Shown: positions 1 through 64,000 of the stretch, one piece after another
How the letters are laid out: the number at the start of each line of letters is the position of its first letter
Position numbering within the stretch: the stretch's first letter is position 1
NCBI GenBank assembly: GCA_964592785.1
Contig: CAZQHU010000003.1
Span: 3,901 to 67,900, forward strand
DNA: 64,000 nt
Source: an uncultured Gammaproteobacteria bacterium
Lineage (GTDB): Bacteria > Patescibacteriota > Patescibacteriia > Magasanikbacterales > UBA922
Direction of reading: 5' to 3'
Translations under genes and position numbers: made by a program
Notes under the pieces: generated by a model
The model's input: only the letters and a program-made list of their open reading frames with translations
The model's database searches: none
What the model was told of the DNA's origin: nothing

Positions 1-3000
1 GACGACAAAGTTTTTCAAAACCAGTAGCATAGACCGATACTCCTCGAGAATTGGTGTAAGCTTTACAACCCAAGGCCGCACCTGGGAAAGCATCACTCGG
101 ATTATCATCACAAGCTAGAGGCACATCATAACCGGCTGAAGTTTTCCAAGAATCTTTGACCCTATATAGGTGATCATCCAAACGAGTAATTTGTATATTA
201 TCAAAGAAATAACTGACTGGTTGTGTTCCTTGAGAAATAACAAAACGTAATTTGGCTACTTGGCTACCATCCCCAGTAAACTGTACTGGACCAAGTTTGT
301 ATTGTTGCCAACCAGTGCCAATACTCACACTAAAATCACCTTGAATATCACTGGAAGTAAAGCGCCCCTGAACTCCATTTTCTTCAAAATAAATATTACT
401 AATCACTGTCTCTGAACTACCTGTGCCTCTGGCCCAAAAACTTATTTCATACCAATCATTCCTTTCCAAAGTATTGGTGGCAAAAACATATTCAAAAGCT
501 CCAGCTTCTCCGGCCACTTGAGCTTGAACGTTCAAAGAATATTGCCCGACGACGATCGATTCGGGGCGAACTCTAAGATTTACATTATCAGTGAGACTAG
601 ACCAACCCTCCATGGCCTCATTGAGAGCATCGCTAGAAGTACCGGTCGGTTCAAAAGCAAAAGTTAAAATTTGTTTGATATTATTGCCAGCATTACCAAT
701 ATAGGCGCGACAGCCATTGGCAATGGCTGGACAAGAAGTGGATTCTCCGGTCCGAGAAATAGTCCAATAAACACAAGAACCATTCTCATAAGTTCCCCCG
801 CGATAACAACGGTTACATTCTCCATTTTGCATTACCCCGCCTCTGTTTGAACAAATAGCTGGATCACTAATACTATCATCCACATAAAATTCTGAGACTG
901 TTTTTCGGAGTGGATGACAACTTTGGTCCACAGTCACAGTTTCTTTGAGTAAACGATAATAAACTTGACCTTGGTCATCATAGAGCGCCCGGCAATCTTG
1001 TAGAGCCGCTCCAACCAAAGCTGGGCTTTGGAGCAACAGAGCATAAGCACTGGCATTACAATAAGTATAATTAAACTCCAAAGTTTGTTTATTATCATCC
1101 ACATAAGCTGGTCCCACTGCCAGTTCATTTTGCATTTCTGGGCTAAGACCCAAACCAGGACTTTGTAAATAATTTGCCTCTTCACTATCTACCGGCATCA
1201 AGCGATGAGTTTTCAAAACATAACCTTGATTGGCATCCCCTTCCCAAGAGTAGTAAGTTTTTTGGTTATTAGTTGTCGGTCGTTCACAATAACGAAGATC
1301 AGTATAATATTCCAATCCTTCTCCACCTTTGTTCAATTCATCAATATTGGTAAATTCATCACAACCAGCATACTGTGGTTCACAAGCTCGACCATCCAAA
1401 GGATTGAAATACATTGGGAAAACCACTGGAGAAAAGTTGGTTTTTTCTTGTTTATAAGTATCATAACCAACACATTCTTGACTGCAACTATTCTCTCCCA
1501 CTATGCCAGGTATTGTCACTCCGCCAGCAGTTGGCCGATAATTTTCACAACCCACTTCATCGGCCAAACAGACCTGAGCAAAATTTTTACATTCTGCCGG
1601 ACGATCGGCCAAAGATGCCAGCTCGACTGTGGTCCCTGGCCAATCTATTTCATCATCGGTCAAGTCTATATCATAACAACCCAAATAATCCGGGGCCCGA
1701 CGTAAATATACATCACCTGCTAGTTGTCCATCGTCAGTAATGCCACTAAATAAACTACAACCATCAGCACCCGAAGAACAAGTGTAGTTCTTGACTTTGT
1801 CATTCAAAAATAAAACTTGCGTACGACCCAACTCTTTGCGATCTTGCCAATCAGGATCGTCATCTATTTGTTCGCTATTTATCCATTGACCATTATTTTT
1901 TTCCAAAGAATAAGCCCGACAACCCACTGACTCACTATTACAAACTCCATAATCCAGAGTCCTGGCCAAATAAGAAGTCAATCGGCCATTACGATCACTA
2001 AAAGTAGTACAGGTATTATAATAAGGTTCACAACTAGTACCACCAATATCCCAAATATTTTTTTCTTTCAAACAATAACTAAAATAGCCCAGATTTTCAG
2101 GATTTTCTTCTTCTACTATGCGAGTAGAAATATCCACACAAACTTCTTGCCTTTGGGCCGATTCGCTATTTGTAAGAATTGGTCCTACTACTTTGGTCTC
2201 GCAACGAGCTTCAGGACTCTTGATAATCCAGTTGGGGTCAATAAGATGACAAAAGGGATGCGCTGTGCTAGGTTTGGCTTTGTCTGAAACACCATTAACT
2301 GTATCACCCAACCTGCCACTATTATTGGTATCTTCATAATCACAATCATCAAAACCTTGCACCACTTTACCCAAAGTCCAATCCTGTGGATTGTCTGGGC
2401 TGGCTTTCAAAGCTGCCAATTCAAAACCAATCGGCAATACTCGGGCCTTGCGTAATTTTTGTAAATTGGAATAACAATACCCTCGTAAAAAACAACCTGC
2501 AACATCTGTATTATCTGTCACTCGACGTGGCGAAATAAGTGGCCAGTCAGCATGAAGCATCCCATCTGTCAGAGCTTGCGCTATGGTTACCGGTTGATTA
2601 GTGCGAGCTCGTTGCAGAGCATCCTGTAAACCAGTATCAATAACACAATTATTTAATCCAGGATTATCAGGACAAGCGGCAAATTCATCGCTTGGAACAT
2701 AATTTTGTAGCTGTTGTGTAGAAACAGAAGCAATCAAAAATCCAAAAGTTTGTTCAGCTTGTTTGCGATTGTTAGCCACTTGCTGGGAATAAAAATCTAT
2801 CACATTATTACCAGATGAACCGCTTTTGTCACCGCTCAAAAGTCCAGAAGCCCAGCTGGTCAAACTTTTCAAAAGTTGAGAGGTCAAAGTATTGAGAAAA
2901 ACAGAGGCGGCCATTGGTAAAAGTTGTAATGAACCAGAACCATAAACGCCGGCAATCTGGCTGGTGCTTAATTCTGAACTTTGTTTAGAAGAAATTGATT

Positions 3001-3778
3001 CAGTTTCTTTTTTCACCACCTCAGCAGGAGTTTTTATTTTGCCACTAATAAGATCAGTGACAGCTTTAAATCCACCACCCTCAAGCCGAGAAGTATTGGC
3101 CCCGGCAATGGCATTAGCATTTATACGATCGATCCTACCCATAGCCCCAAGAGCAATACCAAAATCACTTTCTTCTATGCGGATGGAGTTGGCAAAAGTT
3201 TGTGATAAAAATTTACTGGCCCCAGCCCCATATCTTTCTTCAAAAGAATCCGCACTCCAAGCATTGGAAAGTTTTTGCCAATTACAAGAAGACTGTGGAC
3301 CGGTGCCGGCTTGTTTTACTGTTGGATCTGAATAAAGATTACGCAAACCTACTTGCAAAAAAGTATTCAAACGAATATCTGGAGTCTGACAAAGATTCAA
3401 ACCAAACTCTGTACCCAACTGTTCAATGGCGCTGGCCGCGCTGTCTAGAGCCACTCCTTTGAAATAAGTGCCAGCATCTTGATCAAAAACTAACGGCTTT
3501 TGACCTTTGGAACCAGAGACTACCGCCATGGCCGCGTCATAAGCCAATTTGCGCATAAAATAAGAAGCTGCTTGAAGCAAGGCTGACAAAGCAGCTGACT
3601 CTAGAGATTTCAAAATCTGGTCAGCCGAAACTTTACCAGTAAAAGCCGCTGTAATCGCCGCATCCATCTGGGCTTGAGCTGGTTTGGCAAAAGCTAAAAT
3701 TCCAAATAACTGAACAAAAATAAAGATCGCTACCATTAGTCCGAAAAATCTTTTTTTTGTCCTAGTAAAATTGAACAT
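1..3778 (-). CDS. Giant secreted cysteine-rich surface protein, over 1259 aa; C-terminus lies beyond the left edge of the window
   Basis: The minus-strand frame starts at ATG 3778 and reads MFNFTRTKKRFFGLMVAIFIFVQLFGILAFAKPAQA-QMDAAITAAF..., a signal peptide with an AQA cleavage site. The codon phase was checked at both ends (triplets starting at plus-strand positions congruent to 2 mod 3) and spot-checked for stops in several stretches. It is missing from the ORF track because there is no stop inside the window. No other long ORF occupies 1-3780. The body is Cys/Gly/Asn/Asp-rich, typical of CPR giant surface proteins. Confidence 0.6.
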   Translation of the reverse strand, partial: MFNFTRTKKRFFGLMVAIFIFVQLFGILAFAKPAQAQMDAAITAAFTGKVSADQILKSLESAALSALLQAASYFMRKLAYDAAMAVVSGSKGQKPLVFDQDAGTYFKGVALDSAASAIEQLGTEFGLNLCQTPDIRLNTFLQVGLRNLYSDPTVKQAGTGPQSSCNWQKLSNAWSADSFEERYGAGASKFLSQTFANSIRIEESDFGIALGAMGRIDRINANAIAGANTSRLEGGGFKAVTDLISGKIKTPAEVVKKETESISSKQSSELSTSQIAGVYGSGSLQLLPMAASVFLNTLTSQLLKSLTSWASGLLSGDKSGSSGNNVIDFYSQQVANNRKQAEQTFGFLIASVSTQQLQNYVPSDEFAACPDNPGLNNCVIDTGLQDALQRARTNQPVTIAQALTDGMLHADWPLISPRRVTDNTDVAGCFLRGYCYSNLQKLRKARVLPIGFELAALKASPDNPQDWTLGKVVQGFDDCDYEDTNNSGRLGDTVNGVSDKAKPSTAHPFCHLIDPNWIIKSPEARCETKVVGPILTNSESAQRQEVCVDISTRIVEEENPENLGYFSYCLKEKNIWDIGGTSCEPYYNTCTTFSDRNGRLTSYLARTLDYGVCNSESVGCRAYSLEKNNGQWINSEQIDDDPDWQDRKELGRTQVLFLNDKVKNYTCSSGADGCSLFSGITDDGQLAGDVYLRRAPDYLGCYDIDLTDDEIDWPGTTVELASLADRPAECKNFAQVCLADEVGCENYRPTAGGVTIPGIVGENSCSQECVGYDTYKQEKTNFSPVVFPMYFNPLDGRACEPQYAGCDEFTNIDELNKGGEGLEYYTDLRYCERPTTNNQKTYYSWEGDANQGYVLKTHRLMPVDSEEANYLQSPGLGLSPEMQNELAVGPAYVDDNKQTLEFNYTYCNASAYALLLQSPALVGAALQDCRALYDDQGQVYYRLLKETVTVDQSCHPLRKTVSEFYVDDSISDPAICSNRGGVMQNGECNRCYRGGTYENGSCVYWTISRTGESTSCPAIANGCRAYIGNAGNNIKQILTFAFEPTGTSSDALNEAMEGWSSLTDNVNLRVRPESIVVGQYSLNVQAQVAGEAGAFEYVFATNTLERNDWYEISFWARGTGSSETVISNIYFEENGVQGRFTSSDIQGDFSVSIGTGWQQYKLGPVQFTGDGSQVAKLRFVISQGTQPVSYFFDNIQITRLDDHLYRVKDSWKTSAGYDVPLACDDNPSDAFPGAALGCKAYTNSRGVSVYATGFEKLCR

Positions 3779-3792
3779 AATTTGCTAATTTT

Positions 3793-4518
3793 TTATTGGG
3801 TTGAACCAGAGGGAGTGGTTTCTTTGAGATAATCCACTCCTGATTCCAAGGCTGAAGCTGAATCCAAAATCTGCTCTCCTCCAACTTGTCCACCGGTTTG
3901 TTCTGACAAAAGTTCACCAACCATTTTCATCAAAGTTTCATCATCAATCTTGCTCAATTCACTTTCAGAAATGCCACCAGAATCAATCAGGAGTTGTCTG
4001 ACCTTGGCTGGATCTGACAAAGTGTACAAAACATTGGAAATATCATCATTTTCTACACCAGTAAGCCCGGCTTGAGACAAGACATCCACTGGAGTTACAA
4101 AACCAGAAGCCACTGGAGAAGTCATAGGTTCCACTGGAAGATTGGGGATAGATTGAGCACTTTCACAAACTTGGCCCTTGGGACAAAGAGGATCAGAACC
4201 AGATGTTATTTCTTCTTTATCACTCATACCATCTGAATCTGAATCTGGTAAATAGGGGCTGGTAAAATAAAAATTTAATTCTTCCCAATCATTCAAGCCA
4301 TCGTGATCAGTATCAATACTTTGCAGACGAGCTTCTTGATTGTCCAAAAGTTCAGACAAACCACTATTGTCCGAAAGATGAATAGCAAAAGGATTATAAA
4401 TAGTATTACGCATCTGTAAGACTCCCAAACTAACCGCCAATAAACCAAAAACTAACAATAAGACAAAACCTGTCTTTTGTGTATTTGTAAGACCGTCTTT
4501 CTTCCGGCTATCAAGCAT
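3793..4518 (-). CDS. Membrane-anchored protein with two Ca-binding-type DxDxDG motifs (DTDHDGLNDWEE, DSDSDGMSDKEE; thrombospondin-3/dockerin-like); probably co-transcribed with the giant protein
   Basis: ORF track. N-terminal TM helix FVLLLVFGLLAVSLGVL. There is a 14-nt gap to the start of the giant ORF on the same strand. Confidence 0.55.
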   Translation of the reverse strand: MLDSRKKDGLTNTQKTGFVLLLVFGLLAVSLGVLQMRNTIYNPFAIHLSDNSGLSELLDNQEARLQSIDTDHDGLNDWEELNFYFTSPYLPDSDSDGMSDKEEITSGSDPLCPKGQVCESAQSIPNLPVEPMTSPVASGFVTPVDVLSQAGLTGVENDDISNVLYTLSDPAKVRQLLIDSGGISESELSKIDDETLMKMVGELLSEQTGGQVGGEQILDSASALESGVDYLKETTPSGSTQ

Positions 4519-4661
4519 AAATAGATAACCAATTATGATCCCATTATAACAAAAAAATCACTTTTGAGCAATTTTTTTGTTAAAACTGGGGATAACATAG
4601 ACTATATTATGACAAAGCTTAAATTTTCAATCACCAATTTCCAATTCTCAATAAATTTTAT

Positions 4662-5549
4662 TCACTTGATTCCCAAGTTTTTCAATTTCTCTATGATTCT
4701 TTTCCAATCATCTACAGCCAATTCTTCAGCCCTGATTTTTTCATTATTCAAAACATCTTTTAAAACATTTTTTACTTTTTCATTCTCAATTTTCAATCCA
4801 ACTGATAAATTTTTATGCAACTGTTTCCTCTTGTTTGCAAATCCAGCTCTCACTACTCTAAAAAACTCCTCATCACTAATCTTTTCCCTCCCCTCGTAGG
4901 GGAGGGAAGGGATGGGTTTTGCTTTATTGTTTTCATGTTTTAATGTTTTAATGTGTAAAATCGCACTATCCACTTTCGGACTGGGCCAAAAATTTCCTCG
5001 TGAAACAATATCCACAATTTTGGGCTCACTATAATATTGAACTGAAACTGCCAGTAAACTCATATCGCCAGGTTTTGAACAAATCCGTTCGGCCACTTCT
5101 TTTTGTACCATAATAGTAATTGATTCTGGTTTATTTTCCAATTCTAAAAGAGCGCGTAAAACATTGGAAGTAATTTGATAAGGAAGATTGGCTACAACTT
5201 TGTAATTTATAATTTGAAATTTGAAATTTGAAATTTGAGTGAGTGCATTTCCCCAAATGATTTCTAAATTTTTTAATTTCTTGATTTCTATTTCTTCTTG
5301 CCAATACTCCCTCAACTTTTTCTCAATTTCAAATGCTACTACTTGCCTCGCCTTTTCTGCCAGGGCAAAAGTAAGCACCCCAAAACCCGGCCCGATCTCG
5401 ATCACTGTATCAGTCTTAGCCACTCCCGCCGCCTCAATCATTTTTTTTATCGGCCAATCTTGAATAAGATAATTTTGACCATACTTCTTGCTGGGAGTAA
5501 GGTCGTATTTACTACAAAGAGATTTGAGGATTGTAGGAGTAAGGGACAT
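4662..5549 (-). CDS. rsmA: 16S rRNA (adenine1518/1519-N6)-dimethyltransferase RsmA/KsgA; contains an in-frame palindromic insert and a 7-nt x4 tandem repeat
   Basis: KsgA-like motifs (GQNYLI, EIGPGFGVLT, NLPY). Confidence 0.85.
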   Translation of the reverse strand: MSLTPTILKSLCSKYDLTPSKKYGQNYLIQDWPIKKMIEAAGVAKTDTVIEIGPGFGVLTFALAEKARQVVAFEIEKKLREYWQEEIEIKKLKNLEIIWGNALTQISNFKFQIINYKVVANLPYQITSNVLRALLELENKPESITIMVQKEVAERICSKPGDMSLLAVSVQYYSEPKIVDIVSRGNFWPSPKVDSAILHIKTLKHENNKAKPIPSLPYEGREKISDEEFFRVVRAGFANKRKQLHKNLSVGLKIENEKVKNVLKDVLNNEKIRAEELAVDDWKRIIEKLKNLGIK

Positions 5550-5658
5550 AGACAGAAAGAATTTGAGATTTTTAATTTAGAATTTAAAAACAATTTATAA
5601 TTTTAAAATTAATTAATTTAAAATTGTTTAAAAATTAAAAATTTTAAATTAAAAATTA

Positions 5659-6828
5659 TTACTCGGTCTTCAGTCCTGCACTCGTGTATCTGTTGGAAGC
5701 ATTCCACAGTAACCACCCGGCATCACTATATTTCTCCACCATATCTATCTGCTCTCTAATGCGTATACCATCTGAATAAATCGCCCCCATGTCAAATGCT
5801 TGAAGCCAAGGACGAACTTTGGCTCTTTTACCTTCAAAAGTTGGCAAACCTTTTTTCATGCCATTTTCAATAATCCGTCCGGCGATTTCAGCTGGGTTAT
5901 CGTGACCTAATGAATTCCAAGCATAGTGTGAAGGATACATCATCGGACAAATAAAATCTGCCGAGTCTACTGCATCTACCAAGCGCTGACCGATACGCAT
6001 ATCATCGGTTCTCTCCATCACATAGCCAAACATATCGAGCGATATCCAGGCTGGTTCGCGATCAAGTTTATGGCGCAGATAAGAATAAAAACGATGCATC
6101 ACTTCTTGACGCGATTCATCACCAATATTATAAACCACCAAACTCATGTTGCCGTCCGAAGGAAAACGCACATAATCAAAATTTATTTCATCAAACCCTA
6201 GACGAATAACTTCTTTGGCAATCGCCACATTATAATTCCAAACTTCCACTCGTGTCGGATCTACCCAAGACAAGCCTTTGTTATCTCGCCACAGACCGCC
6301 ATTTTTTGATTTGATGGCCCACTCAGGTTTTTTATTGGCCAGTAAAGGATCCTGAAAAACAGTCTGACGAGCAATAGTATAAATATTATTTTCATGTAAT
6401 TTTTTCAGTAAAGCTTTCAGATCTCCCAATTGATTGTACTCCGCCCCAAACTCTTCTACCCAAAGCAAATTACTATCATACAAAACCTTGCCAGAATAAT
6501 CCTTGATATCAATGACCACAGCATTCAATTCAGTTTTATTTATAAGATCAATTATTTGCTCCATTTTTTTAGCATTACCGGCTGAATATGCGGTCAAATA
6601 AATCCCTTTGACTGTTTGTAAATTGTTTTTTTCTCGCTTGGGCTGAAGATTGTAGGATGAATTATCTTGAGAAACGATCGCCAACTCTTGCGCTCGTGTA
6701 GTCCCAACCCATTGCCAACCAATCAACAAAAAAGCCATCATTCCGATGATCATTATAAAAATTAAAAATAAACGAGGATGGTTGGACATAAAATTAAAAA
6801 AATAAGAAACTAAGAAACAATTCCTCAA
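5659..6828 (-). CDS. Membrane-anchored putative glycoside hydrolase-like TIM-barrel protein (DUF4015-like)
   Basis: N-terminal TM segment followed by a block resembling DUF4015 (GIYLTAYSAG...VIDIKDYSGK...INFDYVRFPSDG). The family assignment is from memory, not a search. Confidence 0.5.
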   Translation of the reverse strand: MRNCFLVSYFFNFMSNHPRLFLIFIMIIGMMAFLLIGWQWVGTTRAQELAIVSQDNSSYNLQPKREKNNLQTVKGIYLTAYSAGNAKKMEQIIDLINKTELNAVVIDIKDYSGKVLYDSNLLWVEEFGAEYNQLGDLKALLKKLHENNIYTIARQTVFQDPLLANKKPEWAIKSKNGGLWRDNKGLSWVDPTRVEVWNYNVAIAKEVIRLGFDEINFDYVRFPSDGNMSLVVYNIGDESRQEVMHRFYSYLRHKLDREPAWISLDMFGYVMERTDDMRIGQRLVDAVDSADFICPMMYPSHYAWNSLGHDNPAEIAGRIIENGMKKGLPTFEGKRAKVRPWLQAFDMGAIYSDGIRIREQIDMVEKYSDAGWLLWNASNRYTSAGLKTE

Positions 6829-7442
6829 TTTCTCAATTTTTCAATTTCCAATTTTCCTTGCCGTAAAACTTTCAACTCATCATTTACCACACTGACAATA
6901 GTGCTGGGAGGATTGTGGGGCAAAACACCGGCGTCAATAATTGCATCGGGTTGAAATTCTCGGTCTTCATACATCTTGATTAATTCCTGAGAATCATAAA
7001 TATCTCCTGCATCAGCAAGATTGGCCGAAGTTGCCACCACTGGCCTGCCCAGTTGTTCTGAAAGATATTTTGGTATTTCTGCATTCGTAACACGAACTGC
7101 CACTGTCCCATCAGTGCCAACTACTCCTTTTGCCAATTCACTAACTTTTACCTTTTCACTTTTCACTTTTAACTTGCTCACCACTGTCAAAGCTCCGGGC
7201 CACAACTTACTTAACTTCTCCAATTTATCATTCCAAACAAGATATTCTTTTGCCATCTCCACAGTCGGTACCACAACCAAGAGTGGTTTATCTGGTCTCC
7301 GTCCTTTGATTTGAAAAATTTTGTCCACAGCTTTTTGATCACAAGCATCACAACCAAGACCGTATGATGTCTCCGTAGGAAAAATTATTATTTTACCACT
7401 TTGGAGATAATCTAAAGCTTCAGTTTGACTAATAAATTTCAT
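6825..7442 (-). CDS. tsaC: L-threonylcarbamoyladenylate synthase TsaC/YrdC
   Basis: YrdC/Sua5-like sequence (IIIFPTETSYGLGCDA, KGRRPDKPLLVVV). Confidence 0.8.
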   Translation of the reverse strand: MKFISQTEALDYLQSGKIIIFPTETSYGLGCDACDQKAVDKIFQIKGRRPDKPLLVVVPTVEMAKEYLVWNDKLEKLSKLWPGALTVVSKLKVKSEKVKVSELAKGVVGTDGTVAVRVTNAEIPKYLSEQLGRPVVATSANLADAGDIYDSQELIKMYEDREFQPDAIIDAGVLPHNPPSTIVSVVNDELKVLRQGKLEIEKLRN

Positions 7443-7462
7443 AAAACTACATCACTTTTATA

Positions 7463-7858
7463 CTACATCACAAAATCACCTTGTGACAATTTTTCTGCTA
7501 ATTTAATTTCTGACCAAAGCATAGCGCCAATTTCCTCACCCAATTTTATCGCATGTTTGTATTGTTCATTTTTTATCCAGTCTGTATCTAAAGCAAAATA
7601 ATATAAATATCTTGATTCTCCAAGCGAACCATAGGACATTTCATAAAAATTTAACTTAACTTTCGGCCTTCTTCTACAATATCCTTCTACATAATTTAAA
7701 ATAACTGACAATGATGTCCTGCGCAATTGAGAAACTGATGAATACATTTCTTGTTTTGGAAAATCTTCTGTTATTTTGTAAGTATATTTTACAAATTCAT
7801 GCATTAATTTTTTTAATTTATTCTGAAATGGCGTCATCGTTTTTTCAAGCATAATCAT
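7463..7858 (-). CDS. Four-helix-bundle protein of the 23S rRNA intervening-sequence family
   Basis: Typical CPR four-helix-bundle protein. The track ORF 7463..7915 overlaps prfB, so the start was trimmed to the internal Met (MIMLEK...). Confidence 0.6.
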   Translation of the reverse strand: MIMLEKTMTPFQNKLKKLMHEFVKYTYKITEDFPKQEMYSSVSQLRRTSLSVILNYVEGYCRRRPKVKLNFYEMSYGSLGESRYLYYFALDTDWIKNEQYKHAIKLGEEIGAMLWSEIKLAEKLSQGDFVM

Positions 7859-7890
7859 TGTATAATTTAGTGATGTTGTGATGTAATGAC

Positions 7891-9000
7891 TTAGTGATTC
7901 AGTGACTTTCGCCATCTCAAATAACTTTCTACAAACCCATCCAGATCTCCATTCAAAACTCCTTCATCATCAGTCGTTTCGTGATCAGTTCGCAAATCTT
8001 TTACCAAATGATAAGGATGAAGTACATAAGAACGAATCTGGCTCCCCCATTCTGGAGATTTGTATTCACCACGTAATTTTTGTTTTTCCGCTTCTTCTTC
8101 CTCGTCTTTTATTTTTTGTAATTTGGATAATAAAATCTTCATCGCCACTTCTTTATTTTGTTGTTGTGATCTTTCATTTTGGCATTGTACAGTAATACCG
8201 GTCGGCAGATGAACAATCCTCACTGCTGAATAAGTAGTATTCACGGATTGCCCACCCTTGCCACCACTCATAAAAGTGTCTATACGTAAATCTTTGGAAT
8301 CAATCTGAATTGTTTCAGATTCATCAAGCTCTGGAATAACTTCCACTAAAGCAAAAGAAGTATGGCGCATTTTCTCGGCATCAAAAGGTGAAATCCGCAC
8401 CAAACGATGCGTGCCGTGTTCTGATTTCAAATGTCCATACGCATGATCCCCCTCAACCCGAAAAATAATTGATTTAAACCCAGCTTCCTGCCCTCTGGTT
8501 TCATCCAGAATAAAAACTTGCCAGTCCTTTTTTTCACAATAACGAAAATACATACGACTAAGCATCTCTGCCCAATCTTGGGCTTCGGTCCCACCCGAGC
8601 CAGCATGAATCGCGACAATAGCACCGTGATCATCATATTTTTCACTCATCAATGTTGTAAATTCCAACTTTTCAACTTGTTCGCTTGCCAATTCATATTG
8701 TTTCTCAATCTCTTCCCGTAAATTTACATCCTTGTCTGCCTCATCAAATCTCGCCATTTCTAATAAATCATTTATTTGTTGAGACAATTTTAACCAATTA
8801 TTTTGTTCACTTTGTAAATAACTAAGTTGCTTGCTTATCTTGGCTGCATTTTCTTGATCATTCCAAAAATCAGGAATATTCATTTTTTCTTCCAAATTTT
8901 TTATTTCTTGCTTTTTTTGTTCCAATTTTAACATCACTTGTAAATCTACAAGTTTTTTATTTAACCTTTCCAAAGATTGAACAAGTTCATGCATTTCCAT
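7891..9000 (-). CDS. prfB: Peptide chain release factor 2
   Basis: SPF and GGQ motifs (RISPFDAEK; [12 protein letters not shown]). The ORF is continuous, with no programmed +1 frameshift. Confidence 0.9.
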   Translation of the reverse strand: MEMHELVQSLERLNKKLVDLQVMLKLEQKKQEIKNLEEKMNIPDFWNDQENAAKISKQLSYLQSEQNNWLKLSQQINDLLEMARFDEADKDVNLREEIEKQYELASEQVEKLEFTTLMSEKYDDHGAIVAIHAGSGGTEAQDWAEMLSRMYFRYCEKKDWQVFILDETRGQEAGFKSIIFRVEGDHAYGHLKSEHGTHRLVRISPFDAEKMRHTSFALVEVIPELDESETIQIDSKDLRIDTFMSGGKGGQSVNTTYSAVRIVHLPTGITVQCQNERSQQQNKEVAMKILLSKLQKIKDEEEEAEKQKLRGEYKSPEWGSQIRSYVLHPYHLVKDLRTDHETTDDEGVLNGDLDGFVESYLRWRKSLNH

Positions 9001-9007
9001 AATAAAT

Positions 9008-9367
9008 CTACAAATTTATCTTCCCAGCATACTGACCAATCCAAGGTAATTCTTTCATTTGTCCTTGAGCAGCATTGACAATACCTACAATCATGAGAAC
9101 CAGACAGGCGATATTACCCACAAAGCCGGCTATCCAACCAAGAACAGGAACAATCATCACAGCATTTACTATTACCCAAGCGATGAGTAATACCAAACCT
9201 TGTTTACCATGATATTGGGCATATTGACTATCTTTTTTGAGAAGCAATGGGATCAAACAAAGAATACCCAGATAACTAATCATTGCCAAAATTTTATTTT
9301 CTTGAATATCCTGAGGTCCTGATTTAACTTGAACTGGCTGGACAGGTTGATTTGACTGTTGATCCAT
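9008..9367 (-). CDS. Small integral membrane protein, 3 TM (DUF4870-like)
   Basis: ORF track; hydrophobic profile. Confidence 0.5.
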   Translation of the reverse strand: MDQQSNQPVQPVQVKSGPQDIQENKILAMISYLGILCLIPLLLKKDSQYAQYHGKQGLVLLIAWVIVNAVMIVPVLGWIAGFVGNIACLVLMIVGIVNAAQGQMKELPWIGQYAGKINL

Positions 9368-9423
9368 ATATTTTTCTTAAAAATTAAATTTATCTAACTA
9401 TATTTTAGCTTATTTTAAGAATA

Positions 9424-9452
9424 TTGACAACAAAACTATTCTATGTTAGCAT
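9424..9452 (+). promoter_or_regulatory. Sigma70-type promoter (TTGACA-17-TAGCAT) of GC-rich cassette a
   Basis: TTGACA at 9424-9429 followed by a 17-nt spacer. Confidence 0.4.
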
Positions 9453-9479
9453 AAAAATGCCTAAGAGAAGGAGTCCCAC

Positions 9480-9617
9480 ATGTTCTGGAAGGAAAGGCTC
9501 CTGGATTTCAAGGACTGGCTTCGAAGGATTTTCCGTCGAAGCGCCAAGATCGAGGTGGGGTTTGACTCCACCATGTTCCCTCCCCCCGGACACTCCCAGC
9601 CCACCAAGAAATCCTGA
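9480..9617 (+). CDS. GC-rich small ORF of 45 aa (cassette a); frame chosen by its Shine-Dalgarno site
   Basis: GAAGGAG sits 6 nt upstream of ATG 9480. The region is about 58% GC in an AT-rich genome. The motif tccgttcttt follows the TGA stop. The alternative 70-aa frame from ATG 9457 has no SD and a Pro/Ser-rich product. Confidence 0.4.
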   Translation: MFWKERLLDFKDWLRRIFRRSAKIEVGFDSTMFPPPGHSQPTKKS

Positions 9618-9706
9618 CTCTCCGTTCTTTCCCGCCTCCAACCCTCCAGTTCCTTCCCCAGAGTCTTGAATTTATTCAAAATTTTGGAAAAAACTGGAGG
9701 AACATA

Positions 9707-9740
9707 TAAAAACGACCGGATATTCTCCGATCGTTTTTTG
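9707..9740. terminator. Bidirectional intrinsic terminator (A-run, hairpin, T-run)
   Basis: aaaaACGACCGGatattctCCGATCGTtttttt. Confidence 0.5.
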
Positions 9741-9743
9741 ATT

Positions 9744-9810
9744 GTCATCCTGAATTTATTTCAGGATCTTTTATTTTTAAGGGAGATGCTGAAACAAGTT
9801 CAGCATGACA
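9744..9810. repeat. Two-hairpin MITE-like element, copy 1 (GTCATCCTGAAtttaTTCAGGATC ... GATGCTGAAacaagTTCAGCATGAC)
   Basis: Near-identical to the copy at 33606-33698 and to the ends of 51796-51920. It lies immediately after the groEL stop. Confidence 0.75.
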
Positions 9811-9812
9811 TT

Positions 9813-11453
<1,641 letters not shown>

Positions 11454-11566
11454 TTAAAATTTATTAAACTCAAAGTTCAAAACTCAAAATGCAAAATTTA
11501 AACTTCATAACTCAAAACTTTTTAGTTTTTAGTTGTAGTTTTGATTTTTGATATTTGAGTTTTGAG

Positions 11567-11857
11567 TTATTCAATAATAGCTAATATCTTCTCACTCTCA
11601 AGTATTTTATATTCTTCACCCTCAACTTTAACTTCCTCCCCTCCCCATTTTTCAAATAAAACTCGATCACCAACTTTTACTTCCATAGTAGCACGCTCAC
11701 CAGACTCTAATAATTTACCCGGACCAATAGCCACGATTTCACCTTCGGCTTTTTTTTGTTTATCGACTGTATCAGGGAGAACAATCCCAGACGCAGTCAC
11801 TTCTTCCTCCTTGATTGGTTTGACCAAGACTCGGTCACCCAGTGGTTTTATATTCAT
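11567..11857 (-). CDS. groES: Co-chaperonin GroES
   Basis: MNIKPLGDRVLVKP... The track ORF extends upstream through the CIRCE site; the start was trimmed to the conserved MNIKPL. Confidence 0.9.
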   Translation of the reverse strand: MNIKPLGDRVLVKPIKEEEVTASGIVLPDTVDKQKKAEGEIVAIGPGKLLESGERATMEVKVGDRVLFEKWGGEEVKVEGEEYKILESEKILAIIE

Positions 11858-11883
11858 AGGATTAAAAAAATTAAAAATAATTT

Positions 11884-11910
11884 TTATCACTCAATATGTA
11901 GGAGTGATAA
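11884..11910. promoter_or_regulatory. CIRCE-like HrcA operator (TTATCACTC-N9-GAGTGATAA)
   Basis: Perfect inverted repeat with a 9-nt spacer, about 27 nt upstream of groES. The established consensus is TTAGCACTC-N9-GAGTGCTAA. Confidence 0.7.
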
Positions 11911-11921
11911 ATAACTACCTC

Positions 11922-11949
11922 ATTTTACTATAACTAAATACTTTGTCAA
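11922..11949 (-). promoter_or_regulatory. groESL promoter (TTGACA-16-TAAAAT on the minus strand)
   Basis: The minus-strand sequence reads ggtcTTGACAaagtatttagttatagTAAAATgagg just upstream of CIRCE. Confidence 0.55.
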
Positions 11950-11979
11950 GACCTCAAAAAATCCACTTTTCCACAAACT

Positions 11980-12003
11980 AAAATAGCCCAAAAGGCTATT
12001 TTC
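11980..12003. terminator. Bidirectional terminator hairpin
   Basis: aaaaTAGCCcaaaaGGCTAtttt. Confidence 0.45.
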
Positions 12004-12373
12004 TTATCTCCTGCTTGCGGGCTTTCTTGATCCGTCTTTAATGCTATTTGGTCCAAAATAATTCACCCTTACCCTCCTTTTCAAGGGTTAAATTCTCTGG
12101 AACAAAAAAGCCCAAAGTAGGAGACAAGCCCAATATGCCGTCCAGATATGATTTCGTGATGCCTGTCAGTATGCACGAAATCGCTGGCGAACACTATGCG
12201 CCTGCCACCAACTTTAGGCTTTTACCACTTTGTCGCCAAACCCCACCTAAAGTTGGCGACGTCCCTAAGTTGTATCACAGTACCTTCATTATGCCACTAT
12301 CAGAAATTACTGTCAAAAATATTTATCCAAAAAATTTTGGCTAAAATTAGCCAAAGAGTGTATAAACCGTGGA

Positions 12374-13813
12374 TTAACTGGGGAGTTCTTGTGGGTTACT
12401 CTTCAAAATTAGGCCCCAAAAGACAGCTGAAAGTGCCAAACCAACAAAAGAAGAATAAAGATAATGGTCAAAAGACATTAAAACAAGAAAACAAAAAAAC
12501 AAAAAAACAAAATCGGGGAGATTTTTTGTTTTATCGCTTTCTTGATTTTTTGATAAAAAATAAATGATAAATGATACACTCACAAAAACTAACAAGATTA
12601 TCCCCACTATCCCCCCTTCAGCTATAAACAATACCAAAGTATTGTGTACTGGTTGATATTCCCAACCAACGCGAGCAGGGTCTGCGAGATAAGCTGACAG
12701 AGTATAATTCCCCGCCCCCACACCCAAGATCGGTTGTTTTTTAAACAATTGCCAGGCTTCATCATAACCAGAAATTCTCTCAGTAGCAGAACGAACTTCA
12801 GAAATTGATTGTCCGGAAAAACGAGTTTGAACCAACGGAAAATAAATTACTGACAAAATAACAAAACACGTAACGCCAAACACATACCATATAACCTTGA
12901 CTTTTTGATATGTGATATGTGATATGTGATATGTAATAAATAATCCAACCGCTATGGCCAACCAGGCACTTCTACTAAAGGTGAAAAATAATGCAACAAA
13001 CGATAAAAAATAAACAATAAAAAATAAAATATTTCTCATTCCTCGCCCCTCGTTCCTCAAATTAACAATATGACAATGTAACAATGTAACAATCACTACC
13101 ACCAAATACCCACCGAAAATATTCGGATGACTAAAAGGTCCATAAGCTCGGAGCCAACGCCCGATAGTTTCACTTTGAACAATTGAAGTCCCTGCTTGCC
13201 AAGAAGGATGATCCGCCAAACCCAAAAGGGTGCTGGCAAAAGTTGTTTGAGATAAAAACTGCCAAATACCTAAAATTGCTGGAAAAATCGTCCCATAAAT
13301 AAACCATTTAAGCAAATTTTCTTTTTCAAAAGGACCAATAAAAATAATTAAAAATAATAAAATTGCTTCCATCACACGCAGTGATTGTTGGAGAGCCAAA
13401 GATTTATCACTAGACCAGACGATAGATAATAAATTATAGACGATAAATAATAAACAAGTGAATAAAAATATTCTGTCTTTCGTCAAACTAAATTTCTTAA
13501 TTTCCAAATTTCTTAATTTTCTCTCTTTCCAAAACCAAACAATAAACAAAACAACAATTACCCAAAGTAAAATCTCCGTCCCACAAAAACCCAAAGTTCC
13601 ATATTCCCATTTCACCCCATTCAAAAAAGATTCCCGATAAATCCAAATCGTTTGCCAAGGCAAAACAAAAAGAAATAAGTAAGTTAAGAACTGTATTATT
13701 TTTTCTAATTTTAATTGTATATTTAATTTTTCTAACACAATACTTAATTTGAAATTTATAATTTTTAATTTAAAAACAATTTTAAATATTAAAATATTGT
13801 TTAAAAATTTCAA
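12374..13813 (-). CDS. O-antigen ligase / Wzy-like polytopic membrane protein; contains (tgatatg)x4
   Basis: More than 10 TM helices and a FTFSRSAWLA motif typical of the Wzy_C/O-antigen ligase family. Confidence 0.6.
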   Translation of the reverse strand: MKFLNNILIFKIVFKLKIINFKLSIVLEKLNIQLKLEKIIQFLTYLFLFVLPWQTIWIYRESFLNGVKWEYGTLGFCGTEILLWVIVVLFIVWFWKERKLRNLEIKKFSLTKDRIFLFTCLLFIVYNLLSIVWSSDKSLALQQSLRVMEAILLFLIIFIGPFEKENLLKWFIYGTIFPAILGIWQFLSQTTFASTLLGLADHPSWQAGTSIVQSETIGRWLRAYGPFSHPNIFGGYLVVVIVTLLHCHIVNLRNEGRGMRNILFFIVYFLSFVALFFTFSRSAWLAIAVGLFITYHISHITYQKVKVIWYVFGVTCFVILSVIYFPLVQTRFSGQSISEVRSATERISGYDEAWQLFKKQPILGVGAGNYTLSAYLADPARVGWEYQPVHNTLVLFIAEGGIVGIILLVFVSVSFIIYFLSKNQESDKTKNLPDFVFLFFCFLVLMSFDHYLYSSFVGLALSAVFWGLILKSNPQELPS

Positions 13814-13821
13814 ATTAAAAA

Positions 13822-14754
13822 TTAAAAAATCTTTTTACACTTCTCCAACCACTTATCTCTATACTCTTCCCTTTTGTCTTTCTCATGAAACTTGAGTATT
13901 GAATCGGAAACAACCACTCGTGTATCATTAGCATTTTGTACGCTTGTATAATTCAGTTTCATTTTGGCCAACTGTGCTCCCTTAGCCTGCTTCTCCAGTA
14001 AATTTCCATATTCTCCACCCCACATTTTCTCTATTAACCCCTTAAACCACTTTCCACTTTCCACTTTCCACTTTCCACTTTCCACATTTTTCAATCCATT
14101 CACCAAATATTTATTCACCCAACCATTAGCTCGCAAAACATCCTCGTGCAAATCATCTGGATCGTAGACTGGAATTAAATTATTCAACCAATTAACCAAA
14201 TAAATGTCATCTTTGATGGCGATCTTCTCTAAATTCAAATTATCATCAGCTAAATAAAAACTCAAACAAATTTTGTTATTTATTTTCTTCTTGGTACGGC
14301 GTAAACGGAACAAACTTAAGACTAAAACCGACAATACCCGCACCAAAAATATCCGCCCTTTTCTTGCAATAATCAAAATATCAATATCACTATCTTTGTC
14401 AGCTGTCCCCATGGCGACAGTATTGCAAACAAAAACCGCACGTACAAAAGGTATAGCAAATAACTTTTTAATTCCTCGCTTGGCGATCTTCATTTTCTTT
14501 TCTATCCATTTTACTTTATTCTGACGCACCGCGACTACTTCTTCCTGACCTGGCAAGAAATAAAACCCCCGGCTTTGCTCCACTACACCGTGCAAGCTGT
14601 CCAACTGAATCAAAAACTCAGTATAATCTAATTTAAAATCAGTATAATCAGTGTATAAAAACCGCCACAATTCTTCTTTTGTCAAAGGATATTCAAAAAT
14701 ATCCCAATAGGCCAAAGTTTGTAAAATTGATTTTTGTAGTTTTTCTTGTTCCAT
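13822..14754 (-). CDS. Nucleotidyltransferase-fold protein; contains (tttccac)x5
   Basis: GTADKDSDIDILII motif, characteristic of the Pol-beta-type NTase fold. Confidence 0.5.
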   Translation of the reverse strand: MEQEKLQKSILQTLAYWDIFEYPLTKEELWRFLYTDYTDFKLDYTEFLIQLDSLHGVVEQSRGFYFLPGQEEVVAVRQNKVKWIEKKMKIAKRGIKKLFAIPFVRAVFVCNTVAMGTADKDSDIDILIIARKGRIFLVRVLSVLVLSLFRLRRTKKKINNKICLSFYLADDNLNLEKIAIKDDIYLVNWLNNLIPVYDPDDLHEDVLRANGWVNKYLVNGLKNVESGKWKVESGKWFKGLIEKMWGGEYGNLLEKQAKGAQLAKMKLNYTSVQNANDTRVVVSDSILKFHEKDKREEYRDKWLEKCKKIF

Positions 14755-14842
14755 AACCTCACTATTCTATAACAAATCAAATAAAAACAAAAGACGCGTA
14801 TCCGCGTCTTTGTAAAATTTCTAAATTTCCTAATTTCTGAAT

Positions 14843-15154
14843 TTATTCACTCATCATTGTCACTTTGTCCTGAGCTACGCCGAAGGGTTCTGGCTCAGCT
14901 ACCACTTTCTCTTTTTCTTTTTCTTCTTTCTCACTCTCTCCAACGACAGTGTCTTCAACAATCATCTTTTCTTCATTAATATTCAAAACCTCCTCCCGAC
15001 TGACTAAATATTTTTTTCCTACTAATTTTCCAACTTCATACTGTAAAATATTCTGTCCTTCTGTTTCTAAAATCAAATCCTGAACTTTTCCCAAAATCAC
15101 ACCAGACTTAGTCTGTACCTCCAACTTTTTCAAATGTACCAAACTAATTCGCAT
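14843..15154 (-). CDS. PRC-barrel domain protein with an acidic C-terminal tail
   Basis: ORF track; YlmC/YmxH-like sequence pattern. Confidence 0.45.
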   Translation of the reverse strand: MRISLVHLKKLEVQTKSGVILGKVQDLILETEGQNILQYEVGKLVGKKYLVSREEVLNINEEKMIVEDTVVGESEKEEKEKEKVVAEPEPFGVAQDKVTMMSE

Positions 15155-15199
15155 ACTTTATAACTTTATGGACTTTATAAACTTGATAGACTTTCCATT

Positions 15200-15952
15200 C
15201 TACTCCACCTTCCCCTCAATCACAGTATTATCTTTCACTTTATTTCCACCATTCTTTTTGAACACTAATAATTGCTGTAAAGCAGTAAGCAAAGTGGACA
15301 AAAACCAATACAAGGTCAGACCAGCTGGAAGTTGAGCACCGATAAAAATTGTCAAAACCGGCATAAAATAAAGCATTTGTTTATTCATCATGGCCATCAT
15401 CCCCTCATCTTTAGCGCCAACTCCCGCTTCTTTGGGGGGTTGTTTTCTCATCATCATCTTGGCTTGCCACCATTGGGCCACGCCAGCCAAAACTGCCAAA
15501 ATGATACTAGCTTTTCCAAGTTCTACAAAACCCAAACTCATGGTCTTGATCATTTCTGGATTTTTTACAAAAGGATAGAGTAATTCAAAATTATTACTAG
15601 TCAAGCCTCTTTGTAAAACATAGTACAGCGCAATCAAAATCGGCAATTGAATCAAAAGAGGCAAACAAGAAGCAAAAGGATTTACCTGATTTTCTTTATA
15701 AAGTTTCATGGTTTCTTGAGCAATCAATTGTTGATTGCCAGCATGTTTCTTTTTTATCTCTTCCAACTTTGGCTGAAGTTCAGTCAAAGCCTTTTGTGAT
15801 TTTATAGACTTGGCGTTTAGAGGATACAGAATAAGCTTGATCAAAACAGTTATTATTAAAATAACTACGCCCACATCGGGAATTAAATTGTATAAAGCCA
15901 CAAAAGCATTGAAAATCGGCTGATAAAGTATGGTGGTAAAAAATTCGGTCAT
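15200..15952 (-). CDS. yidC: Membrane protein insertase YidC (short form)
   Basis: Conserved YidC/Oxa1 core (NPFASCLPLLIQLPILIALYYVL). Confidence 0.85.
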   Translation of the reverse strand: MTEFFTTILYQPIFNAFVALYNLIPDVGVVILIITVLIKLILYPLNAKSIKSQKALTELQPKLEEIKKKHAGNQQLIAQETMKLYKENQVNPFASCLPLLIQLPILIALYYVLQRGLTSNNFELLYPFVKNPEMIKTMSLGFVELGKASIILAVLAGVAQWWQAKMMMRKQPPKEAGVGAKDEGMMAMMNKQMLYFMPVLTIFIGAQLPAGLTLYWFLSTLLTALQQLLVFKKNGGNKVKDNTVIEGKVE

Positions 15953-16012
15953 AACATCTTAAATTAACAAATTTATTAAGTTTAACAATTATAACAAATT
16001 AGCTATTAATTA

Positions 16013-16732
16013 TCAAGATCGGTCCCAAAGATGATTGAACATTGCTTTTTCCATGTCAATTAGTTCTTTACTTTCAATTACTACACACACCAAATCACCA
16101 GTAAAAGAAAACATCGCTACTTTATTTTTCCAAATATATTTCACACCATGAAAAGAATAAACTGATGGAACAATTTTTACTTGTCGTAAATGTTTCTGCC
16201 CAAGAGCCTGCCTTTTCTTTGCCAGTTCGGATTCTTCCAAAATAACACGTAGAGGAATTTTATTTTTTATTCTTTTTTCTACAAATTTATGAAAAGATTC
16301 CAATTCCCTAAATAAATCGTCGGCAGATCCAAATGCCAAAAGAATATCTGCCTCATCCAAAATTTCTTCCAAAATTAATTTCATTTCATCTTTACCTTGA
16401 TAAAATCTCACAGTCGGTCTTTTGCGAAATTGCCCAGCAATCGCATTTAACTGCGGTAAAACATCACGTAAAATATTAACTTTGCTTTCAGCCAAACGTA
16501 CTATTTGTGCTGGATCCTCGGCTGAAAAATATTTTATTTTCTTTTTATTAAAAGTGGAAACAAAACCCTCATGTGACAAATGTTCCAAAATTTCATAAAC
16601 AGTGGAACGTGGCAACCCAGCTTTGGCGGATATTTTTACCACCGATGCCGAACCCAATTCTAAACAAGCCAAATATACTTTAGCTTGTTTTTCTGACAAA
16701 CCATAGGATTGGAGTATTTTAGACAGGTTCAT
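16013..16732 (-). CDS. TrmB-family HTH transcriptional regulator
   Basis: N-terminal TrmB-like HTH (LSEKQAKVYLACLELGSASVVKISAKAGLPRSTVYEILEHL). Confidence 0.6.
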   Translation of the reverse strand: MNLSKILQSYGLSEKQAKVYLACLELGSASVVKISAKAGLPRSTVYEILEHLSHEGFVSTFNKKKIKYFSAEDPAQIVRLAESKVNILRDVLPQLNAIAGQFRKRPTVRFYQGKDEMKLILEEILDEADILLAFGSADDLFRELESFHKFVEKRIKNKIPLRVILEESELAKKRQALGQKHLRQVKIVPSVYSFHGVKYIWKNKVAMFSFTGDLVCVVIESKELIDMEKAMFNHLWDRS

Positions 16733-16740
16733 ATTTTAAA

Positions 16741-17225
16741 TCCCCTCTAGAGAGGGGTGGCTCCGACGTCGCAGTCGGAGACGGGGTGTGTTACCGTTGG
16801 TTAGTGATATAATTTTCTATTGTATAAAGTACTGATTCAATATTTTTTCTTACTTCAGTTTCTGTAAATCTTAAAAATTTTAGGCCTTTATTTTCTAAAA
16901 ACTCTTGTCTCTGTTTATCGTAATCTGACTTCATATCATGACTAGCAAAACCATCTATTTCTATTGCTAACATTAATTTGGGGCAATAAAAGTCTACAAT
17001 ATAGTTGTGGATTGATTTTTGACGATGAAAGTCAAAACCCAACATTTGTTTATTTTTTAAATATTTCCAGAGTATTACTTCGCCTAGTGTGGAATGTTTG
17101 CGTAGTTCCCGGGCCTTTTGTTTTAATGATTGTTGGTAGTTAATAACTGGCATAATTTTGCAAACCACGGTCACACACCCCGCCCGCTCGAGCGGGCACC
17201 CCTCTCTAGAGGGGATTTTGTCGGT
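16741..17225. mobile_element. Putative mini mobile element: a DUF559 endonuclease gene flanked by about 55-bp structured terminal inverted repeats
   Basis: Left TIR (16742-16796): CCCCTCTAGAGAGGGGTG-[hairpin gctccgacgtcgcagtcggagac]-GGGGTGTGTTACCGTTGG. Right TIR (17163-17217, reverse complement): CCCCTCTAGAGAGGGGTG-[hairpin cccgctcgagcgggc]-GGGGTGTGTGACCGTGG. Confidence 0.6.
16791..17153 (-). CDS. DUF559 endonuclease-like protein (Vsr/restriction-endonuclease-like fold)
   Basis: GFDFHRQKSIHNYIVDFYCPKLMLAIEIDG...EFLENKGLKFLRF is typical DUF559. The ATG start MPVINYQQ was chosen; the track's GTG start lies inside the TIR. The stop codon is supplied by the inner end of the left TIR. Confidence 0.75.
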   Translation of the reverse strand: MPVINYQQSLKQKARELRKHSTLGEVILWKYLKNKQMLGFDFHRQKSIHNYIVDFYCPKLMLAIEIDGFASHDMKSDYDKQRQEFLENKGLKFLRFTETEVRKNIESVLYTIENYITNQR

Positions 17226-17390
17226 ATTTCCGACGTTTTTTTTATAGATAAATTATAGCATATTCAAGCTATTTTGTCAAGAGTGTTGATAACATTTAGA
17301 CAGAAATAGTGACAAGTTTTAAAAAATTTAATAAACTTTTCTATTCAGCTTAGGGCTGAATAAACGTTCCTTACAACGCAACCAAAAAGC

Positions 17391-17906
17391 ATGGAGGAAA
17401 CCATGGACAGAAACCAACTTCTCAAAAAGATCCAAACAAAGCTTCAAGAAGAAAGAAGCAAAAAAGAAAAAAGGGCTTTGTGGTTGAAATTGTTCAAGGC
17501 TTGTCGATGCCACCGAACTGATTTCATAGATCCAGAATATTTTCCCATCCATGATGAAGAAGGCGAATTCACCGAAAGAGACATACGCCCATATGTTGAG
17601 GAGTATGCCTTCCTCAATCCAGTCACTGGCTATGAAGCCGTTGAACAACTTCTAAAAGGAGGATATTATCTGCTTGAGATGAGGGACGGCCTACTCTACA
17701 TCGGACAGAAGCCCGAAGCAATTGAAAAGCATGAGCTGATAATCATCGGAGCGGTACGCGAAACTGATGATTACATGGCAGTCCCTATTTTCCGTACATC
17801 CAAGATCTTCAGAAGGCGCATAGCTGATTACTATTTCCTCCACTACACTTTCGACACCAACTGTCGCTTTTTGGTCTTCAAAGACAGGACCAGAACTAAT
17901 CCGTAG
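17391..17906 (+). CDS. Hypothetical protein, about 45% GC; possible cassette g
   Basis: GGAGG lies 4 nt upstream of the second ATG (17403). GC-rich palindromic mini-hairpins follow the stop. Confidence 0.5.
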   Translation: MEETMDRNQLLKKIQTKLQEERSKKEKRALWLKLFKACRCHRTDFIDPEYFPIHDEEGEFTERDIRPYVEEYAFLNPVTGYEAVEQLLKGGYYLLEMRDGLLYIGQKPEAIEKHELIIIGAVRETDDYMAVPIFRTSKIFRRRIADYYFLHYTFDTNCRFLVFKDRTRTNP

Positions 17907-18138
17907 CCCTCCACCCCGGCTGGCAGGGCCGTTCTCTCTGCCATTCCCACTCACCCCCCTTAATAAAGGGGGGCGAGGGGGGATGTTGACCAATATCCCT
18001 CCTAACCTCCCTTTACTAAGGGAGGAACCATGACCATCAAAAAACTCCCCCAACCTCTTAGTAAGAGGGGGACAATAAAACCGCCCTCACGGACGGTTTT
18101 AACTTATTAAACTTAGTTACTTAGTCAACTTAAAAAAC

Positions 18139-19434
18139 TTACTCCTCTTTATCCTGAGCGTCAGTCGAAGGATTTTCCTCAACAACTTCATCCACAACTG
18201 GCTCTACAGTTTCACTGGGCTTTTCTTCCAATACTTCCTCTACTTTTTCAACTTCGTCTTCACTACTTATCACTTTTTCTTCATTACCTTGCTCTACCAC
18301 ATTGATTTTCCAACCAGTGAGCTCAGCCGCCAAACGGACATTGGCGCCACCACGACCAATGGCCAAAGAAAATTGATCGGAAACAACATTAACTGTCGCT
18401 TCTTGTGTTTTTTCATCCAATTCCACACTTTCCACCTTGGCAGGAGAAAGTGCATGTTTGATGTATTCTTCTGTTTTTTCACTGTATTGAATAATATCTA
18501 TTTTTTCTCCACCCAATTCTTCAATAATAGTATTGATACGACTACCACGTTGACCAATACAAGAACCGATTGGATCAATAGACTCATCATCAGTGGCTAC
18601 TGCCACTTTGGAGCGTACTCCAGCTTCACGAGCAATACCCTTGATCACCACTGAACCAGAAGCAATCTCTGGAATTTCCTGAGCAAAAATAGCTTCCACC
18701 ATTTTGGGAGTAGCGCGAGATAAAATAATTTCCAAACCACGAGTGCCCATATTAACAGCCGAAATATAAAAACGCATTCTTGCTCCTGGACGATACATTT
18801 CACGCTGAATTTGTTCACTTACTGGCACCAAAGCCGTGGTTTTACCAAGATCAATAATAATTGCACCAGTTTTATCACGACGTTGCACCGTGCCCTGAAT
18901 TGTCTCGCCCACTTGTTCTTTCAATTCATCATAAACTGTACTGCGTTCAGCTTCACGCAAGCGCTGGATAATAACCTGCTTGGCGGTTTGTGCAGCCATA
19001 CGACCAAATTCCCCAGGAACTTCAAGGGGTATTTCCATAGTCTCACCTACTTTGACTTTCTTATCTATAGCTTTGGCTTCGGTAATCATCAACTGGGTTT
19101 TGGGATTGAAACGAGCCAAGTCGGCCATTTCTTCTTCTTCCAACTCTCGCCCTTCGGCATGAGCTTTTTCCCTACGAACGTTTAATTCTTCTTGATCGCG
19201 TTCCAATTTTTCCGGATCAATATCTTCTACTATTTCCTTGATATCCCAAGCTTTCATATCCTGAGTTTCTGGATCATATTTGACTTTGATATTTTGCTGA
19301 CGATTGCCAAAATCCTTGCGATAGGCGGCTGCGAGTGCTGCTTCAATAGACTCCAAAACTGCTTCATAAGTAAGACCTTTCTCAGCGCAAATGGCTTGAA
19401 TGGCTTTGGTGATTTCTGACATAGGATTATTCAT
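18139..19434 (-). CDS. nusA: Transcription termination/antitermination factor NusA
   Basis: NusA N-terminal, S1 and KH regions, plus an acidic C-terminal tail. Confidence 0.9.
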   Translation of the reverse strand: MNNPMSEITKAIQAICAEKGLTYEAVLESIEAALAAAYRKDFGNRQQNIKVKYDPETQDMKAWDIKEIVEDIDPEKLERDQEELNVRREKAHAEGRELEEEEMADLARFNPKTQLMITEAKAIDKKVKVGETMEIPLEVPGEFGRMAAQTAKQVIIQRLREAERSTVYDELKEQVGETIQGTVQRRDKTGAIIIDLGKTTALVPVSEQIQREMYRPGARMRFYISAVNMGTRGLEIILSRATPKMVEAIFAQEIPEIASGSVVIKGIAREAGVRSKVAVATDDESIDPIGSCIGQRGSRINTIIEELGGEKIDIIQYSEKTEEYIKHALSPAKVESVELDEKTQEATVNVVSDQFSLAIGRGGANVRLAAELTGWKINVVEQGNEEKVISSEDEVEKVEEVLEEKPSETVEPVVDEVVEENPSTDAQDKEE

Positions 19435-19623
19435 TCCGAGCGTAGCGAGGAATCTTTATTACCTCGTACTCTCTAAAAAAATTAAAATATTGAATTAAAA
19501 ATAAATTATTTTAGGAAGGATTTCTCACCCCGACCTGAATCAGGATTCGGAATGACCTAAAAATAAAAGCAGCATTTATAATGCTACCTAACAAAGATAT
19601 TATAACACAAGTAAATTTATTTG

Positions 19624-20622
19624 TCAAGGATTAAAAACTTTCAACTTTTTGTTTTGGTAATCTCCTATCAATACGCCCCTAACTTCTAATCTTTTTGCTT
19701 TCTTCAAAATATCGGCAAAATTTTTATCATTTAAACTCAAACGCTTTAATTTTTTATTTTCCAAATATAGTGGATCCAGATAACGAAATTTTTTTCTTAA
19801 AATTTTCTTTCTTTCTTCAACGGTAAAAAATAATTTCTTTTTACCCGATAACATAGAAAAAATAAACTCAATATCTGCATCTTTGGCTTGATAAATTTTT
19901 CCCATTATTTCTTGATCAAACCCCCAAAAATCCTGCCAACTGATAATTTTCTTATCCAAAGCAATCCTAATGGCCTTGGCAAATAAATAATAAACAACCA
20001 CATGCTTTGGTTCTCCCCAATATTCTCGCTGACATTTCAAAAAATCTTTAGCAAAAACCTGAGCTGCTTTTTTATTTTTCAAAACCACCCGACCATGACG
20101 GGCTGTTAAATTTTTTAAAATCAATTCAATATGTCCTGGAGCCAACCAATAAAAAATTTCCTCAAGAGAATATTCTATTCTATCAACACAAAGGCTTGGT
20201 AAATGACTTTCCAATAAAGTGAAATTTTTTTCTTCTGCCAAACGTCGCCAATCGTAGTGATACTTTTTCAAAATAGAAGGCAATTCTGAATTTTTAAAAA
20301 AATTAAGATGTGCTCTATCCTGATGATCCTCTCTTTGGCTATTATCATGAACCCAATCTATAATATGTGAAAAAGCTGAATGAGAAACATCATGAAGCAA
20401 ACCAGCCACTTGCTCTTCTATACTAGCCCCCAGACGACGAAGTAAGAGCATTACTCCCAAAGAATGTTGAAATCTAGAAAAACCTTTTTTTGAATCAAAT
20501 TCTTGTGGTAAACCGTGTTGAGAAATGCCTTTCAATCTTTGCACACTGGGAGAATTGATCAGATCCAACAAAATTGTCTCTTTGATATTGTATTTTCCGT
20601 AAATTTTATGACTAACAATCAT
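19624..20622 (-). CDS. HD-domain phosphohydrolase
   Basis: LLHDVSHSAFSH motif. Start trimmed to the internal Met to avoid a 56-nt overlap with yraN. Confidence 0.6.
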   Translation of the reverse strand: MIVSHKIYGKYNIKETILLDLINSPSVQRLKGISQHGLPQEFDSKKGFSRFQHSLGVMLLLRRLGASIEEQVAGLLHDVSHSAFSHIIDWVHDNSQREDHQDRAHLNFFKNSELPSILKKYHYDWRRLAEEKNFTLLESHLPSLCVDRIEYSLEEIFYWLAPGHIELILKNLTARHGRVVLKNKKAAQVFAKDFLKCQREYWGEPKHVVVYYLFAKAIRIALDKKIISWQDFWGFDQEIMGKIYQAKDADIEFIFSMLSGKKKLFFTVEERKKILRKKFRYLDPLYLENKKLKRLSLNDKNFADILKKAKRLEVRGVLIGDYQNKKLKVFNP

Positions 20623-20623
20623 A

Positions 20624-21001
20624 CTAATCAAGCTCCAAAATATATTTTTTAAATTTAATTGTTTTGGCTTCACGATCAAGATAAACGCTCACGTGTTCAA
20701 AACGCATCTCTGTATCATACATATCTATATTTTTATATTGGCAATACTGTTTAGCGGCAAAAAATAATTTTTTCATCTTCAGCTGGTCAGTAGCTTGTTC
20801 GGCATTGGCAAATTCTTCCCAATAAGTTCTGGTTTTTACTTCTATAAAACAGATAGCTTCGCCTTGTTTCCCCACAATATCTATTTCTCCACCTACTGCA
20901 TAAAAATTGCGATCCAAAATCTCATAACCCTGACGGATTAAAAAAGAGCACGCTTGGCTCTCTCCCCACTGGCCTATCTTTTTTCCATCTACTGAACACA
21001 C
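20624..21001 (-). CDS. yraN: YraN/UPF0102 family endonuclease
   Basis: GESQACSFLIRQGYEILDRNF...GEIDIV...FIEVKTR. Confidence 0.75.
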   Translation of the reverse strand: MCSVDGKKIGQWGESQACSFLIRQGYEILDRNFYAVGGEIDIVGKQGEAICFIEVKTRTYWEEFANAEQATDQLKMKKLFFAAKQYCQYKNIDMYDTEMRFEHVSVYLDREAKTIKFKKYILELD

Positions 21002-21053
21002 AAATAATAATTTAAAATTAAAATATTAAAAATTTTAAATTAAAAATTCAACA

Positions 21054-21608
21054 TCAGTCATGTTTAAACAACACCAACCCATGATGATACGGCCCCATGT
21101 CAAACTCTTCCTGAACTACGAAGCCGTGCAAAGTACACCAGCGCTTTATATCTGAAAAATCCACATAGCGCTCGCTTGGCGGCGCAAAAGGTAAACCACG
21201 TTTCGACCAATCAACCACCAAGAGTCTGGCTTTATCTTTTAATAAACGCCAAGCTTCTTCCAAAATAGCATGCCGGTTGTCGGACTGGTTTAGAACATTG
21301 ATAACAAAGGCTGCATCCAAACTGCGTGAAGGAATAGCTGTATGCCCCACTGCTTCCAAATTGGACCAAACTGTTTGTACTGCCGGCAGACATTCCATAT
21401 CAGCTCGTTTTTTAATTTCTGCCAAAATATCTTTCAAAACATCAACTGCATAAACAATGCCTCGCTCTCCCACAAAAGCTGCTGCTGGAAAAACCACATG
21501 ACCAACGCGACCGCAACCCAAATCAGCTATATGCATACCCGGATGTAGCTTGGCTTTGAGAAAAAGTTCTTCTACATCTATCAATTGACTGCCAGAGCTA
21601 TAAGTCAT
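21054..21608 (-). CDS. Class I SAM-dependent methyltransferase
   Basis: HIADLGCGRVGH glycine-rich SAM motif. Start trimmed to MTYSSG. Confidence 0.6.
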   Translation of the reverse strand: MTYSSGSQLIDVEELFLKAKLHPGMHIADLGCGRVGHVVFPAAAFVGERGIVYAVDVLKDILAEIKKRADMECLPAVQTVWSNLEAVGHTAIPSRSLDAAFVINVLNQSDNRHAILEEAWRLLKDKARLLVVDWSKRGLPFAPPSERYVDFSDIKRWCTLHGFVVQEEFDMGPYHHGLVLFKHD

Positions 21609-21612
21609 ATTT

Positions 21613-21861
21613 TTAAATTCCAAAAGTAAACAAACGGCCGACTGTGCCCATAATAAAACCACCCAAAAGCCCGGTCATACCCATCATGGCAATAAAAATT
21701 ATTGCCAAGCCGATTAACTTATAAAGCGTGCGAGTGCCACCGCTTGTACCAAAATGTTCTTCAGCCCAAGCGCTGTTCCCAAAATTTTGAATAAACCACT
21801 CAGTTTTCACTACCAAAAAAATTCCTATAGCCAAGCCCAATAGACCAAGAAAATATTTCAT
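21613..21861 (-). CDS. Small 2-TM membrane protein
   Basis: ORF track. Confidence 0.45.
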   Translation of the reverse strand: MKYFLGLLGLAIGIFLVVKTEWFIQNFGNSAWAEEHFGTSGGTRTLYKLIGLAIIFIAMMGMTGLLGGFIMGTVGRLFTFGI

Positions 21862-21915
21862 AAAAACCTAATGATAATATAATTATAATACCGGTTTAAA
21901 ATACTGACAAGAATT

Positions 21916-22908
21916 TTATCTTATACCCACCAGTTCCCGTACTTCTTCCATGGTTTCCGAAGCAATAATTTTGGCTTTTTCTTTACCTCGGAGCAAAATT
22001 TTTGCCAATTTATCAAAATCATCAGAAAGCAACTGATCCCGTCGCATTCGAAACTCAGCAAAATGATCCGCGATTGCTTCTGCCAATTCATTTTTCAAAT
22101 CTCCATAAAGAATAGTACCGGCTTTTTCTGCTCTTACAAACTTCTCATAAGTTTCCTGACTGCCAAAATTCTTAAGCAACAATAAGAGATTAGCAACACC
22201 CGGAGCCTTTTCTCCACCTTCGGTAGCTGTTACCGCTCTTTTTATTTTCTTCAAAATAATTTCCGGCGCATCGCCAATATTGATCACGTGATTGTCTCCC
22301 AGACTCTTACTCATCTTCTTCTCTGGTTCCAGAAGACTCATAACTTTGGGAATATCAGTAAGCAAGGCTTTGGCTTCAGGAAAATAATTTTTTTCAAAGC
22401 GATTATTAAACCAACGTGCTATATCACGAGTCAGCTCCACATGTTGAACTTGATCTTGGCCCACTGGCACAGTATCACCATGATAAAGTAAAATATCCGC
22501 GGCCTGAAGAATCGGATAAGTAAGCAAACCGGCATTAATATTTTTTTCTTGCCTAACTGACTTGTCTTTGAATTGTGTCATGCGATAAAGCTCGCTGATC
22601 GGCGTTACACAATTCAAAATCCAGGCCAGATCAGTGTGGGAAGTAATATCTGATTGAATAAAAAAAGTGGTTTTATCTGGATCAATGCCAGCAGCCAATA
22701 ACTCTGCTGCCAAACGCATAATTTGATGTCTTCTGTCTTCAGATTTCATATTGCCGGTAAGAGAATGTAAATCGGCAATAAAAATATACATTTCATATTT
22801 GCCCGAATTCTGTAAATCCACCCAGTTTTTCACAGCACCCAAATAATTACCTACATGAAGACTACCAGTAGGTTGAATACCAGAAACGATTACTTGTTTT
22901 TTAGGCAT
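21916..22908 (-). CDS. trpS: Tryptophanyl-tRNA synthetase
   Basis: Class I HIGH-like motif (TGSLHVGN) and KMSKS. Confidence 0.9.
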   Translation of the reverse strand: MPKKQVIVSGIQPTGSLHVGNYLGAVKNWVDLQNSGKYEMYIFIADLHSLTGNMKSEDRRHQIMRLAAELLAAGIDPDKTTFFIQSDITSHTDLAWILNCVTPISELYRMTQFKDKSVRQEKNINAGLLTYPILQAADILLYHGDTVPVGQDQVQHVELTRDIARWFNNRFEKNYFPEAKALLTDIPKVMSLLEPEKKMSKSLGDNHVINIGDAPEIILKKIKRAVTATEGGEKAPGVANLLLLLKNFGSQETYEKFVRAEKAGTILYGDLKNELAEAIADHFAEFRMRRDQLLSDDFDKLAKILLRGKEKAKIIASETMEEVRELVGIR

Positions 22909-22956
22909 AAAATTGTTATTTATTTACACCTATATTTTACCCAATTTAGCAAAAAA

Positions 22957-24090
22957 TCACAAGTTTATTCTCTCTGCCACATAATCCACGTCTTTGTCGC
23001 CTCGACCAGAAAGATTAACAATGATGATTTTACTCTTATCCAAAATTGGCGCCAATTTTATGGCCTCGGCCAAAGCATGTGAACTTTCCAAAGCCGGAAT
23101 AATACCTTCTGTCCTTGATAATTCTTGAAAAGCGTTTAGAGCTTCTGTATCATTAGCCGTCTTATACTCTACCCTACCCAAATCTTTTAAATATGAATGC
23201 TCTGGACCAACCCCCGGATAATCAAGACCTGAAGCAAGAGAATGCACAGGCGCTGGTTCACCAGATTCATCTTGAAGTAAATAAGTCACCATCCCATGCA
23301 AAATGCCCGGCTTGCCCAAAGTCAGCGTGGCTGCATGTTCTCCTAGTTTAAAACTCTTGCCGGCTGGCTCTACACCAATCATCTTTACTGTGGAATCATC
23401 CAAAAATTCATTAAAAAGTCCAATCGCATTGGAACCACCACCCACACAGGCAATCAAATAATCTGGTAATCTTTTTTCTTGTGTCAAAATTTGTTCCCGA
23501 GCTTCTCGTCCAACTACCGACTGGAAATCTCGCACCATTCCTGGATAAGGATGAGGCCCAACGACCGAACCAATGCCAAAAAAAGTATTTTGATAATCCT
23601 GCATATAAGCACCAAAAGCACTATCCACCGCATCTTTCAAACAACGCCCACCAGAATTTACTTCCACTACCTTGGCGCCAAGAAGTCTCATGCGAATAAC
23701 ATTGGGATGTTGTTTGGCAACATCAATCGCCCCCATATGAATCTCACACTCCAAACCAACAATGGCCGCCGCCGTGGCCAAAGCCACACCATGCTGGCCA
23801 GCACCGGTTTCTGCCAAGAGTTTTTTCTTGCCCAAACGTTTGGCCAAGAGCGCCTCACCCAAAGTGTGATTGATTTTATGTGCCCCCGTATGATTTAAAT
23901 CTTCGCGCTTCAAATAAATTTTGGCTCCGCCCAATTTAGCTGTCAGATTTTTGGCAAAATAAAGTGGCGAAGGACGACCCACATAATTTTTTAACAAATC
24001 TTCGTATTCATGAATAAATTCCGGATCATTTTTTGCTTTTTCATATTCACACGCTACTTCGTCCAAGGCTGGTTTTAATTGTGGTGGCAC
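22957..24090 (-). CDS. trpB: Tryptophan synthase beta chain (stand-alone TrpB)
   Basis: PLP-dependent TrpB motifs ([17 protein letters not shown]). GTG start. Confidence 0.85.
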
Positions 24091-24194
24091 GAGTTGTCCA
24101 CCATACTCTCCAAAATAACCAGAACTACTTGGTAAAGATTTAAATAAATTAAATTTTTTTTTTTTAATTTTTTTAAATTTAAATTTAATAAATT

Positions 24195-24370
24195 ATTTTT
24201 TTTTTTCTGGGCCCCCCCCCGCAACTGCGGGGCGCTCCACTAACCAGGACTCGACCCTAACAGCCGAGCAATGTCTTACCCTCCCGCCTCATCTGCTCTA
24301 GAACTTTGAGAAACATCGCGTAGCTGTAAGGACGTGGATCCATGGTCATGCCTCCCCATAAAGAACGAAC
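24195..24370. ncRNA. GC-rich (about 60%) structured element of unknown class between yerC and trpB-trpS
   Basis: Flanked by an extreme AT-rich, low-complexity stretch. It matched neither tmRNA, RNase P, SRP, T-box nor tRNA signatures when checked by eye. Confidence 0.3.
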
Positions 24371-24398
24371 AAAAAAACGTCCGGCTTAGGGCCGGACG
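24371..24398 (-). terminator. Intrinsic terminator of yerC
   Basis: Minus strand reads CGTCCGGCcctaaGCCGGACG followed by TTTTTTT. Confidence 0.6.
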
Positions 24399-24495
24399 AT
24401 GTTCACCAAAACACCATCAAACTAGACCCTTCGCCAGAGAAGATATTGCCACCAAGCAAATTGTCTAGTTTGACTATTTTTCATATAAATTCTCG

Positions 24496-24789
24496 TCATT
24501 CCCGCGTCGGCGGAAATCTTTTATTTTTTAAAATCTTATAAAAACCACCTTTTTTATCTAACATCTCTCGCGCTCCTCGCTCTACTTTGGAAATACTCAC
24601 CGCGAGCTTCTTGGCGACTTCACGTTGAGTCAAACCTTGATGTAGGAGTTTCACAATCTGCAAGCGCATGACCACATCTTTTATTTCCGCCGGAGTAAGT
24701 AAATCCGCCAAAAAATCTTCCATCAATTTTTCATCTTTAATACCTACTAAAACTTTTAATAATTCTTTTTTGGCTTGAACAAAACCCAT
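24496..24789 (-). CDS. yerC: TrpR-like YerC/YecD family DNA-binding protein
   Basis: 97-aa protein with the conserved C-terminal HTH (LTQREVAKKLAVSISKVERG). Confidence 0.75.
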   Translation of the reverse strand: MGFVQAKKELLKVLVGIKDEKLMEDFLADLLTPAEIKDVVMRLQIVKLLHQGLTQREVAKKLAVSISKVERGAREMLDKKGGFYKILKNKRFPPTRE

Positions 24790-24867
24790 ACATTATTACT
24801 TTATAAACTTTTTAACTTTACAAACTTTAAACTACCCCGTACTGCTGTACCAGTACAAAAGTATTAT

Positions 24868-24902
24868 ATAAAATAAAAAACCAGCCGTCAATCGACGGCT
24901 GG
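24868..24902 (-). terminator. Intrinsic terminator (or attenuator) at the 3' end of the GC-rich leader
   Basis: Minus strand reads CCAGCCGTCgattGACGGCTGG followed by TTTTTTATTTTAT. Confidence 0.6.
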
Positions 24903-24904
24903 GG

Positions 24905-25150
24905 ATAAAATTGAGCCTATACGAATTTTTTTGGGGAGGTGGACTGCTGCGCCAGTCCACCCCAAGTCTTGCGCTGCGTTCCCCTACTCGCAGAGGGGCG
25001 GTGGAGACGAAGATTGTCTGGGTGTTTATCCCTAAATACCTTCACTTTTCTTCGTCTACCCCGACGGGCCGGTAGGTTGGGACGTCGTCGCCCTACAACA
25101 CCACCACGCAGCGGCTGGAACGGCTGGCCATAGAGCACCTCCTGTTGGCC
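24905..25150 (-). ncRNA. GC-rich (about 60%) structured leader RNA upstream of yerC; riboswitch- or attenuator-like, class unknown
   Basis: Own promoter, AGGAGG SD plus a 12-codon ORF (MASRSSRCVVVL), mutually exclusive helices sharing one GGGG run, an anti-SD CACCTCC, and a terminator about 80 nt before yerC. Confidence 0.45.
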
Positions 25151-25159
25151 ATTACAAAA

Positions 25160-25188
25160 ATATTACTAAATAACCAATAAAAAAGCAA
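25160..25188 (-). promoter_or_regulatory. Promoter TTGCTT-17-TAATAT driving the leader and yerC
   Basis: Minus strand reads aaacTTGCTTttttattggttatttagTAATATttttgta. Confidence 0.5.
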
Positions 25189-25334
25189 GTTTATAAAAAA
25201 TTTTATAAATATAAATAAAGGCTAAACACCACCCTTGAAAAAGATAATTACTTATGTTAAATTTAGTTTAGACAAACACACTCGGAATGGTCCGGGTGGT
25301 GCAACTATGTCTTGCTTCGAAAAGGAGGAACACG

Positions 25335-25601
25335 ATGTACATGGGCATGACGTTCACATTTCCAAAGGAAGGTGTAGAGGATATGTTGACGGCCTTGCGG
25401 ACGTTACGGGGAGTCACCCAGGTGATGGTGCAGGAACCGTACATACCTGTACACCCAACGATCTTTGTCCTTGTCAAGGTGGAAAAAGGGCAAGAATCTG
25501 AAATGCAACGCTATTTCTCAGCTCTTCTCTCGGCCACATGTGGCCGAGATATCCACGACCTGCGTTTCTTCAAAGTCCATGTCTACCCCAATCAGGGGTG
25601 A
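25335..25601 (+). CDS. GC-rich small ORF of 88 aa (cassette c)
   Basis: AAGGAGG lies 6 nt upstream of ATG 25335. The region is about 50% GC. It is followed by the conserved 45-nt 3' module and a terminator. Confidence 0.5.
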   Translation: MYMGMTFTFPKEGVEDMLTALRTLRGVTQVMVQEPYIPVHPTIFVLVKVEKGQESEMQRYFSALLSATCGRDIHDLRFFKVHVYPNQG

Positions 25602-25677
25602 CCTATCTTCGACTGGGTACACCAATCGCACTTTTCCAACTTCGTTGGAGCACCTGAACCTGGAGGATTCAGGGTGA

Positions 25678-25745
25678 CTCAAGTGTTTATAAGTATTTTG
25701 TAAATAGTTGAGAATAAAAAATCCCGATTATATCGGGATTTTACT
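25678..25745 (+). repeat. Conserved cassette 3' module, copy A (caagtgtttataagtattttgtaaatagttgagaataaaaaat plus terminator hairpin)
   Basis: Near-identical to 35240-35306 and 35848-35925. The hairpin sequences differ but the structure is conserved (cccgattatatcggg). Confidence 0.8.
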
Positions 25746-25758
25746 TTATAAACTTAGT

Positions 25759-27546
25759 TTACACCTCAATCACCACTGGGAGAACCATCGGACGCTTTTC
25801 AGTTTTGCTAAATAAAAATTGTCCAACTTTATCGCGAATATTATTTTTTATCTGGTTGGTATCAGCCCAGCTCATAGGATCAGACTCGATCACCATCTTC
25901 TTTACTTTGTGACGAAGATCTTCTATTAGTTGTTTATTATCTTTCAAGAAAATAAAACCTCGAGAAATAATATCTGGATTTTGAATCAGTTTGCCGGTCT
26001 TACTATCTATAGTAGCAATCACCACCACCATACCGTCTTCAGCCAGAACTTGACGATCGCGAAGCACTACATTTTGAGTATCAGAAACTCCCAAACCATC
26101 TACAAACACATAGTTGGATGGCACTTTTTTATCCAGCATCCGCGCGCCAAACTCACCCACTTCGATGATTGAACCATTGTCTGGCACAAAAATCTTATTG
26201 GCATCAAAACCATTTCGAATTGCCAAATTTCTCGCTTCTTTGAGAAAATAGTGATTGGCATAAACGGGGATAAAATAGGTAGGCCGAATTTGTTTGATCA
26301 TTTCCACAATATCTTCGCGGGTAGCATGACCAGAAACATGCACGTCCATGATCTCACCGTGGATCACATTGTCACACTGACGATAAATATTGTCTTTGAG
26401 ACGTTGAATACTACGCTCATTACCAGGAATAATCGAAGAAGAAAAAATCACGGTATCATTTTTGCGCAAACGAATCTGCTTGTGTTCACCAGTAACAATC
26501 CGCACCAAAACTGCGTTTTCTTCACCTTGAGCGCCAGTACAGATAACCACGATTTGCTTGTCAGGATAGTCATCCACTTTTTTGATATCAATTAACAAAC
26601 CTTTGGGTATATTGATATAGCCAAGTTCTTTGGCAATCTCAATATTCATCTTCATAGAGTAGCCATCGAGCGCCACTTTCTTACCCAGTTTGTCTGCCGC
26701 TTCCAAAACCCATTTGATTCTTTCTATTTGCGAAGAAAAAGTGCCAATGATCACCCGCCCAGGAGCACTGTTCAAAATATTTTGTAAATTTTTGTACATT
26801 TCTTCATAGCTACCAGTATGACGATCATTTAGGGAACCCAAACTCTCAAGCATGAGCACTGTGGGTTTATTTAATTTTTGTAATTGAGAATAATTCAAAG
26901 TCGGCTGACCATTCTTGTCACGTTCCATTGTCCAATCGCCCGGATGAATCACTGTGCCCGAAGGAGTTTCAATGATCACTCCTACTGCATCCATGATCGA
27001 ATGTTCAACTTGAAAAAATTTAATTGTAAATTTACCTAGTTGGATACGATCGCCCACGCTTTTGATAAGAATACTCTTCAAACTCTTGGACATGCCTTTT
27101 TTATAATCTTCCAGCTTATGCTTGATAAGCGCCAAAGTCAGGTTACGGCCTACTACCAGAGGATTACCCAACTTTTCCAGTAAAATAGGGGCCGCCCCAA
27201 TGTGATCCAGATGACCATGAGAAAAAACTACTCCGCGAATATTTTTTTCTTTACCTTGTAAATATTTAGTATTAGGAATGATGTAATCAATCCCGGGCAT
27301 GTCTTCCTCAGGAAATTGAATTCCCATGTCCAAAATAACTATATCATTCTCATATTCAAACATCGTCATATTACGCCCCACTTCTTCACAACCACCAAGG
27401 GGGATGATTCTCAAAACTCCTGGGGCACTACCCTTTTCTTCTGGCGTTAAACGTTTGAATGTTGAAAAACCCGGCTTCTTGTGAGGGTGCTTACTACCGC
27501 CAAAACGCCGCTGGCGTCGTGGCTGTGTTTTTTCTTGTGCTATCAT
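25759..27546 (-). CDS. rnj: Ribonuclease J (beta-CASP metallo-beta-lactamase RNase)
   Basis: HGHLDHIG motif in an MBL/beta-CASP/RMMBL architecture, with a basic N-terminal tail. Confidence 0.9.
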   Translation of the reverse strand: MIAQEKTQPRRQRRFGGSKHPHKKPGFSTFKRLTPEEKGSAPGVLRIIPLGGCEEVGRNMTMFEYENDIVILDMGIQFPEEDMPGIDYIIPNTKYLQGKEKNIRGVVFSHGHLDHIGAAPILLEKLGNPLVVGRNLTLALIKHKLEDYKKGMSKSLKSILIKSVGDRIQLGKFTIKFFQVEHSIMDAVGVIIETPSGTVIHPGDWTMERDKNGQPTLNYSQLQKLNKPTVLMLESLGSLNDRHTGSYEEMYKNLQNILNSAPGRVIIGTFSSQIERIKWVLEAADKLGKKVALDGYSMKMNIEIAKELGYINIPKGLLIDIKKVDDYPDKQIVVICTGAQGEENAVLVRIVTGEHKQIRLRKNDTVIFSSSIIPGNERSIQRLKDNIYRQCDNVIHGEIMDVHVSGHATREDIVEMIKQIRPTYFIPVYANHYFLKEARNLAIRNGFDANKIFVPDNGSIIEVGEFGARMLDKKVPSNYVFVDGLGVSDTQNVVLRDRQVLAEDGMVVVIATIDSKTGKLIQNPDIISRGFIFLKDNKQLIEDLRHKVKKMVIESDPMSWADTNQIKNNIRDKVGQFLFSKTEKRPMVLPVVIEV

Positions 27547-27590
27547 AAAATATTTTATTTTTATTTAAATTAAAAAGAAGAAAAAATTTG

Positions 27591-27674
27591 TACCGCGAGA
27601 GAGACTTGAACTCTCATGGCCTTGCGGCCGCTGACACCTGAAGCCAGTGCGTCTACCAATTTCGCCATCGCGGC
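27591..27674 (-). tRNA. tRNA-Leu (anticodon CAG), type II with a long variable arm
   Basis: Minus strand: GCCGCGA-TG-GCGAAATTGGTAGACGC-A-CTGGC-TTCAGGT-GTCAG-CGGCCGCAAGGCCAT-GAGAG-TTCAAGT-CTCTC-TCGCGGT-A. The acceptor, D, anticodon and T stems all pair. The anticodon loop TTCAGGT gives CAG. Confidence 0.85.
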
Positions 27675-27731
27675 TAAGATTATAAATTTCATTTACCCGC
27701 CAAAGCTTTAGCGACGACGGGCCACAAAAGG

Positions 27732-29729
27732 CTATTTCCCAAAATTCCATTGACCGGCAGTTTTGAGATACCAAGAAGTAATGTCAGCAAACCTGTCAGC
27801 TGGCTGTGCAATGCGAGTGACATCCATACCTTTTATGCTGTCGGATAAAGCATAGGTATAAGTCGGAGTGTAGAGAAAAATCGCTGGCAATTCGCTTATC
27901 AAAGTTTCTTGAAATTTTTTATAAAGTTCATTTTTTTCCAACTCATCCATGGTTTCCCGAGCTTTTTGTAAAATAGTGTCAACATTGCGATTGACATAGC
28001 CGGCCAAATTCAAACCCGGATAATCCACTTGGCTAGAATGCCAAAAAGGAAACTGATCCGGATCACTGCCTACTATTTCACCATATAATAAAATATCATA
28101 ATTTCTGGTTCGCAAAACTTCTTTGGTAAAATCCCGAGCTGAAACATAACGCACATTGGCTTTGACACCAATGCCCTGCCAAAAACCAGCCAAGAGCCCG
28201 GCCGCCTGCTTGTACTCTTCTGTACCCACGGTCACCAAATTTACTTCCAAAATTTTTCCTTCTTTATTACGACGATAAAAAGTTTGAGCTTGATTCAATT
28301 CAGCTTCCACTTGAGTTTTAATCTCTTGTCTCACTAAATCTTCCGTGCTTGAGGCCATCTCCCCACTTCCTTGTTCTGGAGTAGTAGTGGCTGTTTCAGG
28401 ATTATTTTTTCGCCATTCTTCAAAAAGTTTCTTTTCCATTTCGATCTGATAGTCACTGGCTGAAATACGTGGCCAGTTTTTATCCAAAAGATTATTAGCC
28501 TCATCCAAATTGTAATTTATTTTACCCAAATTTTCGTCATAAGCAGGAAAACCCGGCAAAACTGGACTATGAATTACCTGCCCTTCACCATTCAAGGCCT
28601 CACGCAAAATTCTATCTTTATCCACTGCCTGGGCCAAAGCCAAACGAACATCCTTGTCTTTCAAAACTTCATTGTTGCGCTGATTGAAAAATAAAGCTGT
28701 ATACTGAGGTAACTGTAAAGTTCGCAAAGCCACATGTTTACGTTCCACCCGTTCACGCAAATTTTTGGGTACAAAACTCAAACTCTGAACTTTGCCTTCT
28801 CTCATGGCCTGCACAGCCCCTGTCTCTCCTTCATAGGCAGAATAAAATTGGAAAATAAATTCTTCAATAAAAGCTGACTGGCGATAAAAACGTTCAAATC
28901 TTTGCAATTCATAGGTATAGATCTTGCCACTGGAATCTTTGGAAAACTTTTTAAACTGAAAAGGTCCGGTGCCAACTGGCTGAATATTGGCTTGAGCCAA
29001 ACGCATTTGTTCAGGAGGAACATTGAACCAAACATGCTCTGGCAAAATACCCACTGTCAAAGACGAAAGAAATGAAGCATAAACTTCGGGGAGTCTAAAA
29101 ACTACAGTATATTCATCTGGTACTTCCACCTCAACTCCTTGAAAACCCAAATACAAAGGACTGGCCGCCAAAACATTTTGAATAGTTTCAACAGTAAATA
29201 ATACATCATTGGCCGTAAAACGCTCCCCATCATGCCAATAAATGTCCTGGCGTAAAACAAAGGTGTAGGTTTTTTTATCATCACTTAAACTATATTTAAC
29301 TGCCAAATCTGGCAACAAACGATTTTTTTTGTCATAACGCATTAACCCTGAAAAAACCAAACGGCTAATATCCGCATCCACTTCATTACTGGCAGCAAAA
29401 ATCGGGTTGATGTACTGGGGACTGCCCACTACCGCCTCGGTCACGATACCACCAACAGTGGGGGCTTCAAGCCGATGAACTCTAACCCAATTGTAACCCG
29501 CCCAAAAAAAACCAAATAAAAAAACTAAAAAACTTATTTTCAAAATCCATTTTTCACGCGGACTCAAAATCCTGGCAATCTGACGCAACTGACAAAAACG
29601 AGGCCAATATCGACCCTGAACCTTTTGTAAAAGTTTGGTATCATAATGATGGGCAACAATCGGCCGTGGATTTTTCCTTTGTTTTTTAATTTTCCATTTG
29701 ACAAACTTGGATCGAAGTAACGATAACAT
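27732..29729 (-). CDS. ABC transporter substrate-binding protein, family 5 (OppA/DppA-like), with an N-terminal membrane anchor
   Basis: SBP_bac_5-like sequence of about 665 aa. Confidence 0.75.
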   Translation of the reverse strand: MLSLLRSKFVKWKIKKQRKNPRPIVAHHYDTKLLQKVQGRYWPRFCQLRQIARILSPREKWILKISFLVFLFGFFWAGYNWVRVHRLEAPTVGGIVTEAVVGSPQYINPIFAASNEVDADISRLVFSGLMRYDKKNRLLPDLAVKYSLSDDKKTYTFVLRQDIYWHDGERFTANDVLFTVETIQNVLAASPLYLGFQGVEVEVPDEYTVVFRLPEVYASFLSSLTVGILPEHVWFNVPPEQMRLAQANIQPVGTGPFQFKKFSKDSSGKIYTYELQRFERFYRQSAFIEEFIFQFYSAYEGETGAVQAMREGKVQSLSFVPKNLRERVERKHVALRTLQLPQYTALFFNQRNNEVLKDKDVRLALAQAVDKDRILREALNGEGQVIHSPVLPGFPAYDENLGKINYNLDEANNLLDKNWPRISASDYQIEMEKKLFEEWRKNNPETATTTPEQGSGEMASSTEDLVRQEIKTQVEAELNQAQTFYRRNKEGKILEVNLVTVGTEEYKQAAGLLAGFWQGIGVKANVRYVSARDFTKEVLRTRNYDILLYGEIVGSDPDQFPFWHSSQVDYPGLNLAGYVNRNVDTILQKARETMDELEKNELYKKFQETLISELPAIFLYTPTYTYALSDSIKGMDVTRIAQPADRFADITSWYLKTAGQWNFGK

Positions 29730-29780
29730 AATAATAACCTTTCCCCACTTGAGGAAAGTAGAAGAAAAACACTGCCTCTA

Positions 29781-29996
29781 TTATATCATTAAATTGGCAA
29801 TAGAAACAGCAAAGAAAAGAATAGAGATAACAATTGTCACTTGAAAAAGCACTTTATCAACTCCACGACGGCTATTATAAACACTGCCACCGCCTCCAAA
29901 GGCACTGCCCAAACCTGAACCACGCTGTTGTAAAAGCACGGCCACGGTCAATAAAATCGCTAAAACTGCCTGTAAAACTGTCAAAACTTTATCCAT
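29781..29996 (-). CDS. secG: Preprotein translocase subunit SecG
   Basis: 71 aa, two TM helices, Gly-rich loop (GSGLGSAFGGGGS). Confidence 0.75.
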   Translation of the reverse strand: MDKVLTVLQAVLAILLTVAVLLQQRGSGLGSAFGGGGSVYNSRRGVDKVLFQVTIVISILFFAVSIANLMI

Positions 29997-30106
29997 AGAT
30001 GTTATTATAATACCCCTCTATTCGAGGTTCTATTAACTGATTTATTTTTTAAGACAAAACAATTATACACCAAGGCCAAAAATAAATCAAGGGGGATACG
30101 CCCCTA

Positions 30107-30135
30107 TTGACAACTTAAGCCACTTTTGCTATAAT
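30107..30135 (+). promoter_or_regulatory. Consensus sigma70 promoter TTGACA-17-TATAAT for rpmE
   Basis: TTGACAacttaagccacttttgcTATAAT lies 25 nt upstream of the ATG. Confidence 0.65.
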
Positions 30136-30159
30136 CACCGCACTTTAATATAAATAAAT

Positions 30160-30438
30160 ATGAGAAAAGACATTCACCCAGAATATTTTGAAAATGCCAA
30201 AGTCACTTGCGCTTGTGGCAACAGTTTTGAAGTTGGCTCCACCAAAAAGGAAATTCGCGTTGAGCTCTGCAATGCCTGCCACCCTTTTTATACCGGCAAG
30301 CAAAAATTTGTAGATACTGCCCGTCGCGTGGAAAAATACAAAGAAAAAATGGATAAAGTTGGCCAAGCAGCTGCTGTACGCAAAGGCAAAAAAGTGAAAA
30401 AAGCTGTGACCAAAGCCAAGAAGACCACCAAAAAATAG
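30160..30438 (+). CDS. rpmE: 50S ribosomal protein L31 with a Lys-rich C-terminal extension
   Basis: MRKDIHPEY...CxxC...CxxC. Confidence 0.85.
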
Positions 30439-30514
30439 CTTTACAAAATAAAAGACAGACTTGGAATTTTCCGGTCTGTTTTTATTTATTTTTTAAACTG
30501 GTATACTTAAATTT

Positions 30515-31573
30515 ATGAATAATAAATACAAGCAAATCAAAGAAAAATATTTAATACTCGAAAAACAACTACAAGACCCAGCTGTGCTTAATGATACACA
30601 AAAATTAAAAAAAACTTCCCAAGAATATGATGATCTAAAAAATACTTATGAAAAAATAGCTATTTTGGAAAATCTTGAAAGAAATCTTGGCGAAGCTGAA
30701 GTCATTGCCAATGACGAAAACAACGAAGAATTGAGACAGCTGGCAGAAATTGAAGTGGAAGAATTGAAAACTAAAAAACAAGAGCTGGAAAAAGAGTTAG
30801 AAGAACTTACTCGTCCTCAAGATCCATTGGATAAAAAAAATGTTATTATAGAAATTCGTGCTGGCGCTGGTGGTGATGAATCGGCTCTCTTTGCTGGTGA
30901 TCTCATGCGTATGTATCTCAAATATGGAGAAGGTAAAGATTGGAAAGCCAGTCTCATTAGTGAAAATCAAATCGGTATTGGCGGTTACAAAGAAGTCATT
31001 TTTTCTTTATCAGGAAAAAATGTTTATCGGGATATGAAATATGAAATGGGTGTGCATCGCGTACAAAGAGTGCCGGAAACTGAAAAATCTGGACGCATCC
31101 ACACTTCCACTGCTTCGGTGGTAGTGCTTCCTGAGATTGATGAGATTGAATTCAAAATCGATCCCAAGGATCTACGCATTGACACTTTCATGGCTGGCGG
31201 ACATGGCGGACAAAGCGTCAATACTACTTATTCAGCAGTCCGCATTACCCATATTCCTACCGGCCTCGTCACTCAATCACAGGATGAAAGATCTCAACTT
31301 CAAAATAAATTAAAAGCCATGAATGTGATGCGCGCCCGACTCTACGAAATGGAGAGAGAAAAGCAAACCGCGGAAATTGATGCCAAACGCAAAAGCCAAA
31401 TCGGCACTGGGGATCGTAGCGAAAAAATCCGCACTTACAACTATCCCCAAGATCGCATCACTGACCATCGCATCCACGAAAGCTGGAATAATATCGGAAC
31501 CATACTAAACGGAAACTTGAATCCAATAATTGATGCACTGAGAAAGGTTGACTATGAAAGACTTGATAGTTAA
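30515..31573 (+). CDS. prfA: Peptide chain release factor 1
   Basis: GGQ motif ([12 protein letters not shown]) and a PxT-type tripeptide region (PET). Confidence 0.9.
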
Positions 31574-31641
31574 AAAGTTCATCAAGTTCATAAAGTCTTT
31601 AAAGTCACCAACTTTATAAACTTTATAACTTTACAAACTTT

Positions 31642-33099
31642 ATGAACTGGTTCAAAAAATATTACCCTCTTCTTATCATTATTCTACTTGGCCTAATACT
31701 CCGTCTTTTTGTAATAATTAAGTATGGTTCATTCTGGGATGACGAAATGTTCAGCTTTGTTTTTAGTCAAAAATCCTGGACAGAAAGTTTTGTTTATTGG
31801 CTCTATGAAACCAACCCGCCTCTGCACTTGTTGTTTTTGAAAATTTGGTTTTATTTTTTACCGGCTAGCGAATTTTTCGCCAGATTACCCAGTCTCTTAT
31901 TTGCTCTCGCCACCATACCTCTCGTCTATTTACTGGGAAAAAATTGGCAAGGAAAAATGACCGGCTATATCACCGCTTTTTATCTAGCTCTTCATCCTTA
32001 CCATATCTTTTGGTCAGCTACTGCCAGGACTTATACCCTAACAATTTTTTTAACTACCGGCGCAGTTTATTTTTTTTATAAAATATTTTTTCTGGAAGAA
32101 AAAAATAGAAAAAATTATTTGGGTCTGGCCATTTTCAACCTACTCTCACTATTATCACACTTATCCGCTAGCTCAATCATACTCACACAAATTTTGTTAT
32201 TGCTCTACAAAAAAACAAATTTCAAACTCTGGTGGCAGATAAATATTACCCCTCTAATTCTCGCTGGCTCTTGGCTAATCTCTTCGCTTTGGTTGAAAAT
32301 GTCTAATCTAAATAAATCGTGGTTTTTCAATTTGAATCATGATCTAGATACATTTCTCACTCCTCTATCTAATATTTTCCTCGGCGTCTACCCACCAAAA
32401 ATGACTTTACTTTTCATTATTCCCCTACTAATTATTTTGTTTATTTTTCTCAGTAAAAAAATTAAAGAAAAAGCAGAAAAAACTTTTGTCATCTTGGCTA
32501 TCGCTCTCCTACCGATGTTTATTTCTTTTTTCTTAAATCTCTGGCATATCAAATTTTTCCTAGTCAGTTTGCCTTTTTGGCTCTTATTGGTAGCTGGAGC
32601 TTTTGCAGAAGTTTTGAAAAACAAAAAATTAATTTTTATAGCCTTGGGATTATTTTGTAGTAGTGGACTTATTTTTTTATGGTCTTTCTTGCCACTGACA
32701 AACTGGCAACCACTGCAAAAATATCTCACTACAAATTTTAATCCAGCCAAAAAACAAGCTCTGGTTTATAACAACTACATATTGGACCCACAAATAGAAA
32801 AGTACTTGAAACCGCCACAAGAAAACATGCCTTTTGTAATAGAATCAGAAAAAAATTGGGAAGATTGGGCAGTAAAAAGAAATTATCTTTATATTAAATA
32901 CTCCCAAGAACAGCTAACAAATTGGCTATCAAAAAATAATTTATTTGCCAATCAAGAAATCTTTCTTATTCAGGGCGAATATGATTACATGACCAATTTA
33001 AATAAATTACTGGAAAAAAATAATTATATTTTAGAGCAACCTGCTTGGCGTTTGCCTATTCTCGGTCGTTATTATCTCTATCACTATGTCAAAAATTGA
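31642..33099 (+). CDS. GT39/GT83-family glycosyltransferase (ArnT/PMT-like), polytopic
   Basis: N-terminal DDE-containing loop, more than 10 TM helices, and the family architecture. Confidence 0.65.
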   Translation: MNWFKKYYPLLIIILLGLILRLFVIIKYGSFWDDEMFSFVFSQKSWTESFVYWLYETNPPLHLLFLKIWFYFLPASEFFARLPSLLFALATIPLVYLLGKNWQGKMTGYITAFYLALHPYHIFWSATARTYTLTIFLTTGAVYFFYKIFFLEEKNRKNYLGLAIFNLLSLLSHLSASSIILTQILLLLYKKTNFKLWWQINITPLILAGSWLISSLWLKMSNLNKSWFFNLNHDLDTFLTPLSNIFLGVYPPKMTLLFIIPLLIILFIFLSKKIKEKAEKTFVILAIALLPMFISFFLNLWHIKFFLVSLPFWLLLVAGAFAEVLKNKKLIFIALGLFCSSGLIFLWSFLPLTNWQPLQKYLTTNFNPAKKQALVYNNYILDPQIEKYLKPPQENMPFVIESEKNWEDWAVKRNYLYIKYSQEQLTNWLSKNNLFANQEIFLIQGEYDYMTNLNKLLEKNNYILEQPAWRLPILGRYYLYHYVKN

Positions 33100-34006
33100 T
33101 CAGCGTGAAATTGAGTTAATTAAAGCATTTGTGTTGAAAAAACCACGCGAATTTTTTATTGCCCACCCGGAGTACCAAGTTAGCAAGTTAGCAAGTGAAC
33201 AAGTGAATAAGTTGATTAAAAAACGTACTCGTGGTATTCCACTCGCTTATTTACTTGGCAAAAAAGAATTTTTTGGGTTGAATTTTACAGTAAATAAAAA
33301 TGTTTTGATTCCTCGCCCAGAGACAGAACTGATGGTAGAAAAAGTTTTACAAAAAATCAAGAATTCAAAAAACCAAGAAATTATTTTAATTGATATTGGA
33401 ACTGGTACTGGATGTATTCCCATTTCAATCATAAAAACAATTAACCCCACCCTACCCTCCCCTACAAGGGGAGGGAAAGGGAGAGGTTTCGCCGTCTTTG
33501 CCACGGACATCTCCCAACCAGCTTTGTCTGTCGCCAAAAAAAACGCCAAAAAACATAATGTAAAAATAAAATTCCTTCACGGCAACTTGCTTGAACCATT
33601 TCTCTGTCATCCTGAATTTATTTCAGGATCTTTCCCAAAATCAAACCTGCTAAAAAGTATATCTGGAGAAAAGATGCTGAAACAAGTTCAGCATGACATC
33701 ATCATCACCGCCAACCTCCCCTATCTTACACCTCAACAACTTAAACAAGAACCCTCAATAAAACACGAACCTCACCTCGCCCTCGTCGCTGGCAAAGATG
33801 GACTAAAATACTACCGAGAACTTCTTAAACAAATTAATATATTGACTTCGGACTACAGACTACAGACTACAGTTTTTTGCGAAATAAATCCGGAACAAAC
33901 AAAAAATATAAAACTCCTTACTAAAAAAATTCTTCCCCAAGCCAAAATAACCCTCCACCAAGATCTGGCTGGAAAAAATAGAGTGGTGGAGATAATTCCC
34001 CTCTAG
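33086..34006 (+). CDS. prmC: Release factor glutamine N5-methyltransferase PrmC/HemK; contains two in-frame palindromic-element insertions
   Basis: SAM motif IDIGTGTG and NLPY (a variant of NPPY). Classic prfA...prmC linkage. Confidence 0.85.
   Translation: MSKIDQREIELIKAFVLKKPREFFIAHPEYQVSKLASEQVNKLIKKRTRGIPLAYLLGKKEFFGLNFTVNKNVLIPRPETELMVEKVLQKIKNSKNQEIILIDIGTGTGCIPISIIKTINPTLPSPTRGGKGRGFAVFATDISQPALSVAKKNAKKHNVKIKFLHGNLLEPFLCHPEFISGSFPKSNLLKSISGEKMLKQVQHDIIITANLPYLTPQQLKQEPSIKHEPHLALVAGKDGLKYYRELLKQINILTSDYRLQTTVFCEINPEQTKNIKLLTKKILPQAKITLHQDLAGKNRVVEIIPL
33606..33698. repeat. Two-hairpin MITE-like element, copy 2; 93 nt, inserted in frame in prmC
   Basis: It encodes LCHPEFISGSFPKSNLLKSISGEKMLKQVQHD between the SAM-binding region and the NLPY motif. 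Confidence 0.75.
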
Positions 34007-34150
34007 AGAGGGGTGCCCGCTCAAGCGGGTGGGGTGTGTTACAATAGCAAAAATTAAAAACAACGGTCACACACCCCGTCTGCCTCCCGCCTGCCATGCC
34101 TGGCACTGGCGGGCAGGGCGAAGGCATACACCCCTCTCCAGAGGGGATCG
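34001..34150. mobile_element. Cargo-less TIR pair (MITE) of the DUF559-element family
   Basis: CCCCTCTAGAGAGGGGTG-hairpin-GGGGTGTGTTAC, an 18-nt spacer, then CGGTCACACACCCC-long hairpin-CACCCCTCTCCAGAGGGG. Confidence 0.6.
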
Positions 34151-34164
34151 CCTCTTGACAAACC

Positions 34165-34193
34165 CATAAAAATAAGCTATAATGCCCTGTTCT
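34165..34193 (+). promoter_or_regulatory. Consensus promoter TTGACA-17-TATAAT of cassette d
   Basis: TTGACAaacccataaaaataagcTATAAT. Confidence 0.65.
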
Positions 34194-34393
34194 TTGAAAA
34201 TTTTCAAACGGCTTATAAATTAGCCAATTTTTGACTAATGTCTAGGCCGTTTGAGGCTTAGGGAACAGAAAAACTACTGTTGAAGGAGTGGCCTGTATAG
34301 GGGGCAACTACCGAGACCTTTTTGAAGGTCATTACAGCAAGTTTCTGTTTTCCCGACTTCCTGTTCCGCCCGAGGCGGACAAGAGGAGGTACC

Positions 34394-35161
34394 ATGCCCA
34401 GTTTCTCCAACAAGTTCCTGAAAGTGGAGAGCGACCGCTCTCCGGTGGGACAGCGGACCCGTCTGCTGGTCCTCTGGTCATACTTCATGGCCATTCTCCT
34501 GGGTGGCCTGTGGCTGATGCCCAGCTCGATGGCAGTGGCGAACCTGATCCTGATGGGTTTGAACACCCTCATCTTCGCCCGCTGGGTGTCCAAGAATGGG
34601 GTGGATTACTACCCCAAGAAGGAAAACAGAAAATACCCCCCGTTTCTTCCGAGATGGGGAGAGGGTACGCGTCGGTACTACTTCGTACCGGCGATCATGA
34701 CCAGCACGATCTGGTCGGCAGTGTTTTTCGGCTGGAACACCTGGTTCAGCGAAAACTTGTTGTGGATTGTTTTGGGTGTTATGTGCATCCTTCTCGCCAT
34801 CTTTCTGGTCCCCTACCTGTGGGGTAAGAGGGCATCCAGGAAAAGCAAGAGATTCATGGCCCAGCAAGACGAGGAGAGACGAAAGCAGAAGGAGATCGAC
34901 GAGCTGATTCAAGCGGCGATGGGAAGGAAGGAACTCGAGATTTACGAGAGGGAGAAAGAGTTCCTTCGTGACCTGGCAGTAATCATCGCCAACTTCCACT
35001 ACGAAAAGGGAAGAAAGCCCTCGAAGAGGGACGCCGAACTCCGGCAGAAACTCGAGGCGATCCTCGAGTACTTCGTCGGCCCGAGCGAGGCCGAGGCCAT
35101 GGTCGCCGAGGAGCTCTACCGCCTCACTCGTGAGGCGAAGAAGGCCACGGTGGCCACTTAG
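34394..35161 (+). CDS. GC-rich (about 57%) membrane protein of 255 aa: about 4 TM helices plus a charged coiled-coil C-terminus (cassette d)
   Basis: GAGGAGG lies 5 nt upstream of ATG 34394. The overlapping track ORFs 34258-34999 on other frames are GC artefacts. gttcgttcttt follows the stop. Confidence 0.6.
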   Translation: MPSFSNKFLKVESDRSPVGQRTRLLVLWSYFMAILLGGLWLMPSSMAVANLILMGLNTLIFARWVSKNGVDYYPKKENRKYPPFLPRWGEGTRRYYFVPAIMTSTIWSAVFFGWNTWFSENLLWIVLGVMCILLAIFLVPYLWGKRASRKSKRFMAQQDEERRKQKEIDELIQAAMGRKELEIYEREKEFLRDLAVIIANFHYEKGRKPSKRDAELRQKLEAILEYFVGPSEAEAMVAEELYRLTREAKKATVAT

Positions 35162-35180
35162 ACACTGTTCGTTCTTTAGA

Positions 35181-35232
35181 GGGGCGCCGACCGGTTGAGT
35201 TGAGATTTACTTCTCCTCCCGGTCGGCGCCCC
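35181..35232 (+). repeat. Conserved 3' hairpin of cassette d (14-bp stem GGGGCGCCGACCGG / CCGGTCGGCGCCCC)
   Basis: Cassette e carries GTCCGACCGG/CCGGTCGGAC, a compensatory variant, and shares the loop start ttgagtt. Confidence 0.7.
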
Positions 35233-35239
35233 GATGTAA

Positions 35240-35306
35240 TCAAGTGTTTGTAAAATATTTTGTAAATAGTTGAAAATAAAAAATCCGCTGATAAGGCGGT
35301 TTTTTT
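35240..35306 (+). repeat. Conserved cassette 3' module, copy B, plus terminator
   Basis: tcaagtgtttgtaaaatattttgtaaatagttgaaaataaaaaat-CCGCTGataaGGCGG-ttttttt. Confidence 0.8.
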
Positions 35307-35341
35307 GTTTGTCATCCCTTTTGTAAAAGGTAAGATGGGTA

Positions 35342-35370
35342 TTGACAAAAACACAAAAATAAGCCAATAT
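35342..35370 (+). promoter_or_regulatory. Promoter TTGACA-17-CAATAT of cassette e
   Basis: Shares the spacer motif aaaataagc with the promoter at 34165. Confidence 0.55.
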
Positions 35371-35408
35371 TGTTATAGGAAATTCGTCATCTACAGGAGG
35401 TTTTCTCA

Positions 35409-35747
35409 ATGGCAAATAATTATCACTTGTCTGGTCCTTTTTCCTTCGGTATCCTATCTCCAAAGAACAAGGAGGAAAAGTACAGTATTTTCTTCCTGTC
35501 AATTCTTAGGGGCGACGAAGTGCACCGAGCCTATCTCTGCTACTCCAAGCAACAAGTTCGAAACGTGTTTGACCAGTTCAGACCTTGTATTGCACCAGAC
35601 GAACTCAAGATAGCGGAAGATTTCGTAACCCATAACCAGCACGTACCCGAATTCTCGAACCACAAGATGAGGGAATACAACGGACGAGAGGCCGAAGTGT
35701 TCACCGCGCTCATGTCCACTGGGCACTACGCAAGCATTGCCAACTGA
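35409..35747 (+). CDS. GC-rich small protein of 112 aa (cassette e)
   Basis: AGGAGG lies 8 nt upstream of the ATG. A tttcgttctttag motif and a hairpin follow the stop. Confidence 0.55.
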   Translation: MANNYHLSGPFSFGILSPKNKEEKYSIFFLSILRGDEVHRAYLCYSKQQVRNVFDQFRPCIAPDELKIAEDFVTHNQHVPEFSNHKMREYNGREAEVFTALMSTGHYASIAN

Positions 35748-35792
35748 CCATCCGCCCGAGTCAGGGCAAACCAAATTGTTTCGTTCTTTAGC

Positions 35793-35841
35793 GGGTCCGA
35801 CCGGTTGAGTTAATGCCTCCTTGGCATTCTCCCGGTCGGAC
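35793..35841 (+). repeat. Conserved 3' hairpin of cassette e
   Basis: GTCCGACCGG-ttgagtt...-CCGGTCGGAC. Confidence 0.65.
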
Positions 35842-35847
35842 AATCCA

Positions 35848-35925
35848 ATCAAATGTTTGTAAAAATTATTTTGTAAATAGTTGAGAATAAAAAATCACTT
35901 AATAATCTAAGTGATTTTTTATTTT
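35848..35925 (+). repeat. Conserved cassette 3' module, copy C, plus terminator
   Basis: atcaaatgtttgtaaaaattattttgtaaatagttgagaataaaaaat-CACTTaataatctAAGTG-tttttt. Confidence 0.8.
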
Positions 35926-36172
35926 TTAGAACGACAATTGGCTGGGGTTTGGGGCCGCCAACCTGTTTGAGCTAGAAGTGCTTGATGGATATGTATATTA
36001 TTAGTATGGCGAGTCTTGGCGGCCCCAAAACTTTTTTGTTACTTTTTTGGTTACAAAAAAGTAAAGAGTGATTATTTTGTCATAAACTTCGGCAAACTCT
36101 CCTGGCCTACGGGCCACCCTCTCTTGGAAAGAGAGGGATGACAAACATCCACCTATATTTTTATTTTTTGTT

Positions 36173-36577
36173 TCACTGTCTCCTCCACCACAACCCAACA
36201 CAAAACAACACTGCGCCGGTAAGACCATTTGCCAAATCTGCCATAGTGTCTAGTGCTCCTGCTTGATAACGCCAGCCTTGAAAAAGTAAATCATGATAAA
36301 ATTCATATACTTCCCAAACGACAGCAGCAAAACAAGCAAAACCAACCAATAAAAAATACTTAAGCCAAACAGGTTTGAATTCTGCTTTTATATATTTCAA
36401 AAATAAATAAGCGGTCCAAGCAGCCACCAGTCCTCCAATAATATGAAATGGCAAATCTACCCAAGGAAAATTTTCTACAAAAAAATCTTTAAAAAATCTG
36501 AACAAAAATTCATTGAGCAAAAACACCACCCACATTGGTGAGGTGATACGAAAAAATGTTTTTAAAAATTTATTCAT
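36173..36577 (-). CDS. Small polytopic membrane protein (VanZ-like?)
   Basis: ORF track. Start trimmed to MNKF to limit overlap with the upstream gene. Confidence 0.45.
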   Translation of the reverse strand: MNKFLKTFFRITSPMWVVFLLNEFLFRFFKDFFVENFPWVDLPFHIIGGLVAAWTAYLFLKYIKAEFKPVWLKYFLLVGFACFAAVVWEVYEFYHDLLFQGWRYQAGALDTMADLANGLTGAVLFCVGLWWRRQ

Positions 36578-37664
36578 AATTAATTTTGGTATTTTGATTT
36601 GCCACTTCAATCCAAATCTTACCTGGATTAAAAATTATTTCTTCACCATTGACCCCATAAAAACGCGTTCGACCTACCCTATCTTTCTTCACCCAAGTAC
36701 CAGTATAATCCAAACCATTTTGAAAAACTACTGCCTCGCCAGAACCAATAGTTTCCATACCCAGTCTCCCAATACTATCCAAAATTTCAGTTTCAACCTT
36801 TTGGACTATCACCACATCGGCCGCGATCGACATACCATCGGCATCCACATGCGGACGACCCATCTGATAACGTTCATATTTATTGGTGGAAGTATTGTAT
36901 TTCCACACTGCTTCATACACTGGCGGAAGAAATGAGACAGTTAGACTACCAACAATTTCGGAATTTCCTAATTTCTCAATTTCTTCTTTTGTAGTTGTCA
37001 CAAATTTCCAGCTTTTATATTCATCATTCAAATAATTTTCTGAATAACTATTCAAGGCTCTACTACCCAACTCGCTAGAAGTATAAACATTATGCGGAGC
37101 GCTTCTTTCCTGCGCTCGCCAATAATATTGCCCATTATAAAATTCATTTAGATCATTTATTTTATATTTTTTAATCAAATCCAAAGCCTCTGGTGAACCA
37201 CCGACATGCATATAAACCGGTGTACCATATTCTGAAAGCCAATCTAGATAATAAGACCGGGCACTACGCACTGGGCCGATCTTTCCAACTTCCGAGTCAG
37301 CTGGATAAATCGCCAAAAATCTAGTATAGTTGGCTTCTACCGGCGCTTCATAAACAACACTGGCTTTGGATAAGCCCGCCTGCGGACGTGCTTCACTATG
37401 GTTTTCTATCATCACCGCCAAAAGCCGAGGATTCATTTGATCGGACTCTTCCACACAAACTCCATCCAAAAAACGACGAAATTCGCAATCTTTTTGTTCT
37501 TCCAAATTTGACAAATCCACCAAGGCAATTCTATCAATCTTATCAGTGAAATATTGCCAACCAAACCAGACCAATAAAAATAGTCCTACCAAAAAAACCA
37601 ACCCTGCCAAAAGATAGACAAATTGTGCTTGAGTAAATTTAAATTTTTTGAAATTATTCTTCAT
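36570..37664 (-). CDS. DUF3048-domain lipoprotein-like protein (YerB-like)
   Basis: VMIENHSEARPQAGLSKASVVYEAPVE block characteristic of the DUF3048 N-terminal domain, plus an N-terminal TM segment. Confidence 0.65.
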   Translation of the reverse strand: MKNNFKKFKFTQAQFVYLLAGLVFLVGLFLLVWFGWQYFTDKIDRIALVDLSNLEEQKDCEFRRFLDGVCVEESDQMNPRLLAVMIENHSEARPQAGLSKASVVYEAPVEANYTRFLAIYPADSEVGKIGPVRSARSYYLDWLSEYGTPVYMHVGGSPEALDLIKKYKINDLNEFYNGQYYWRAQERSAPHNVYTSSELGSRALNSYSENYLNDEYKSWKFVTTTKEEIEKLGNSEIVGSLTVSFLPPVYEAVWKYNTSTNKYERYQMGRPHVDADGMSIAADVVIVQKVETEILDSIGRLGMETIGSGEAVVFQNGLDYTGTWVKKDRVGRTRFYGVNGEEIIFNPGKIWIEVANQNTKINYE

Positions 37665-37700
37665 AACTTTGACATCATACTACAAAAAAATCAAAAAATC

Positions 37701-37733
37701 AAAAACCGCCCCGCAATATGCGGGGCTGTTTTT
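37701..37733. terminator. Bidirectional terminator
   Basis: aaaaaccGCCCCGCaatatGCGGGGCtgttttt. Confidence 0.6.
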
Positions 37734-37806
37734 GACTGTCCCCGACTGTTCGGTGCGACAGTCGGGATCTCCTTGCTTGTTTGCCCTGAGACGGGCAGAG
37801 AGAACC

Positions 37807-38319
37807 CTAGTTCCAAAGACGCTGAAGCCCTGTGGCTTCCTGTCGCACGATTCCCAAAGCGACAACAGCATCCTTGATGTAGACAGCGATGAGCTGAGAC
37901 AATTCCATCCAAAAGATCCCGGAGTGAATCATGCTGTATTGCATGTTCTTCTTTTCCCTCAGGAATCCTTGGCTCAGCCAATCGGGAAAGTCTATTCCGT
38001 ACAAACTCTCGTCAACAATGAACGAAAGAAACACTGCGAAATAGTCCTCCAAGAGAACGAAACGATCCCTTGGAAAAAACAAATCTGTCAGTTCACGAAT
38101 CCTCTGCTGTTGAACTTGCGGTGCCCGAACAATATCCTTGGGATGACTGGGGAAACCCCAAGTCTGCAAAAGAGGCGCAATCACTCGATGTCCGGGAAAT
38201 TCCAAAAAGGCACGACCCTCCCTTACAAAACCTCCGAAAATCAAACGCCCGGTGACTTGGATTTGTAACTCCCTGTCTCTGTCAGTAACCAAAGAATAAT
38301 CCACCATTTCTCCCTCCAT
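37807..38319 (-). CDS. GC-richer (about 50%) hypothetical protein of 170 aa (cassette f); the overlapping plus-strand 206-aa ORF is the alternative
   Basis: A TTGACA-17-TAAGCT promoter (38344-38372) lies immediately upstream on the minus strand. A stem-loop and the terminator at 37701-37733 lie downstream. Confidence 0.4.
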   Translation of the reverse strand: MEGEMVDYSLVTDRDRELQIQVTGRLIFGGFVREGRAFLEFPGHRVIAPLLQTWGFPSHPKDIVRAPQVQQQRIRELTDLFFPRDRFVLLEDYFAVFLSFIVDESLYGIDFPDWLSQGFLREKKNMQYSMIHSGIFWMELSQLIAVYIKDAVVALGIVRQEATGLQRLWN

Positions 38320-38382
38320 CTTGCTAACAAGCTGTCAGAGACAAGCTTAACAAAAGCATTCTTGACTGTCAATAATTACACA

Positions 38383-38416
38383 TAAAAAAATACCCTCTGG
38401 ATTTTGGGGGTATTTT
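38383..38416 (-). terminator. rplY terminator
   Basis: Minus strand: a hairpin TACCC...GGGTA followed by TTTTTTT. Confidence 0.5.
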
Positions 38417-38431
38417 TTCAATAAAGTTTTA

Positions 38432-39103
38432 TTAATCTTTCTTTTCTTCAGTTTTCTCGCCTTCACCTTCAGTTTCTTCTTTTCCTTTCTTCTCCACTTC
38501 GATCTGGTCAATAGCTGGAGCAGCTGCTTCTTCCATAGCCTTGAGTTCATCCTCACTAAGTGGAGCAGCCACTTTGACAATAACTTGTCCAGCATCCTCA
38601 TTGGCAATAATACCAGCTGGCAATGACAAATCTTTCACATGAATAACTTTTTCAAAAGTATCCAAAACACCCAAATCAATATCAATTTCATTGACCAAAT
38701 CTTTTGGCAAACATTTGATATCTAGAGTATCTTGAGCTTTTACCAAAGTACCACCAAGGGCTTTGACAGCTGGGGCTTCGCCTACAAAATTCAATTTCAC
38801 TGTAGCTTCCATTTCTTTATTCATATTGATCTGACGAAAATCTACATGAGTGACTACGCCCTTGACTGGATCATGTTGTAAATCCTGAATCAACACCTTG
38901 AGCGGAGCACCGCCATCTATACTTAAATCAATAATACTAGCTTCACCAGCTTCATTATAAAGTTTCAAAAACTCATTATAATCAAAAGCCAAAGAAACCG
39001 GTTCCAAACCTGGTCCATAGAGCACACCGGGCAATTGACTTTGGGCACGCAAATCGGCCGCCTGTCCGGCAGTTCTCTTTTTAACAGAAAAACTAAGAGT
39101 CAT
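38432..39103 (-). CDS. rplY: 50S ribosomal protein L25 / general stress protein Ctc
   Basis: Two-domain L25/Ctc sequence with an acidic tail. Confidence 0.85.
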   Translation of the reverse strand: MTLSFSVKKRTAGQAADLRAQSQLPGVLYGPGLEPVSLAFDYNEFLKLYNEAGEASIIDLSIDGGAPLKVLIQDLQHDPVKGVVTHVDFRQINMNKEMEATVKLNFVGEAPAVKALGGTLVKAQDTLDIKCLPKDLVNEIDIDLGVLDTFEKVIHVKDLSLPAGIIANEDAGQVIVKVAAPLSEDELKAMEEAAAPAIDQIEVEKKGKEETEGEGEKTEEKKD

Positions 39104-39106
39104 AAA

Positions 39107-39433
39107 TTAATATTTAAAATTAAATTGATTAGTTTTTAAAAATTGATGAAAATTAAGCAACTCTTCTTCACTCACCGGTCCCCTAGCCAACAACCTCTTG
39201 GCGTCGGCAAAATCCAAATCTGTAAGCATACCAACTGAACTGGCTCCAAAAGGTGTGGAAACCATCAATGCCACCACTGCATGCCGACAACTGCCACAAA
39301 ACAAATGCAATAAACTGGCGCTTTCCTTTTCTTCCAAAACTCGGGACTGCTCCTTGGTATATTGATTTTGACAAACCGGACAATGTTGCAAAGAACGAAG
39401 ATTGTCGGGAAAAGAATTTTCTAATTTAGACAT
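39107..39433 (-). CDS. Zinc-ribbon hypothetical protein (CPVC...CGSC)
   Basis: ORF track. Confidence 0.45.
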   Translation of the reverse strand: MSKLENSFPDNLRSLQHCPVCQNQYTKEQSRVLEEKESASLLHLFCGSCRHAVVALMVSTPFGASSVGMLTDLDFADAKRLLARGPVSEEELLNFHQFLKTNQFNFKY

Positions 39434-39497
39434 AAAATTATTCTGTCCCCGCGTTAACCTGCGGTGGACATTACTCTACCATTATTATAAAAAAAAG

Positions 39498-40622
39498 TCA
39501 AGACTCATACAACTCGTGTTTGGCAATAGTGCCACTTTGCGCCACACTTTCCACCATACCCAACAATAATAAGTTGATAATCAACGAAGAGCCACCATAA
39601 CTCAAAAATGGCAAAGTCACCCCAACTACTGGCATGAAACCCATGGCTGCTCCCAAATTGATGACAATTTGTGTAAGAAATAATAACAAAACCCCGGATA
39701 CCAAAAAAGCAGAAAAATCATTTTTGGCCCGCCGAATAATAGTGATCAAACGCCATAAAAATAAAAAATATAATAAAAGCACCAAACCACCACCCACAAA
39801 CCCCAACTCTTCAGCAATCACTGAAAAAATAAAATCTGTTTGTGCCTCTGGTAAAAAATGTAGTTGTGATTGGGAACCAAAACCCAAACCGCGCCCAACA
39901 ATCTGTCCAGAGCCAATGGCAATCATTGATTGAGTCACATTGTAGCCCGAACCCAAAGGATCCAATTCCGGATTGATAAAAGTCAAAATTCTGCCTCGCT
40001 GATAATCTTGAAAAAGAAAAAACCAAGCAAAAATCACCATCAATACCGCCAAAATTACCAAAGCAAAAATATAACGTTTTTTAGTTCCTGAAAGACATAA
40101 AATTCCAAACCAAATGGCGCTCAAAACAATGGCTGAACCCAGATCTGGTTGCAATAAAATCAAACCAGCCAAAAATAAAGTAACCAAAGCACTGGTAAAA
40201 ACAAACTGCCATTTTTCAAAACGTCGACCAAATCTCTCCAACCACCAGGCAAGCATAATAATAAGACCAACTTTGGCAAATTCAGCTGGTTGAAAAGAAA
40301 AACCAAAAAAATGAAACCAGCCGCGAGTGCCACGAATTGTTTCCCCAAAAATTAAAACTCCCAACAAAAGTAAAAATGCCAACAAATAAAAAAACTTGGC
40401 CTTTTGACGATAAAAACTTACATGAAAAAAACTGGCAAACAAAAAAAACACCAGACCAATGACAACCGCACTGCTCTGGGTGGAAAAATAATCAAGTTCT
40501 GCACCTCGGGATAAATCTACACTGTAAATCGCTACCAAACTTATGGCCACCAAACCCGCCACCAATAATACTAAAATCCAATCAAAATTACGCGCCAATT
40601 GTTTGAATCTAGACAAATCCAT
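39498..40622 (-). CDS. ftsW: SEDS-family peptidoglycan glycosyltransferase (FtsW/RodA)
   Basis: About 10 TM helices and conserved SEDS blocks. Start could alternatively be at 40667. Confidence 0.8.
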   Translation of the reverse strand: MDLSRFKQLARNFDWILVLLVAGLVAISLVAIYSVDLSRGAELDYFSTQSSAVVIGLVFFLFASFFHVSFYRQKAKFFYLLAFLLLLGVLIFGETIRGTRGWFHFFGFSFQPAEFAKVGLIIMLAWWLERFGRRFEKWQFVFTSALVTLFLAGLILLQPDLGSAIVLSAIWFGILCLSGTKKRYIFALVILAVLMVIFAWFFLFQDYQRGRILTFINPELDPLGSGYNVTQSMIAIGSGQIVGRGLGFGSQSQLHFLPEAQTDFIFSVIAEELGFVGGGLVLLLYFLFLWRLITIIRRAKNDFSAFLVSGVLLLFLTQIVINLGAAMGFMPVVGVTLPFLSYGGSSLIINLLLLGMVESVAQSGTIAKHELYES

Positions 40623-40629
40623 AAAAACC

Positions 40630-41556
40630 TTACCTTTCTCCTGCCCGCAAATACTCCCTGGAATCAAAGATATTTATAAGTGGATGCACTCTAATTTCCG
40701 TCACATAAAGACCATCAATATAAGAACGCAAATCCACATGGCGAGTCTCCCGAGAAGTAAATTCTGCCTCTGGTAAATAGAGAATGCCCACTCGACTGCC
40801 CTGGTCCAAAAGCTCTACATAAAAATTGGCTTCCCAAAAACCATAAGCAGAATTATTGGTCAGGTCAAATTCAATAAAATTGGCTGGACTACCACTAATG
40901 CGACTGATGGGAGAAAATTCAAAATTTTCTACTAGCCAAAGATTACGTTCTGCTGTGTAGCCCGAAATATCCGGGTAAATATGACGATCCAAATGATACC
41001 ACTTGATATTTTTGATAACCAATCTGGCTCCACTGGGAAAATAATCACTGGTAAAACCCAAATAAACCAGCGGTCGCGTGCCTGGTAAAACAATTGCCTG
41101 CGCCAAAGGGGTTTCTCCACCGCTAAAAACAAACTGATATTGAATGCCAGCAAGCCAGCGTTCATTATTATTAGTCAAATCCACAACAAAATCATAACTA
41201 GATGGGCTTACTGTTTGGTAAACCTGAGGACTGCTAATGATAAATGGACGAGGCGCGTAAAAACTTTTTAAATTGTCATAATTTTCTATTTCCAAAACCT
41301 GACTATTCAACATCTCTTGGTCTCGCCAATAGCCGGTCGTAAAATAATACCCCCAATAAAATAAACTATAACCAACCGTAACGACACAAAACAAAATCAA
41401 AGCCCCCAAACCTATCTGACGCAAACGCAGTTTATGCTCCACATACCAACGGGACAACTTAAACTGACTATTGGTAAACTCCCCAGTAGGATCAATATAT
41501 TTTTCCAATTTATCTTCGGTTTTTTTGATAAACATATTATCAATATTATACAACAA
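40630..41556 (-). CDS. Membrane-anchored hypothetical protein
   Basis: ORF track; one TM segment after a charged N-terminus. Confidence 0.45.
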   Translation of the reverse strand: MLYNIDNMFIKKTEDKLEKYIDPTGEFTNSQFKLSRWYVEHKLRLRQIGLGALILFCVVTVGYSLFYWGYYFTTGYWRDQEMLNSQVLEIENYDNLKSFYAPRPFIISSPQVYQTVSPSSYDFVVDLTNNNERWLAGIQYQFVFSGGETPLAQAIVLPGTRPLVYLGFTSDYFPSGARLVIKNIKWYHLDRHIYPDISGYTAERNLWLVENFEFSPISRISGSPANFIEFDLTNNSAYGFWEANFYVELLDQGSRVGILYLPEAEFTSRETRHVDLRSYIDGLYVTEIRVHPLINIFDSREYLRAGER

Positions 41557-41620
41557 ATCAAAAAATAATTAAACAGCCAATCATTGTTTCCCTATTGCTT
41601 TATCTACTCAAAAATGATAA

Positions 41621-43906
<2,286 letters not shown>

Positions 43907-43980
43907 CAGCTTGTCCGACGCAACGAAGTAAAGCCGGATGAAAAATCTGGATATATAAAAATAAAAAATAGATATATATA

Positions 43981-44011
43981 AAAACATCCCGGCTAAGCCG
44001 GGATGTTTTTC
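43981..44011. terminator. Bidirectional terminator shared by gyrB and cassette h
   Basis: aaaaaCATCCCGGCtaaGCCGGGATGttttt. Confidence 0.65.
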
Positions 44012-44151
44012 CCTCAATCTCTTCTAAAATTTAAAAAAGATATTTGGGATGTGAAGTCTGGCGCCACAGACTTCACTCCCTCCTTGTCACACGGATAAAC
44101 GATCACACCCTTTGGCGCGCCAGCCTCCGCAAGCTGGAAAGGAACGGCTGA

Positions 44152-45006
44152 TCAGTCCTCTTGACCGAGCGGGAAAAACTTCCAGACCATCTCAGGTGGA
44201 GGTGGATAGCCGAGTCCAGTCCAGTAGTTGCGATAGCAGAGAGTTTTCTCATCGGACACAGCCAGCCTGAATTGAACACACCTCACGTCGTACCCTTCGA
44301 AAGGCAAACGTCTGCAAATCTTGAAATTCTCTGCTCCCAAGTTCAAAGCCTGCTTCATCCGCAGGAAAAGATCCGGCTTGTGACGTATGATGGCCAGAAG
44401 GATCGCCACCCCCTGCACCACCCCAAGAGGACGAGAGTCACTCATAATGGGCGACCTCGTGGCCTCGCGCCAGGATTTGGCCGTTGGGTTCGGGAAATGG
44501 CCCATAGTGTCCGCTAGTGTTGGATAGAATGCCATAACCCCCGCGGGCATTTCGGCATCTATCTGGAGATCTTCACCCACTTCGTACTTGCGGTCCTCAG
44601 ACAGTTCCAAGCCGGCCGCTTTCACCAAGTCCTGAACAGTCACGCCCGGAAGGCAATGGAAAAGGAGAGGCATCTCTCCATCCCCAAACACCGCTCCGAT
44701 ATCGGTGATGAACTGCTGGAGTTCCTGCCCCCCTTTCCGACCAAATTCCGGCTGAATGAGGTTGAGCGCCTCTTCGACCGAGAGCAAATGGGGGGTGTAC
44801 TTTTCGCCCCAGATATCCCTCTTCCACCAATCCTGCACGGCGCTGACCACGCAGTTCACCAAGGACTCCCTGAGGACAGCCTTGGCGTCGATCGCCGCCT
44901 GCACCACCTCACGGGGGGCATGTTTGGCCACCAGCTTCATCACCTTGGCGAACTCGTCGGCCTGACCAGCAGAAACCGCGCTTTCTCCGTCCCTTTTCAT
45001 GACCAT
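44152..45006 (-). CDS. GC-rich (about 58%) hypothetical protein of 284 aa (cassette h)
   Basis: Long ORF in a GC island. gccgttcctttcc follows the stop. Overlapping track ORFs on other frames are GC artefacts. Confidence 0.55.
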   Translation of the reverse strand: MVMKRDGESAVSAGQADEFAKVMKLVAKHAPREVVQAAIDAKAVLRESLVNCVVSAVQDWWKRDIWGEKYTPHLLSVEEALNLIQPEFGRKGGQELQQFITDIGAVFGDGEMPLLFHCLPGVTVQDLVKAAGLELSEDRKYEVGEDLQIDAEMPAGVMAFYPTLADTMGHFPNPTAKSWREATRSPIMSDSRPLGVVQGVAILLAIIRHKPDLFLRMKQALNLGAENFKICRRLPFEGYDVRCVQFRLAVSDEKTLCYRNYWTGLGYPPPPEMVWKFFPLGQED

Positions 45007-45163
45007 ACTCCTCTGGCAGCTGATACCCGAGAGTGGACTCCGGGCCTGACCGCCATTCGAACCACCTTGTGGCCGTATACTCCAACGAAGTGGAGCCTTG
45101 CCACAATTGAGTTAGCCTAGGACCACCCCAGACTACGCTTTTAACCTAACATATTTATCCACT

Positions 45164-45203
45164 TCTGTCAAAGCTTGACAAATCCTCGAAAATAAGATAT
45201 TAT
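45164..45203. promoter_or_regulatory. Divergent promoter region with palindromic -35 boxes (TTGTCAAagcTTGACAA); the plus-strand promoter is TTGACA-17-TATTAT
   Basis: TTGACAaatcctcgaaaataagaTATTAT again contains the aaaataag spacer motif. Confidence 0.55.
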
Positions 45204-45333
45204 TAAATCATAAAAATCAGCCCCAGGGCTGTTTTAAAAACCTTATTTATTGGACCACAGACAACAGACTACTGACAACAGAAATAAAACTGTGAGTCCG
45301 TAGACTGTAAACTGTAGTCCGTAGTCCAACTTT

Positions 45334-45519
45334 ATGAATAAAGTCACTAACTATTTCAAAGAAGCGGTGGCAGAAATGAAAAAAGTCGTCTGGCCCACCA
45401 AAAAACAAACTACTAATTACACTTTGATTGTCATTAGCATGAGTATTGGCGTGGCTCTTTTTTTCGGTATTTTGGACTATGTTTTCAATTTAGGATTAGC
45501 TCAACTTATCACTAAATAA
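45334..45519 (+). CDS. secE: Preprotein translocase subunit SecE
   Basis: 61 aa, single C-terminal TM helix, immediately upstream of nusG. Confidence 0.8.
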   Translation: MNKVTNYFKEAVAEMKKVVWPTKKQTTNYTLIVISMSIGVALFFGILDYVFNLGLAQLITK

Positions 45520-45521
45520 TT

Positions 45522-46067
45522 ATGGCCAAACAAACCCTCAACCTCGGCCGACGTTGGTATGTGCTCCATACCTACTCTGGGTACGAGGAAAATGTAAAAA
45601 GTAATTTGGAACAACGTATTGAATCTTTTGACATGCAAGATAAGATTTTTAATGTTTTGGTCCCCAAAGAAAAAAAAATTAAAATCAAAAACGGCAAACG
45701 TAATACTATTGAAGAAAAAATCTTTCCTGGCTATGTATTGGTTGAAATGATTGTAACCGATGATTCTTGGTATGTAGTCCGAAACACTCCCAATGTCACT
45801 GGCTTTATTGGTTCTGGCACTACTCCGACTCCCATTGACCAAAAGGAAATGGAAAGTCTCATGAAACGCACCGCAGCCGAAGAACCAACTCACAAGATTG
45901 ATGTGGCTGTAAATGATCCAGTAAGAATCTCTGATGGTCCTTTCAAAAATTTTGAAGGTAAAGTATCCAATGTAGATGAAGCTCGTGGCAAGATCAAAGT
46001 TTTGGTAAATATGTTTGGTCGCGAAACTCCGGTAGAGTTGGATGCCCTACAAGTGAAAAAAATCTAA
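45522..46067 (+). CDS. nusG: Transcription antiterminator NusG
   Basis: NGN plus KOW domains, in the secE-nusG-rplK order. Confidence 0.9.
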   Translation: MAKQTLNLGRRWYVLHTYSGYEENVKSNLEQRIESFDMQDKIFNVLVPKEKKIKIKNGKRNTIEEKIFPGYVLVEMIVTDDSWYVVRNTPNVTGFIGSGTTPTPIDQKEMESLMKRTAAEEPTHKIDVAVNDPVRISDGPFKNFEGKVSNVDEARGKIKVLVNMFGRETPVELDALQVKKI

Positions 46068-46148
46068 ACAATTTTCAAAATTGTTTGCTTGTAAAAGCGC
46101 TTCTAAACAATTTTAAATAAAAAATTATAAATTAAAAATTTCAAGTAT

Positions 46149-46574
46149 ATGGCTAAAAAATTACTTACTCAAATCAAACTACAAATAGTTGGTGGGGCAG
46201 CCAATCCAGCACCACCAGTCGGCCCAGCTTTGGGACAACATGGTGTGAACATCCAGGGTTTTTGCAAAGAATTCAATGATAAAACCCAAGATAAAAAAGG
46301 TGAAGTGGTACCGGTAGTTATCAATGTTTACGAAGATCGCAGTTTTGACTTTATTATGAAAGTGGCTCCGGCCTCTGAACTAATCAAAAAAGCCGCCGGT
46401 ATCAAATCTGGAGCCCACAATGCTCTCAAGGAAAAAGTTGGCAAGCTAACCAAAAAACAACTCCGCGAAATCGCTGAAAAGAAAATGCCTGATATGAATG
46501 CTAATGATGTGGAAGCAGCCATGAAAATCCTGGCTGGCACTGCCCGACAGATGGGTGTGCAGATTGAAGAGTAG
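46149..46574 (+). CDS. rplK: 50S ribosomal protein L11
   Basis: Conserved L11 sequence. Confidence 0.9.
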
Positions 46575-46690
46575 ACTAGTCAAAATCCAAAAAACCCAAA
46601 ACTCGCCAATTTATCCTGAGAGCAATTGAAGGAACCGGCGAGTTTTGTTATAATATGCTTAGAATTTTTAAAAAATTAAAATACAATTTT

Positions 46691-47629
46691 ATGTCTGAAT
46701 CAAAATTCACCAAAACCAAAATTGCGATCATTGGCGCTGGGGCTGTCGGCTCTACCACTGCCTATGTGGCCACACTAAAAAACCTAGCAGCAGAAATACT
46801 CCTGATTGATGTAAATGAAACCAAAGAAGCAGGTGAAGTAATGGACATTACTGACGGACTTTGTTTTGTAGAAACTGGGTGTATCAAAGGCGCGGGTTTT
46901 CGTGATGCTAGAAACGCAGATATTGTGGTGATCACTGCCGGCGCTCCTCAAAAACCAGGAGAAACCCGCTTACAACTGGTACAAAAAAATGTAGCCATTC
47001 TCAAATCAATTTTCCAAAAAATTGGCCAGCTCAAAAAAACTGCCATTATCATTATGGTGGCCAACCCTGTAGATATTTTGACTTATATAGCCCAAGAGAT
47101 TAGTGGTCTGCCCAAAAACCAAGTTTTTGGCAGTGGCACCACCTTAGACACAGCCCGGTTACGTTCTGAAATCGGAAAAATTTTAAATGTTAGTTCTTGG
47201 AGTGTAGATGGTTTTGTACTCGGAGAACATGGGGACAGTGAATTTGTGGCCTGGAGCTCAGTAACTATAGGTGGCATGTCAGCCAACAATATAAAAAGCC
47301 TGAACAGTCAAACAAGAAAAAAAATAGAAAACCGTGTCAAACATGAGGCCTATGAAATCATCAACAGAAAAGGCGCCACTTTTTATGGCATCGCTCTGGT
47401 TCTTTCTGATATCATCGAAGCCATAATTTATGACCAACATAAAATCTTACCAATCTCCAGTCGTCTCAATAATTGGAACGGAGTAAATAATATTTGTCTC
47501 GGCAGTCCGGCTGTAGTTGGCCGAAGTGGTGTACAAAAAGTTTGGGATCTAAAATTAACCGCTATTGAAAAGAAAAAATTGAAACAATCAGCCGACACTC
47601 TCAAAAAATATCTCAATCAAATCAAATAA
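46691..47629 (+). CDS. mdh: L-lactate/malate dehydrogenase
   Basis: Rossmann motif IAIIGAGAVG and LDH/MDH core blocks. Start trimmed to MSESKF. Confidence 0.8.
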   Translation: MSESKFTKTKIAIIGAGAVGSTTAYVATLKNLAAEILLIDVNETKEAGEVMDITDGLCFVETGCIKGAGFRDARNADIVVITAGAPQKPGETRLQLVQKNVAILKSIFQKIGQLKKTAIIIMVANPVDILTYIAQEISGLPKNQVFGSGTTLDTARLRSEIGKILNVSSWSVDGFVLGEHGDSEFVAWSSVTIGGMSANNIKSLNSQTRKKIENRVKHEAYEIINRKGATFYGIALVLSDIIEAIIYDQHKILPISSRLNNWNGVNNICLGSPAVVGRSGVQKVWDLKLTAIEKKKLKQSADTLKKYLNQIK

Positions 47630-47638
47630 TAAAAAACT

Positions 47639-48439
47639 ATGAAAAAAATACTGGCTCTGGCTTTTTTCTTAATTTTGATTGGCGCTGCCTGCTCCCAATC
47701 CAAACCAGTAGCAAACCAAGAACAAAAAACTGCACCCACAGTGATCCGTAAACCAACTACTGAACAAAATCTTAGTCCGATTTATGATTTTTGTGAAAAA
47801 AACGGCAATGAAATTATTATTCGTTTTGATTCAGAAACCCAGAGTTCCAAAGCTTATTGTCGTTTTCCAGATACCACCGAATGTCCAGCTTTGGAATATC
47901 AAGCTGGCACCTGTCTCCCTGGGCAAAACAGTCAAACCTATAAAGCAGAAAATACAGTAAATGCCACTGAAGTTTGCATCCAAACTTACGATCCAGTCTG
48001 CGGAGAAGATGGCATCACCTACACCAATGATTGCGTGGCCAAGATGCAAGGAATCAAAATCACCAAAACTGGTGTTTGCGCTCCTGTTCCACCAGTTGTC
48101 ACCCAACCCAGTCTTCCCCTACCCGAAAAAAATAACAATATTTCCCCTATCAATTCGAACATACCCACAAATATTGAACAAAATCCTGATTGGTTGGAAT
48201 TGATTAAAAAATTTGTCACTTCACAAACAGCCAAGTCTCCCCGAACTCGCATCAACCGTTGTTCCTACAATGGACAAACAGCTTATTTGCAACTTGATAC
48301 CTGTACTTCTTGCTATAGCACACTCTACAATAGTTTGGGAAGAGTGATTTGTTATCCTGATCATGATTTTTCCAATTCCTGTCCAAATTTTTCCCTAAAT
48401 ACTGCCAACTGTACTCGGATTTGGACCGATAATCGCTGA
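47639..48439 (+). CDS. Secreted cysteine-rich protein containing a Kazal-type protease-inhibitor domain
   Basis: Signal peptide MKKILALAFFLILIGAAC. Kazal signature YDPVCGEDGITYTNDCVAKMQGIKITKTGVC. About 20 Cys in total. Confidence 0.65.
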   Translation: MKKILALAFFLILIGAACSQSKPVANQEQKTAPTVIRKPTTEQNLSPIYDFCEKNGNEIIIRFDSETQSSKAYCRFPDTTECPALEYQAGTCLPGQNSQTYKAENTVNATEVCIQTYDPVCGEDGITYTNDCVAKMQGIKITKTGVCAPVPPVVTQPSLPLPEKNNNISPINSNIPTNIEQNPDWLELIKKFVTSQTAKSPRTRINRCSYNGQTAYLQLDTCTSCYSTLYNSLGRVICYPDHDFSNSCPNFSLNTANCTRIWTDNR

Positions 48440-48494
48440 TAACAATTTATCCCCTTGACATTTTTTTTATAATTTGGTATAAATATATTCCAAA

Positions 48495-48545
48495 TTAAAT
48501 CATCGGTGGGACCCGCCGAAACGGCGTGGGTTCGTACCACTAAAA
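48495..48545 (+). promoter_or_regulatory. GC-rich stem-loop in the rplA 5' UTR; candidate L1 autoregulatory binding site
   Basis: cggtGGGACCCGCCGaaaCGGCGTGGGTTCgtaccac lies directly upstream of the rplA SD. Confidence 0.4.
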
Positions 48546-48552
48546 AAGAAAT

Positions 48553-49230
48553 ATGTCCAAAAGAATTTCTGCCCTGAAAGCTCAGGTAGACAAAAACAAA
48601 GTCTACACTCTTTCCGAGGCTGTAGCGCTAGTGAAGAAAACTAGCAATGTTAAATTTGACGCTAGTGTAGAAGTACATGTGGTTTTGGGAATTGATCCTA
48701 AAAAAACTGAACAACAAATCCGCACTACCGTAGCCCTACCTCATGGTACGGGCAAAACCAAAATCGTTGCCGCTTTTGTCGGACCAAATGATGAGAAAAA
48801 AGCCAAAGAAGGTGGCGCTGATTTTGTCTATGGTGAAGAGGATATCAAAAAAATTAAAGATAGCGGTAAAATAGAATTTGAAATCGCTGTCGCCACTCCG
48901 GAAATGATGCCCAAACTAGCTATCGCTGCCAAAGTTTTGGGGCCCAAAGGCCTGATGCCCAATCCCAAGACCGGTACTGTTAGCCCTGATGTGAAAAAAA
49001 TGGTGGAAGAATTGAAAAAAGGCAAAGTCACTTTCAAAAATGATGATGGTGCCAATGTTCATTTGGCAATCGGGAAAGTCAGTTTTGATGAGACACAACT
49101 TCAAGAAAACTTTCTGGCCTTTGTAGAAGCCTTGAAAAAGGCCAAACCTCAGTCGGCCAAAGGCACTTATATTAAAACTCTTTTCCTTTCCAGCTCCATG
49201 GGACCAAGCATTAGAGTAGAAAATAACTAA
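48553..49230 (+). CDS. rplA: 50S ribosomal protein L1
   Basis: Conserved L1 sequence. Confidence 0.9.
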   Translation: MSKRISALKAQVDKNKVYTLSEAVALVKKTSNVKFDASVEVHVVLGIDPKKTEQQIRTTVALPHGTGKTKIVAAFVGPNDEKKAKEGGADFVYGEEDIKKIKDSGKIEFEIAVATPEMMPKLAIAAKVLGPKGLMPNPKTGTVSPDVKKMVEELKKGKVTFKNDDGANVHLAIGKVSFDETQLQENFLAFVEALKKAKPQSAKGTYIKTLFLSSSMGPSIRVENN

Positions 49231-49257
49231 AAACTTAACACCCTGTTTTTTAGCAGG

Positions 49258-50274
49258 GTGTTTTCATCTGGTATGATCATTATCGCCAGTATCAACCTTA
49301 ACAATTTTTCTGAAGAGAAAATCCGTAAAGCCATCCTCACCGGCGCTGATATCATGCGTTTCAATTTTGGCTACGAACTTACTCAAGAAAAAATAGAACA
49401 TCTTCAAAAAGTAGATGAACTAATAGAAGATTTGCATTCTGATACAAAAATTCTAGCTGATTTACCCACCAACCATATTCGCCTGGGAGATTTTTATGAT
49501 CATTATTTTCCAATCAAAGAAAGTGAAGAAATGATTTTCAAGTCCGCCAATTATTCTGCTGACTGTAATGAATTTATACCCATTAATTCTGAAAATTTTG
49601 CCCGAGGTTTGCGACCCAACCAAAGTATTATCATTGGTAACGGCGAAGTAGTAGTAGAAATTCTTGAAATCATTGATGAAAATAATATTAGAGTCAAAGC
49701 CCTGAACAATGGCACTATTCAAGCCGCTCGCAGTTTAAGCATTACTGCTGACGCTGAAGAATATTTGAAAAAACTGACTGAAAAAATAGCCACTTTTTCT
49801 TTGGTGGACCCAGATTTTGTAGCTTTGCCATATCTCAATAAAGAACTCAATGAAAAAATTCAACAGTTGCCAGGAATAACTAGACACGGACGAAAAATTA
49901 TTATCAAAATTGATGATAAAAATGGTCTAAATAATCTGGAAGAAGTTTGCGCCAATCCCCTGTATGATTTCGTCATGCTTGATCGAGGAAAAATGGCCAA
50001 CGCTCTCCCTTACGAAGAATTCGGTATCTTGCAAAAACAAATTATCCGTCAAGTAAAAAATTGTAAAAAACCTCTAATAGTCTCCACTCAAATTTTGGAA
50101 AGCACTATCAATAATACTATCCCCTCCAAAGCCGATATTACTGATTTGACTGAATTAATTCTAGAAAAAGTCGATGGCATTGTGCTTTGCAAAGAAACTG
50201 ACCCCAACCAACGACCGGCCTATACCATTTCTGTCGCCAAAAAAATTATCAAAGCTGTAGAAAAATACCAATAA
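49258..50274 (+). CDS. Pyruvate kinase-like barrel-domain protein lacking the C-terminal regulatory domain
   Basis: Pyruvate-kinase-like blocks (MRFNFGY, DRGKMANALPYEE, STQILESTI, PSKADITDL), but only 338 aa. Confidence 0.5.
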   Translation: MFSSGMIIIASINLNNFSEEKIRKAILTGADIMRFNFGYELTQEKIEHLQKVDELIEDLHSDTKILADLPTNHIRLGDFYDHYFPIKESEEMIFKSANYSADCNEFIPINSENFARGLRPNQSIIIGNGEVVVEILEIIDENNIRVKALNNGTIQAARSLSITADAEEYLKKLTEKIATFSLVDPDFVALPYLNKELNEKIQQLPGITRHGRKIIIKIDDKNGLNNLEEVCANPLYDFVMLDRGKMANALPYEEFGILQKQIIRQVKNCKKPLIVSTQILESTINNTIPSKADITDLTELILEKVDGIVLCKETDPNQRPAYTISVAKKIIKAVEKYQ

Positions 50275-50338
50275 ACAACACTTGTCATAATACCCCCAAT
50301 CGTGTTAAAATTGATACGCAAGGGGTATTTTTTTTAAC

Positions 50339-50818
50339 TTGAAAAATATGCAAAAACCTCGTGAAAACTATATTTCCTGGGATGAATGCTTCATGCGCAT
50401 GACCCATGTCATCGCCGAACGTTCCAAAGATCCTTCAACACAAAATGGGGCAGTAATCGTCAATGAAAAAAATGTGGTAGTCGGCATGGGTTACAACGGC
50501 TTTCCCCGAGGAGTTGGTGAAAATGATTTTCCTTGGGAAAGAGAGGGCAAGCTATCTGACACCAAGTACGCCTATGTTTGCCATGCTGAAGAAAACGCAA
50601 TTTACAATGCCAATTCACAAGTAAGAGACTGTAAAATTTATACCGGACTTTTTCCTTGTAATGAGTGCACCAAAGCTCTCATCCAGACTGGCATCAAAGA
50701 GGTAATTTACGAAAGCGATAAATACCATGATGATGATATTTGGTTGGCTTCCAGAAAAATGTTGGATGCGGCGGGAATTAAATACCGCCAATATATTTGT
50801 GATTGGAGCAAAAAATAA
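50339..50818 (+). CDS. comEB: dCMP deaminase (ComEB family)
   Basis: HAEENAI ... PCNECTKAL zinc motifs. Confidence 0.85.
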   Translation: MKNMQKPRENYISWDECFMRMTHVIAERSKDPSTQNGAVIVNEKNVVVGMGYNGFPRGVGENDFPWEREGKLSDTKYAYVCHAEENAIYNANSQVRDCKIYTGLFPCNECTKALIQTGIKEVIYESDKYHDDDIWLASRKMLDAAGIKYRQYICDWSKK

Positions 50819-50820
50819 TT

Positions 50821-51381
50821 ATGAATAAACTAATAATCGGGATTGTCGCCAAAAACGCCGGGGGGAAAACTACCGCCACTGAATATTTAAAAGAAAAATA
50901 TCAGGCGATCTCTTTTCGTTTTTCCGACCCTTTGAAAGACATACTCACCAGACTACATCTGGAACCTAGCCGACAAAATTTTCAAACACTCTCAACAATT
51001 TTACGCCAAAATTTTTCTGAGGATATTTTATCCCAAGTAATTGCCGAGGATGTAAAAAATTCTTCAGCGAAAATAATTATTACTGAAGGAGTCAGAAGGC
51101 CAACTGATGTAAAATATCTAAAAGATCTGCCTGGATATCAGCTTGTCTACATTGAAGCTGATCCAAAAATCCGCTATGAAAGACTCAAACAACGAATAGA
51201 AAAGCCCGGAGATCAAAATAAAACTTGGGAAGAATTTTTAGCTGAAGAAAATCAAGAATCCGAACAAAAAATTGATGAGATCGCCACGACAGCTAAGTTT
51301 AAACTAAATAATAATGGCAGTTTAGAAGAATTGTATAAACAACTTGATGAATTGTTAAAAAAATATGCAAGTGAAAATTAA
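50821..51381 (+). CDS. P-loop nucleotide kinase; possible dNMP kinase
   Basis: Walker A GIVAKNAGGKTT. The context is a dTMP-synthesis cluster. Confidence 0.5.
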   Translation: MNKLIIGIVAKNAGGKTTATEYLKEKYQAISFRFSDPLKDILTRLHLEPSRQNFQTLSTILRQNFSEDILSQVIAEDVKNSSAKIIITEGVRRPTDVKYLKDLPGYQLVYIEADPKIRYERLKQRIEKPGDQNKTWEEFLAEENQESEQKIDEIATTAKFKLNNNGSLEELYKQLDELLKKYASEN

Positions 51382-51787
51382 ACTTATTGATAAAAACCTA
51401 CCTTTACCAGAATACCACACTTCTGGCGCTGTGGCCTTTGATCTCTATAGTCGAGTTGATATAGATATTCCTCCAAAAACAGTCGAACGAATCCCCACAA
51501 ATTTAATAATCAAAATCCCTGAAGGTTTTTTATTACAAATCAAAGGACGTTCAAGCACCCCCAAGAAAAAAAATCTCTGGGTGGATGTTGGTTATATTGA
51601 TCAAGACTATTGCGGAGAAAATGATGAGATTTTATTACAAGTATATAATTTTTCTAACGAGATAACAAAAGTTGAAAAAGGTGAAAGACTCGGGCAAGCG
51701 GCATTTGTAAAAATTGAAAAAGCCCAATGGGAAGAAGTAGAAAAAATGGATGATAAAAATCGCGGAGGTTTTGGCAGTACTGGATAA
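51365..51787 (+). CDS. dut: dUTP diphosphatase
   Basis: dUTPase/dCTP-deaminase family sequence (FDLYS, GRSS). Confidence 0.8.
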   Translation: MQVKIKLIDKNLPLPEYHTSGAVAFDLYSRVDIDIPPKTVERIPTNLIIKIPEGFLLQIKGRSSTPKKKNLWVDVGYIDQDYCGENDEILLQVYNFSNEITKVEKGERLGQAAFVKIEKAQWEEVEKMDDKNRGGFGSTG

Positions 51788-51795
51788 TTTTAACT

Positions 51796-51920
51796 GTCAT
51801 CCCGAACTTGCCTGCCCGCCAATGCCAGGCAAGGCAGGTGAGTTTTAGGATCTCTCATAAAATAATTTTACTAAGCAAAACAATCTAACGGAAAGATGCT
51901 GAAATAAATTCAGCATGACA
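51796..51920. repeat. Two-hairpin MITE-like element, copy 3, with a nested GC-rich hairpin insertion; fills the dut-thyA spacer
   Basis: Ends GTCATCCcgaa... and ...GATGCTGAAataaaTTCAGCATGACA. The nested segment cttgcctgcccgccaatgccaggcaaggcagg resembles the inner hairpin of the 34001-34150 TIR. Confidence 0.65.
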
Positions 51921-51926
51921 AACGTT

Positions 51927-52799
51927 ATGCAATCATATTTAAACATTGTAAAAAATATTCTAGAAAACGGGGTGAAAAAATCCGACCGCACTGGTACTGG
52001 CACTTTGGCAGTTGCTGGAGCTATGTTCCAACATGATATGGCCGATGGTTTCCCCTTGCTCACAACCAAAAAAATGCCCTACCGTCTAATTGCTTCAGAA
52101 TTGGAATTTTTTATCAAAGGCATTTGTGATAAACAATGGCTGTTGGACAAAAACAATCACATCTGGGATGAATGGTGCACTCCACTAAAAGTCCCCTATG
52201 CGCATGATGAAGAAACTAAGAAAAAAATGTTGGCTGAACGCGATCTTGGACCAATCTACGGTTGGCAGTGGCGACATTTTGGAGCCAAATACGTAAGTTA
52301 TGACACAGATTACACTGGTCAAGGTGTAGATCAATTGAAAAGATTGGTTGATGACCTAAAAAAAACTCCCCATAGCCGGCAAATGCTGGTACTTGCTTGG
52401 AACCCCATGGATCGCGATATTGTGGTGCCACCATTTTGTCATTATGGTTTTCAAGTCACGGTGCTTGATGGCAAACTAAATTTATTCTGGAGTCAACGCT
52501 CGGTGGATACTATGCTTGGACTGCCATTTAATATTGCCAGTTATGCTACTCTGCTTCATTTACTAGCAAAAGAAACTGGATATAAGGAAGGCAAACTCAC
52601 TGGTTTTTTGGCTGATGTGCATATTTACACAGACCATCTTGAAGGTGCCCGTGAACAACTCACGCGCGATCCCAATCTCTACCCACTACCACAGATTCAG
52701 ACTAATAAATTTACTAATATTTTTGATTGGGAGTATACGGATACAGAGTTGATTGGATATCAATCATACCCTGGTATAAAATTTCCCATTGCTATATAA
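51927..52799 (+). CDS. thyA: Thymidylate synthase ThyA
   Basis: RTGTGT and active-site Cys in the PPCH block. Start at MQSYLN, aligned to ThyA N-termini. Confidence 0.9.
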   Translation: MQSYLNIVKNILENGVKKSDRTGTGTLAVAGAMFQHDMADGFPLLTTKKMPYRLIASELEFFIKGICDKQWLLDKNNHIWDEWCTPLKVPYAHDEETKKKMLAERDLGPIYGWQWRHFGAKYVSYDTDYTGQGVDQLKRLVDDLKKTPHSRQMLVLAWNPMDRDIVVPPFCHYGFQVTVLDGKLNLFWSQRSVDTMLGLPFNIASYATLLHLLAKETGYKEGKLTGFLADVHIYTDHLEGAREQLTRDPNLYPLPQIQTNKFTNIFDWEYTDTELIGYQSYPGIKFPIAI

Positions 52800-52866
52800 A
52801 TAAACAGTGAATAAGTGTGCAAGTATATAAGTCAATAAGTACTTACAAACCTACACACTTGCATAC

Positions 52867-53352
52867 TTGCACACTCCTATGTTTAGTCTCATCGCCGCTG
52901 TAGCTGACAACAATTGTATTGGTGTAAATAACAAAATACCTTGGAATATTCCTGAGGATTTTAAATATTTCAAAGAAAAAACTCTAGGTAAAACTTGTCT
53001 CATGGGCCAAGCAACTTTTGAATCCATTCTTGGTTACCTTGGTAAGCCACTACCTGGACGCCAAACTGTAGTTCTCAGTAAAAATCCAGATTTCAAAGCA
53101 CCAGAAAACGTGCGTGTTTATGATGACATTGATAAAGCTTGGGAAGAACTTAAAAACGAAGATGTTTTTGTTTGTGGTGGGGCAACGATTTATCGACTGG
53201 CTATCAACCGCGTGGACACTCTCTATATCACTGAAGTACACATGGAGCCTGTTGGTGATGTCTTTTTTCCTGAGATAGATAAAAATATCTGGCAAGAAGT
53301 CTGGCGGGAAAACCACGAAAGATTTTCATTTGTAAAATACGAAAAAATATGA
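52867..53352 (+). CDS. folA: Dihydrofolate reductase
   Basis: MFSLIAAVADNNCIGVNNKIPW... Confidence 0.85.
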   Translation: MHTPMFSLIAAVADNNCIGVNNKIPWNIPEDFKYFKEKTLGKTCLMGQATFESILGYLGKPLPGRQTVVLSKNPDFKAPENVRVYDDIDKAWEELKNEDVFVCGGATIYRLAINRVDTLYITEVHMEPVGDVFFPEIDKNIWQEVWRENHERFSFVKYEKI

Positions 53353-53951
53353 GTGAAGAAGAAAGAAGTAGAGAATTAGCTTATTTAGAAACTTTAACAA
53401 CTCTACAAAGCAGAGCTGACATTGAAAATGGTAGGGTAATATACCAAAAACAAAATTTAGTTTTCTCCCCTTTTCTCTACGAAAACACCAAACAAATAGT
53501 CCAATCACGACAAGAAACAAGAGGAATTATTTTATCCAATCAACAAACAACTGGTGACAAAAAGTTTTTTCTGGCCCTATACATGCAAATACTAGGAATG
53601 GGAGATGAAGTAAGTGTCTATGTTGATCCTGATAAGAAAAAAGCTATAATGGAACTACTACAAAGACACCCTGAGTTAAAAGCTGTTGAATTCCACAGCC
53701 ACACTACAGAGACAGGTAAAATATGGGAACAAAGATTTTCTCCTGGCGATTACAATTCAATACACCAAATGCGAAAGAAAAATCCAGATTATACCCACGT
53801 ATTATTTACTCCAACACATATTCTAACAAACGGTAGAGAAAAAACCTCTTTTGTGTTGGCTAGATCTGGAGCTGACCAAACTCCTCATGAAGAAAATTAT
53901 GAAAGATTTGATACTGAATACAGAAGTATTTTAGAAAGAATAAAACAATAA
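53349..53951 (+). CDS. Hypothetical protein; weak JAB/MPN-like H-x-H...S-x-x-D arrangement
   Basis: EFHSHTTE...SPGD. The spacing is atypical, so this is low confidence. Confidence 0.35.
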   Translation: MSEEERSRELAYLETLTTLQSRADIENGRVIYQKQNLVFSPFLYENTKQIVQSRQETRGIILSNQQTTGDKKFFLALYMQILGMGDEVSVYVDPDKKKAIMELLQRHPELKAVEFHSHTTETGKIWEQRFSPGDYNSIHQMRKKNPDYTHVLFTPTHILTNGREKTSFVLARSGADQTPHEENYERFDTEYRSILERIKQ

Positions 53952-53952
53952 T

Positions 53953-54681
53953 ATGAACTCTGAACCCCAAACTCGGAACCCTGAACTCCCAAAAGGACTC
54001 TTCATCATGATCGAAGGCACAGACGGTTCAGGCAAAAGCCTGCAAACCGGTCTTTTGCTTGAACGGCTAAAAAAAGAAGGAAAAGATGTGGAACAAATAA
54101 GCTTTCCTCAATATGGAGAAAAAAGCGCTGGTTTAGTTGAATCCTATTTAAATGGTGAATTTGGCACTGCCCAAGAAGTTGGACCTTATCGTGCTTCTAT
54201 TCTTTATGCTGTAGATCGTTTTGCCGCCGCTCCAAAAATCAAACAATGGTTAGAGGCTGGAAAAATAGTAATCGCCAATCGCTATGTAGCTTCCAATATG
54301 GGACACCAAGGCGGAAAAATAAAAAATGAAGAAGAAAGAAAAAAATATTTTGAATGGAATTATAATTTGGAATACAATATTTTGGGAATTCCTCGTCCTC
54401 AAGTAAACTTAATTCTTCATGTCACTCCAGAAATTTCTCAACAACTGGTTGATAAAAAGGATGAACGTGAATATCTGCATGGGAAAAAAAGAGATATTCA
54501 CGAAGATGACCTAAGCCATCTTCACGATGCTGAACAAGCATATTTAAATATTGCCAAACTGTATCCAGAATTTAAACTGGTTGAATGTGTAAAAAACGAC
54601 CAAATCTTACCTCCAGAGGAAATTCATGCTATAATATGGGAAGAAATAAATAAACATTTAATTCAAAAGCCTAAAAGCTAA
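53953..54681 (+). CDS. tmk: Thymidylate kinase
   Basis: Walker A IEGTDGSGKS, DRY-like motif, LID region. Confidence 0.85.
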   Translation: MNSEPQTRNPELPKGLFIMIEGTDGSGKSLQTGLLLERLKKEGKDVEQISFPQYGEKSAGLVESYLNGEFGTAQEVGPYRASILYAVDRFAAAPKIKQWLEAGKIVIANRYVASNMGHQGGKIKNEEERKKYFEWNYNLEYNILGIPRPQVNLILHVTPEISQQLVDKKDEREYLHGKKRDIHEDDLSHLHDAEQAYLNIAKLYPEFKLVECVKNDQILPPEEIHAIIWEEINKHLIQKPKS

Positions 54682-54707
54682 CAGCTAGAAGCTATAAGCT
54701 AAAAAAT

Positions 54708-55499
54708 ATGTTAATCAAAGCTTCGGAAATAATCACTCAAAGCCTGGAACTTTACCAGAAAAATTATAAAGTAATTGGCCGTTATTTATTGCTTTTATTT
54801 ATCCCGACTGCCTTACTTACTCTAGTGGAATTGTTTTTTGGTTCCACTACCGGAGTTTTTCTAATTTTTGGTTTAAGCGCGCCGCTTTTTGTTTATTTTG
54901 CTTTTATCATTATTGCTTCTTTGGTAACCATGTGGCTTACTATCGCCCTATCTAGAAATATTTATTCAGAATATTCCACTAACCAGAGTCTGTCCATCAA
55001 ACCAGAACTACAAAAGAGCCTACATCTTGTTTTACCGGCTATTCTTGTTTCTATTTTAACTTTTTTAATTATTACCGGTGGCATGATTTTGTTAATTATC
55101 CCCGGAATAATTTTTGCAGTCTGGCTCGCTTTTTCATTTTACGCAGTAATTTTGGATGAACACAAAGCTACTGAATCATTAACCCTCAGTAAAAATTTGG
55201 TAAAAGGACGCTGGTGGCCAGTACTCTGGAGATTATTTGCTCCGGCAGCTGTTTTTGGTGTCTTCCTACTCCTGGTACAATGGTTGGTAGCCATACCCGT
55301 AGAAATGATTGTCAACAATGTTACTGAAGGAAGTTTGGCTTTCAATATTTGGCTAACTTTCTTTTCTCTAGTAGGCGTGGCTTTGGCTTTGGCTTTTACC
55401 CCGCTTACTTCGGCTGCCACTATTATTCTTTATCAGGAATTGAAAAAAACTCCCATTCAACAGCCTGAACCAATTTCAGAAACTTTGAACGAAAATTAA
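54708..55499 (+). CDS. Polytopic membrane protein (about 6 TM)
   Basis: ORF track; hydrophobicity. Confidence 0.5.
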   Translation: MLIKASEIITQSLELYQKNYKVIGRYLLLLFIPTALLTLVELFFGSTTGVFLIFGLSAPLFVYFAFIIIASLVTMWLTIALSRNIYSEYSTNQSLSIKPELQKSLHLVLPAILVSILTFLIITGGMILLIIPGIIFAVWLAFSFYAVILDEHKATESLTLSKNLVKGRWWPVLWRLFAPAAVFGVFLLLVQWLVAIPVEMIVNNVTEGSLAFNIWLTFFSLVGVALALAFTPLTSAATIILYQELKKTPIQQPEPISETLNEN

Positions 55500-55503
55500 A
55501 ATT

Positions 55504-57081
55504 ATGAATGAAAAATACGTGGCAATTATTGGCATGGAGGTTCATGTAGAACTCAAAACCAAGAGCAAAATGTTTTGCTCTTGTTTTAACGATCCTCTCG
55601 CAAAAGAACCAAATACCAATATCTGCCCCATCTGTCTGGCTCACCCTGGCACTCTACCTGTACCCAATAAACAAGCTATTGTTTGGACAGTTTTGATTGG
55701 TAAAGCATTGAATTGTCAGATTCGTGAATTATCCAAATTTGATCGCAAACATTATTTTTATCCAGATCTACCAAAAGGTTACCAAATTTCCCAATACGAC
55801 GAACCGATTGCTGAGCGTGGCTTCATCGCTCTCAAATTTCCGCTTGAAGAAAATATTCGACAAGAAGCCAGGATTGGCATTACCAGAGTTCACCTAGAAG
55901 AAGATACAGCTAAACTTTTACATGATAACGATGGTTCAACCCTAGTTGATTTCAATCGCGCCGGCACCCCACTAGTAGAGATAGTTACTGACCCAGATTT
56001 CAAAACTGCCATTGAAGCCAAGACCTACTGTCAAGAATTACGCGCCATTTTTAGATATTTGGAAGTAAGCGATGCTGACATGGAAAAAGGTCAGATGCGT
56101 TGTGAGGCCAATGTCTCGGTTCAAGAAGCTGGAAAATTTGAAATTGTTGACGGTGTGGTCAAACCTCTAGGTGACTATAAACTAAACAATAAAATAGAAG
56201 TAAAAAATATTAATTCTTTCCGGGCGGTGGAAAAAGCCATTGAGTTTGAAATTCAAAGACAGATTAAACTACTCGAAGAAGAAGAAAATTGGGGTCAAGA
56301 AACTCGTGGCTGGGATGAGAACAAAGGAGAAACTGTTTTACAACGGGTAAAAGAAAATGCTGCTGACTATCGTTATTTTCCTGATCCAGATATTCCCCCC
56401 TTTCACCCACTCAAAATCGCCACCGCCTCGAAGCGGGGCACCGCTGTAGCGATGGCTGGAAAAATTTCTCTGCCAGAATTACCCTCACAAAAAAGAAATC
56501 GCTTTCATGAAGAGCTGGGTTTTTCCTACGCGGATGCACAAATTTTGACTGAAAATAGAGAACTGGCAAATTTTACTGAAAATGTTATGACTGAACTCCA
56601 AGAATGGCTAGACGAAATGCCGGAAAGCAAAAACAAAGCTGAAGATTTGCCTCAAAAAATGGCGCGCTTAGCCGGCGGTTGGATTACTAGCAAACTTTTA
56701 GGAATTTTAAATGAAAAAAATCTCTCAATAGCTGATATAAAATTTACCCCGGAAAATTTTGCTGAGTTAATCGCTCTTATCTATAATAACCGAGTCAATT
56801 CTACCAATGCTTATAAAATTCTCTTAATCATGGTTGGTTCTGACAAAGATAAAGACCCTACTCATATTTTGGAAGATAAAGGTTGGGGCCAAGTAGCTGA
56901 TGAAAATAAACTAAGCGAAGTAATAGTTGAAGTAGTCAAAAGTTACCCGCAACAAGTTGAACAATTTCGGACAGGCAAAGAACCAGTACTCCAATTTCTC
57001 AAAGGCATGGTCATGAAAGCCACCGAAGGCTCGGCTGATCCAGAAGTGGTGGAGAAGTTGTTAAGGGAGAAATTGAAATAA
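55504..57081 (+). CDS. gatB: Asp/Glu-tRNA amidotransferase subunit B
   Basis: Full-length GatB sequence. Confidence 0.9.
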   Translation: MNEKYVAIIGMEVHVELKTKSKMFCSCFNDPLAKEPNTNICPICLAHPGTLPVPNKQAIVWTVLIGKALNCQIRELSKFDRKHYFYPDLPKGYQISQYDEPIAERGFIALKFPLEENIRQEARIGITRVHLEEDTAKLLHDNDGSTLVDFNRAGTPLVEIVTDPDFKTAIEAKTYCQELRAIFRYLEVSDADMEKGQMRCEANVSVQEAGKFEIVDGVVKPLGDYKLNNKIEVKNINSFRAVEKAIEFEIQRQIKLLEEEENWGQETRGWDENKGETVLQRVKENAADYRYFPDPDIPPFHPLKIATASKRGTAVAMAGKISLPELPSQKRNRFHEELGFSYADAQILTENRELANFTENVMTELQEWLDEMPESKNKAEDLPQKMARLAGGWITSKLLGILNEKNLSIADIKFTPENFAELIALIYNNRVNSTNAYKILLIMVGSDKDKDPTHILEDKGWGQVADENKLSEVIVEVVKSYPQQVEQFRTGKEPVLQFLKGMVMKATEGSADPEVVEKLLREKLK

Positions 57082-57216
57082 ATAAAAACAAAAAATATCC
57101 ACAGTTCTATTTGTCTCATAAATAAAAATTTGGTACACTTGGACACGGTATGAATAAAACGCCATTCAAAAAGAAAAGAAAAGCCCCAGAACAATTTTTA
57201 AATTTTATTATTTCCA

Positions 57217-57244
57217 ATCCCGACATTTAGTCGGGATTTTTTTA
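57217..57244 (+). terminator. gatB terminator
   Basis: ATCCCGACatttaGTCGGGATttttttt. Confidence 0.6.
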
Positions 57245-57348
57245 TCAAGAAATTTATCGGTACAAGTATAAGTTTAGGACCAAACCGGTCCAAAATAACT
57301 TTCTTGCATCGAGATGCTCTTGGTAAAACTCAAACCAATAGGTGCAAT

Positions 57349-57612
57349 ATGTCCAGTCAGCTCATGCCCCCGGCTCCGGCTCAGGTAATCGTGGACGCCA
57401 ACTGGGATGAATGGGTGGAGAAGTACAGTGGTCTCCCGATCGTGCCCATTCAAGTGGAATTTCGTTTCACCTACCCCACCTTGTTTGGATGCGGTTGTTC
57501 CGGCACTCAATTCATCTGCACTTTCAACAGTGCGGGCATCCTCACCCACAACCGCTGTCCTCGACAGATCGAAGTCCACCGCAAATACTTCAACAGACCA
57601 CAAGCCAATTGA
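57349..57612 (+). CDS. GC-rich (about 52%) Cys-rich small ORF of 87 aa (cassette i)
   Basis: AGGTG lies 4 nt upstream of the ATG. It sits between two terminators. Antisense track ORFs are artefacts. Confidence 0.4.
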   Translation: MSSQLMPPAPAQVIVDANWDEWVEKYSGLPIVPIQVEFRFTYPTLFGCGCSGTQFICTFNSAGILTHNRCPRQIEVHRKYFNRPQAN

Positions 57613-57624
57613 CCAATTCCAAGA

Positions 57625-57663
57625 GCGAAAAGCCGACCCTTCGGGGTCGGCTTCGCCTTTTTT
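57625..57663. terminator. Terminator hairpin
   Basis: GCGAAaaGCCGACCCttcgGGGTCGGCTTCGCcttttt. Confidence 0.6.
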
Positions 57664-57670
57664 AAAAAAT

Positions 57671-58381
57671 TTAATGTGGAAGATTGTCTGTAAACTTTTT
57701 CAAATCTCTGGCATCTTCCAAGCTAATCACTCCTTTACGGCGATCCCGCTCTATTTGCATTTTTATTCCTTTACGAACCTGCCTGCCCAGCCCTGTACCC
57801 ACGCGCACTTTGGTAGCATGTTTTTCCACCAAATCAAGAAAATATTTCCTATCACTTTTATCAAGATGTTTGAAAGAAGCCCGCGATTGTTTTTGAGCGG
57901 TTTTGAAAAATTTACGATCCAACCCAACTTGAAACTTGCGGCCAAATCCCGTGCCAGTAGTCACGCCGATATCATATTTATTTGGCTCTGGTTTGGCTGA
58001 TAAGGCACTCGCTTCTGCTTCTTTTTTTTGGCGTCTGGCCATTGCCAAGCGACGCACATATTCATAACGCTTATCATCTGCCTCAGAATCAGAGTTGGTT
58101 GATTCTTGATTCAAATCTCTTTTTTTACCATTTATTGAAGTGGAAACTGTATTTTTGTTATTCAAACGTGAAATAGAACTCAAAGCTCTGGCGCCAGGAT
58201 TACTTACTTGATTAGTAGAAACTTTGGCGTTGTCTATGCTCTTCTGATAATTGAGCCGAGACACGGAAAGATTTTGCGCTCGAGGATTGACGCCCCCCAT
58301 CCGACCCGAAGCAAAGCTAGAACCACTAGCCAAAGAAGGGGTCAAAGAATTTAAAGGTTTAATAGCAACCATAAAAAACAT
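57671..58381 (-). CDS. Hypothetical basic protein with a low-complexity N-terminal half
   Basis: ORF track. Confidence 0.45.
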   Translation of the reverse strand: MFFMVAIKPLNSLTPSLASGSSFASGRMGGVNPRAQNLSVSRLNYQKSIDNAKVSTNQVSNPGARALSSISRLNNKNTVSTSINGKKRDLNQESTNSDSEADDKRYEYVRRLAMARRQKKEAEASALSAKPEPNKYDIGVTTGTGFGRKFQVGLDRKFFKTAQKQSRASFKHLDKSDRKYFLDLVEKHATKVRVGTGLGRQVRKGIKMQIERDRRKGVISLEDARDLKKFTDNLPH

Positions 58382-59317
58382 TTAATTTTTCAAAAAATCA
58401 TCAACTATAACTTCTGCTTCTGACAAATTTTCCACCCACTGAATATTTTTATTTTTACGAAACCAAGTGAGCTGACGTTTGGCATACTGCCTAGTATCTT
58501 TTTTGAGTTTTTCTACTGCTTGCTCCAAGGAAATTTGTCCTTCAAAATAATCTTTAAATTGTCGGTAACCAATACCACTCATGCTGGGTAAACTCCAGGC
58601 GTATTTTTGCTTTAATAAACTCTTTACTTCTTCAAGCAAGCCCTTTTCAATTTGTTCTTCTGTTCTTTTTTCAATATTATTATACAATAATTCTCGGGGT
58701 CTGGCTATGCCAATTTGTAAAAAATCAAACAAAGGTTCACCTTGTTTTTTTTGTTGTGAAAAAGATTCACCAGTGGTCAGAGTGACTTCCAACGCCCTCA
58801 CCAAACGTCGTTTGTTTTTGGTGTCAATCTTCGCAAAAGTATCTGGATCCATTTTTTTCAACCAAACTTGTAATTCTTCCAAACTTTTATTTTCCAAACT
58901 TTCACGCAATTTTTTATTGGGAACAACCTTGGGAATATGAAAATTATTCACCAAAGCATCAAGATAGAGCCCGGTGCCACCTATGACTATTGGTAAACGA
59001 TTGTTTTGCAAAGCCAATTTAATATATTTAACGGCCTTGTCGCGAAATTCAGCTACAGTAAAAATCTTCCCCGGATCTAAAAAATCCAATAAATGATGCG
59101 GAATACCCCGAACAAAATAAGTTCGACGCAAGCCATTCCAACGCCATTCCCCTGGCTCTTTGGCTGTGCCAATACTCATTTTTTTATAAATTTGCCGAGA
59201 ATCTGCAGAAATTATTTCACCATTATATTTTTCAGCCAAATCCAAACTCCAAGCCGTCTTACCGCTGGCTGTCGGTCCACAAATTACAATAACTTTGGGC
59301 AATTTATTTTTTGACAT
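58382..59317 (-). CDS. miaA: tRNA dimethylallyltransferase
   Basis: GPTASGKT P-loop and MiaA blocks. Confidence 0.9.
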   Translation of the reverse strand: MSKNKLPKVIVICGPTASGKTAWSLDLAEKYNGEIISADSRQIYKKMSIGTAKEPGEWRWNGLRRTYFVRGIPHHLLDFLDPGKIFTVAEFRDKAVKYIKLALQNNRLPIVIGGTGLYLDALVNNFHIPKVVPNKKLRESLENKSLEELQVWLKKMDPDTFAKIDTKNKRRLVRALEVTLTTGESFSQQKKQGEPLFDFLQIGIARPRELLYNNIEKRTEEQIEKGLLEEVKSLLKQKYAWSLPSMSGIGYRQFKDYFEGQISLEQAVEKLKKDTRQYAKRQLTWFRKNKNIQWVENLSEAEVIVDDFLKN

Positions 59318-59332
59318 TTTATTTTTTAGTTT

Positions 59333-60673
59333 TTAATTCGCCAATTTTCCGTATAATATCCATTCCCCAGCTTCCACTATTTCTACTGTCAAAATTTGTC
59401 CGATCATTTCTTCTGCACCAGGGAGACAAACCAATTTCATTTCATTTGAATTGCCATAGATATAGCCATCCTCATACCTATCTGCCAAAACTGAAACCTT
59501 TTTTCCAAGATATTTTTGATTTTTTTTAAAAACTGTTTCTTCCATCAAATCTTGTAATATTTGCCAGCGTCTTTTCTTTTCTTCACGGCTAATATCATCC
59601 AAAAACTTTTTGGCTGCCACTGTGCCACTTCGTTCACTATACATGGCATGATAAGAAATATCAAACTCGCACTGATGATACAAACCCACAGTATTTTGAA
59701 ATTGTTCCTCGGTTTCTCCACAAAAGCCCACGATGATATCAGTCCCCAAAGCCATATCTGGGCGAACTTGTTTGATTTTTTTTATCAATTCAAGATATTG
59801 TTCTCGGGTATATTTACGGTTCATCTTTTTGAGTATTTCATTATCGCCAGATTGTACTGGTAAATGCAAATAATTCACTTGATGTGACAATTTCAAAGCC
59901 TCAATCTGATAATCACTAAAATATTGAGGGTCGGCCGCTGTCCAGTTTATCCTCTCTATACCCTCTATTTGATTTATTTCCCAAAGTAAAGCTGAAAAAT
60001 CATCTTTTTCAGCAAACAAATTACCCTCACTCAATAGTCCATAGTCCGTAGTCTGTAGTCGATAATTATTCACCACTTGACCAAGCAATGTCACTTCTTT
60101 ACAACCATGTTTGGCTAAATCTCTAATTTCATCCAAAATACTTTTCAAAGAACGATTTTTCTCTCGACCGCGGGCATAAGGTACAACGCAATAGGTACAA
60201 AAATTATCACAACCAGTCTGAATACTGACAAAAGCGCGAAAATTTTCTGCACGCTTGGGTATAAACTGCCAATAATTTTCCAAATCAGTAAAATCTGTAT
60301 TAAATAAATCCGGATTGAATTCACGCAAACGTTTCGGAAGCTGAGGCAAATCGTCTATGGGGAAAAACCAATCTACGCCTGGTAATTTCTTTTGTAGTTT
60401 TCCGTCTTTATCACGCCCTGGCATACAGCCGGTCACGCCGATAAATAAATTCGCTTTATTTTTTCTAAATTTTTGCCATTCACGTACAAAACCAAAAACC
60501 CGATCTTCAGCCTGTTGGCGCACGCTACAAGTATTGATCAACAAAACTTCGGCTTCCTCCGGCTCCTCTGCTTCACTTAAACCCAAACTAGACAATAAGC
60601 CAACAATTCTTTCTGAATCATTTTTGTTCATCTGACATCCGAAAGTTAAGATGTGATATTTATGCTTTTCCAT
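59333..60673 (-). CDS. miaB: tRNA-i6A37 methylthiotransferase (radical SAM MTTase)
   Basis: UPF0004 N-terminal cysteines, CxxxCxxC radical-SAM motif, TRAM domain. Start trimmed to MEKHKYHILTFGCQMN. Confidence 0.85.
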   Translation of the reverse strand: MEKHKYHILTFGCQMNKNDSERIVGLLSSLGLSEAEEPEEAEVLLINTCSVRQQAEDRVFGFVREWQKFRKNKANLFIGVTGCMPGRDKDGKLQKKLPGVDWFFPIDDLPQLPKRLREFNPDLFNTDFTDLENYWQFIPKRAENFRAFVSIQTGCDNFCTYCVVPYARGREKNRSLKSILDEIRDLAKHGCKEVTLLGQVVNNYRLQTTDYGLLSEGNLFAEKDDFSALLWEINQIEGIERINWTAADPQYFSDYQIEALKLSHQVNYLHLPVQSGDNEILKKMNRKYTREQYLELIKKIKQVRPDMALGTDIIVGFCGETEEQFQNTVGLYHQCEFDISYHAMYSERSGTVAAKKFLDDISREEKKRRWQILQDLMEETVFKKNQKYLGKKVSVLADRYEDGYIYGNSNEMKLVCLPGAEEMIGQILTVEIVEAGEWILYGKLAN

Positions 60674-60798
60674 ATGGGGGTATATTATAGACAGGTAAAT
60701 AAAAAAAAGCAACAGTTAGCTAAATTTAGCTAAAAAAATTGACAAATCAGCTAAAATATGATATAATCTCTTTAGATTATAAATTTTAACCAAAAAAT

Positions 60799-61470
60799 AT
60801 GACTGTAGCTTCTCATGAAATAACTCCAAATCATCCAAGACCAAAAAGAAAAAAACATGAAGACCCTGATTTTGCAGGTTTGCCTTTAGATCCAAAAGCA
60901 CCAAATTGGAAAGAATTAGCACAAAGAACAGATGAACAGGATGCAATAAACCGTGAAAAAAGAGCAAAAATATTCAATTTAAAAAAAGAGCTAGGATTGG
61001 GTCGGGTAAATGTGGAAGAACGAGCAGCAAAAGAATCACGTGAACAAGCTGCTATACATGCCGAAGATCAAGCCAAATTAGAAGAATTAAAAGAAAGATT
61101 TGGTCTGAGTAAAAAAACAGCCGAACCAAATGTCCAAGAATCAACTGAAAACACATCACATTTAACAGTTGATCAAATTCTTGGGGCAGCTGCTTCTGGC
61201 TCTTTGAGCGATATTGAAATAATAACCCCAGCTGATAGAAATATTTTTGACCAAGCTTGGCAAAAAGCTTCCAGTCAAGTAGAAGAAGAGGATGCCCAAA
61301 CCAGTTTTTTTGGTAAATTGAAAAGAATGTTTTCAAAACCAAGTCAAATAGAAAAAACTTTTGATATCCTAGAAAATCGCCGAATAGAACTTGATGGTGG
61401 ACATGCTGGAGAAATGGCCAGAAAAATTCTTGACCAACGTGAAAAAGAATATCCTGAATTGGAAAGATAA
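60799..61470 (+). CDS. Highly charged hypothetical protein
   Basis: ORF track. Confidence 0.45.
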   Translation: MTVASHEITPNHPRPKRKKHEDPDFAGLPLDPKAPNWKELAQRTDEQDAINREKRAKIFNLKKELGLGRVNVEERAAKESREQAAIHAEDQAKLEELKERFGLSKKTAEPNVQESTENTSHLTVDQILGAAASGSLSDIEIITPADRNIFDQAWQKASSQVEEEDAQTSFFGKLKRMFSKPSQIEKTFDILENRRIELDGGHAGEMARKILDQREKEYPELER

Positions 61471-61482
61471 AAAAATAAATCC

Positions 61483-61580
61483 AAAACCCCCAGGCTTCAC
61501 TTCGTTACGCCTGGTAAACTAGTATAATTATTACAATACTAGCTTGCCAGGCGTAGCCCGAAGGGCGAAGCCTGGGGGTT
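61483..61580. repeat. About 100-nt three-tier near-perfect hairpin (12-bp outer stem CCCCCAGGCTTC/GAAGCCTGGGGG)
   Basis: Nested inverted repeats acgcctgg...ccaggcgt and ctagtat...atactag, in a convergent intergenic spacer. Confidence 0.6.
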
Positions 61581-61581
61581 T

Positions 61582-62298
61582 TTATTCCAAAATATATTCA
61601 AAATTACTCCTTTGCCAAAAACGCAGACGACTAGCCACAGAATGCTCCCCAATAGCAAATTTCCCTTCTTGGGGTGCCCAGACAAAATACTGCGACAAGG
61701 CCGCGCTTTTTTTCTCCAATATCTTGTTATTCAATCTGATCTGTAATTGTGGTGTCAAAAAATCAGTATAAAAATGTTTTTCCTGTATAGGAAAATCACG
61801 CAAAGCCTTTTCCAAAGCCAAATGATCCCCATGAGGATAAAAAGAATACCGCGAATCGCCAATAATAGTAATATAAATACCATCGCCAAAACGTTCAAAA
61901 ATCTGACCAATAACCTCAGTCGCCTGCTCTCTAGCAAGCTGGCCGTCACGATATTTTGGATTTTTGCTCGAAGTATTAGCAAAAATAATATTTTCTTTTT
62001 TGACACCCAATTTTAACATCGAACGAATAAATTCATCATTGCGTGACTGGCTAAAAAACTCTCTGTTAAAATCACGATAACCCTGTTTTACAAATACAGA
62101 TCGAACAGCCGAAGCCCCACCATCAGTCACCATGATCACCTTCACTTCCTGACCTTGTTCCAAATAAGAAATAATTCCTCCAGCCAAAATCATTTCATCA
62201 TCTTGATGTGGTAAAAAGAAAAACACTGGCAATTCTTTGGCTGAAACCGAAAAAACTAAAAATAAACTCAAAATAATAAATAAAACTACCCTCCCCAT
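61582..62298 (-). CDS. PIG-L/LmbE-family N-acetylglucosaminyl deacetylase
   Basis: PHQDDE, VTDGG, HGDH motifs. Confidence 0.7.
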   Translation of the reverse strand: MGRVVLFIILSLFLVFSVSAKELPVFFFLPHQDDEMILAGGIISYLEQGQEVKVIMVTDGGASAVRSVFVKQGYRDFNREFFSQSRNDEFIRSMLKLGVKKENIIFANTSSKNPKYRDGQLAREQATEVIGQIFERFGDGIYITIIGDSRYSFYPHGDHLALEKALRDFPIQEKHFYTDFLTPQLQIRLNNKILEKKSAALSQYFVWAPQEGKFAIGEHSVASRLRFWQRSNFEYILE

Positions 62299-62302
62299 AA
62301 AA

Positions 62303-64000
62303 TTAGAGACGATTTTTTATTTCATTTTGCAGACGTTCCAAAAATTTCTTTTTATCCATTTTTTCTTGTTTTTCTTGCCCGCGAATGCGTATCATCCATT
62401 CTTCACCAGTCAGTTCTTTGTCACCCACAGCCACAATGTAAGGGATCTTTTGCCCCACAGCTTTTCGTACTCGATTACCCAAAGTTTCGTCAGCATTATC
62501 CACTTCCGCCCGAATACCCAGATTTTTCAATTCTTCTTGCAACTTTTTCGCGCCTGCTGCATGCTTATCATTTGATACTGGGATGAATTGCACTTGCACT
62601 GGTGAAAGCCAAGTAGGAAAGGAACCTGCATGATGCTCGATCAAAATTGAAAGAAAACGTTCAATAGAACCCATAATGGCCGCATGAACCATAACCACTT
62701 GTTCATCTTTACCATCCTCACTAGTACAAAATAGACCAAAGTTCTTGGGCATACTCCTGTCTGCTTGAATGGTGGCTACTTGCCATTCCCGACCCAAAGA
62801 ATCTTCGGCCATAAAATCAATCTTGGGCCCATAAAAAGCTGCTTCACCAACACCTTCATAAAAATCTGCCCCGCGGGATCTAATAAAACCTCGTAATTGT
62901 TCCTCAGCTTGATCCCAAATTTTTCTATCACCCAAATATTTTTCCATATGTTCAGGGTCAGACAGAGATAATCTTATTTTTAATTTTGGAAAACCACACT
63001 TGGCATAAAATGTTTCAATAATATCCCAAATCGCAAAAAATTCTACCTGTAGTTGTGATTCGCGACAAAAAACATGAGCATCATCCTGAGTGATACAGCG
63101 CACACGTGAAAGACCATTCAACTCTCCAGTTTGCTCATCACGATAAACCATAGTAGTTTCAGCATAGCGCTGTGGCAGATCACGGTAGCTCCTATGTTCA
63201 CAAGCATAAATTTGCGTATGATGCGGGCAATTCATTGGTTTCATCGCAAACTCATGCCCTTCACGGGTATTTATTTTAAACAAATCATTGGAAAACTTGG
63301 CCCAATGCCCACTGGTTTCATATAAATCTTTTTTGGTGATATGAGGTATTGTCACTTTCTCATAACCTTTGGCATGACGCAGCTCCCAAACAAACTCATC
63401 CAAAGTATTACGAAGCAATGTTCCCTTTGGAGTCCAAAGCGGGAGCCCAGCTCCAACGAGATCAGAAAAAGTAAACAGACCCAACTCTTTTCCCAACTTT
63501 TTGTGGTCGCGCTTTTTGGCTTCTTCCAAAAAATTTAGATATTTTTCCAGTTCTTCTTTGCTCTCAAAATATACTCCATAGACTCTGGTCATCATCGGGT
63601 TCTTTTCACTACCACGCCAGTAAGCACCAGCTAAACGCATTAACTTTAACCCAGCCAAATTTAAATCCTTGGTATTCTCTACATGGGGACCACGACAAAG
63701 ATCCACAAAATCTCCAGTGCGATAAATAGACACCACCTCTACTGAATTTCCAAGATCCTGAAGTTCCTCACCAGTCATTTTGGTGGTACCACGTTTTTTT
63801 AAATCTTCCAAAAGTTCAACTTTATAAGTTTGATTGATTTTCTCAAAAAATTTTATGGCTTCAGCAATTTTCATCTCCTCACGTTCAAAGTTTAATTTCT
63901 GTTTTGCTAACTCTCTCACCTTTTTTTCTATTTTTTCCAATACTTCTTCTCCGACTTTTTCACCAAAATCTATATCATAATAAAAACCATTTTCCACAAT
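62303..64000 (-). CDS. thrS: Threonyl-tRNA synthetase; N-terminal part lies beyond the right edge
   Basis: Class II aaRS core plus anticodon-binding domain. The window starts within the N2-like region (ENGFYYDIDF). Confidence 0.85.
   Translation of the reverse strand: MVENGFYYDIDFGEKVGEEVLEKIEKKVRELAKQKLNFEREEMKIAEAIKFFEKINQTYKVELLEDLKKRGTTKMTGEELQDLGNSVEVVSIYRTGDFVDLCRGPHVENTKDLNLAGLKLMRLAGAYWRGSEKNPMMTRVYGVYFESKEELEKYLNFLEEAKKRDHKKLGKELGLFTFSDLVGAGLPLWTPKGTLLRNTLDEFVWELRHAKGYEKVTIPHITKKDLYETSGHWAKFSNDLFKINTREGHEFAMKPMNCPHHTQIYACEHRSYRDLPQRYAETTMVYRDEQTGELNGLSRVRCITQDDAHVFCRESQLQVEFFAIWDIIETFYAKCGFPKLKIRLSLSDPEHMEKYLGDRKIWDQAEEQLRGFIRSRGADFYEGVGEAAFYGPKIDFMAEDSLGREWQVATIQADRSMPKNFGLFCTSEDGKDEQVVMVHAAIMGSIERFLSILIEHHAGSFPTWLSPVQVQFIPVSNDKHAAGAKKLQEELKNLGIRAEVDNADETLGNRVRKAVGQKIPYIVAVGDKELTGEEWMIRIRGQEKQEKMDKKKFLERLQNEIKNRL

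Follow-up and report, generated by a model that had tools for sequence, protein, structure and literature searches.

Organization of the locus and distribution of the gene pair

The window, i.e., the whole stretch of 64,000 nucleotides that was analyzed, belongs to a member of the CPR/Patescibacteria (ultra-small bacteria), the relatives of which are Magasanikbacteria MAGs. All features described here lie on the minus strand. The 5' part (codons 1-1259) of a gene for a giant, secreted, Cys-rich protein occupies positions 1..3778, where the translation runs from the ATG at 3778 to window position 2 with zero stops. Upstream of it, across a spacer of 14 nt (3779..3792), lies a gene (3793..4518) recognized from its ORF, TM segment and TSP3 repeats as encoding a bitopic membrane protein of 241 aa. 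Both the long ORF free of in-frame stops and the small gene 14 nt upstream on the same strand had been reported in a first-pass annotation made from the sequence, and both were confirmed. The giant was missing from the six-frame ORF list for the sole reason given there, namely that the gene runs off the window: the window edge cuts it, leaving ~40-43% inside. The full gene, to be sought beyond the window according to the same annotation, was obtained as a 96%-identical ortholog (P0015, locus L081), which is one ORF of 2912 aa. The locus L081 shares 94.7% DNA identity with the window, and the comparison with this relative indicated purifying selection on both genes (pN/pS 0.18 and 0.10).

A single giant ORF of 2800-3250 aa was present in most of 77 genomes. 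Clustering at 50% identity divides the giant family, which is distributed in Magasanikbacteria-type Patescibacteria, into ~1500 clusters; its only database label is "hypothetical," and no Pfam or NCBIfam model covers it. The small gene was found upstream of the giant in 75/75 loci, which makes the pair invariant. A terminator scan of positions 3500-4900 returned 0 sites, and we infer that the two genes are probably co-transcribed. The next gene upstream is rsmA/ksgA (4662..5549), encoding the 16S rRNA dimethyladenosine transferase (Pfam RrnaAD, 151.5 bits). It is a conserved neighbor of the pair (64/80 loci) and is outside the small-giant module. Between rsmA and the small gene lie 143 nt that contain a promoter-like site (TTGAAA-18-TATAGT, 4601..4630; 10/12 matches in a consensus scan, i.e., a pattern match only), which is a possible operon start.

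Architecture of the two proteins

A Sec signal peptide was predicted at aa 1-36 of the giant (3671..3778) from the sequence and a hydropathy heuristic. The N-terminus, MFNFTRTKKRFFGLMVAIFIFVQLFGILAFAKPAQA followed by Q, displays a basic n-region with KKR, a single hydrophobic stretch at aa 11-29 (KD 2.55) forming the core, and an A-x-A site with predicted cleavage between AQA and Q. Conservation of Ala36 reached at least 90% in the family alignment, and an N-terminal hydrophobic segment was present in 145 of 157 full-length giant relatives. The "clean signal peptide" announced earlier is visible in its n-, h- and c-regions and conserved AxA. The giant looks Sec-exported via this predicted cleavable signal peptide, an uncleaved signal anchor being possible as well. 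At the other end, LPxTG was found in the last 80 aa of 0/157 full-length proteins, and 1/157 showed a hydrophobic segment at the C-terminus. With neither LPxTG nor an anchoring C-terminus in the giant itself, it is plausible that the membrane anchor is a separate protein. The C-terminal ~290 aa are conserved family-wide, with invariant Cys and Trp and a VQVLDNWGWCNG motif.

The giant had been described as Cys/Gly/Asn-rich with many C-x-x-C spacings. Its window part contains 38 Cys, i.e., 3.0% vs ~1.0% in the long ORFs of the window, and the enrichment in Cys was thus borne out, but Gly (8.4 vs 6.4%) and Asn (5.8 vs 4.8%) showed only a mild rise over background. A single CxxC (C988/C991) was counted, and the recurrent spacing is instead C-x6-C (8/37 intervals). 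Among 68 sequences, 35/35 Cys of the first 1200 aa are conserved at 90% or more, and ~100 conserved Cys occur in the full-length giant, which looks disulfide-rich.

Structure models cover aa 1-1200 and 1713-2912 of the giant. Alignments and the AF2 model delimit a conserved, Cys-poor helical N-terminal domain (aa ~37-360; 2699..3670), the conserved motifs of which include GFKxVTDLISGxIKTPA and LPMAASVFLNTLTSQLL; this helical model is of low confidence (pLDDT 27-59), and Pfam and PDB searches with the domain returned no match. The Cys-rich region that follows (aa ~361-1030; 689..2698) was defined by Cys positions, the motif list and the AF2 model. Hairpin-like motifs C-x5-7-G-C-x2-[YFL] are repeated across it and two sub-domains were modeled confidently (aa 360-480 and 800-1020, pLDDT 80-95), while the family search gave no match. 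A fold match revealed a CBM4/9/22-type beta-sandwich, lectin-like module (aa ~1035-1200; 179..676), the predicted structure of which matched CBM22/4/16/11. The Pfam score for CBM_4_9 was 20.5 bits, below the GA of 25.9 (E 6e-4), and this match was seen in 2/11 giant relatives. According to the model, the giant carries a lectin-type module of CBM4/9/22 fold, for which sugar binding is only putative. This module is the one recognizable extracellular domain found; the cohesin, Big, CARDB and VWA domains suggested earlier as search targets had no match in the giant. Low-confidence models without fold match were obtained for most of the protein (aa 37-360, 490-800 and about 1960-2620).

In the small protein, an N-terminal TM anchor is combined with two TSP3 repeats and a CPxGxxC motif, and the C-terminal tail is variable. 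As previously described, it is TM-anchored, with one TM-like segment at aa 16-34 (4417..4473; hydropathy 2.53). The TM and TSP3 regions are conserved across an alignment of 72 sequences, with the pattern QKtGFvlLl...LQ.RNtiYgPF around the TM. The two TSP3-type Ca-binding repeats (aa ~63-114; 4177..4332) were located with Pfam PF18884 and a regular expression, which placed the loops DTDHDG at aa 69-74 and DSDSDG at aa 92-97. TSP3_bac (PF18884) scored 32.6 bits over two stretches, above the family threshold (GA 25). Two DxDxDG motifs occur in 54/72 homologs, and the TSP3 loops are conserved in 54-68/72.

These loops had been assigned to the dockerin or TSP3 kind, and a cohesin-dockerin-like arrangement had been suggested, in which the Ca loops of the small protein would act as the dockerin for a cohesin module carried by the giant. 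The loops and their TSP3 character stood, and the dockerin assignment did not: the dockerin HMM had no match in the small protein, for which Pfam at E<=1 yields TSP3_bac only. As in cellulosomal cohesin-dockerin pairs, one partner has two Ca loops (here in the membrane-anchored small protein, at a distance of ~23 residues) and the other a beta-sandwich. However, neither a dockerin/cohesin family nor such a fold was matched: the fold matches in the modeled parts of the giant (aa 1-1200 and 1713-2912) are CBMs, and no cohesin HMM matched the window giant, P0015 or 11 relatives. We consider such an arrangement extremely improbable.

Type IV secretion genes downstream of the pair in relatives

In L081, RsmA, the 241-aa gene and the 2912-aa giant are followed 14 nt further on by a 7-TM protein, which shares 45-49% identity with proteins matching Pfam TrbL/TrbL_3; the Pfam scan of this protein itself gave no direct match. 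The contig stops within this VirB6-like gene. [quoted passage not shown] The order in relatives is small gene, giant, VirB6-like, two unknowns, PrgI/VirB3, TrsD-like (TrsD/TraC-like), VirB4 and often a ComFC-like gene. The VirB6-like proteins are polytopic, with long charged coiled-coil-like tails (900-2160 aa in total), and carry a precomputed TrbL_3 annotation; that of L002 scored 27.1 bits for TrbL vs a GA of 25.9. PrgI was confirmed by a Pfam rescan (40.1 bits vs GA 27), and VirB4 matched P-loop_TraG (97.6 bits), AAA_10 and DUF87. A search of metagenomes starting from VirB6 placed the giant upstream in 39/48 loci (median gap 849 nt, directly adjacent in 17) and no giant upstream in the other 9/48; downstream, PrgI was present in 48/50 loci and VirB4 in 43/45. 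The flanks examined showed neither a relaxase nor a coupling protein, and a weak pilin-like match appeared in one distant subgroup only.

The earlier proposal of an adhesin-anchor attachment agrees with the invariant pair, the lack of an anchor in the giant itself and the lectin-type fold. It missed the T4SS context: judging by gene order, a type IV secretion operon begins with this pair, and this position changes the purpose of "attachment." We slightly favor the view that a chromosomal monoderm-type (MPF-FATA-like) T4SS operon starts with these two genes as its first cistrons and that they encode a surface adhesin and an anchor serving the T4SS; such an adhesin-plus-anchor role would be the best reading of the data.

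The link between giant and T4SS is one of synteny only, and the pair could also be a general surface protein (adhesin, wall/S-layer-like protein or glycan-scavenging lectin) with its anchor, the proximity of the T4SS being inherited order with no functional coupling. The RsmA-small-giant order is more conserved than the giant-VirB6 order. RsmA has no T4SS role and is yet more tightly linked to the pair, so that conserved order alone is weak evidence. Moreover, the 14 loci of one clade keep the pair beside RsmA and have AspRS, not a T4SS, after it; toxin-antitoxin, transposase and Avd-like genes often interrupt the junction between giant and VirB6; and a CBM fold suits any glycan-binding surface protein. 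On the other hand, giant and VirB6 are separated by same-strand spacers of only 10-49 nt in the distant lineages L081, L085, L041 and L042, and their adjacency is retained across deep branches (giant identity down to ~28-40%, VirB6 to 35%), while the gap with the promoter-like site sets rsmA apart from the pair. Taken together, we hold a general surface protein to be rather unlikely.

Another explanation, which appears improbable, is a Sec-exported offensive protein (polymorphic-toxin-like effector or host-wall-degrading enzyme), with the T4SS as a neighbor having a related but separate role. A giant, secreted, Cys-rich protein in a probable episymbiont would fit, and ~660 Cys-poor residues (about 1960-2620 of P0015) have no assignment. 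Also, most Patescibacteria classes rarely have a VirB1-type wall hydrolase close to virB4 (PMC12102498), which leaves a hydrolase function "missing." However, no toxin, peptidase or glycosidase family was found by Pfam, NCBIfam and PDB profile searches, the C-terminal 1200 aa had no fold match (best E 0.6), and no small immunity-like gene is consistently found downstream, where the neighbors are T4SS or housekeeping genes. Family-wide conservation of the C-terminus, as opposed to polymorphism, together with the lack of a toxin family and of an immunity gene, speaks against a polymorphic toxin.

Proposed role and comparison with known systems

For an adhesin and anchor serving the T4SS, the following mechanism can be proposed. 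The giant would be exported by Sec with cleavage of its signal peptide, stiffened by many disulfides, and kept at the surface by non-covalent contacts with the Ca2+-loaded TSP3 repeats of the small protein, with the VirB6-like protein, or with both. Its lectin-like and Cys-rich modules would project and bind envelope glycans of the host bacterium, and this binding would dock the T4SS channel against the host. The giant would thereby fill the part played in other T4SSs by pili or by LPxTG adhesins such as PrgB. More tentatively, the giant and its TSP3 partner may be new structural T4SS components, forming an extracellular host-recognizing "head" on a machine that is Gram-positive-like in its other parts; this head would replace pili or LPxTG adhesins and set the host range in a large CPR lineage known only without cultivation.

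The T4SS of Patescibacteria is Gram-positive-like, and Saccharibacteria cannot grow epibiotically without it (Wang et al., 2023, PMC10633639). A phylum-wide survey of Patescibacteria detected no PrgB-like adhesin and found KsgA enriched in the neighborhood of virB4 (Quinonero-Coronel et al., 2025, PMC12102498). The operon of the relatives resembles the chromosomal Patescibacteria T4SS in its downstream VirB6-like, PrgI/VirB3, TrsD/TraC-like and VirB4 genes, in its chromosomal location near ksgA, and in a terminal comF as in class ABY1 (PMC12102498). Nevertheless, the small and giant genes are not among the components that these two papers list (PMC10633639; PMC12102498). In Saccharibacteria, a VirB2-like pilin array is regarded as the extracellular part, compared with the single weak pilin-like match noted above.

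Surface adhesins take the place of pili in Gram-positive T4SSs (PMC12857230). Like PrgB/aggregation substance of pCF10 (PMC12857230), the giant is a large surface protein, predicted to be Sec-exported, whose gene accompanies those of a monoderm T4SS, and its lectin-like module is a proposed binder of partner-cell envelope polymers. However, it shows no sequence or domain relationship to PrgB and no polymer-adhesin or Antigen I/II match, is more than twice as long, and has ~100 conserved Cys and a dedicated TSP3 membrane partner. The lack of LPxTG (0/157) and of any adhesin-domain Pfam match speaks against a PrgB-type T4SS adhesin.

The small protein is comparable to CglD/MtsD of Myxococcus (Ca-dependent cell-surface cohesion, motility) in reaching the TSP3_bac threshold. 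In contrast to their long repeat arrays, it has only two repeats in a bitopic protein of 241 aa, and its weak NCBIfam matches to these TSP3 proteins (~14 bits) are far under their equivalog cut-offs of 400-800. Likewise, the beta-sandwich of the giant differs from CBM4/CBM9/CBM22 of glycoside hydrolases, with 12-17% identity and no recognizable enzyme attached.

For the epibiotic life of cultivated Patescibacteria, the T4SS is the one machine with a demonstrated essential role. The pair is usually directly upstream of the T4SS cluster and is thus a candidate for the outer, host-touching part of the CPR T4SS. This candidate, a ~3000-aa Cys-rich protein with a lectin-fold module, together with a Ca-binding-motif membrane protein, spans a large lineage. 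If the linkage were only positional, the result would still be a large family of giant surface proteins, unannotated and spread across the lineage, a less remarkable outcome. As for the neighboring VirB6-like proteins, their very long extensions recall the extended VirB6 of Rickettsiales (PMC7648143), a likeness in length only, which concerns the neighbor gene and not the small or giant genes.

The small and the giant protein

The small gene, an ORF of 241 aa at 3793-4518 on the minus strand, is followed after 14 nt by the ATG of the giant gene, which starts at 3778 on the same strand and continues as an open frame of 1259 codons to the window edge. As the first-pass annotation had proposed, this frame runs off the window: no stop was met in the 1259 codons, and P0015, an ortholog recovered by profile search, is 2912 aa long and 96% identical to the window protein across all 1259 residues. 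The pN/pS ratios of the two genes against L081, the 94.7%-identical contig that carries P0015, were 0.18 and 0.10, indicating purifying selection. The small and the giant ORFs are real genes.

The small protein has a single TM-like segment (aa 16-34), and a DxDxDG loop occurs twice, at aa 69 and at aa 92; these features, and the 14-nt spacing, had been correctly described before. It scored 32.6 bits with Pfam TSP3_bac, above the cut-off of 25. Conservation among 72 homologs extends over the TM anchor, both TSP3 repeats and a CPxGxxC motif after the repeats; the C-terminal half is variable. By these sequence criteria, it is a genuine TSP3-repeat protein. The small gene lay upstream of the giant gene in all 75 loci having upstream sequence, directly adjacent in 72, and the pairing is thus invariant. 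A cohesin-dockerin-like arrangement had been suggested for this pair, but the family and fold tests were negative; the two proteins are not of that type, and this reading is effectively excluded.

The N-terminus of the giant reads MFNFTRTKKRFFGLMVAIFIFVQLFGILAFAKPAQA up to an AxA site and continues with Q. Sequence and hydropathy indicate a basic n-region and one hydrophobic core (aa 11-29), and the protein looks exported. Cysteine accounts for 38 residues (3.0%, vs ~1.0% in the long ORFs of the window), whereas the excess of Gly and Asn is slight, so that the richness in Cys, Gly and Asn claimed earlier holds for Cys. The further claim of many C-x-x-C spacings does not hold: CxxC occurs once, and the recurrent spacing is C-x6-C (8 of 37 Cys intervals). 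Full-length giants contain a median of 102 Cys (3.4%). Within the first 1200 residues, 35 of 35 Cys were at least 90% conserved among 68 sequences, which fits structural disulfides, and a C-x5-7-G-C-x2-[YFL] motif is found in about ten copies along the protein.

The AlphaFold2 model of aa 1-1200 (mean pLDDT 59.8) was partly confident, namely at aa 360-480, aa 800-1020 and aa 1035-1200; aa 37-360 form a conserved, Cys-poor N-terminal domain modelled as helical at low confidence. Fold searches with this model were dominated by the CBM module and so bear on it rather than on the other two confident parts (aa 360-480 and aa 800-1020). This one module has a CBM4/22 fold, with a sequence score short of the threshold for a CBM family, and the model thus predicts a lectin fold in the giant. 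The last 1200 residues of P0015 gave a poor model, with a pLDDT of 50.8 and no fold match at E<0.6. Because about 1000 residues carry no structural assignment, the giant could also be read as a secreted lytic or toxic protein, which we consider improbable.

An LPxTG motif was found in none of 157 full-length giants, and a hydrophobic segment was N-terminal in 145 of them and C-terminal in one. Judged from sequence, the giant lacks a distal anchor of its own. At aa ~2663-2681 of P0015, beyond the window, a TSP3-like Ca-binding stretch, DYNGDGVDEEDTDFDGLSD, adjoins a PKD-like VDWRDG motif in a conserved C-terminal domain. Since such a stretch is present in the giant as well as in the small protein, both partners may bind Ca2+.

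An extended family of hypothetical proteins

A single-sequence homology search returned 10 partial relatives only, and the full-length relatives came from the profile search. Searched exhaustively as a profile, the first ~1000 giant residues matched 1497 clusters at 50% identity (E<=1e-3), of which 1189 reached E<=1e-30. Every family member seen was named "hypothetical protein" at its source. Apart from a weak CBM match, Pfam, NCBIfam and a PDB profile search brought nothing for the giant, and no Pfam or NCBIfam family covered it. Our literature search brought up nothing specific on giant or Cys-rich Magasanikbacteria proteins, and no paper describing the giant or its partner was found.

In one scan of species-representative genomes, a giant was present at 77 loci, labelled mostly as Magasanikbacteria or Patescibacteria, with a large group titled "uncultured Gammaproteobacteria"; we take the latter titles to be placeholder names from automated MAG submissions. 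In most of the 77 loci the giant is one ORF of 2800-3250 aa. A two-gene organization (~2000 aa plus ~1000 aa, in L002 and L003) was rejected, as the two contigs are broken at different points and a single ORF is the rule in most genomes, so that the two-gene forms are split copies. Splits into two or three ORFs at differing positions in a few assemblies (L002, 10001-18868; L003, 1748-10680; L013; L035) are due to frameshift errors of MAGs with low coverage, or else the gene has truly decayed into a pseudogene.

Position of the pair relative to the type IV secretion genes

Upstream of the pair, the window contains GroEL, RF2, an Avd-like ORF, Sua5, DUF4015 and RsmA, in an order shared with relatives. 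In L081, which has the same succession of rsmA, 241-aa gene and giant gene, a 7-TM protein begins 14 nt past the giant stop, beyond the region covered by the window; it is 45-49% identical to proteins matching Pfam TrbL (27.1 bits vs 25.9) or TrbL_3. On longer contigs, there follow two unknown proteins (~330-520 and ~420 aa), PrgI/VirB3, a TraC/TrsD-like protein (~229 aa) and a VirB4-like ATPase. Pfam gave PrgI (40.1 bits) and P-loop_TraG (97.6 bits) on contig L095, followed by a ComFC-like gene.

In a reverse test on 80 metagenome loci retrieved via the VirB6-like TM domain, 48 loci extended 3.5 kb or more upstream of VirB6; 39 of these had the giant there (median gap 849 nt), as the adjoining ORF in 17 cases; downstream of VirB6 were PrgI (48/50) and VirB4 (43/45). 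In the genome set, VirB6 adjacency was spread across many deep branches of the giant tree (UPGMA on identities), and an arrangement with AspRS downstream was limited to one clade. A distant subgroup (giant of ~2700 aa, small protein 38% identical) has the order rsmA, small gene, giant gene, 10 nt, VirB6-like gene. Gene order thus places the pair at the head of a predicted T4SS operon in most lineages.

We somewhat favor the view that the pair and the T4SS work together. After export by Sec, the giant would be retained on the cell by the TSP3 membrane protein, VirB6 or both, and would bind glycans of the host envelope, thereby docking the T4SS; the specific anchoring and glycan-binding steps are less certain than the association itself. 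The main rival is that the giant is a general surface protein whose genomic position is merely inherited. The linkage of RsmA to the pair is tighter still, the pair is parted from the T4SS in one clade, and the giant-VirB6 junction is often broken by mobile genes, all of which agree with this rival, which we regard as rather unlikely. The upstream genes in the AspRS clade were also considered as displaced T4SS parts, but proved to be DUF4012, DUF11, RNase III, NusB and FemAB.

The T4SS of Patescibacteria is already known: it resembles the conjugation systems of Gram-positives, has neither relaxase nor coupling protein, and a Saccharibacterium cannot grow epibiotically without it (PMC10633639). 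The components listed by a survey across the phylum (PMC12102498) are VirB4, VirB3, VirB6, TrsD and VirB2-like pilins, with KsgA enriched near virB4 and comF present at the loci of ABY1; "no adhesins, such as PrgB" were detected. The T4SSs of Gram-positives are normally served by surface adhesins rather than pili (PMC12857230). Judged by position, the pair would act like such a monoderm T4SS adhesin, although the giant, having neither LPxTG nor an adhesin domain, does not belong to the PrgB proteins. The small and giant proteins as components, and their place at the T4SS head, are not described.

Insertions recur just 3' of the giant (between it and the next gene in L007, L008, L011, L020 and L022; also in L006, L012 and L054). 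They consist of toxin-antitoxin-like pairs of the HEPN/nucleotidyltransferase kind and of a REP-type transposase-like ORF, and the region looks like an insertion hot spot. In the VirB6-like proteins, a 6-8 TM domain precedes Lys/Glu/Ala-rich, coiled-coil-like C-terminal tails of 600-1700 aa (L081, 10655-12907; L041, 13614-17808; L082, 20403-24266; L101), which recall in outline the extended VirB6 paralogs described for Rickettsiales. The ComFC-like gene, which combines a phosphoribosyltransferase with a double zinc ribbon, ends the T4SS operon (L095, 11674-12387; cluster c10, 15 loci) and hints at a link of the T4SS to DNA uptake, a connection also remarked on for ABY1 (PMC12102498). In the distant subgroup only (L149-L165, cluster.13), a ~410-aa protein downstream of VirB4 (L160, 18493-19740) has a weak, below-threshold T4SS_pilin match (E 6.5e-4) and may be a VirB2-like pilin.

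Other features of the window

Between Sua5 and RF2, a four-helix 23S-rRNA-IVP/bAvd-like ORF (7463-7915, minus strand, 84.3 bits) shares 25 nt with the start of RF2. Relatives have copies at varied sites (L082, 2821-3177 and 26627-26989; L084, 6009-6383), the T4SS cluster among them, and the family has the look of a small gene that is mobile or selfish. An island of ~50% GC at 34200-35800, against 38% for the genome, has no clean long ORF except a 279-aa membrane-like one (34322-35161); it gave no Pfam match and only sub-threshold Rfam matches (anti-hemB-like, 31.9 bits; Trp_leader-like, 25.8 bits), and could represent foreign DNA or encode a so far undescribed RNA. Between gyrB and nusG, a 284-aa ORF (44152-45006, minus strand) of 54-59% GC has no Pfam match, and its composition suggests horizontal acquisition.

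A search of the window for dnaA or an origin near the locus found neither, and the ORFs scanned contained no dnaA or dnaN. At ~41600, where an ORF at 40630-41556 (minus) gives way to gyrB (41678-43906, plus), the genes turn from the minus to the plus strand and the cumulative GC skew no longer falls, a pattern that may mark a replication-origin-like divergence point some 40 kb away from the pair. Finally, both RF2 (7891-9000) and RF1 (30515-31573) are present in the window, so that all three stop codons are in use in this organism and translation table 11 is appropriate.

Follow-up and report, generated by a model that had tools for sequence, protein, structure and literature searches.

How does one and the same GC-rich palindrome come to lie in frame in two unrelated protein genes of a bacterium whose DNA is AT-rich? 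The question arises from a 64,000-nucleotide stretch of DNA (39% GC; the whole analysed stretch is called the window) whose proteins assign it to Candidatus Magasanikbacteria, a lineage within the Candidate Phyla Radiation (CPR), and for which an earlier sequence-only reading had proposed that a repeat family is inserted in frame in rsmA and in prmC. That proposal was borne out, and the in-frame insertion is genuine. The pattern CCCTCCCCT-N3-AGGGGAGGG has exactly two matches in the 64 kb, at 4886-4906 in rsmA and at 33455-33475 in prmC; when the loop is allowed to vary (N3-6) these are again the only two places, and none of 100 dinucleotide shuffles contains any match. The window reads ccctcccctcgtaggggagggaagggatggg at 4886-4916 and ccctcccctacaaggggagggaaagggagagg at 33455-33486. 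The two copies are translated in different reading frames, into the peptide KPIPSLPYEGREK in RsmA and the peptide NPTLPSPTRGGKGRGF in PrmC, and both the element and the peptide sequences agree with those first given. Each copy is a perfect 9-bp stem closed by a 3-nt loop, and the RNA hairpin energies are -23.1 kcal/mol (z -4.5) for rsmA and -28.1 kcal/mol (z -3.6) for prmC.

RsmA and PrmC both score above their NCBIfam equivalog cut-offs. The rsmA gene (ksgA; 4662-5549, minus strand; TIGR00755, E 7e-64) and the prmC gene (33086-34006, plus strand; TIGR03534, E 1e-64) had been presented as essential methyltransferase genes; they are indeed conserved housekeeping genes, but the word essential overstates the case. 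In E. coli, ksgA is not required. The location given for the prmC copy (33455-33486) was right, but its extent was not, the real span being 33444 to 33487. The further statement that prmC carries two different inserts also held: a second, unrelated in-frame insert lies at about 33605-33697 (plus strand) and belongs to another repeat family (CHPEFISGSF...MLKQVQHD).

The insertion sites in RsmA and PrmC

The rsmA copy falls in the linker that joins the methyltransferase domain to the C-terminal helical domain, and the prmC copy in a loop between helix 110-119 and strand 135-141. We aligned orthologues of each protein, 14 at first and then about 70 (n = 68 for the PrmC site, n = 70 for the RsmA linker). 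Conservation of the insert residues without DNA palindromy, which would speak against an inserted element, is the opposite of what the RsmA and PrmC alignments gave: most orthologues lack the insert residues, and where the residues are kept the palindrome is kept nucleotide for nucleotide. Depending on the orthologue, the two sites have nothing or hold the same triplex motif (TM, see below), other TMs (SPYKGEVGGGF and PPLLKGGRGDIG), TMs in tandem or members of different repeat families. The PrmC site, which follows the GxGxG helix and precedes the next strand, is mostly a short variable loop in orthologues (for example SIIKTSKHKNIKTFAIDIS), and the nearest relatives have there the same peptide, the GC-palindromic SPYKGEVGGGF, a tandem of the two, or an insert from another repeat family. 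The RsmA linker follows the same variable pattern, and B. subtilis KsgA is devoid of the segment. The alignments indicate that both copies are insertions relative to most orthologues.

In AlphaFold models the mean pLDDT is 87.3 for PrmC and 89.6 for RsmA, and values below 50 occur only at PrmC residues 127-132 and 185-198, which are the two insert sites, and at RsmA residues 206-221, which are the insert. The models thus place both copies in predicted disordered surface loops, and in such loops any insert that keeps the frame and brings no stop amounts to a harmless Pro/Ser...Gly/Arg/Glu peptide. Further in-frame copies were found in an Elp3-like gene (locus L221) and directly before the NPPY motif of a 1086-aa N6-methyltransferase restriction enzyme (loci L232 and L233). 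Neither translational bypass nor an intron needs to be invoked, since every coding copy is in frame and free of stops, and an assembly artefact is ruled out, since the same elements are found in assemblies made independently of one another (NCBI, two Logan runs, JGI and ENA).

The Rickettsia palindromic elements (RPE; Ogata et al. 2000, as summarised in PMC10969869) are the closest parallel for such a location, being palindromic repeats that lie in frame in unrelated housekeeping genes of a reduced genome and that add extra peptides compatible with the fold. The rsmA and prmC copies share with them in-frame insertion, residence in unrelated protein genes and fold-compatible positions. RPE, however, are about 100-150 bp long, are found in Rickettsia only and have no triplex tail, whereas the elements described here are 32-45 nt long and belong to a TM class found across phyla. 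They make a second clear case, after RPE, of selfish-looking DNA shaping protein loops.

A triplex-motif class that crosses phyla

The hairpins had been called perfect, which is true of their stems; the elements are not plain palindromes, however, but asymmetric structures in which a hairpin is followed by a mirror-repeat tail. In the TM unit a 9-nt C-rich arm is followed, after a 3-nt loop, by its G-rich complement and then, after a loop of 2-3 nt, by a mirror G-rich segment. On single-stranded DNA this G-rich third strand could turn back on the hairpin and pair with it in G·G:C and A/T·A:T triads. In rsmA the TM spans 4886-4917 on the plus strand (C-arm 4886-4894, loop 4895-4897, G-arm 4898-4906, loop 4907-4908) and ends in the third strand GGGATGGGT at 4909-4917, with 8 of 9 mirror triads; KPIPSLPYEGREK is its minus-strand translation. 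In contig L002, from a close relative, the rsmA third strand is perfect (9/9, GGGAGGGGT). The prmC element (33444-33487), which encodes NPTLPSPTRGGKGRGF, is a double TM in which a single hairpin at 33455-33475 is common to both strands, with the third strand GGGAGAGGT on the plus strand (33479-33487, 8/9) and the third strand GGGTGGGGT on the minus strand (33444-33452, 9/9). The tail that begins 'AAGGGA...' in the sequence-only reading is the third strand, since the extension mirrors the purine arm; its mirror-repeat nature and the cross-phylum occurrence of the core had both been overlooked there.

Related mini-hairpins had also been pointed out in the spacer at 17.9-18.1 kb. They are present, at 17954-17973 and 18006-18025, and are of the same TM class: one TM lies at 17954-17984 on the plus strand (CCCCCCTT-aata-AAGGGGGG-cga-GGGGGGAT, 8/8 triads) and one at 17995-18025 on the minus strand (CCTCCCTT-agta-AAGGGAGG-tta-GGAGGGAT, 8/8 triads). 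Together they form an inverted pair between an ORF at 17391-17906 (function not assigned) and nusA (18139-19434). An ITxF-like scan with the criteria of Holder et al. finds five TMs at three loci in the window, namely the rsmA copy, the two in prmC (one per strand, on one hairpin) and the inverted pair at 17954-18025, and none in 100 dinucleotide shuffles; a relaxed scan of the window adds one degenerate third strand at the spacer locus and no new locus.

We searched for the symmetric core in one genome per GTDB species. The matches listed comprise 133 copies and include Xanthomonadales, Burkholderiales, Geobacterales, Nostocales, Bacteroidota, Saccharibacteria, Anaerolineae and others. A conserved extension accompanies the core in 119 of the 133 listed copies, on one side only in 111 and on both sides in 8; its consensus is tTgGGGtGGGG, and the opposite flank is without consensus. 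A plain-palindrome (REP-like) reading is rejected because only one flank is conserved. Each of two collections contains more than 120 TM loci, with fixed stems and variable loops. As for a viral vector, which was set aside, the TM core is found in only 66 stretches of IMG/VR. On low-GC contigs the TMs are mostly intergenic, show no orientation bias (++ 14 vs -- 10) and occur in divergent spacers too; as a U-tract is also missing, a role as terminator or as strand-specific RNA was rejected. At the gathering threshold, an Rfam search of the window and 12 TM loci returned only a tRNA.

Repeats of this architecture are a known class, BoxC/PIT, on which Bachellier et al. in the 1990s and Hoyne and Maher in 2000 reportedly did the earlier work. 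Holder et al. (2015) described TM_ECO as CCCTCNCCC-N3-6-GGGNGAGGG-N3-GGGNGAGGG, with 3610 copies in 262 genomes; in E. coli K-12 it is always intergenic, has no strand bias and occurs in inverted pairs of two types (PMC4666352). The same authors reported triplex formation in vitro and a tie to strain-level instability, and neither a triplex in vivo nor a connection with transposons, phages or plasmids (PMC4666352). The elements described here resemble BoxC/PIT/TM_ECO in their three blocks (a C-rich stem of 9 nt and, after a loop of 3-6 nt, its G-rich complement, then a short loop and a mirror G-rich stem), in having conserved stems and variable loops, in being multi-copy in many bacteria without strand bias, in forming inverted pairs of two different types and in their link to strain-level rearrangement. 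In both the rsmA and the prmC copy the second loop is present, and the mirror G-rich stem deviates at one position at most. The exact TM_ECO consensus, however, is not found in them: their stems are CCCTCCCCT/AGGGGAGGG/GGGATGGGT, agreeing at 8 of 9 positions per stem, with GGG(T/A)GGGG as the general form of the third, versus CCCTCNCCC/GGGNGAGGG/GGGNGAGGG in TM_ECO. Judged by these stems, the two copies belong to a different subfamily of the BoxC/PIT/TM class. They differ as well in their setting, as two of the three window loci lie inside ORFs, in frame, whereas in E. coli K-12 TM_ECO keeps to intergenic DNA without exception and the TM family at large is mainly intergenic, and in their host, a CPR bacterium of 39% GC.

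What is known is thus the repeat class, and what is new is the residence of triplex motifs in frame in CPR genes, together with the DUF559 lead described below. A poorly understood class that crosses phyla, described as 'always intergenic', is thereby seen to reside in frame in core genes as well, in a CPR bacterium with a reduced genome. A literature search found no relevant published account of these DNA or peptide sequences, or of in-frame palindromes in CPR bacteria. The small dispersed repeats of cyanobacteria, which Elhai et al. are said to have treated in 2008, and the GC clusters of yeast mitochondria are likewise GC-rich palindromes of about 20-40 nt that insert into one another and may lie in genes of AT-rich genomes; they are, however, not known to have been defined by a triplex architecture or by association with DUF559.

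Nucleotide conservation, strain turnover and alternative readings

Between the window and contig L244 the prmC element is identical at 48 of 48 nt and the remainder of prmC at 67%; the two PrmC proteins are 65% identical and use the same codon at only 55% of their conserved residues. The codons used by the element include ones that are rare in this genome (CTA 7%, AGG 6%, GGG 13%). The loop of the prmC copy (aca) is common to orthologues with 58-65% protein identity, and because it is shared, the prmC copies would be orthologous and the insertion an old one, vertically inherited and kept unchanged. On this comparison, the prmC copy is old and not recently mobile. The pattern indicates that selection or homogenisation has acted on the nucleotides, not on the peptide, with a nucleotide conservation inside coding sequence that goes beyond what protein selection explains. 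Conservation this strong is unexpected for neutral junk, and may suggest a host function.

The TM class as a whole shows strain-level turnover. Two contigs from another sample (L001 and L002) are 96.6-99.7% identical to the window; both the rsmA and the prmC copy are kept in them, and other hairpins differ. In L001, which is 99.5% identical, the second site of prmC has a TM (CCCCCCTTT-tt-AAAGGGGGG-ca-GGGGGGATT, encoding PPFLKGGRGDFG) in place of the window insert; homology drops from 99.5% to 79% exactly at this second-site element and is lost over some 2 kb downstream of it. A 32-bp hairpin is found in this one strain only, and an ambiguous RTAAA repeat around it is the sole candidate for a duplication. 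L001 also carries, at another locus (9827-9898), a copy of the spacer TM pair that is 86% identical. Thus, among near-identical strains (99.5%) such hairpins are present, absent or swapped, and 80 kb of related loci contain 30 TMs, many of them within prmC. In the related contigs compared, neither the rsmA nor the prmC copy shows a transposition event, a duplicated target site or a cleanly empty site.

A first alternative is that a DNA or mRNA structure is kept for the sake of the host genes, as a replication or transcription pause, as a translational pause at a domain boundary that aids co-translational folding, or as a recombination hotspot by which the DNA nearby is diversified. Such a role would account for the identity at 48 of 48 nt amid diverged synonymous sites, for the rare codons and for persistence against AT mutation pressure, and it would fit the stable hairpins (-23 to -28 kcal/mol) and the position of the rsmA copy exactly at the domain linker; the break of strain homology at the second-site element of prmC is, in addition, in line with TM-linked instability (PMC4666352). 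We nevertheless consider it unlikely, as most orthologues have no element, or an unrelated one, at the same site, and as the family is mainly intergenic and without orientation bias relative to genes. Moreover, PIT/TM repeats in E. coli have neither promoter nor terminator activity nor any association with a class of genes, and purine-motif triplexes do not form in RNA (PMC4666352).

A second alternative concerns the fold, which might be a G-quadruplex (G4) in competition with the hairpin, as a hairpin/G4 switch, and not a triplex. The strand antisense to each host gene does have four G-tracts, each at least 3 long and separated by loops of 1-7 nt, as the canonical motifs GGGGAGGGAAGGGATGGG (rsmA, plus strand) and GGGGAGGGTAGGGTGGGG (prmC, minus strand), and 111 of the 133 listed genome copies have four G-tracts counted from the purine arm; for repeats of E. 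coli, PMC5100583 proposes a G4-hairpin-duplex switch. The register of the tail points the other way. A mirror third strand begins within 1-6 nt and is perfect (9/9) in 99 of the 133 listed copies and at least 8/9 in 115 of them, and a mirror fit is found in 9 of 126 control flanks taken 100 nt off. The non-G of the tail falls in the mirror register of the purine-arm A, the perfect fit in 99 of 133 copies comparing with 29 of 133 in the direct register, and it tracks this A across subfamilies (AGGGGGAGG/GGAGGGGGT, AAGGGAGG/GGAGGGAT and AAGGGGGG/GGGGGGAT), a tracking that G4 does not need. The plus-strand tail in prmC, GGGAGAGG, is also without a fourth G3 tract, and TM_ECO gave triplex signatures in vitro (PMC4666352). 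The mirror-register test weakens G4 as the sole explanation, and we regard it as quite improbable that G4 is the relevant fold.

That protein-level selection maintains the segments as ordinary loops peculiar to the lineage, with palindromy incidental, might be suggested by the identity of NPTLPSPTRGGKGRGF in PrmC orthologues of 65-82% identity, but it deserves hardly any credence, being contradicted by the presence of one 21-nt core in two unrelated genes and two reading frames, by the conservation of every synonymous site, by the rare codons, by the disorder of the segments in the models, by their absence from most orthologues and by the mainly intergenic location of the same DNA motif elsewhere.

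Triplex motifs and DUF559 genes

The reading that we favour, and hold to be probable, is that the rsmA and prmC elements represent, in solo copies, an intrastrand triplex repeat of the G/C-rich purine-motif type, and that this repeat has spread as DNA, perhaps via DUF559. The window contains one DUF559 gene (16791-17174, minus strand; PF04480, E 8e-32), coding for a Vsr-like PD-(D/E)xK endonuclease that is a candidate cognate nuclease. It is bracketed by 55-nt TM-like inverted repeats. The left terminal inverted repeat (16738-16797) reads AAAT-CCCCTCTAGAGAGGGG-(small hairpin)-CGGGGTGTGTTACCGT, and the right one (17165-17216) is its reverse complement; the left end is TM-like because GGGGTGT mirrors AGAGGGG, with the hairpin carried in loop 2. 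The rsmA and prmC copies do not share the TM subfamily of these ends.

We also searched all retrieved loci with a profile built from three such proteins. DUF559 genes are present in 12 of the 120 listed metagenome TM loci and in two loci selected for PrmC (L247 and L249). A TM lies at the edge of the DUF559 gene in 14 of 15 loci, and wherever both sides are visible the TMs are inverted. In a Pfam scan of 129 ORFs located at most 120 nt from a TM, DUF559 is the top family, with 7 members, the next family having 5 and the rest at most 2. Among the 120 listed TM loci of the genome collection, which are of the GGGTGGGG-tail type, none has a DUF559 gene within 8 kb. A reciprocal sample of 12 taxonomically spread DUF559 loci, in which tblastn was run on plasmid records, gave flanking TMs at no fewer than 8 of the 12 loci (at least 8/12) and no TM at 3 of the 12. 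TMs directly flank the DUF559 gene in Synechocystis, Azospirillum, two species of Deinococcus (there within the paa and hpa operons), Sphingomonas (by dnaG) and Qipengyuania, and TM arrays adjoin it in Photobacterium and Neisseria gonorrhoeae; at six DUF559 loci without arrays, 14 TMs lie at most 150 nt from the gene vs 1 elsewhere in +-3 kb. TMs are thus associated with DUF559 genes. In E. coli K-12, whose 4.6 Mb contain 18 TM loci, 168 nt separate the DUF559 gene ycjD from one of them, TM_ECO no. 9; in several phylogroups this ycjD segment stands in place of the eefRABCD operon (PMC12817139). Holder et al. mention neither ycjD nor DUF559 nor endonucleases (PMC4666352), and a literature search found no paper linking TM repeats to DUF559.

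As to how the repeats may have spread, no transposase was found among the window ORFs scanned, and no Y1 (HUH) RAYT transposase among the annotated genes of the window and loci or in the Pfam scan of the 129 TM-adjacent ORFs. TM repeats would spread as DNA elements, and the agent may be the DUF559 (Vsr-like) endonuclease, a candidate that would act on the folded single strand. In many phyla TMs flank DUF559 genes as inverted repeats, much as REPs flank RAYT genes. The in-frame copies could then be the survivors of selection, since selection removes insertions elsewhere in coding sequence. The likeness to the REP/REPIN-RAYT systems (Bertels and Rainey 2011, PMC3116915) lies in dispersed structured repeats, in inverted flanks around a single-copy gene of nuclease type and in inverted pairs. 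The gene flanked here, however, encodes a DUF559 Vsr-like PD-(D/E)xK endonuclease where the REP systems have a Y1 HUH transposase; REP hairpins are specific to a species and lack a mirror third strand; and the link to an enzyme is putative here.

Going further, and only tentatively, one could picture TM repeats as the cis-acting ends, and the solo derivatives, of DUF559-based mobile units of the REP/RAYT kind. The nuclease would recognise the hairpin with its third strand, folded from single-stranded DNA, and such units would have colonised CPR coding sequences and remodelled the surface loops of core enzymes. We regard this extended scheme as a possibility, doubtful on balance. If it is true, TM repeats, unexplained since the 1990s, are parts of a previously unrecognised class of mobile units. 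The DUF559 association itself provides the first concrete candidate enzyme for BoxC/PIT/TM repeats, and a candidate function for the widespread DUF559 domain, E. coli YcjD included.

The window also holds a gene-less miniature of the DUF559 unit (33998-34148), with the same two ends and, between them, 22 nt and an extra hairpin. Terminal inverted repeats common with a gene-carrying element, as in MITEs, are a feature of this DUF559-end subfamily and not of the rsmA and prmC copies. The miniature starts within the last codons of prmC and provides the end of that gene, stop included (ccc ctc tag); a promoter-like site (TTGACA-17-TATAAT) comes after it.

Differences between strains at a tRNA gene and in the prmC region

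The tRNA-Leu(CAG) gene of the window (27590-27674, minus strand) is uninterrupted. In the strain contig L001, which is 99.4% identical, a 123-bp insert (3420-3542) interrupts this gene and separates its D-arm from its anticodon stem. The inserted DNA is another tRNA-Leu(CAG), different from the first, with inverted repeats on either side (CTGCCCGCCTAGTGCCTAAT and CTAGGCATTTGGCAGGCGGGC).

The two strains also differ in the prmC region, where a strain-variable island occupies 33585-35860 in the window versus 9476-11333 in L001, with 99.5%-identical flanks on both sides. Its GC content is 49%, versus a background of 39%, and its ORFs at 34322-35161 have no Pfam match. The island carries two copies of a stem-loop of about 85 nt (35165-35254 and about 35780-35860). 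A perfect TTGACA-17-TATAAT promoter-like site (34155-34195) comes after the hairpin unit without a gene at the prmC end and is kept in L001.

DUF559 genes within operons and tandem arrays of the motif

Among the DUF559 loci sampled from plasmid records, genes of this Vsr-like endonuclease family flanked by the triplex motif (TM) were found within otherwise conserved operons in L322, L323 and L325, the interrupted operons being paaD-paaZ, hpaB-hpaE and gatB/yqeY-dnaG-rpoD. These operon-internal genes look like selfish insertions.

Tandem TM arrays are present in Photobacterium (L317, 3406-4990), in N. gonorrhoeae (L328, 3499-4199) and in Geomonas (L038). The orientation of the motif alternates in the first two, where a DUF559 gene adjoins the array; the period is about 145 nt in L317, and in L038 there are four copies of the hairpin core at a spacing of about 120 nt.

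Further in-frame inserts and the neighbourhood of rsmA

In the close relative L002, rsmA contains (at 4703) a 24-bp in-frame insert, CGTTCGGCAGGCTCACGACAAGCA, which encodes RSAGSRQA and is absent from the matching position of the window gene (5069). According to the orthologue alignments, other in-frame repeat families also occupy the same permissive loops of PrmC and RsmA, with peptides such as IRKSGLSVIRK and CEERSDE...ARNDI or EIASS...PRNDI. An Elp3-like gene (L221) has three inserts belonging to two families.

Between the RF-2 and Sua5 genes lies a small gene (window about 7463-7915, minus strand; L002 1914-2309) that matches the Pfam families 23S_rRNA_IVP and bAvd, the latter the accessory protein of diversity-generating retroelements. 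Downstream of rsmA, an ORF of 2915 aa runs past the window start.

Follow-up and report, generated by a model that had tools for sequence, protein, structure and literature searches.

Short heptanucleotide arrays in fixed-length segments of core and surface genes of a bacterium related to Candidatus Magasanikbacteria

Genes and repeat arrays of the window

The window, by which we mean the whole 64,000-nucleotide stretch analysed here, derives from an uncultivated CPR bacterium near Candidatus Magasanikbacteria, whose genome is AT-rich (GC ~39%). The genes and tandem arrays under study are the following.

4662..5549, minus strand: rsmA/ksgA gene (TIGR00755, 215 bits; cut-off 171)
5199..5238, minus strand: rsmA heptamer array (5.7 units by TRF, 90% match), with a core of (AATTTGA)x4 at 5211-5238
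4923-4954 and 5260-5289: further octamer arrays within rsmA
6825-7442: Sua5/YrdC-family gene
7142..7175, minus strand: heptamer array (TAACTTT-like)x4.9 within the Sua5/YrdC-family gene
11466..11568: intergenic inverted heptamer pair, (AAACTCA)x7.7 and (TTTTGAG)x7.3
12374..13813, minus strand: gene for a Wzy_C (O-antigen ligase/polymerase-like) membrane protein of 479 aa (Pfam PF04932)
12906..12938, minus strand: Wzy_C-like heptamer array (TGATATG)x4.7
12480-12512 (8-mer), 12551-12576 (7-mer), 12984-13029, 13063-13093 (8-mer), 13491-13519 (8-mer) and 13745-13772 (7/14-mer): arrays among the nine that TRF reports in the Wzy_C-like gene
13822..14754, minus strand: gene for a 310-aa protein that is conserved in Magasanikbacteria and bears a GTADKDSDID motif (nucleotidyltransferase-like, ntp)
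14047..14085, minus strand: perfect ntp heptamer array, 5.6 units of TTTCCAC, or (GTGGAAA)x5.6 on the coding strand
33086..34006, plus strand: prmC/hemK gene (TIGR03534, 218 bits; cut-off 199)
33844..33872, plus strand: prmC heptamer array GACTTCG (GACTACA)x3, with (GACTACA)x3.1 at 33851-33872
45253..45327: intergenic inverted heptamer pair of the GACTACA family, (GACNACN)x4 and (TGTAGTC-like)x4.7
59333..60712, probable start 60673, minus strand: miaB gene (TIGR01574, 419 bits; cut-off 355)
60034..60064, minus strand: degenerate miaB heptamer array TAGTCCN x4.4 (83% match)

Six of these arrays had been flagged in a first-pass annotation; all lie where it placed them, some being slightly longer, and the five ORFs that contain flagged arrays are intact, in keeping with its statement that the reading frame is maintained. 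The gene names that it gave to rsmA, prmC and miaB hold, each product scoring above its NCBIfam equivalog cut-off, and the Wzy_C domain supports its O-antigen-ligase-like label. The name nucleotidyltransferase is carried by some homologues in JGI records, but the 310-aa ntp ORF itself has no Pfam or NCBIfam match. As a list of arrays the annotation was correct but partial, since it missed the Sua5-like array at 7142-7175, two rsmA arrays and eight or more within the Wzy-like gene.

In translation a heptamer array passes through all three frames, and three units make up a 7-aa repeat. On its coding strand the rsmA array runs (AAATTTC)x3, AAATTAT, AAATTAC and codes for QISNFKFQIINYK, which falls in the loop that links “WGNAL” to “VVANLPY”; alignment with B. 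subtilis KsgA reveals no net insertion there. The ntp array codes for VESGKWKVESGKW, within a variable linker of this conserved CPR protein, and the Wzy_C-like array for FITYHISHITYQ. In prmC the encoded peptide is DYRLQTT, between a helix ending in YYRELLKQI and the strand VFCEIN. The miaB array, which reads CGACTAC AGACTAC GGACTAT GGACTAT on the coding strand, codes for YRLQTTDYGLL directly after the conserved LLGQxVNxY strand; its “YR” aligns with a native YR in B. uniformis MiaB, and the loop exceeds that of the closest relatives by only 2 aa. Three of the arrays were placed by alignment to solved structures. An RsmA homologue (P0130) bears the peptide ISNFQFPISNF.

Between genes, two inverted pairs of arrays fold into long hairpins. 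The copy at 45295-45327 is one arm of such a pair, its partner arm being 45253-45282, and the hairpin lies 7 nt upstream of a secE-like ORF (45334-45519), with fold z-scores of -4.7 and -6.5. The pair at 11466..11568 yields a fold z-score of -6.2. An Rfam search at gathering and E-value thresholds returned only tRNA-Leu plus sub-threshold hairpin-like matches.

Excess of heptamer arrays in the window and the clade

TRF detected 18 period-7 arrays in the window against 2.6 expected from third-order Markov controls, an excess of ~7-fold. By the same measure, periods 8 (11 vs 2.8) and 9 (13 vs 2.5) were also over-represented. Four perfect heptamer arrays of at least three units are present, and none appeared in 50 dinucleotide shuffles. 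The window arrays span 2.1-7.7 units; ten of the 18 period-7 arrays lie wholly within ORFs, alongside ten ORF-internal period-8 arrays.

The heptamer excess extends across the whole clade, the Magasanikbacteria lineage within the CPR. Across 80 related loci (560 kb), we counted 176 period-7 arrays where 28 were expected and 59 period-14 arrays where 7.7 were expected, whereas period 10 was not enriched (37 vs 35). Other CPR loci contained 16 period-7 arrays vs 6 expected. The 66 non-CPR bacterial loci (1.04 Mb) contained 36 vs 40 expected, and the AT-rich ones among the non-CPR loci showed no period-7 excess. Overall, period 7 is over-represented in both the window and the clade, whether judged against base composition or against nearby unit lengths, and the non-CPR control lacks this excess.

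The units themselves are diverse. Among 190 clade arrays, drawn from 64 kb plus the flanks of one gene rather than from whole genomes, we found 98 canonical units, indicating that the process that makes the arrays is not unit-specific. A/T-rich units are the only dominant kind (mean unit GC 0.22), and even the commonest specific unit, AAATTTC, accounts for only 8 of the 190. The arrays are short, with a median of 3.6 units and a maximum of 7.6; one in 114 reaches six units or more. Although 80 of 114 (~70%) are fully ORF-internal, arrays are 2.8-fold denser outside ORFs, that is, at gene edges and between genes, than within them (6.6 vs 2.4 per 10 kb). This lower density in ORFs, together with the 35 intact orthologues of the Wzy-like gene described below, points to purifying selection.

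One unit does recur in the window. GACTACA dimers with up to three mismatches match 14 times against 2.3 expected and cluster at three loci (prmC, miaB and the 45253..45327 pair), so the recurrence remarked upon in the first-pass annotation is real, though atypical given 98 units among 190 arrays. Generic slippage would not predict it.

A second departure from the general pattern is the Wzy-like gene, which holds 6.25 arrays per kb. Its period-7 arrays alone reach 13.9 per 10 kb vs 1.4, making it a 10-fold hot spot. The tolerance of membrane proteins to sequence change was considered as the full cause of this hot spot and found insufficient, as the other polytopic membrane genes of the window hold 0-1 arrays each. 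All 35 orthologues of the gene are single intact ORFs of 430-506 aa, with up to 10 arrays per gene and ~130 arrays in total.

Array slots among relatives and close strains

We compared the arrays with the corresponding sites in relatives. At 57-74% amino-acid identity, the relatives carry a segment of equal length at the array sites, and this segment is often itself a heptamer array. The homologues of ntp, RsmA and PrmC that we aligned are all full length across the slot. For example, the rsmA of one relative (L171) has (GAGTTAC)n at the matching site and length, where the window has AAATTTC. The prmC of a sister species (L170) reads GACTATA GACTATA GACTATC GACCATA, again at the matching site and length, and in another sister species (L081) the matching site of ntp is occupied by (GTGGAAT)x4. 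In the Wzy-like gene, array slots fall in matching alignment columns and are common to at least 9 of the 35 orthologues, with replacement of the unit within a slot seen between L136 and L137 as well as between L104 and L108. In rsmA, prmC, ntp and the Wzy-like gene, the slots thus agree with those of relatives in site, register and total length, while their units are replaced. The first-pass annotation had proposed asking whether the repeat-encoded residues are lineage-specific; with segments of equal length in the relatives, they are not lineage-specific insertions. A model in which the arrays were inserted, like the palindromic elements of prmC, was rejected for the same reason, the arrays matching the segment length of close orthologues.

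In ntp, the origin of an array from a proto-repeat is visible. The conserved W-K-V-E codons (TGGAAAGTGGA) hold 1.6 units, and an orthologue with 65% identity (L099) has a degenerate AGTGGAA x3.1 at the array site.

Between close strains, the arrays are stable. At 2-6% divergence, the rsmA array and six others (window 3-9771) have an unchanged unit number in as many as four independent assemblies, a result that runs against the copy-number differences among assemblies that the first-pass annotation had suggested looking for; these are consensus assemblies, which hide minority length variants. The sequence of the rsmA array is identical across four independent assemblies, the Sua5/YrdC-family array has an equal unit number and one substitution in L082, and exact copies of window arrays occur in independent assemblies that derive from four sequencing runs. 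Among the five flagged genic arrays, this close-strain comparison covers rsmA; for the ntp, wzy, prmC and miaB arrays our searches retrieved no assembly at >90% identity, and exact-protein look-ups with MiaB, PrmC, L31, the product of ORF 60799-61470 and P0001 gave no match. Further along the window, no indels were found within 45744-51919 relative to close relatives. The contigs of these relatives, found via L11, begin at 45744, and the intergenic array at 45253-45327 therefore lies outside that comparison.

Near-identical genome pairs (99.4-99.99% identity) allowed ~110 arrays to be followed, and these revealed a single unit change: an intergenic octamer present as x4 in one genome and x5 in the other. 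Slippage by a whole unit thus happens where it is harmless. Together with the excess over Markov and dinucleotide controls and its extension across the clade, this directly seen event upholds the earlier suggestion of a repeat-generating process rather than chance.

Origin of the arrays and competing readings

We consider it likely that the arrays are short SSRs that arise by slippage or conversion, their length being held constant within protein segments tolerant of sequence change, and that they are mutational by-products rather than switches of rsmA, prmC or miaB. Replication slippage in whole units, or conversion within an array, would make and homogenise the units of 7 nt (8-nt units are also enriched); in the Magasanikbacteria lineage, this process may be more active, or better tolerated, than is usual. 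Genic arrays would persist only where almost any sequence of a set length suffices, as in linkers, loops of variable sequence and certain transmembrane segments. Selection for frame and segment length would bar a net gain or loss of one or two units, so that the position, register and total length of a slot would be preserved for long periods while its units are repeatedly overwritten by one variant. For rsmA, prmC, ntp and the Wzy-like gene, the sequence comparisons point to such concerted evolution in length-constrained, sequence-tolerant segments. The overwriting could proceed by contraction by three units followed by re-expansion, or by conversion without a change in length; we infer this route, as well as the cause of the preference for 7 and the neutrality of the arrays. 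The diversity of units (98 among 190 arrays) matches the expectation of generic slippage. A counterpoint is that a one-unit intermediate in an essential gene would be a frameshift.

The first-pass annotation had read the arrays as substrates for phase variation, on core genes among others, that is, as contingency loci whose hypermutable tracts toggle the rsmA, prmC, miaB, ntp-like and Wzy-like genes by gain or loss of one unit. Its premise is right, in that a one-copy change would shift the frame at every genic array, and the clade does show whole-unit slippage. The Wzy-like gene, a strong array hot spot, is moreover a surface-polysaccharide gene of a type that is phase-variable elsewhere, and in one H. 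influenzae strain an (AATTTTG)14 tract in hmw1a lies in a frameshifted ORF (PMC2651432). Nevertheless, we regard this reading as improbable, and most of what the annotation itself had named as refuting it is observed. The tracts comprise 2-7.7 units (median 3.6) vs 13-38 in the heptanucleotide tracts of H. influenzae that vary or regulate expression (PMC2651432), several are degenerate (e.g., 83% match in miaB and 90% in rsmA), and genic arrays showed no unit-number variation among the close strains compared. Species with differences at 20-40% of their protein positions still share the array length, and none of the 35 Wzy-like orthologues, with their ~130 arrays, is frameshifted. Turning off housekeeping genes for translation factors and tRNA/rRNA modification would also seem implausible in a reduced genome. 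The resemblance to the H. influenzae hmw1A/hmw2A loci (PMC2651432, PMC8262952) extends to the 7-nt unit, slipped-strand mispairing and the frame shift that follows within an ORF. Those tracts, however, run to 13-38 units, differ from strain to strain and produce ON/OFF or graded expression, unlike tracts of the kind found in the window, which are short, invariant among the close strains compared and always in frame.

The conservation of slot position and length over large distances might instead reflect selection on the product, the 7-aa peptide repeats or the mRNA/DNA periodicity being functional, for instance as amphipathic K-F-K-I-Q-N-S repeats after Wzy TM2 or as the target of a heptamer-reading protein. 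The alternation of basic and hydrophobic residues in the Wzy loop repeats is kept in many orthologues, the hot spot is specific to one gene, and CspB-type proteins are mentioned, in a work cited in PMC4679880, as able to bind heptamer repeats. However, selection on peptides would not maintain a 7-nt DNA periodicity or identity at synonymous positions, and the peptides diverge strongly (VESGKWKV/MECGMWNV; DYRLQTT/DYRLSTI/TYNLKPK; ISNFKFQ/ITSYELR). The excess is likewise present in intergenic DNA. We find such selection very unlikely to account for the arrays. We give equally little credence to a sequence-specific dispersed heptamer family, similar to the STRR or TAACTGA repeats and spread by a dedicated process, whose members might bind proteins or RNA or play a structural role. 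The GACTACA group at three loci in 64 kb, with the same coding-strand orientation in prmC and miaB and an inverted pair before secE, fits this idea, as do the strong hairpins of the intergenic inverted arrays, and inverted pairs also occur among the heptamer repeats of Xanthomonas and Nostoc (PMC4692102). Evidence against it is provided by the 98 units among 190 arrays, none dominant bar the A/T-rich ones, by the ~70% of arrays that are ORF-internal, by slots whose unit differs between relatives, and by genic arrays that grow from native codons rather than as insertions relative to close orthologues.

A more far-reaching reading posits a Magasanikbacteria-specific activity, biased towards heptamers, that writes or homogenises repeats and overwrites fixed-length slots, with the concentration in the Wzy-like gene selected as a low-rate, multi-site device for diversifying or switching a surface enzyme. 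We hold it to be unlikely; if true, the activity could be, e.g., a property of the replicase or repair set, and the device would serve an episymbiotic bacterium. Chance or artefact, finally, from AT-rich low complexity or assembly error, is scarcely credible. The genome is AT-rich (GC ~39%), as are many of the units (mean unit GC 0.22), but the excess is 6-7-fold over Markov-3 and dinucleotide controls, AT-rich non-CPR loci lack it, period 10 is unenriched, and the exact arrays recur in independent assemblies from four sequencing runs.

Of the known systems, the over-abundance of 7-nt units in long prokaryotic SSRs comes closest to the arrays. Heptanucleotides form the most abundant class of long SSRs in most prokaryotic genomes, and polymerase slippage has been proposed to generate them (Mrazek, Guo & Shah 2007, as relayed in PMC4679880 and PMC4692102). 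As far as those accounts of the study go, the arrays described here resemble such SSRs in that period 7 is the most enriched non-triplet period, units are diverse, array density is higher outside genes, slippage has been put forward as the cause, and array length and sequence vary between related species. The same accounts stress intergenic repeats and expect triplet-multiple units in coding DNA, whereas here ~70% of arrays lie in ORFs, including those of core genes, the slots hold their position and length while units are replaced, and one gene family forms a hot spot. Known heptamer families include the cyanobacterial STRR, GGGGA(T/C)T in Nostoc, GGGAATC in Xanthomonas and TAACTGA in Beggiatoaceae and cyanobacteria, a few TAACTGA sets being ORF-internal and translated as the 7-aa repeat LSVISYQ (PMC4692102, PMC4679880). 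The STRR, GGGAATC and TAACTGA families likewise comprise arrays of few units at many loci, some forming hairpins as inverted pairs and some adjoining start codons upstream. Each, however, has one or few units and is mainly intergenic, whereas the units here are diverse and mostly genic, with the GACTACA group as the sole recurrent one in the window, unlike the unit-defined STRR and TAACTGA families. For Patescibacteria or Magasanikbacteria, our literature search found no report of tandem repeats, heptanucleotide or other; as far as we found, the CPR/Magasanikbacteria lineage, the in-gene slots and the 10-fold Wzy-like hot spot are new.

These observations bear on how such genomes are read. Non-triplet SSRs in CPR genomes should not automatically be called phase-variable; tract length, strain comparison and OFF alleles provide the tests. 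The slots offer a clean case for the concerted evolution of a non-triplet repeat in essential genes under length constraint, and the rewriting of segments at held frame and length bears on protein novelty in reduced, fast-evolving CPR genomes. For assembly, arrays exceeding the k-mer, together with dispersed palindromes, fragment short-read assemblies.

The palindromic elements of Rickettsia, which Ogata and colleagues are said to have described in 2000 as selfish DNA lying in frame in protein-coding genes, offer a further comparison. Like them, the arrays are repetitive DNA tolerated in frame at permissive surface sites of housekeeping genes; unlike them, heptamer arrays arise in place and leave segment length unchanged relative to close orthologues. 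Insertion of the palindromic-element type is found in other segments of prmC and not in the arrays. The prmC gene also has two in-frame inserts, a GC-rich hairpin and a palindromic element.

Heptamer arrays in the window and its lineage

The arrays listed in the first-pass annotation were all found in the sequence at their reported places, with the following extents in TRF:

5199-5238, minus strand, rsmA (4662-5549): 5.7 units, 90% match
12906-12938, minus strand, Wzy-like gene (12374-13813): 4.7 units, 96% match
14047-14085, minus strand, nucleotidyltransferase-like (ntp-like) gene (13822-14754): 5.6 units, 100% match
33851-33872, plus strand, prmC (33086-34006): 3.1 units, 100% match
60034-60064, minus strand, miaB (59333-60712): 4.4 units, 83% match
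45253-45282 and 45295-45327, intergenic: array pair

All five host ORFs are intact. RsmA, PrmC and MiaB score above NCBIfam equivalog cut-offs, the Wzy-like ORF encodes a membrane protein with a Wzy_C domain, and the conserved 310-aa ntp-like protein has no Pfam or NCBIfam match. The peptides encoded by the arrays are QISNFKFQIINYK, FITYHISHITYQ, VESGKWKVESGKW, DYRLQTT (prmC) and YRLQTTDYGLL (miaB), and three loci of the window carry units of the GACTACA family. The annotated list was real but incomplete: ORFs hold ten arrays of period 7 and another ten of period 8, among them one in a Sua5-family gene, a further two in rsmA and no fewer than eight in the Wzy-like gene.

The heptamer excess is real. 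The window holds four perfect arrays of at least three units, compared with none in 50 dinucleotide shuffles, and 18 non-overlapping period-7 arrays, against a third-order Markov expectation of 2.6 (period 8, 11 versus 2.8; period 9, 13 versus 2.5). The closest MiaB relatives are Patescibacteria MAGs (58-59% identity), and, for the ntp-like protein and RsmA, those homologues that are named belong to Candidatus Magasanikbacteria. Across 80 loci surrounding ntp-like gene orthologues in public metagenomes (560 kb), we counted 176 period-7 arrays where 28 were expected, with further counts of 59 versus 7.7 for period 14, 96 versus 31 for period 8 and 37 versus 35 for period 10. The period-7 excess was absent from 66 non-CPR loci (1.04 Mb; 36 versus 40), where only periods 6, 9 and 12 were enriched, as is expected for coding DNA, and it was modest in 12 other CPR loci (16 versus 6). 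The excess is therefore a property of the lineage, not of bacteria or AT-rich DNA generally, and the earlier suggestion of a repeat-generating process rather than chance holds against the shuffled, Markov and non-CPR controls. The units are diverse, with 98 canonical units among 190 arrays and a mean unit GC of 0.22.

Conserved slots with replaced units

Alignments to solved structures and to orthologues placed the RsmA, MiaB, PrmC and ntp-like arrays in variable connecting segments. The RsmA array sits in the loop joining 'GNAL' to 'VVANLPY', which is shorter than that of B. subtilis KsgA, and the MiaB array directly follows the conserved LLGQxVNxY strand, with 'YR' native and a loop exceeding that of the closest relatives by 2 aa. 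In PrmC, the array lies in the segment linking helix YYRELLKQI to strand VFCEIN, which has about 6 aa more than its counterpart in T. maritima HemK and matches Magasanikbacteria-like orthologues in length; the ntp-like array occupies a variable linker around a conserved W-x-V. The first-pass annotation had asked whether the encoded residues are lineage-specific; given this placement, the arrays are not lineage-specific insertions.

Comparing these slots among relatives gave the key result, that the slot is conserved and its unit replaced. In a sister species (Logan SRR22387796, ~72-74% protein identity), the ntp-like slot holds (GTGGAAT)x4 in place of the window's (GTGGAAA)x5.6, and the prmC slot reads GACTATA GACTATA GACTATC GACCATA, against GACTTCG (GACTACA)x3 in the window. 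The rsmA slot of a 64-65%-identical Magasanikbacteria orthologue, AAATTAC (GAGTTAC)x2 GGTTTAC GAGTTAC, is in register with the window's (AAATTTC)x3 AAATTAT AAATTAC and covers the same 42-nt stretch. Arrays of the Wzy-like gene share alignment columns in at least 9 of 35 orthologues, and pairs of loci such as L136/L137 and L104/L108 have identical slot lengths and different units. Independent point mutations could not plausibly put the same substitution into every unit; the units evolve in concert, through slippage or conversion, while total length is constrained. A 65%-identical ntp-like orthologue carries a degenerate AGTGGAA array at the slot, and the conserved W-K-V-E/D codons of this gene, TGGAAAGTGGA, already amount to 1.6 units and so form a visible proto-repeat.

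Other inserts and repeats occur in these genes. An in-frame dispersed palindromic element in prmC (33608-33700), RPE/MITE-like in appearance, encodes HPEFISGS...MLKQVQHD and comprises two small hairpins, CCTGAATTTATTTCAGG and ATGCTGAAACAAGTTCAGCAT. The second of these has an exact copy at 9786-9808 and one with two mismatches at 51896-51918, within 9773-9810 and 51883-51920, and contigs of close relatives stop at most ~15 nt from these copies (L082 at ~9771, L086 at 51919). At 33444-33486, prmC also carries an in-frame GC-rich hairpin insert, CCCCACCCTACCCTCCCCTACAAGGGGAGGGAAAGGGAGAGG, encoding PTLPSPTRGGKGRG; similar GC-rich peptides are SLPYEGRE in RsmA and NLRNEGRGMRN in Wzy. In other PrmC orthologues of CPR bacteria, both insert sites hold peptides that differ from the window's but are likewise GC-rich or palindrome-type; in the sister species, a GC-rich insert of 27 nt lies close to the 3' end of prmC. 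At rsmA 5069/5070, all four close-relative assemblies share a 24-nt in-frame insertion, CGTTCGGCAGGCTCACGACAAGCA (RSAGSRQA), missing from the window and every other aligned RsmA orthologue; in these assemblies, the rsmA call is 267 aa long and starts at an internal Met. Many ntp-like orthologues of different Magasanikbacteria (P0002, P0005, P0006, P0014, P0021, P0026) end in ISNSPNF, encoded in the sister-species locus L081 (1020-1100) by two tandem copies of the 16-mer AATTTCTAATTCACCT running into the stop codon; the 3' end of the gene thus has a conserved motif that contains a repeat.

Unit-number stability and phase variation

The first-pass annotation had proposed the arrays as substrates for slipped-strand phase variation. 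Over window positions 3-9771, four independent Logan assemblies of close relatives (93-97% identical) kept the same number of units in the rsmA heptamer and in six other arrays; the only differences inside these seven were three point substitutions, and all indels lay elsewhere. Over 45744-51919, four assemblies (99.6-99.7% identical) contained no indels. Near-identical pairs of metagenomic loci (99.4-99.99% identity) yielded one unit change among ~110 arrays, the sole unit-number difference in the study: the intergenic octamer CACCTAAN, ~40-75 nt upstream of the ntp-like gene, is present in four versus five copies in L116 (5933-5965) and L117, 99.7% identical genomes from different metagenomes. 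Whole-unit slippage therefore occurs, but rarely, and was seen where it is harmless. The 35 Wzy-like orthologues, carrying up to ten arrays each, included no split or frameshifted ORF, each being a single ORF of 430-506 aa.

Tracts here span 2-7.7 units (median 3.6), whereas those of the H. influenzae hmw promoters, heptanucleotide tracts whose unit number modulates expression, comprise 13-38; a frameshifted hmw1a carries a 14-unit tract within its ORF, and H. influenzae genomes (~1.8 Mb) contain 0-4 heptanucleotide SSRs with three or more units (PMC2651432). Judged by the refutation criteria that the first-pass annotation itself set, and as far as the assemblies can tell, the switch hypothesis fails, and phase variation is not supported.

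The same set of sequencing runs gave relatives 93-97% identical over 3-9771, a region including a giant protein gene (>2,900 aa), and 99.6-99.7% identical over the ribosomal-protein region 45744-51919, which points to divergence or recombination that is very uneven along the genome. At 7463-7915, between prfA and a Sua5-like gene, lies a gene for a 23S-rRNA-intervening-sequence protein or bAvd-like four-helix bundle (PF05635, weak PF22296), with no reverse transcriptase noticed nearby. Three GC-rich islands (34258-35852, 44100-45120 and 57274-57650; GC 0.50-0.56 versus 39% for the genome) have overlapping ORFs on both strands, the longest without a Pfam match, and no Rfam match; possible identities are foreign DNA and RNA genes of an undescribed kind.

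Origin of the arrays, the Wzy-like hot spot and intergenic repeats

The lineage combines a specific period-7 excess and diverse units with conserved slots and concerted unit change, while length change is rare and includes one real slippage event. Proto-repeats would become arrays through slipped-strand mispairing, with fixation only where the protein sequence is free but its length is not; homogenisation could proceed by contraction and expansion in three-unit steps or by conversion without length change. For the 7-nt preference, the footprint of DNA polymerase has been proposed (Mrazek et al. 2007, as relayed in PMC4679880 and PMC4692102). The Wzy-like gene holds 65 of 114 period-7 arrays across 34 loci (13.9 versus 1.4 per 10 kb), and the window's copy has nine arrays. 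Tolerance of membrane segments is insufficient to explain this hot spot, because other polytopic proteins of the window carry no arrays (a PMT_2-like 8-TM protein) or one each (two others). Because of the hot spot and of GACTACA at three loci, there remains a low probability that the arrays have a selected role in the surface-glycan gene, or that the repeat process is more specific.

Among known phenomena, the nearest is the excess of heptanucleotides in the long SSRs of prokaryotes. Contingency loci and the STRR, TAACTGA and GGGAATC families have some features in common with these arrays, but each fails a defining test here. Our literature search found no account of such a heptamer excess in CPR bacteria.

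Arrays are depleted in ORFs (2.4 per 10 kb, versus 6.6 outside). Two inverted heptamer-array pairs fold as long hairpins, at 11466-11568 (z = -6.2) and at 45253-45327 (z = -4.7 and -6.5). The second pair lies 7 nt upstream of a secE-like ORF, and both resemble the inverted heptamer pairs of Xanthomonas (PMC4692102). Arrays of the 9-mer ACTTTATAA (3-4.6 units) occupy four intergenic regions (15155-15194, 24798-24829, 31574-31648 and 41632-41667), three ending at a start codon or at most ~10 nt from one; at 31574-31648, the 9-mer array follows an inverted AAAGTNNAT array, with which it folds into a hairpin (z = -4.4). These 9-mer arrays are possible regulatory, promoter or terminator elements. 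An AT-rich family of TAAAAATTTTAAATTAAAAATT-like motifs, partly of period 7 or 14, lies in four intergenic regions adjoining gene starts or ends (5601-5662, 13774-13830, 20999-21055 and 46105-46161).

Follow-up and report, generated by a model that had tools for sequence, protein, structure and literature searches.

Dispersed GC-rich single-gene cassettes, probably moron-like, in Candidatus Magasanikbacteria

The window analysed here, a 64-kb stretch of the AT-rich genome of a member of Candidatus Magasanikbacteria, has an overall GC content of 38.9% and holds at least eight single-gene GC-rich units (a, g, c3, d, e, f, h and i). Our preferred explanation, to which we assign a probability of roughly 60%, is that they are moron-like accessory cassettes with conserved non-coding frames that serve expression and act as recombination joints. 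So far, this class of cassettes has been found only in Candidatus Magasanikbacteria. The units share a layout composed of a promoter and/or a strong Shine-Dalgarno (SD) sequence, a GC-rich ORF, a structured 3'UTR and an intrinsic terminator (Table 1). Their sizes range from 0.3 to 1.4 kb, and they are scattered across 48 kb at many separate sites, with groEL, nusA, RNase J, prmC, L25, gyrB, secE and gatB as neighbours. The only tRNA gene of the window (27590-27674) adjoins none of them. An initial sequence-only reading had proposed a dispersed family of autonomous single-gene modules, about eight of them in 64 kb between housekeeping genes and often in convergent spacers; our analyses support both the family and the count.

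Members of the candidate phyla radiation have small genomes that are usually described as streamlined. In the region of housekeeping genes analysed here, autonomous orphan genes in standardised regulatory frames make up about one-tenth of the sequence, and they differ between near-identical strains. This bears on the poorly understood gain of strain-specific functions by such genomes. If general, the cassettes would open the accessory genes of these uncultured bacteria to study, provide genetic tools with ready native parts (promoters, leaders and terminators) and serve as a natural test case of why a gene class can stay GC-rich in an AT-rich genome, with bearing on amelioration and biased gene conversion in bacteria. 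The literature that we searched contains general work on horizontal transfer in Patescibacteria and no description of these cassettes.

Five GC islands of 50-58% had been noted in the window. All five places proved correct and the range proved too high, as the whole intervals measure 46-55% (46.1% for a, 46.4% for g, 47.3% for f, 54.7% for h and 49.5% for i) and their ORF cores 43-56%. The intervals correspond to the 92nd to 99.9th GC percentiles among windows of the same lengths. The clearest signal is GC at the third codon position (GC3), which ranges from 0.48 to 0.78 in the cassette ORFs versus 0.16 to 0.42 in 59 of the 60 other long ORFs. The lone exception (0.53) is a 166-codon ORF at 1205-1705 that overlaps a giant minus-strand gene. 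Positions 1-1700 belong to that gene, and we rejected them as a GC-rich cassette island.

Table 1. Features of the GC-rich units, in window coordinates. z, folding z-score
Unit	Feature	Position	Strand	Remarks
a	Promoter TTGACA-17-TAGCAT with TG extension	9424-9452	+	10/12 match
a	ORF, 45 codons; AAGGAG at 9468-9473	9480-9617	+	GC by codon position 0.46/0.46/0.74
a	Hairpin within ORF	9518-9542	+	Preserved by compensatory changes in strains L004, L005 and L007
a	Motif CGTTCTTT, 6 nt 3' of stop	9623-9630	+	Predicted single-stranded
a	3'UTR: hairpin 9643-9700, A-run, terminator hairpin 9708-9738 and U-run	9643-9739	+	z = -5.4
g	Motif copy CGTTCCTT in leader (5' copy)	17365-17372	+	
g	ORF, 171 codons	17391-17906	+	GC3 0.48
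g	3'UTR: small hairpin, CGTTCTCT 17930-17937, three GC-rich palindromes, terminator-like hairpin	17907-18105	+	z = -4.3
b	Begins with CGTTCTTT (24367-24360) and GGAGG; ORF of 28-30 codons	24182-24457	-	No canonical terminator
c	GC-rich, transcription-unit-like; only ORF of 12 codons, holding CCGTTCC	24855-25140	-	Terminator 24881-24902
c3	ORF, 88 codons, preceded by GGAGG	25335-25601	+	GC3 0.60
c3	3' module: hairpins, AU-rich box TCAAGTGTTTATAAG..TTTTGTAAATAGTTGAGAATAAAAAAT, terminator	25602-25745	+	z = -5.6
d	Promoter TTGACA-17 nt-TATAAT	34155-34183	+	Perfect 12/12
d	Leader, structured 5'UTR of ~205 nt, starts GTTCTTT	34189-34393	+	
d	ORF, 255 codons, membrane protein with helical C-terminal part	34394-35161	+	GC by codon position 0.51/0.39/0.78
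d	3' module: CGTTCTTT 35170-35177, GC-rich hairpin, AU-rich box hairpin, terminator	35162-35305	+	z = -6.9
e	Promoter TTGACA, 18 nt, AATATT	35342-35371	+	10/12
e	ORF, 112 codons	35409-35747	+	Whole cassette absent in strain L001
e	3' module: hairpin CGCCC..AGGGC, A-rich linker, CGTTCTTT 35782-35789, GC-rich hairpin, box hairpin, terminator	35748-35920	+	z = -8.1
f	3' module: GTTCTCT after stop, three hairpins, bidirectional terminator 37708-37726	37690-37806	-	z = -7.1
f	ORF, 170 codons	37807-38319	-	Unrelated 137-codon ORF instead in L001
f	Promoter region: -35 TTGACA 38372-38367, weak -10 TAAGCT	38344-38372	-	
h	3'UTR: CGTTCCTT 44146-44139, several hairpins, bidirectional terminator 43985-44006	43980-44151	-	z = -4.7
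h	ORF, 284 codons	44152-45006	-	56% GC, GC3 0.68
i	ORF, 87 codons, convergent spacer 3' of gatB	57349-57612	+	GC3 0.65
i	Terminator: 10-bp GC-rich hairpin, A-run before, T-run after	57630-57662	+	

Island a is a complete small transcription unit, with a sigma-70-type promoter, an SD sequence, an ORF, the motif CCGTTCTTTCC, a hairpin and a terminator. Promoters match the consensus at 9 to 12 of 12 positions in a, d, e and c3. They are weak or unclear in g (a 9/12 candidate only), h and i; f and h have TTGACA on the right strand with a weak -10, and no promoter-like site above threshold was found upstream of i, with only AGGTG before its ATG. A strong SD sequence and an ATG are present at every unit, and all units tested as cassettes have a hairpin and U-run terminator, which for h is bidirectional and shared with gyrB.

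Analyses of the 3'UTRs gave folding z-scores of -4.3 to -8.1 for the seven of eight that were folded (i having its terminator hairpin only), and none of 200 shuffled sequences folded as well. A 45-nt AU-rich box is common to the 3' modules of c3, d and e and is confined to that subfamily. Unrelated ORFs in GW2011_GWC2_37_14 and in two contigs from metagenomes are also followed by modules of the c3 type, whose stems show three compensatory pairs. No Rfam family was detected in the islands at the gathering threshold or at E values up to 0.5. The promoters, leaders and 3'UTRs look native, being AT-rich and conserved between species within Magasanikbacteria. The frame is not uniform: the motif is missing from c3 and i, i has no clear promoter, and the box occurs only in c3, d and e.

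A shared octamer had been noted after the stops of a, d, e and h. It is real and is better written CGTTCYYT. The exact form CGTTCTTT is weak evidence by itself, since its six copies in the window compare with 2.8 expected. CGTTCYYT has ten copies, of which eight are inside GC-rich units. It lies no more than 45 nt from the cassette stop in five units (a, g, d, e and h), and in f GTTCTCT is found immediately 3' of the stop codon. Counted in this way, the motif is present after the stop in six of the eight cassettes, compared with 0 of 60 for the other ORFs (Fisher p = 2.6e-7, with the motif widened after the data were seen). We consider the CGTTCYYT element a candidate new regulatory RNA element.

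The payloads are translated genes under relaxed purifying selection, as shown by their GC3 periodicity, SD sequences and substitution patterns. The dN/dS ratio is ~0.40 between the payload M1 and its homologue in L014, and ~0.35 between P0006 and P0007, two proteins encoded in the same slot in different genomes. ORF a is conserved in four strain contigs, with nine clustered substitutions, six of them synonymous, including AGG -> CGA. Both the internal hairpin (-13.8 kcal/mol in the window versus -18.7 in L004) and the peptide that it encodes are kept, the latter changing from LRRIFRRSA in the window to LRRFFRRGT after the strain substitutions.

No Pfam family was assigned to any of 17 cassette proteins; PADLOC recognised none of ten and PHROGs none of eight. 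Searches with h and f against 5.8 billion proteins returned their own strain variants only, and a search of 1.84 billion cluster representatives with d yielded three relatives. No relative of these three cassette proteins was found outside this lineage. We found no relatives in IMG/VR for the box motif, h, M1 or the d-family profile, and tblastn searches of plasmids with h and of phages with d gave no match. A PDB sequence search with h gave no match either, and its AlphaFold model is unusable (pLDDT 34).

Comparisons of strains and species, based on metagenome assemblies and a few genomes, show gain, loss and exchange of cassettes among strains, the breakpoints being within the frame. The initial reading had proposed a check for presence/absence polymorphism, and the cassettes are presence/absence or replacement polymorphisms: L001, L006, L003 and L032 differ from the window. 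In strain contig L001, unrelated GC-rich ORFs replace f and d, and e is missing; the slots contain f versus f' between L25 and DUF3048 and d + e versus d' between prmC and DUF2238. In L006, an extra cassette of 670 nt is inserted into a 7-nt intra-operon spacer. In the search for target-site duplications that the sequence-only reading had recommended, this one empty/occupied pair showed neither a target-site duplication nor direct repeats. Gene order is the same in the related species L032, but cassettes f, h, d and e are missing there, and its 20 kb available for comparison has no GC island other than gyrB. Cassettes a, h and i are ~99% conserved in all strain contigs. Strains that are otherwise 99.7-100% identical carry non-homologous payloads in one frame, and no single payload was found in two different slots.

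The two replacements differ in their details. The flanks of the f/f' swap are 100% identical, and this identity extends beyond 2 kb in one direction and beyond 600 nt in the other. Its joints, precise to a few bases, are at the -35 box, with the breakpoint immediately past it, and at the first 3'UTR hairpin, where the sequence from 37798 outward is identical in L001. BLASTP showed no similarity between the alternative products, and the f' allele has no motif at its 3' joint. The perfect identity of the flanks means that there is no co-imported donor DNA to mark homologous exchange, and the swap fits a site-specific mechanism equally well as homologous exchange. The d to d' replacement lies within a tract of ~85% identity that includes DUF2238, and its joints coincide with the motif, which is found on both sides of the variable segment in both strains and both related species. 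Cassettes d and e are in tandem with the same 3' module after each, and e is flanked by two direct copies of the box.

The slot after prmC harbours four unrelated payloads across six genomes. A d-family cassette is present there in three species, with GC3 values of 0.66-0.78. N-terminal membrane helices combined with a helical tail are common to the products of d, d' and L025 ORF1; no significant similarity was detected between d and d', or between the d-family profile and either d' or L025 ORF1. The d leader (about 205-210 nt) has 77-88% nucleotide identity across three species versus 27-50% for the protein, and more generally the frames are more conserved than the payloads. The leader has five covarying pairs across three species, and its last helix pairs CUUCCU with the SD sequence AGGAGG. 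This conserved leader is another candidate new regulatory RNA element. For P0006 and P0007, which share the slot, dS is 1.19 versus 1.07 for the adjacent prmC, and GC3 is 0.66-0.72. M1 and its homologue (67% identity) occupy syntenic positions in two genomes. Some cassettes stay in one slot across species and retain their GC-richness. As dS in the d slot equals that of prmC and GC3 is high all the same, the GC-richness is persistent rather than a vanishing remnant of recent import.

In the preferred reading, the cassettes are composed of two layers. The first is a conserved, AT-rich non-coding frame. In some cases it has a promoter of consensus type together with a long leader or a stem-loop at the 5' end, and in most cases a 3'UTR predicted to contain single-stranded CGTTCYYT, one to three hairpins and an often bidirectional terminator. 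The second is a GC-rich, fast-evolving payload coding for a protein of no known family, many of them putative small or polytopic membrane proteins. The frame would give autonomous expression and mRNA protection, insulated from adjacent operons, and would offer short conserved sequences for recombination of incoming DNA, probably by homologous recombination. The payloads may have strain-specific roles at the cell envelope, in interactions with the host or with phages. Scans of the ~60 window ORFs against Pfam found no recombinase, transposase, integrase or phage genes. The cassettes would therefore be exchanged as in the minimal mobile elements of Neisseria. That GC-richness is persistent and restricted to the coding part is outside what this explanation accounts for.

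Phage morons (Juhala et al. 2000; Hendrix et al. 2000) reportedly consist of an extra single gene with its own promoter and factor-independent terminator and an atypical composition. The units resemble them in that each is one gene between a promoter and an intrinsic terminator of its own (clearest in a, d, e and c3), with GC3 values unlike those of the neighbouring genes, inserted in an otherwise conserved gene order. In contrast with morons, they are found between chromosomal housekeeping genes with no prophage or phage gene nearby, the cassette proteins tested have no PHROG or viral match, and conserved non-coding frames define the family. To our knowledge, phage morons do not share such frames.

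The minimal mobile elements of Neisseria (Saunders and Snyder 2002; Snyder et al. 2007) offer a second comparison. Their definition is quoted in PMC3082526. Exchange of such elements is attributed to homologous recombination following DNA uptake. Like them, f/f' and d + e/d' are differing whole-gene cassettes between the same conserved genes, without mobility gene, terminal repeat or target duplication. The ~85% tract including DUF2238 in the d slot fits homologous exchange through flanking genes; the f swap, with joints within the promoter and 3'UTR of the cassette and fully identical flanks, neither supports nor excludes recombination in the flanks. Unlike minimal mobile elements, the cassettes described here have shared regulatory frames and a common compositional signature, and at least the f swap is joined within the cassette itself instead of in the neighbouring genes.

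A more far-reaching reading, which we regard as possible but rather unlikely, is that of a dispersed system for gene capture and display. The frames would stay in place as adaptors for docking and expression, a dedicated mechanism would exchange orphan payloads precisely at the edges of the frames, and the GC-richness of the coding part would be actively maintained, for example by GC-biased conversion at these hot spots of recombination or by continual import from a GC-rich gene pool that has yet to be sampled. Such a system would be a functional analogue of the integron without array or adjacent integrase.

We also regard as rather unlikely a dispersed, integron-like capture, in which a trans-acting recombinase swaps payloads at (C)GTTCTTT beside the 3' hairpins and the frames are chromosomal docking sites. 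In integrons, the cassettes adjoin an intI tyrosine recombinase gene with attI and a common promoter, attC sites are imperfect palindromes between RYYYAAC and GTTRRRY, and the cassettes are promoterless and arrayed. Several observations are consistent with such capture: the unrelated, mostly single-ORF cargo, a GTT-containing boundary motif beside an imperfect palindrome, its presence on both sides of the variable d segment and on the 5' and 3' sides of g, the d/d' joints at the motif, the precision of the f swap between identical flanks, the d-e tandem in which each unit ends in the same structured element, and the L006 insertion without target duplication. Nevertheless, no intI, integrase domain or transposase was found among the ~60 ORFs of the window; a recombinase could act in trans from elsewhere in the genome, since only 64 kb of it were examined. 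Seven to eight bases are very short for a recombination site, and the motif is missing at the 3' joint of f' and from c3 and i. It has pyrimidines where GTTRRRY requires purines, and it lies only 5' of the hairpin with no inverse core opposite. The units are dispersed with no array, d and e being the only tandem, most have a promoter-like site and all a terminator, and the hairpin remains in the chromosome when the cargo changes. Moreover, the motif is equally conserved in the same-slot d-family cassettes of three species, which are apparently inherited vertically. As it is predicted to be single-stranded in the RNA, it may have a role at the RNA level instead of in recombination.

The origin proposed initially, recent import from a GC-rich donor (for instance an episymbiont's host) with a composition that has not yet drifted to that of the recipient, we consider unlikely. 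It would explain why payloads have 43-64% GC and GC3 up to 0.89 when the genomes themselves have 33-39% GC; differences in age could account for the spread of GC values, and the cassettes differ among strains. The absence of homologues of h, f and d outside the lineage in the searches above argues against it, as do the AT-rich frames conserved in Magasanikbacteria, with the GC step of the d family located at the ATG, the dS of P0006/P0007 on a par with that of prmC at undiminished GC3, and the synteny of M1 and its homologue. The cassettes resemble classical genomic islands or islets in being strain-variable accessory DNA of atypical composition, but they are 0.3-1.4 kb units at many sites, with no adjacent tRNA or integrase and no flanking direct repeats. 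Palindrome-associated elements of the IS200/IS605 type have subterminal hairpins at both ends and a Y1 transposase acting in trans. The cassette hairpins cluster on the 3' side only, some units having a 5'-terminal stem-loop, and the 64-kb window showed neither a TnpA nor a RAYT gene.

It is similarly improbable that the units are ordinary lineage-specific resident genes, with GC kept by selection or local bias and strain differences due to deletion or homologous exchange. The d family and M1, which are syntenic and diverge in step with their neighbours, and the near-identity of a, h and i in all strain contigs are as expected of residents. The sharing of one frame by non-homologous payloads in near-identical strains is not, nor are the new cassette that splits a 7-nt operon spacer in L006, the same 3' module after unrelated ORFs at different loci, and the lack of f, h, d and e in L032. 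The initial reading had named conserved position in relatives, together with host-like codon usage, as the pattern that would speak against it; for d, the position is conserved and the codon usage is not host-like.

Finally, an early alternative, that the islands are structured non-coding RNAs with ORFs as by-products of GC-rich sequence, would suit the strongly structured 3'UTRs and d leader, the 12-codon ORF of unit c and the skipping of i by gene callers, but it is very improbable given the frame-specific GC3, dN/dS values below 1, an SD sequence before each ATG, the synonymous double substitutions of a, which preserve its hairpin by compensation, a 284-codon ORF in 56% GC DNA that is unexpected by chance, and the lack of an Rfam match.

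We also considered and discarded terminal inverted repeats and pairing of the 5'UTR with the 3'UTR, as GGAACGAA/TTCGTTCC is seen in one cassette (K1 of L034) and is not general. Searches of genome and metagenome collections with the 14-23-nt box pattern collected mostly unrelated AT-rich DNA, with real matches only in Magasanikbacteria.

Regarding individual units, the likelier start of g is the ATG at 17403, 3' of GGAGG; h likely starts at 45000, for a product of 282 residues, and f at 38307, matching the recorded 166-residue product. Cassette i is missed by gene callers in three strain contigs. The GC-rich palindromes in the 3'UTR of g represent a dispersed repeat family, and the 17955-18025 segment matches L001 at 86%. 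Besides the eight cassettes, the window harbours the two short GC-rich units b and c. Strain L003 differs at unit c, with other DNA beyond 24910. Unit b may be the leader of the downstream PALP and Trp-tRNA synthetase genes.

The GC content of the whole window is 38.9%, and its housekeeping content comprises groEL, nusA, RNase J, prfA/prfB, prmC, L25, ftsW, gyrB, secE-nusG-L11-L1, the thymidylate pathway, gatB, miaA/miaB and thrS. Homologues of its DUF3048 protein carry the name Candidatus Magasanikbacteria, and one of its non-coding elements also occurs in the Magasanikbacteria genome GW2011_GWC2_37_14. The sequence-only reading described dispersed GC-rich single-gene units, a description that holds in the main. 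All five GC islands listed there are present; their intervals measure 46-55% GC, so that the quoted 50-58% was too high. Third-position GC (GC3) is a sharper signal than interval GC. It reaches 0.48-0.78 in the cassette ORFs, with the pattern GC3 > GC1 > GC2, and 0.16-0.42 in 59 of the 60 other long ORFs of the window, the single outlier (1205-1705, GC3 0.53) overlapping a giant minus-strand gene. We counted eight ORF-bearing units, or cassettes (a, g, c3, d, e, f, h and i), and two additional short GC-rich units, b and c. The first 3,700 nt are a portion of a very large gene, for which a 2915-residue product is called in the related contig L004, and their locally raised GC imitates an island.

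Positions of cassette ORFs and other features in the window and in related contigs
Feature	Contig	Positions	Strand
Portion of very large gene	window	1-3700	-
bAvd-like protein	window	7463-7915	-
bAvd-like protein	L032	3039-3407	
ORF a	window	9480-9617	+
Internal hairpin of ORF a	window	9518-9542	
ORF g	window	17391-17906	+
Units b and c together	window	24182-25140	
Unit b	window	24182-24457	-
Unit c	window	24855-25140	-
ORF c3	window	25335-25601	+
Leader of d	window	34189-34393	
Leader of d family	L036	1664-1878	
Leader of d family	L038	3675-3889	
ORF d	window	34394-35161	+
ORF e	window	35409-35747	+
ORF f	window	37807-38319	-
ORF h	window	44152-45006	-
ORF i	window	57349-57612	+
Additional cassette	L006	768-1438 (inserted at window 9001-9007)	
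Loop palindrome	L001	9925-9955	
Short dispersed palindromic repeats	window	9744-9768, 9773-9810, 33661-33698, 51883-51920	
REP-like palindromes	window	17170-17215, 17955-18025, 33995-34150, 36100-36150	
Transposase fragments	L024	10850-11839	

The cassette ORFs are real genes: their GC periodicity is frame-specific, and a Shine-Dalgarno site precedes every one of them. dN/dS is ~0.40 between M1, a cassette protein of a relative, and its 67%-identical homologue, and ~0.35 between two members of the d family (0.19 for the adjacent prmC). In three strain contigs, island a carries nine substitutions within 23 nt, six of them synonymous (including AGG to CGA), which keep both an internal hairpin, via four compensatory pairs, and the peptide. 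The stem-compensatory changes in this hairpin are mostly synonymous in the Arg-rich peptide.

The proteins encoded by these ORFs, the payloads, show no relationship to one another. No family was found in Pfam for 17 cassette proteins of the window and its relatives, in PADLOC for 10 or in PHROGs for 8; the proteins tested had no viral, phage or plasmid matches, and no island matched an Rfam family. Searched against 5.8 billion proteins, h and f retrieved nothing beyond their strain variants; for d, three relatives exist among 1.84 billion representatives. Membrane proteins or small hydrophobic peptides are found in the d family, d' (the replacement of d in strain contig L001), K1 (a relative's cassette protein), both ORFs of the relative's contig L025 and the peptides of strain contig L006; other payloads appear soluble.

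Judged from the sequences compared, the frames, i.e. the non-coding promoter/leader and 3'UTR modules around the payloads, are conserved and the payloads are not. In island a, TTGACA-17-TAGCAT with a TG extension and then AAGGAG precede a 45-codon ORF, which is followed by a long hairpin and a terminator. The promoter is perfect in d and good in a, c3 and e; those of f, g, h and i are weak or unclear. The 3'UTRs of seven of the eight cassettes (all but i, where it is a single terminator hairpin) were folded, and every one proved far more stable than its shuffles (z = -4.3 to -8.1). The 3' module of c3 comprises a hairpin and a terminator with, between them, the box TCAAGTGTTTATAA..TTTTGTAAATAGTTGARAATAAAAAAT, which also forms an AU-rich hairpin. 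Three further Magasanikbacteria contigs have this module 3' of unrelated ORFs, with three compensatory changes in the first hairpin. Some copies have a small palindrome exactly within the loop of the box hairpin. This palindrome (~29 nt, CCCTCCCACCTATACATAGGTGAGAGGGT) is present in some genomes only, in L001 and at the equivalent place in L014 and L025.

The post-stop motif pointed out earlier proved real in the widened form CGTTCYYT. Exact CGTTCTTT is only mildly enriched (6 copies in the window vs 2.8 expected); CGTTCYYT occurs 10 times, 8 of them within GC-rich units. It lies at most 45 nt 3' of the stop in a, g, d, e and h, and f has GTTCTCT directly 3' of its stop, making 6/8 cassettes vs 0/60 other ORFs (p = 2.6e-7, with a motif widened after the data were seen). 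Its position, immediately 5' to the first hairpin of the 3'UTR, is predicted to be single-stranded. A longer element, with a small hairpin YGCCC..RGGGC, an A-rich linker and CGTTCTTT, is shared by e and cassettes of four other genomes. At slot d, the chromosomal site of this cassette, a second copy directly follows the -10 box, as in the other strain and both related species; the g leader and the beginning of b contain further 5' copies.

The clearest contrast between conserved frame and variable payload is that of the d family (d of the window, P0006 of L036 and P0007 of L038), whose members all lie directly downstream of prmC. Between the window and L036 or L038, identity is 55-60% for flanking proteins, 27-30% for the cassette protein and 77-79% (nucleotides) for the 205-nt leader; between L036 and L038 it is 73, 50 and 88%, respectively. 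The predicted leader structure is multi-helix, the last helix pairing CUUCCU with the Shine-Dalgarno site, with five covarying pairs among three sequences only. The leader has no Rfam match and is a candidate new cis-regulatory RNA.

For strain comparison we used Logan contigs from a few sequencing runs, whose housekeeping DNA is 99-100% identical to that of the window. Cassettes a, h and i are conserved, and others show replacement or presence/absence differences. In L001, f is exchanged for an unrelated 137-codon GC-rich ORF (f'). One joint falls right behind the -35 hexamer, the other at the first hairpin of the 3'UTR, and the flanks are 100% identical (>2 kb to one side, >600 nt to the other). 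Cassette d of this contig has given way to an unrelated 300-codon membrane protein plus a 32-codon peptide, with retention of the GTTCTTT-bearing promoter and of the 3' hairpin module. Since the neighbouring DUF2238 gene is only ~85% identical, a divergent tract was imported there. Cassette e, which lies between two direct repeats of the AU-rich box, is missing from L001. In L006 an additional GC-rich cassette of 670 nt interrupts the 7-nt spacer that separates the stop of DUF4870 from the start of prfA. It has a TTGACA promoter of its own, codes for small membrane peptides and carries a bidirectional terminator; target-site duplications, proposed earlier as something to look for, are absent from this insertion. 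This strain-specific unit encodes two or three small hydrophobic peptides and appears to supply a new promoter-like site for prfA.

Related species differ likewise. L032 (33% GC, DUF3048 protein 65% identical) has the gene order of the window without f, h, d and e; its 20 kb hold no GC island except gyrB, and its L25-DUF3048 and secE-gyrB spacers measure 111 and 288 nt. Two different GC-rich cassettes occur in GCA_003510435.1 (59% identical); one occupies the slot behind prmC, where six genomes have four unrelated payloads or none.

The frame would ensure autonomous, insulated expression of its payload through a consensus promoter and strong ribosome-binding site in front and a structured 3'UTR and terminator behind, the terminator often being shared by both strands in convergent spacers. 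In other bacteria, 5' stem-loops shield mRNA from 5'-end-dependent decay. Those found at the extreme 5' transcript end in the d, M1 and L025 types would by analogy protect cassette mRNAs. Frame sequences and flanking core genes would also provide homology for payload replacement after DNA uptake. Exchange of the minimal mobile elements of Neisseria is attributed to homology after DNA uptake in their definition (PMC3082526), and the d-slot tract fits homologous replacement of this kind. The perfect flanks of the f swap and its joints at the frame edges are compatible both with homologous exchange on a very local scale in a recombining population and with a site-specific mechanism using CGTTCYYT; we regard the latter as unlikely.

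The units resemble minimal mobile elements in their population-level behaviour, but they have shared frames and joints inside the cassette. Phage morons likewise combine a foreign composition with a promoter and terminator of their own, but the units lie outside any prophage. The likeness to integron cassettes is superficial only: neither an integrase nor attC is seen in the 64-kb window, the units are not arrayed, and each one has a promoter of its own.

A high-GC host had been put forward as donor. All three d-family genes have 55-56% GC and GC3 of 0.66-0.78 (neighbours 0.22-0.34), with a composition step up at the ATG. Because their synonymous divergence between L036 and L038 is the same as that of neighbouring prmC (1.19 vs 1.07), the two seem to have diverged in step; M1 is also syntenic with its homologue. 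Recent import from a high-GC host does not predict such persistent GC-richness with shared divergence, and no such donor is visible in databases. The donor put forward is not supported. Candidate explanations for the upkeep of GC include biased gene conversion at hot spots of recombination, selection acting on mRNA or DNA, and repeated re-import from an unsampled GC-rich pool.

Unit b, between a TrpR-like repressor gene and a PALP enzyme/Trp-tRNA synthetase operon, has CGTTCTTT and GGAGG at its start, a 28-30-codon ORF and a C/G run plus a long T/A run at its end, with no canonical terminator found; it may be a regulatory leader instead of a cassette. Unit c has a promoter-like site, a strong terminator and an ORF of only 12 codons, and may represent a small RNA or the remains of a cassette; in L003 this position is taken by an ordinary AT-rich gene. 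Small bAvd/23S-rRNA-intervening-sequence-like proteins are encoded amid housekeeping genes at different positions in related genomes, and no reverse transcriptase was seen in the 64-kb window. In GW2011_GWC2_37_14 (L024), fragments of a DDE-type transposase, likely IS30-like judging from the translated sequence, lie directly upstream of the M1 cassette.

Lastly, palindromes of two kinds are dispersed in the window. Four independent Logan contigs stop at 9771, adjoining short repeats (GTCATCCTGAATTTATTTCAGGATC, GATGCTGAAACAAGTTCAGCATGACA), and three others begin with a repeat copy; a related palindrome is inserted in the d' leader. GC-rich REP-like palindromes (e.g. CCCCTCTCTAGAGGGG, GCCCGCTCGAGCGGGC, CCCTCCTAACCTCCCTTTACTAAGGGAGG), two of which gave sub-threshold Rfam anti-hemB matches, also have copies in L001, L024, L036 and L038. 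They cluster beside terminators and cassettes and raise the apparent GC of the islands.
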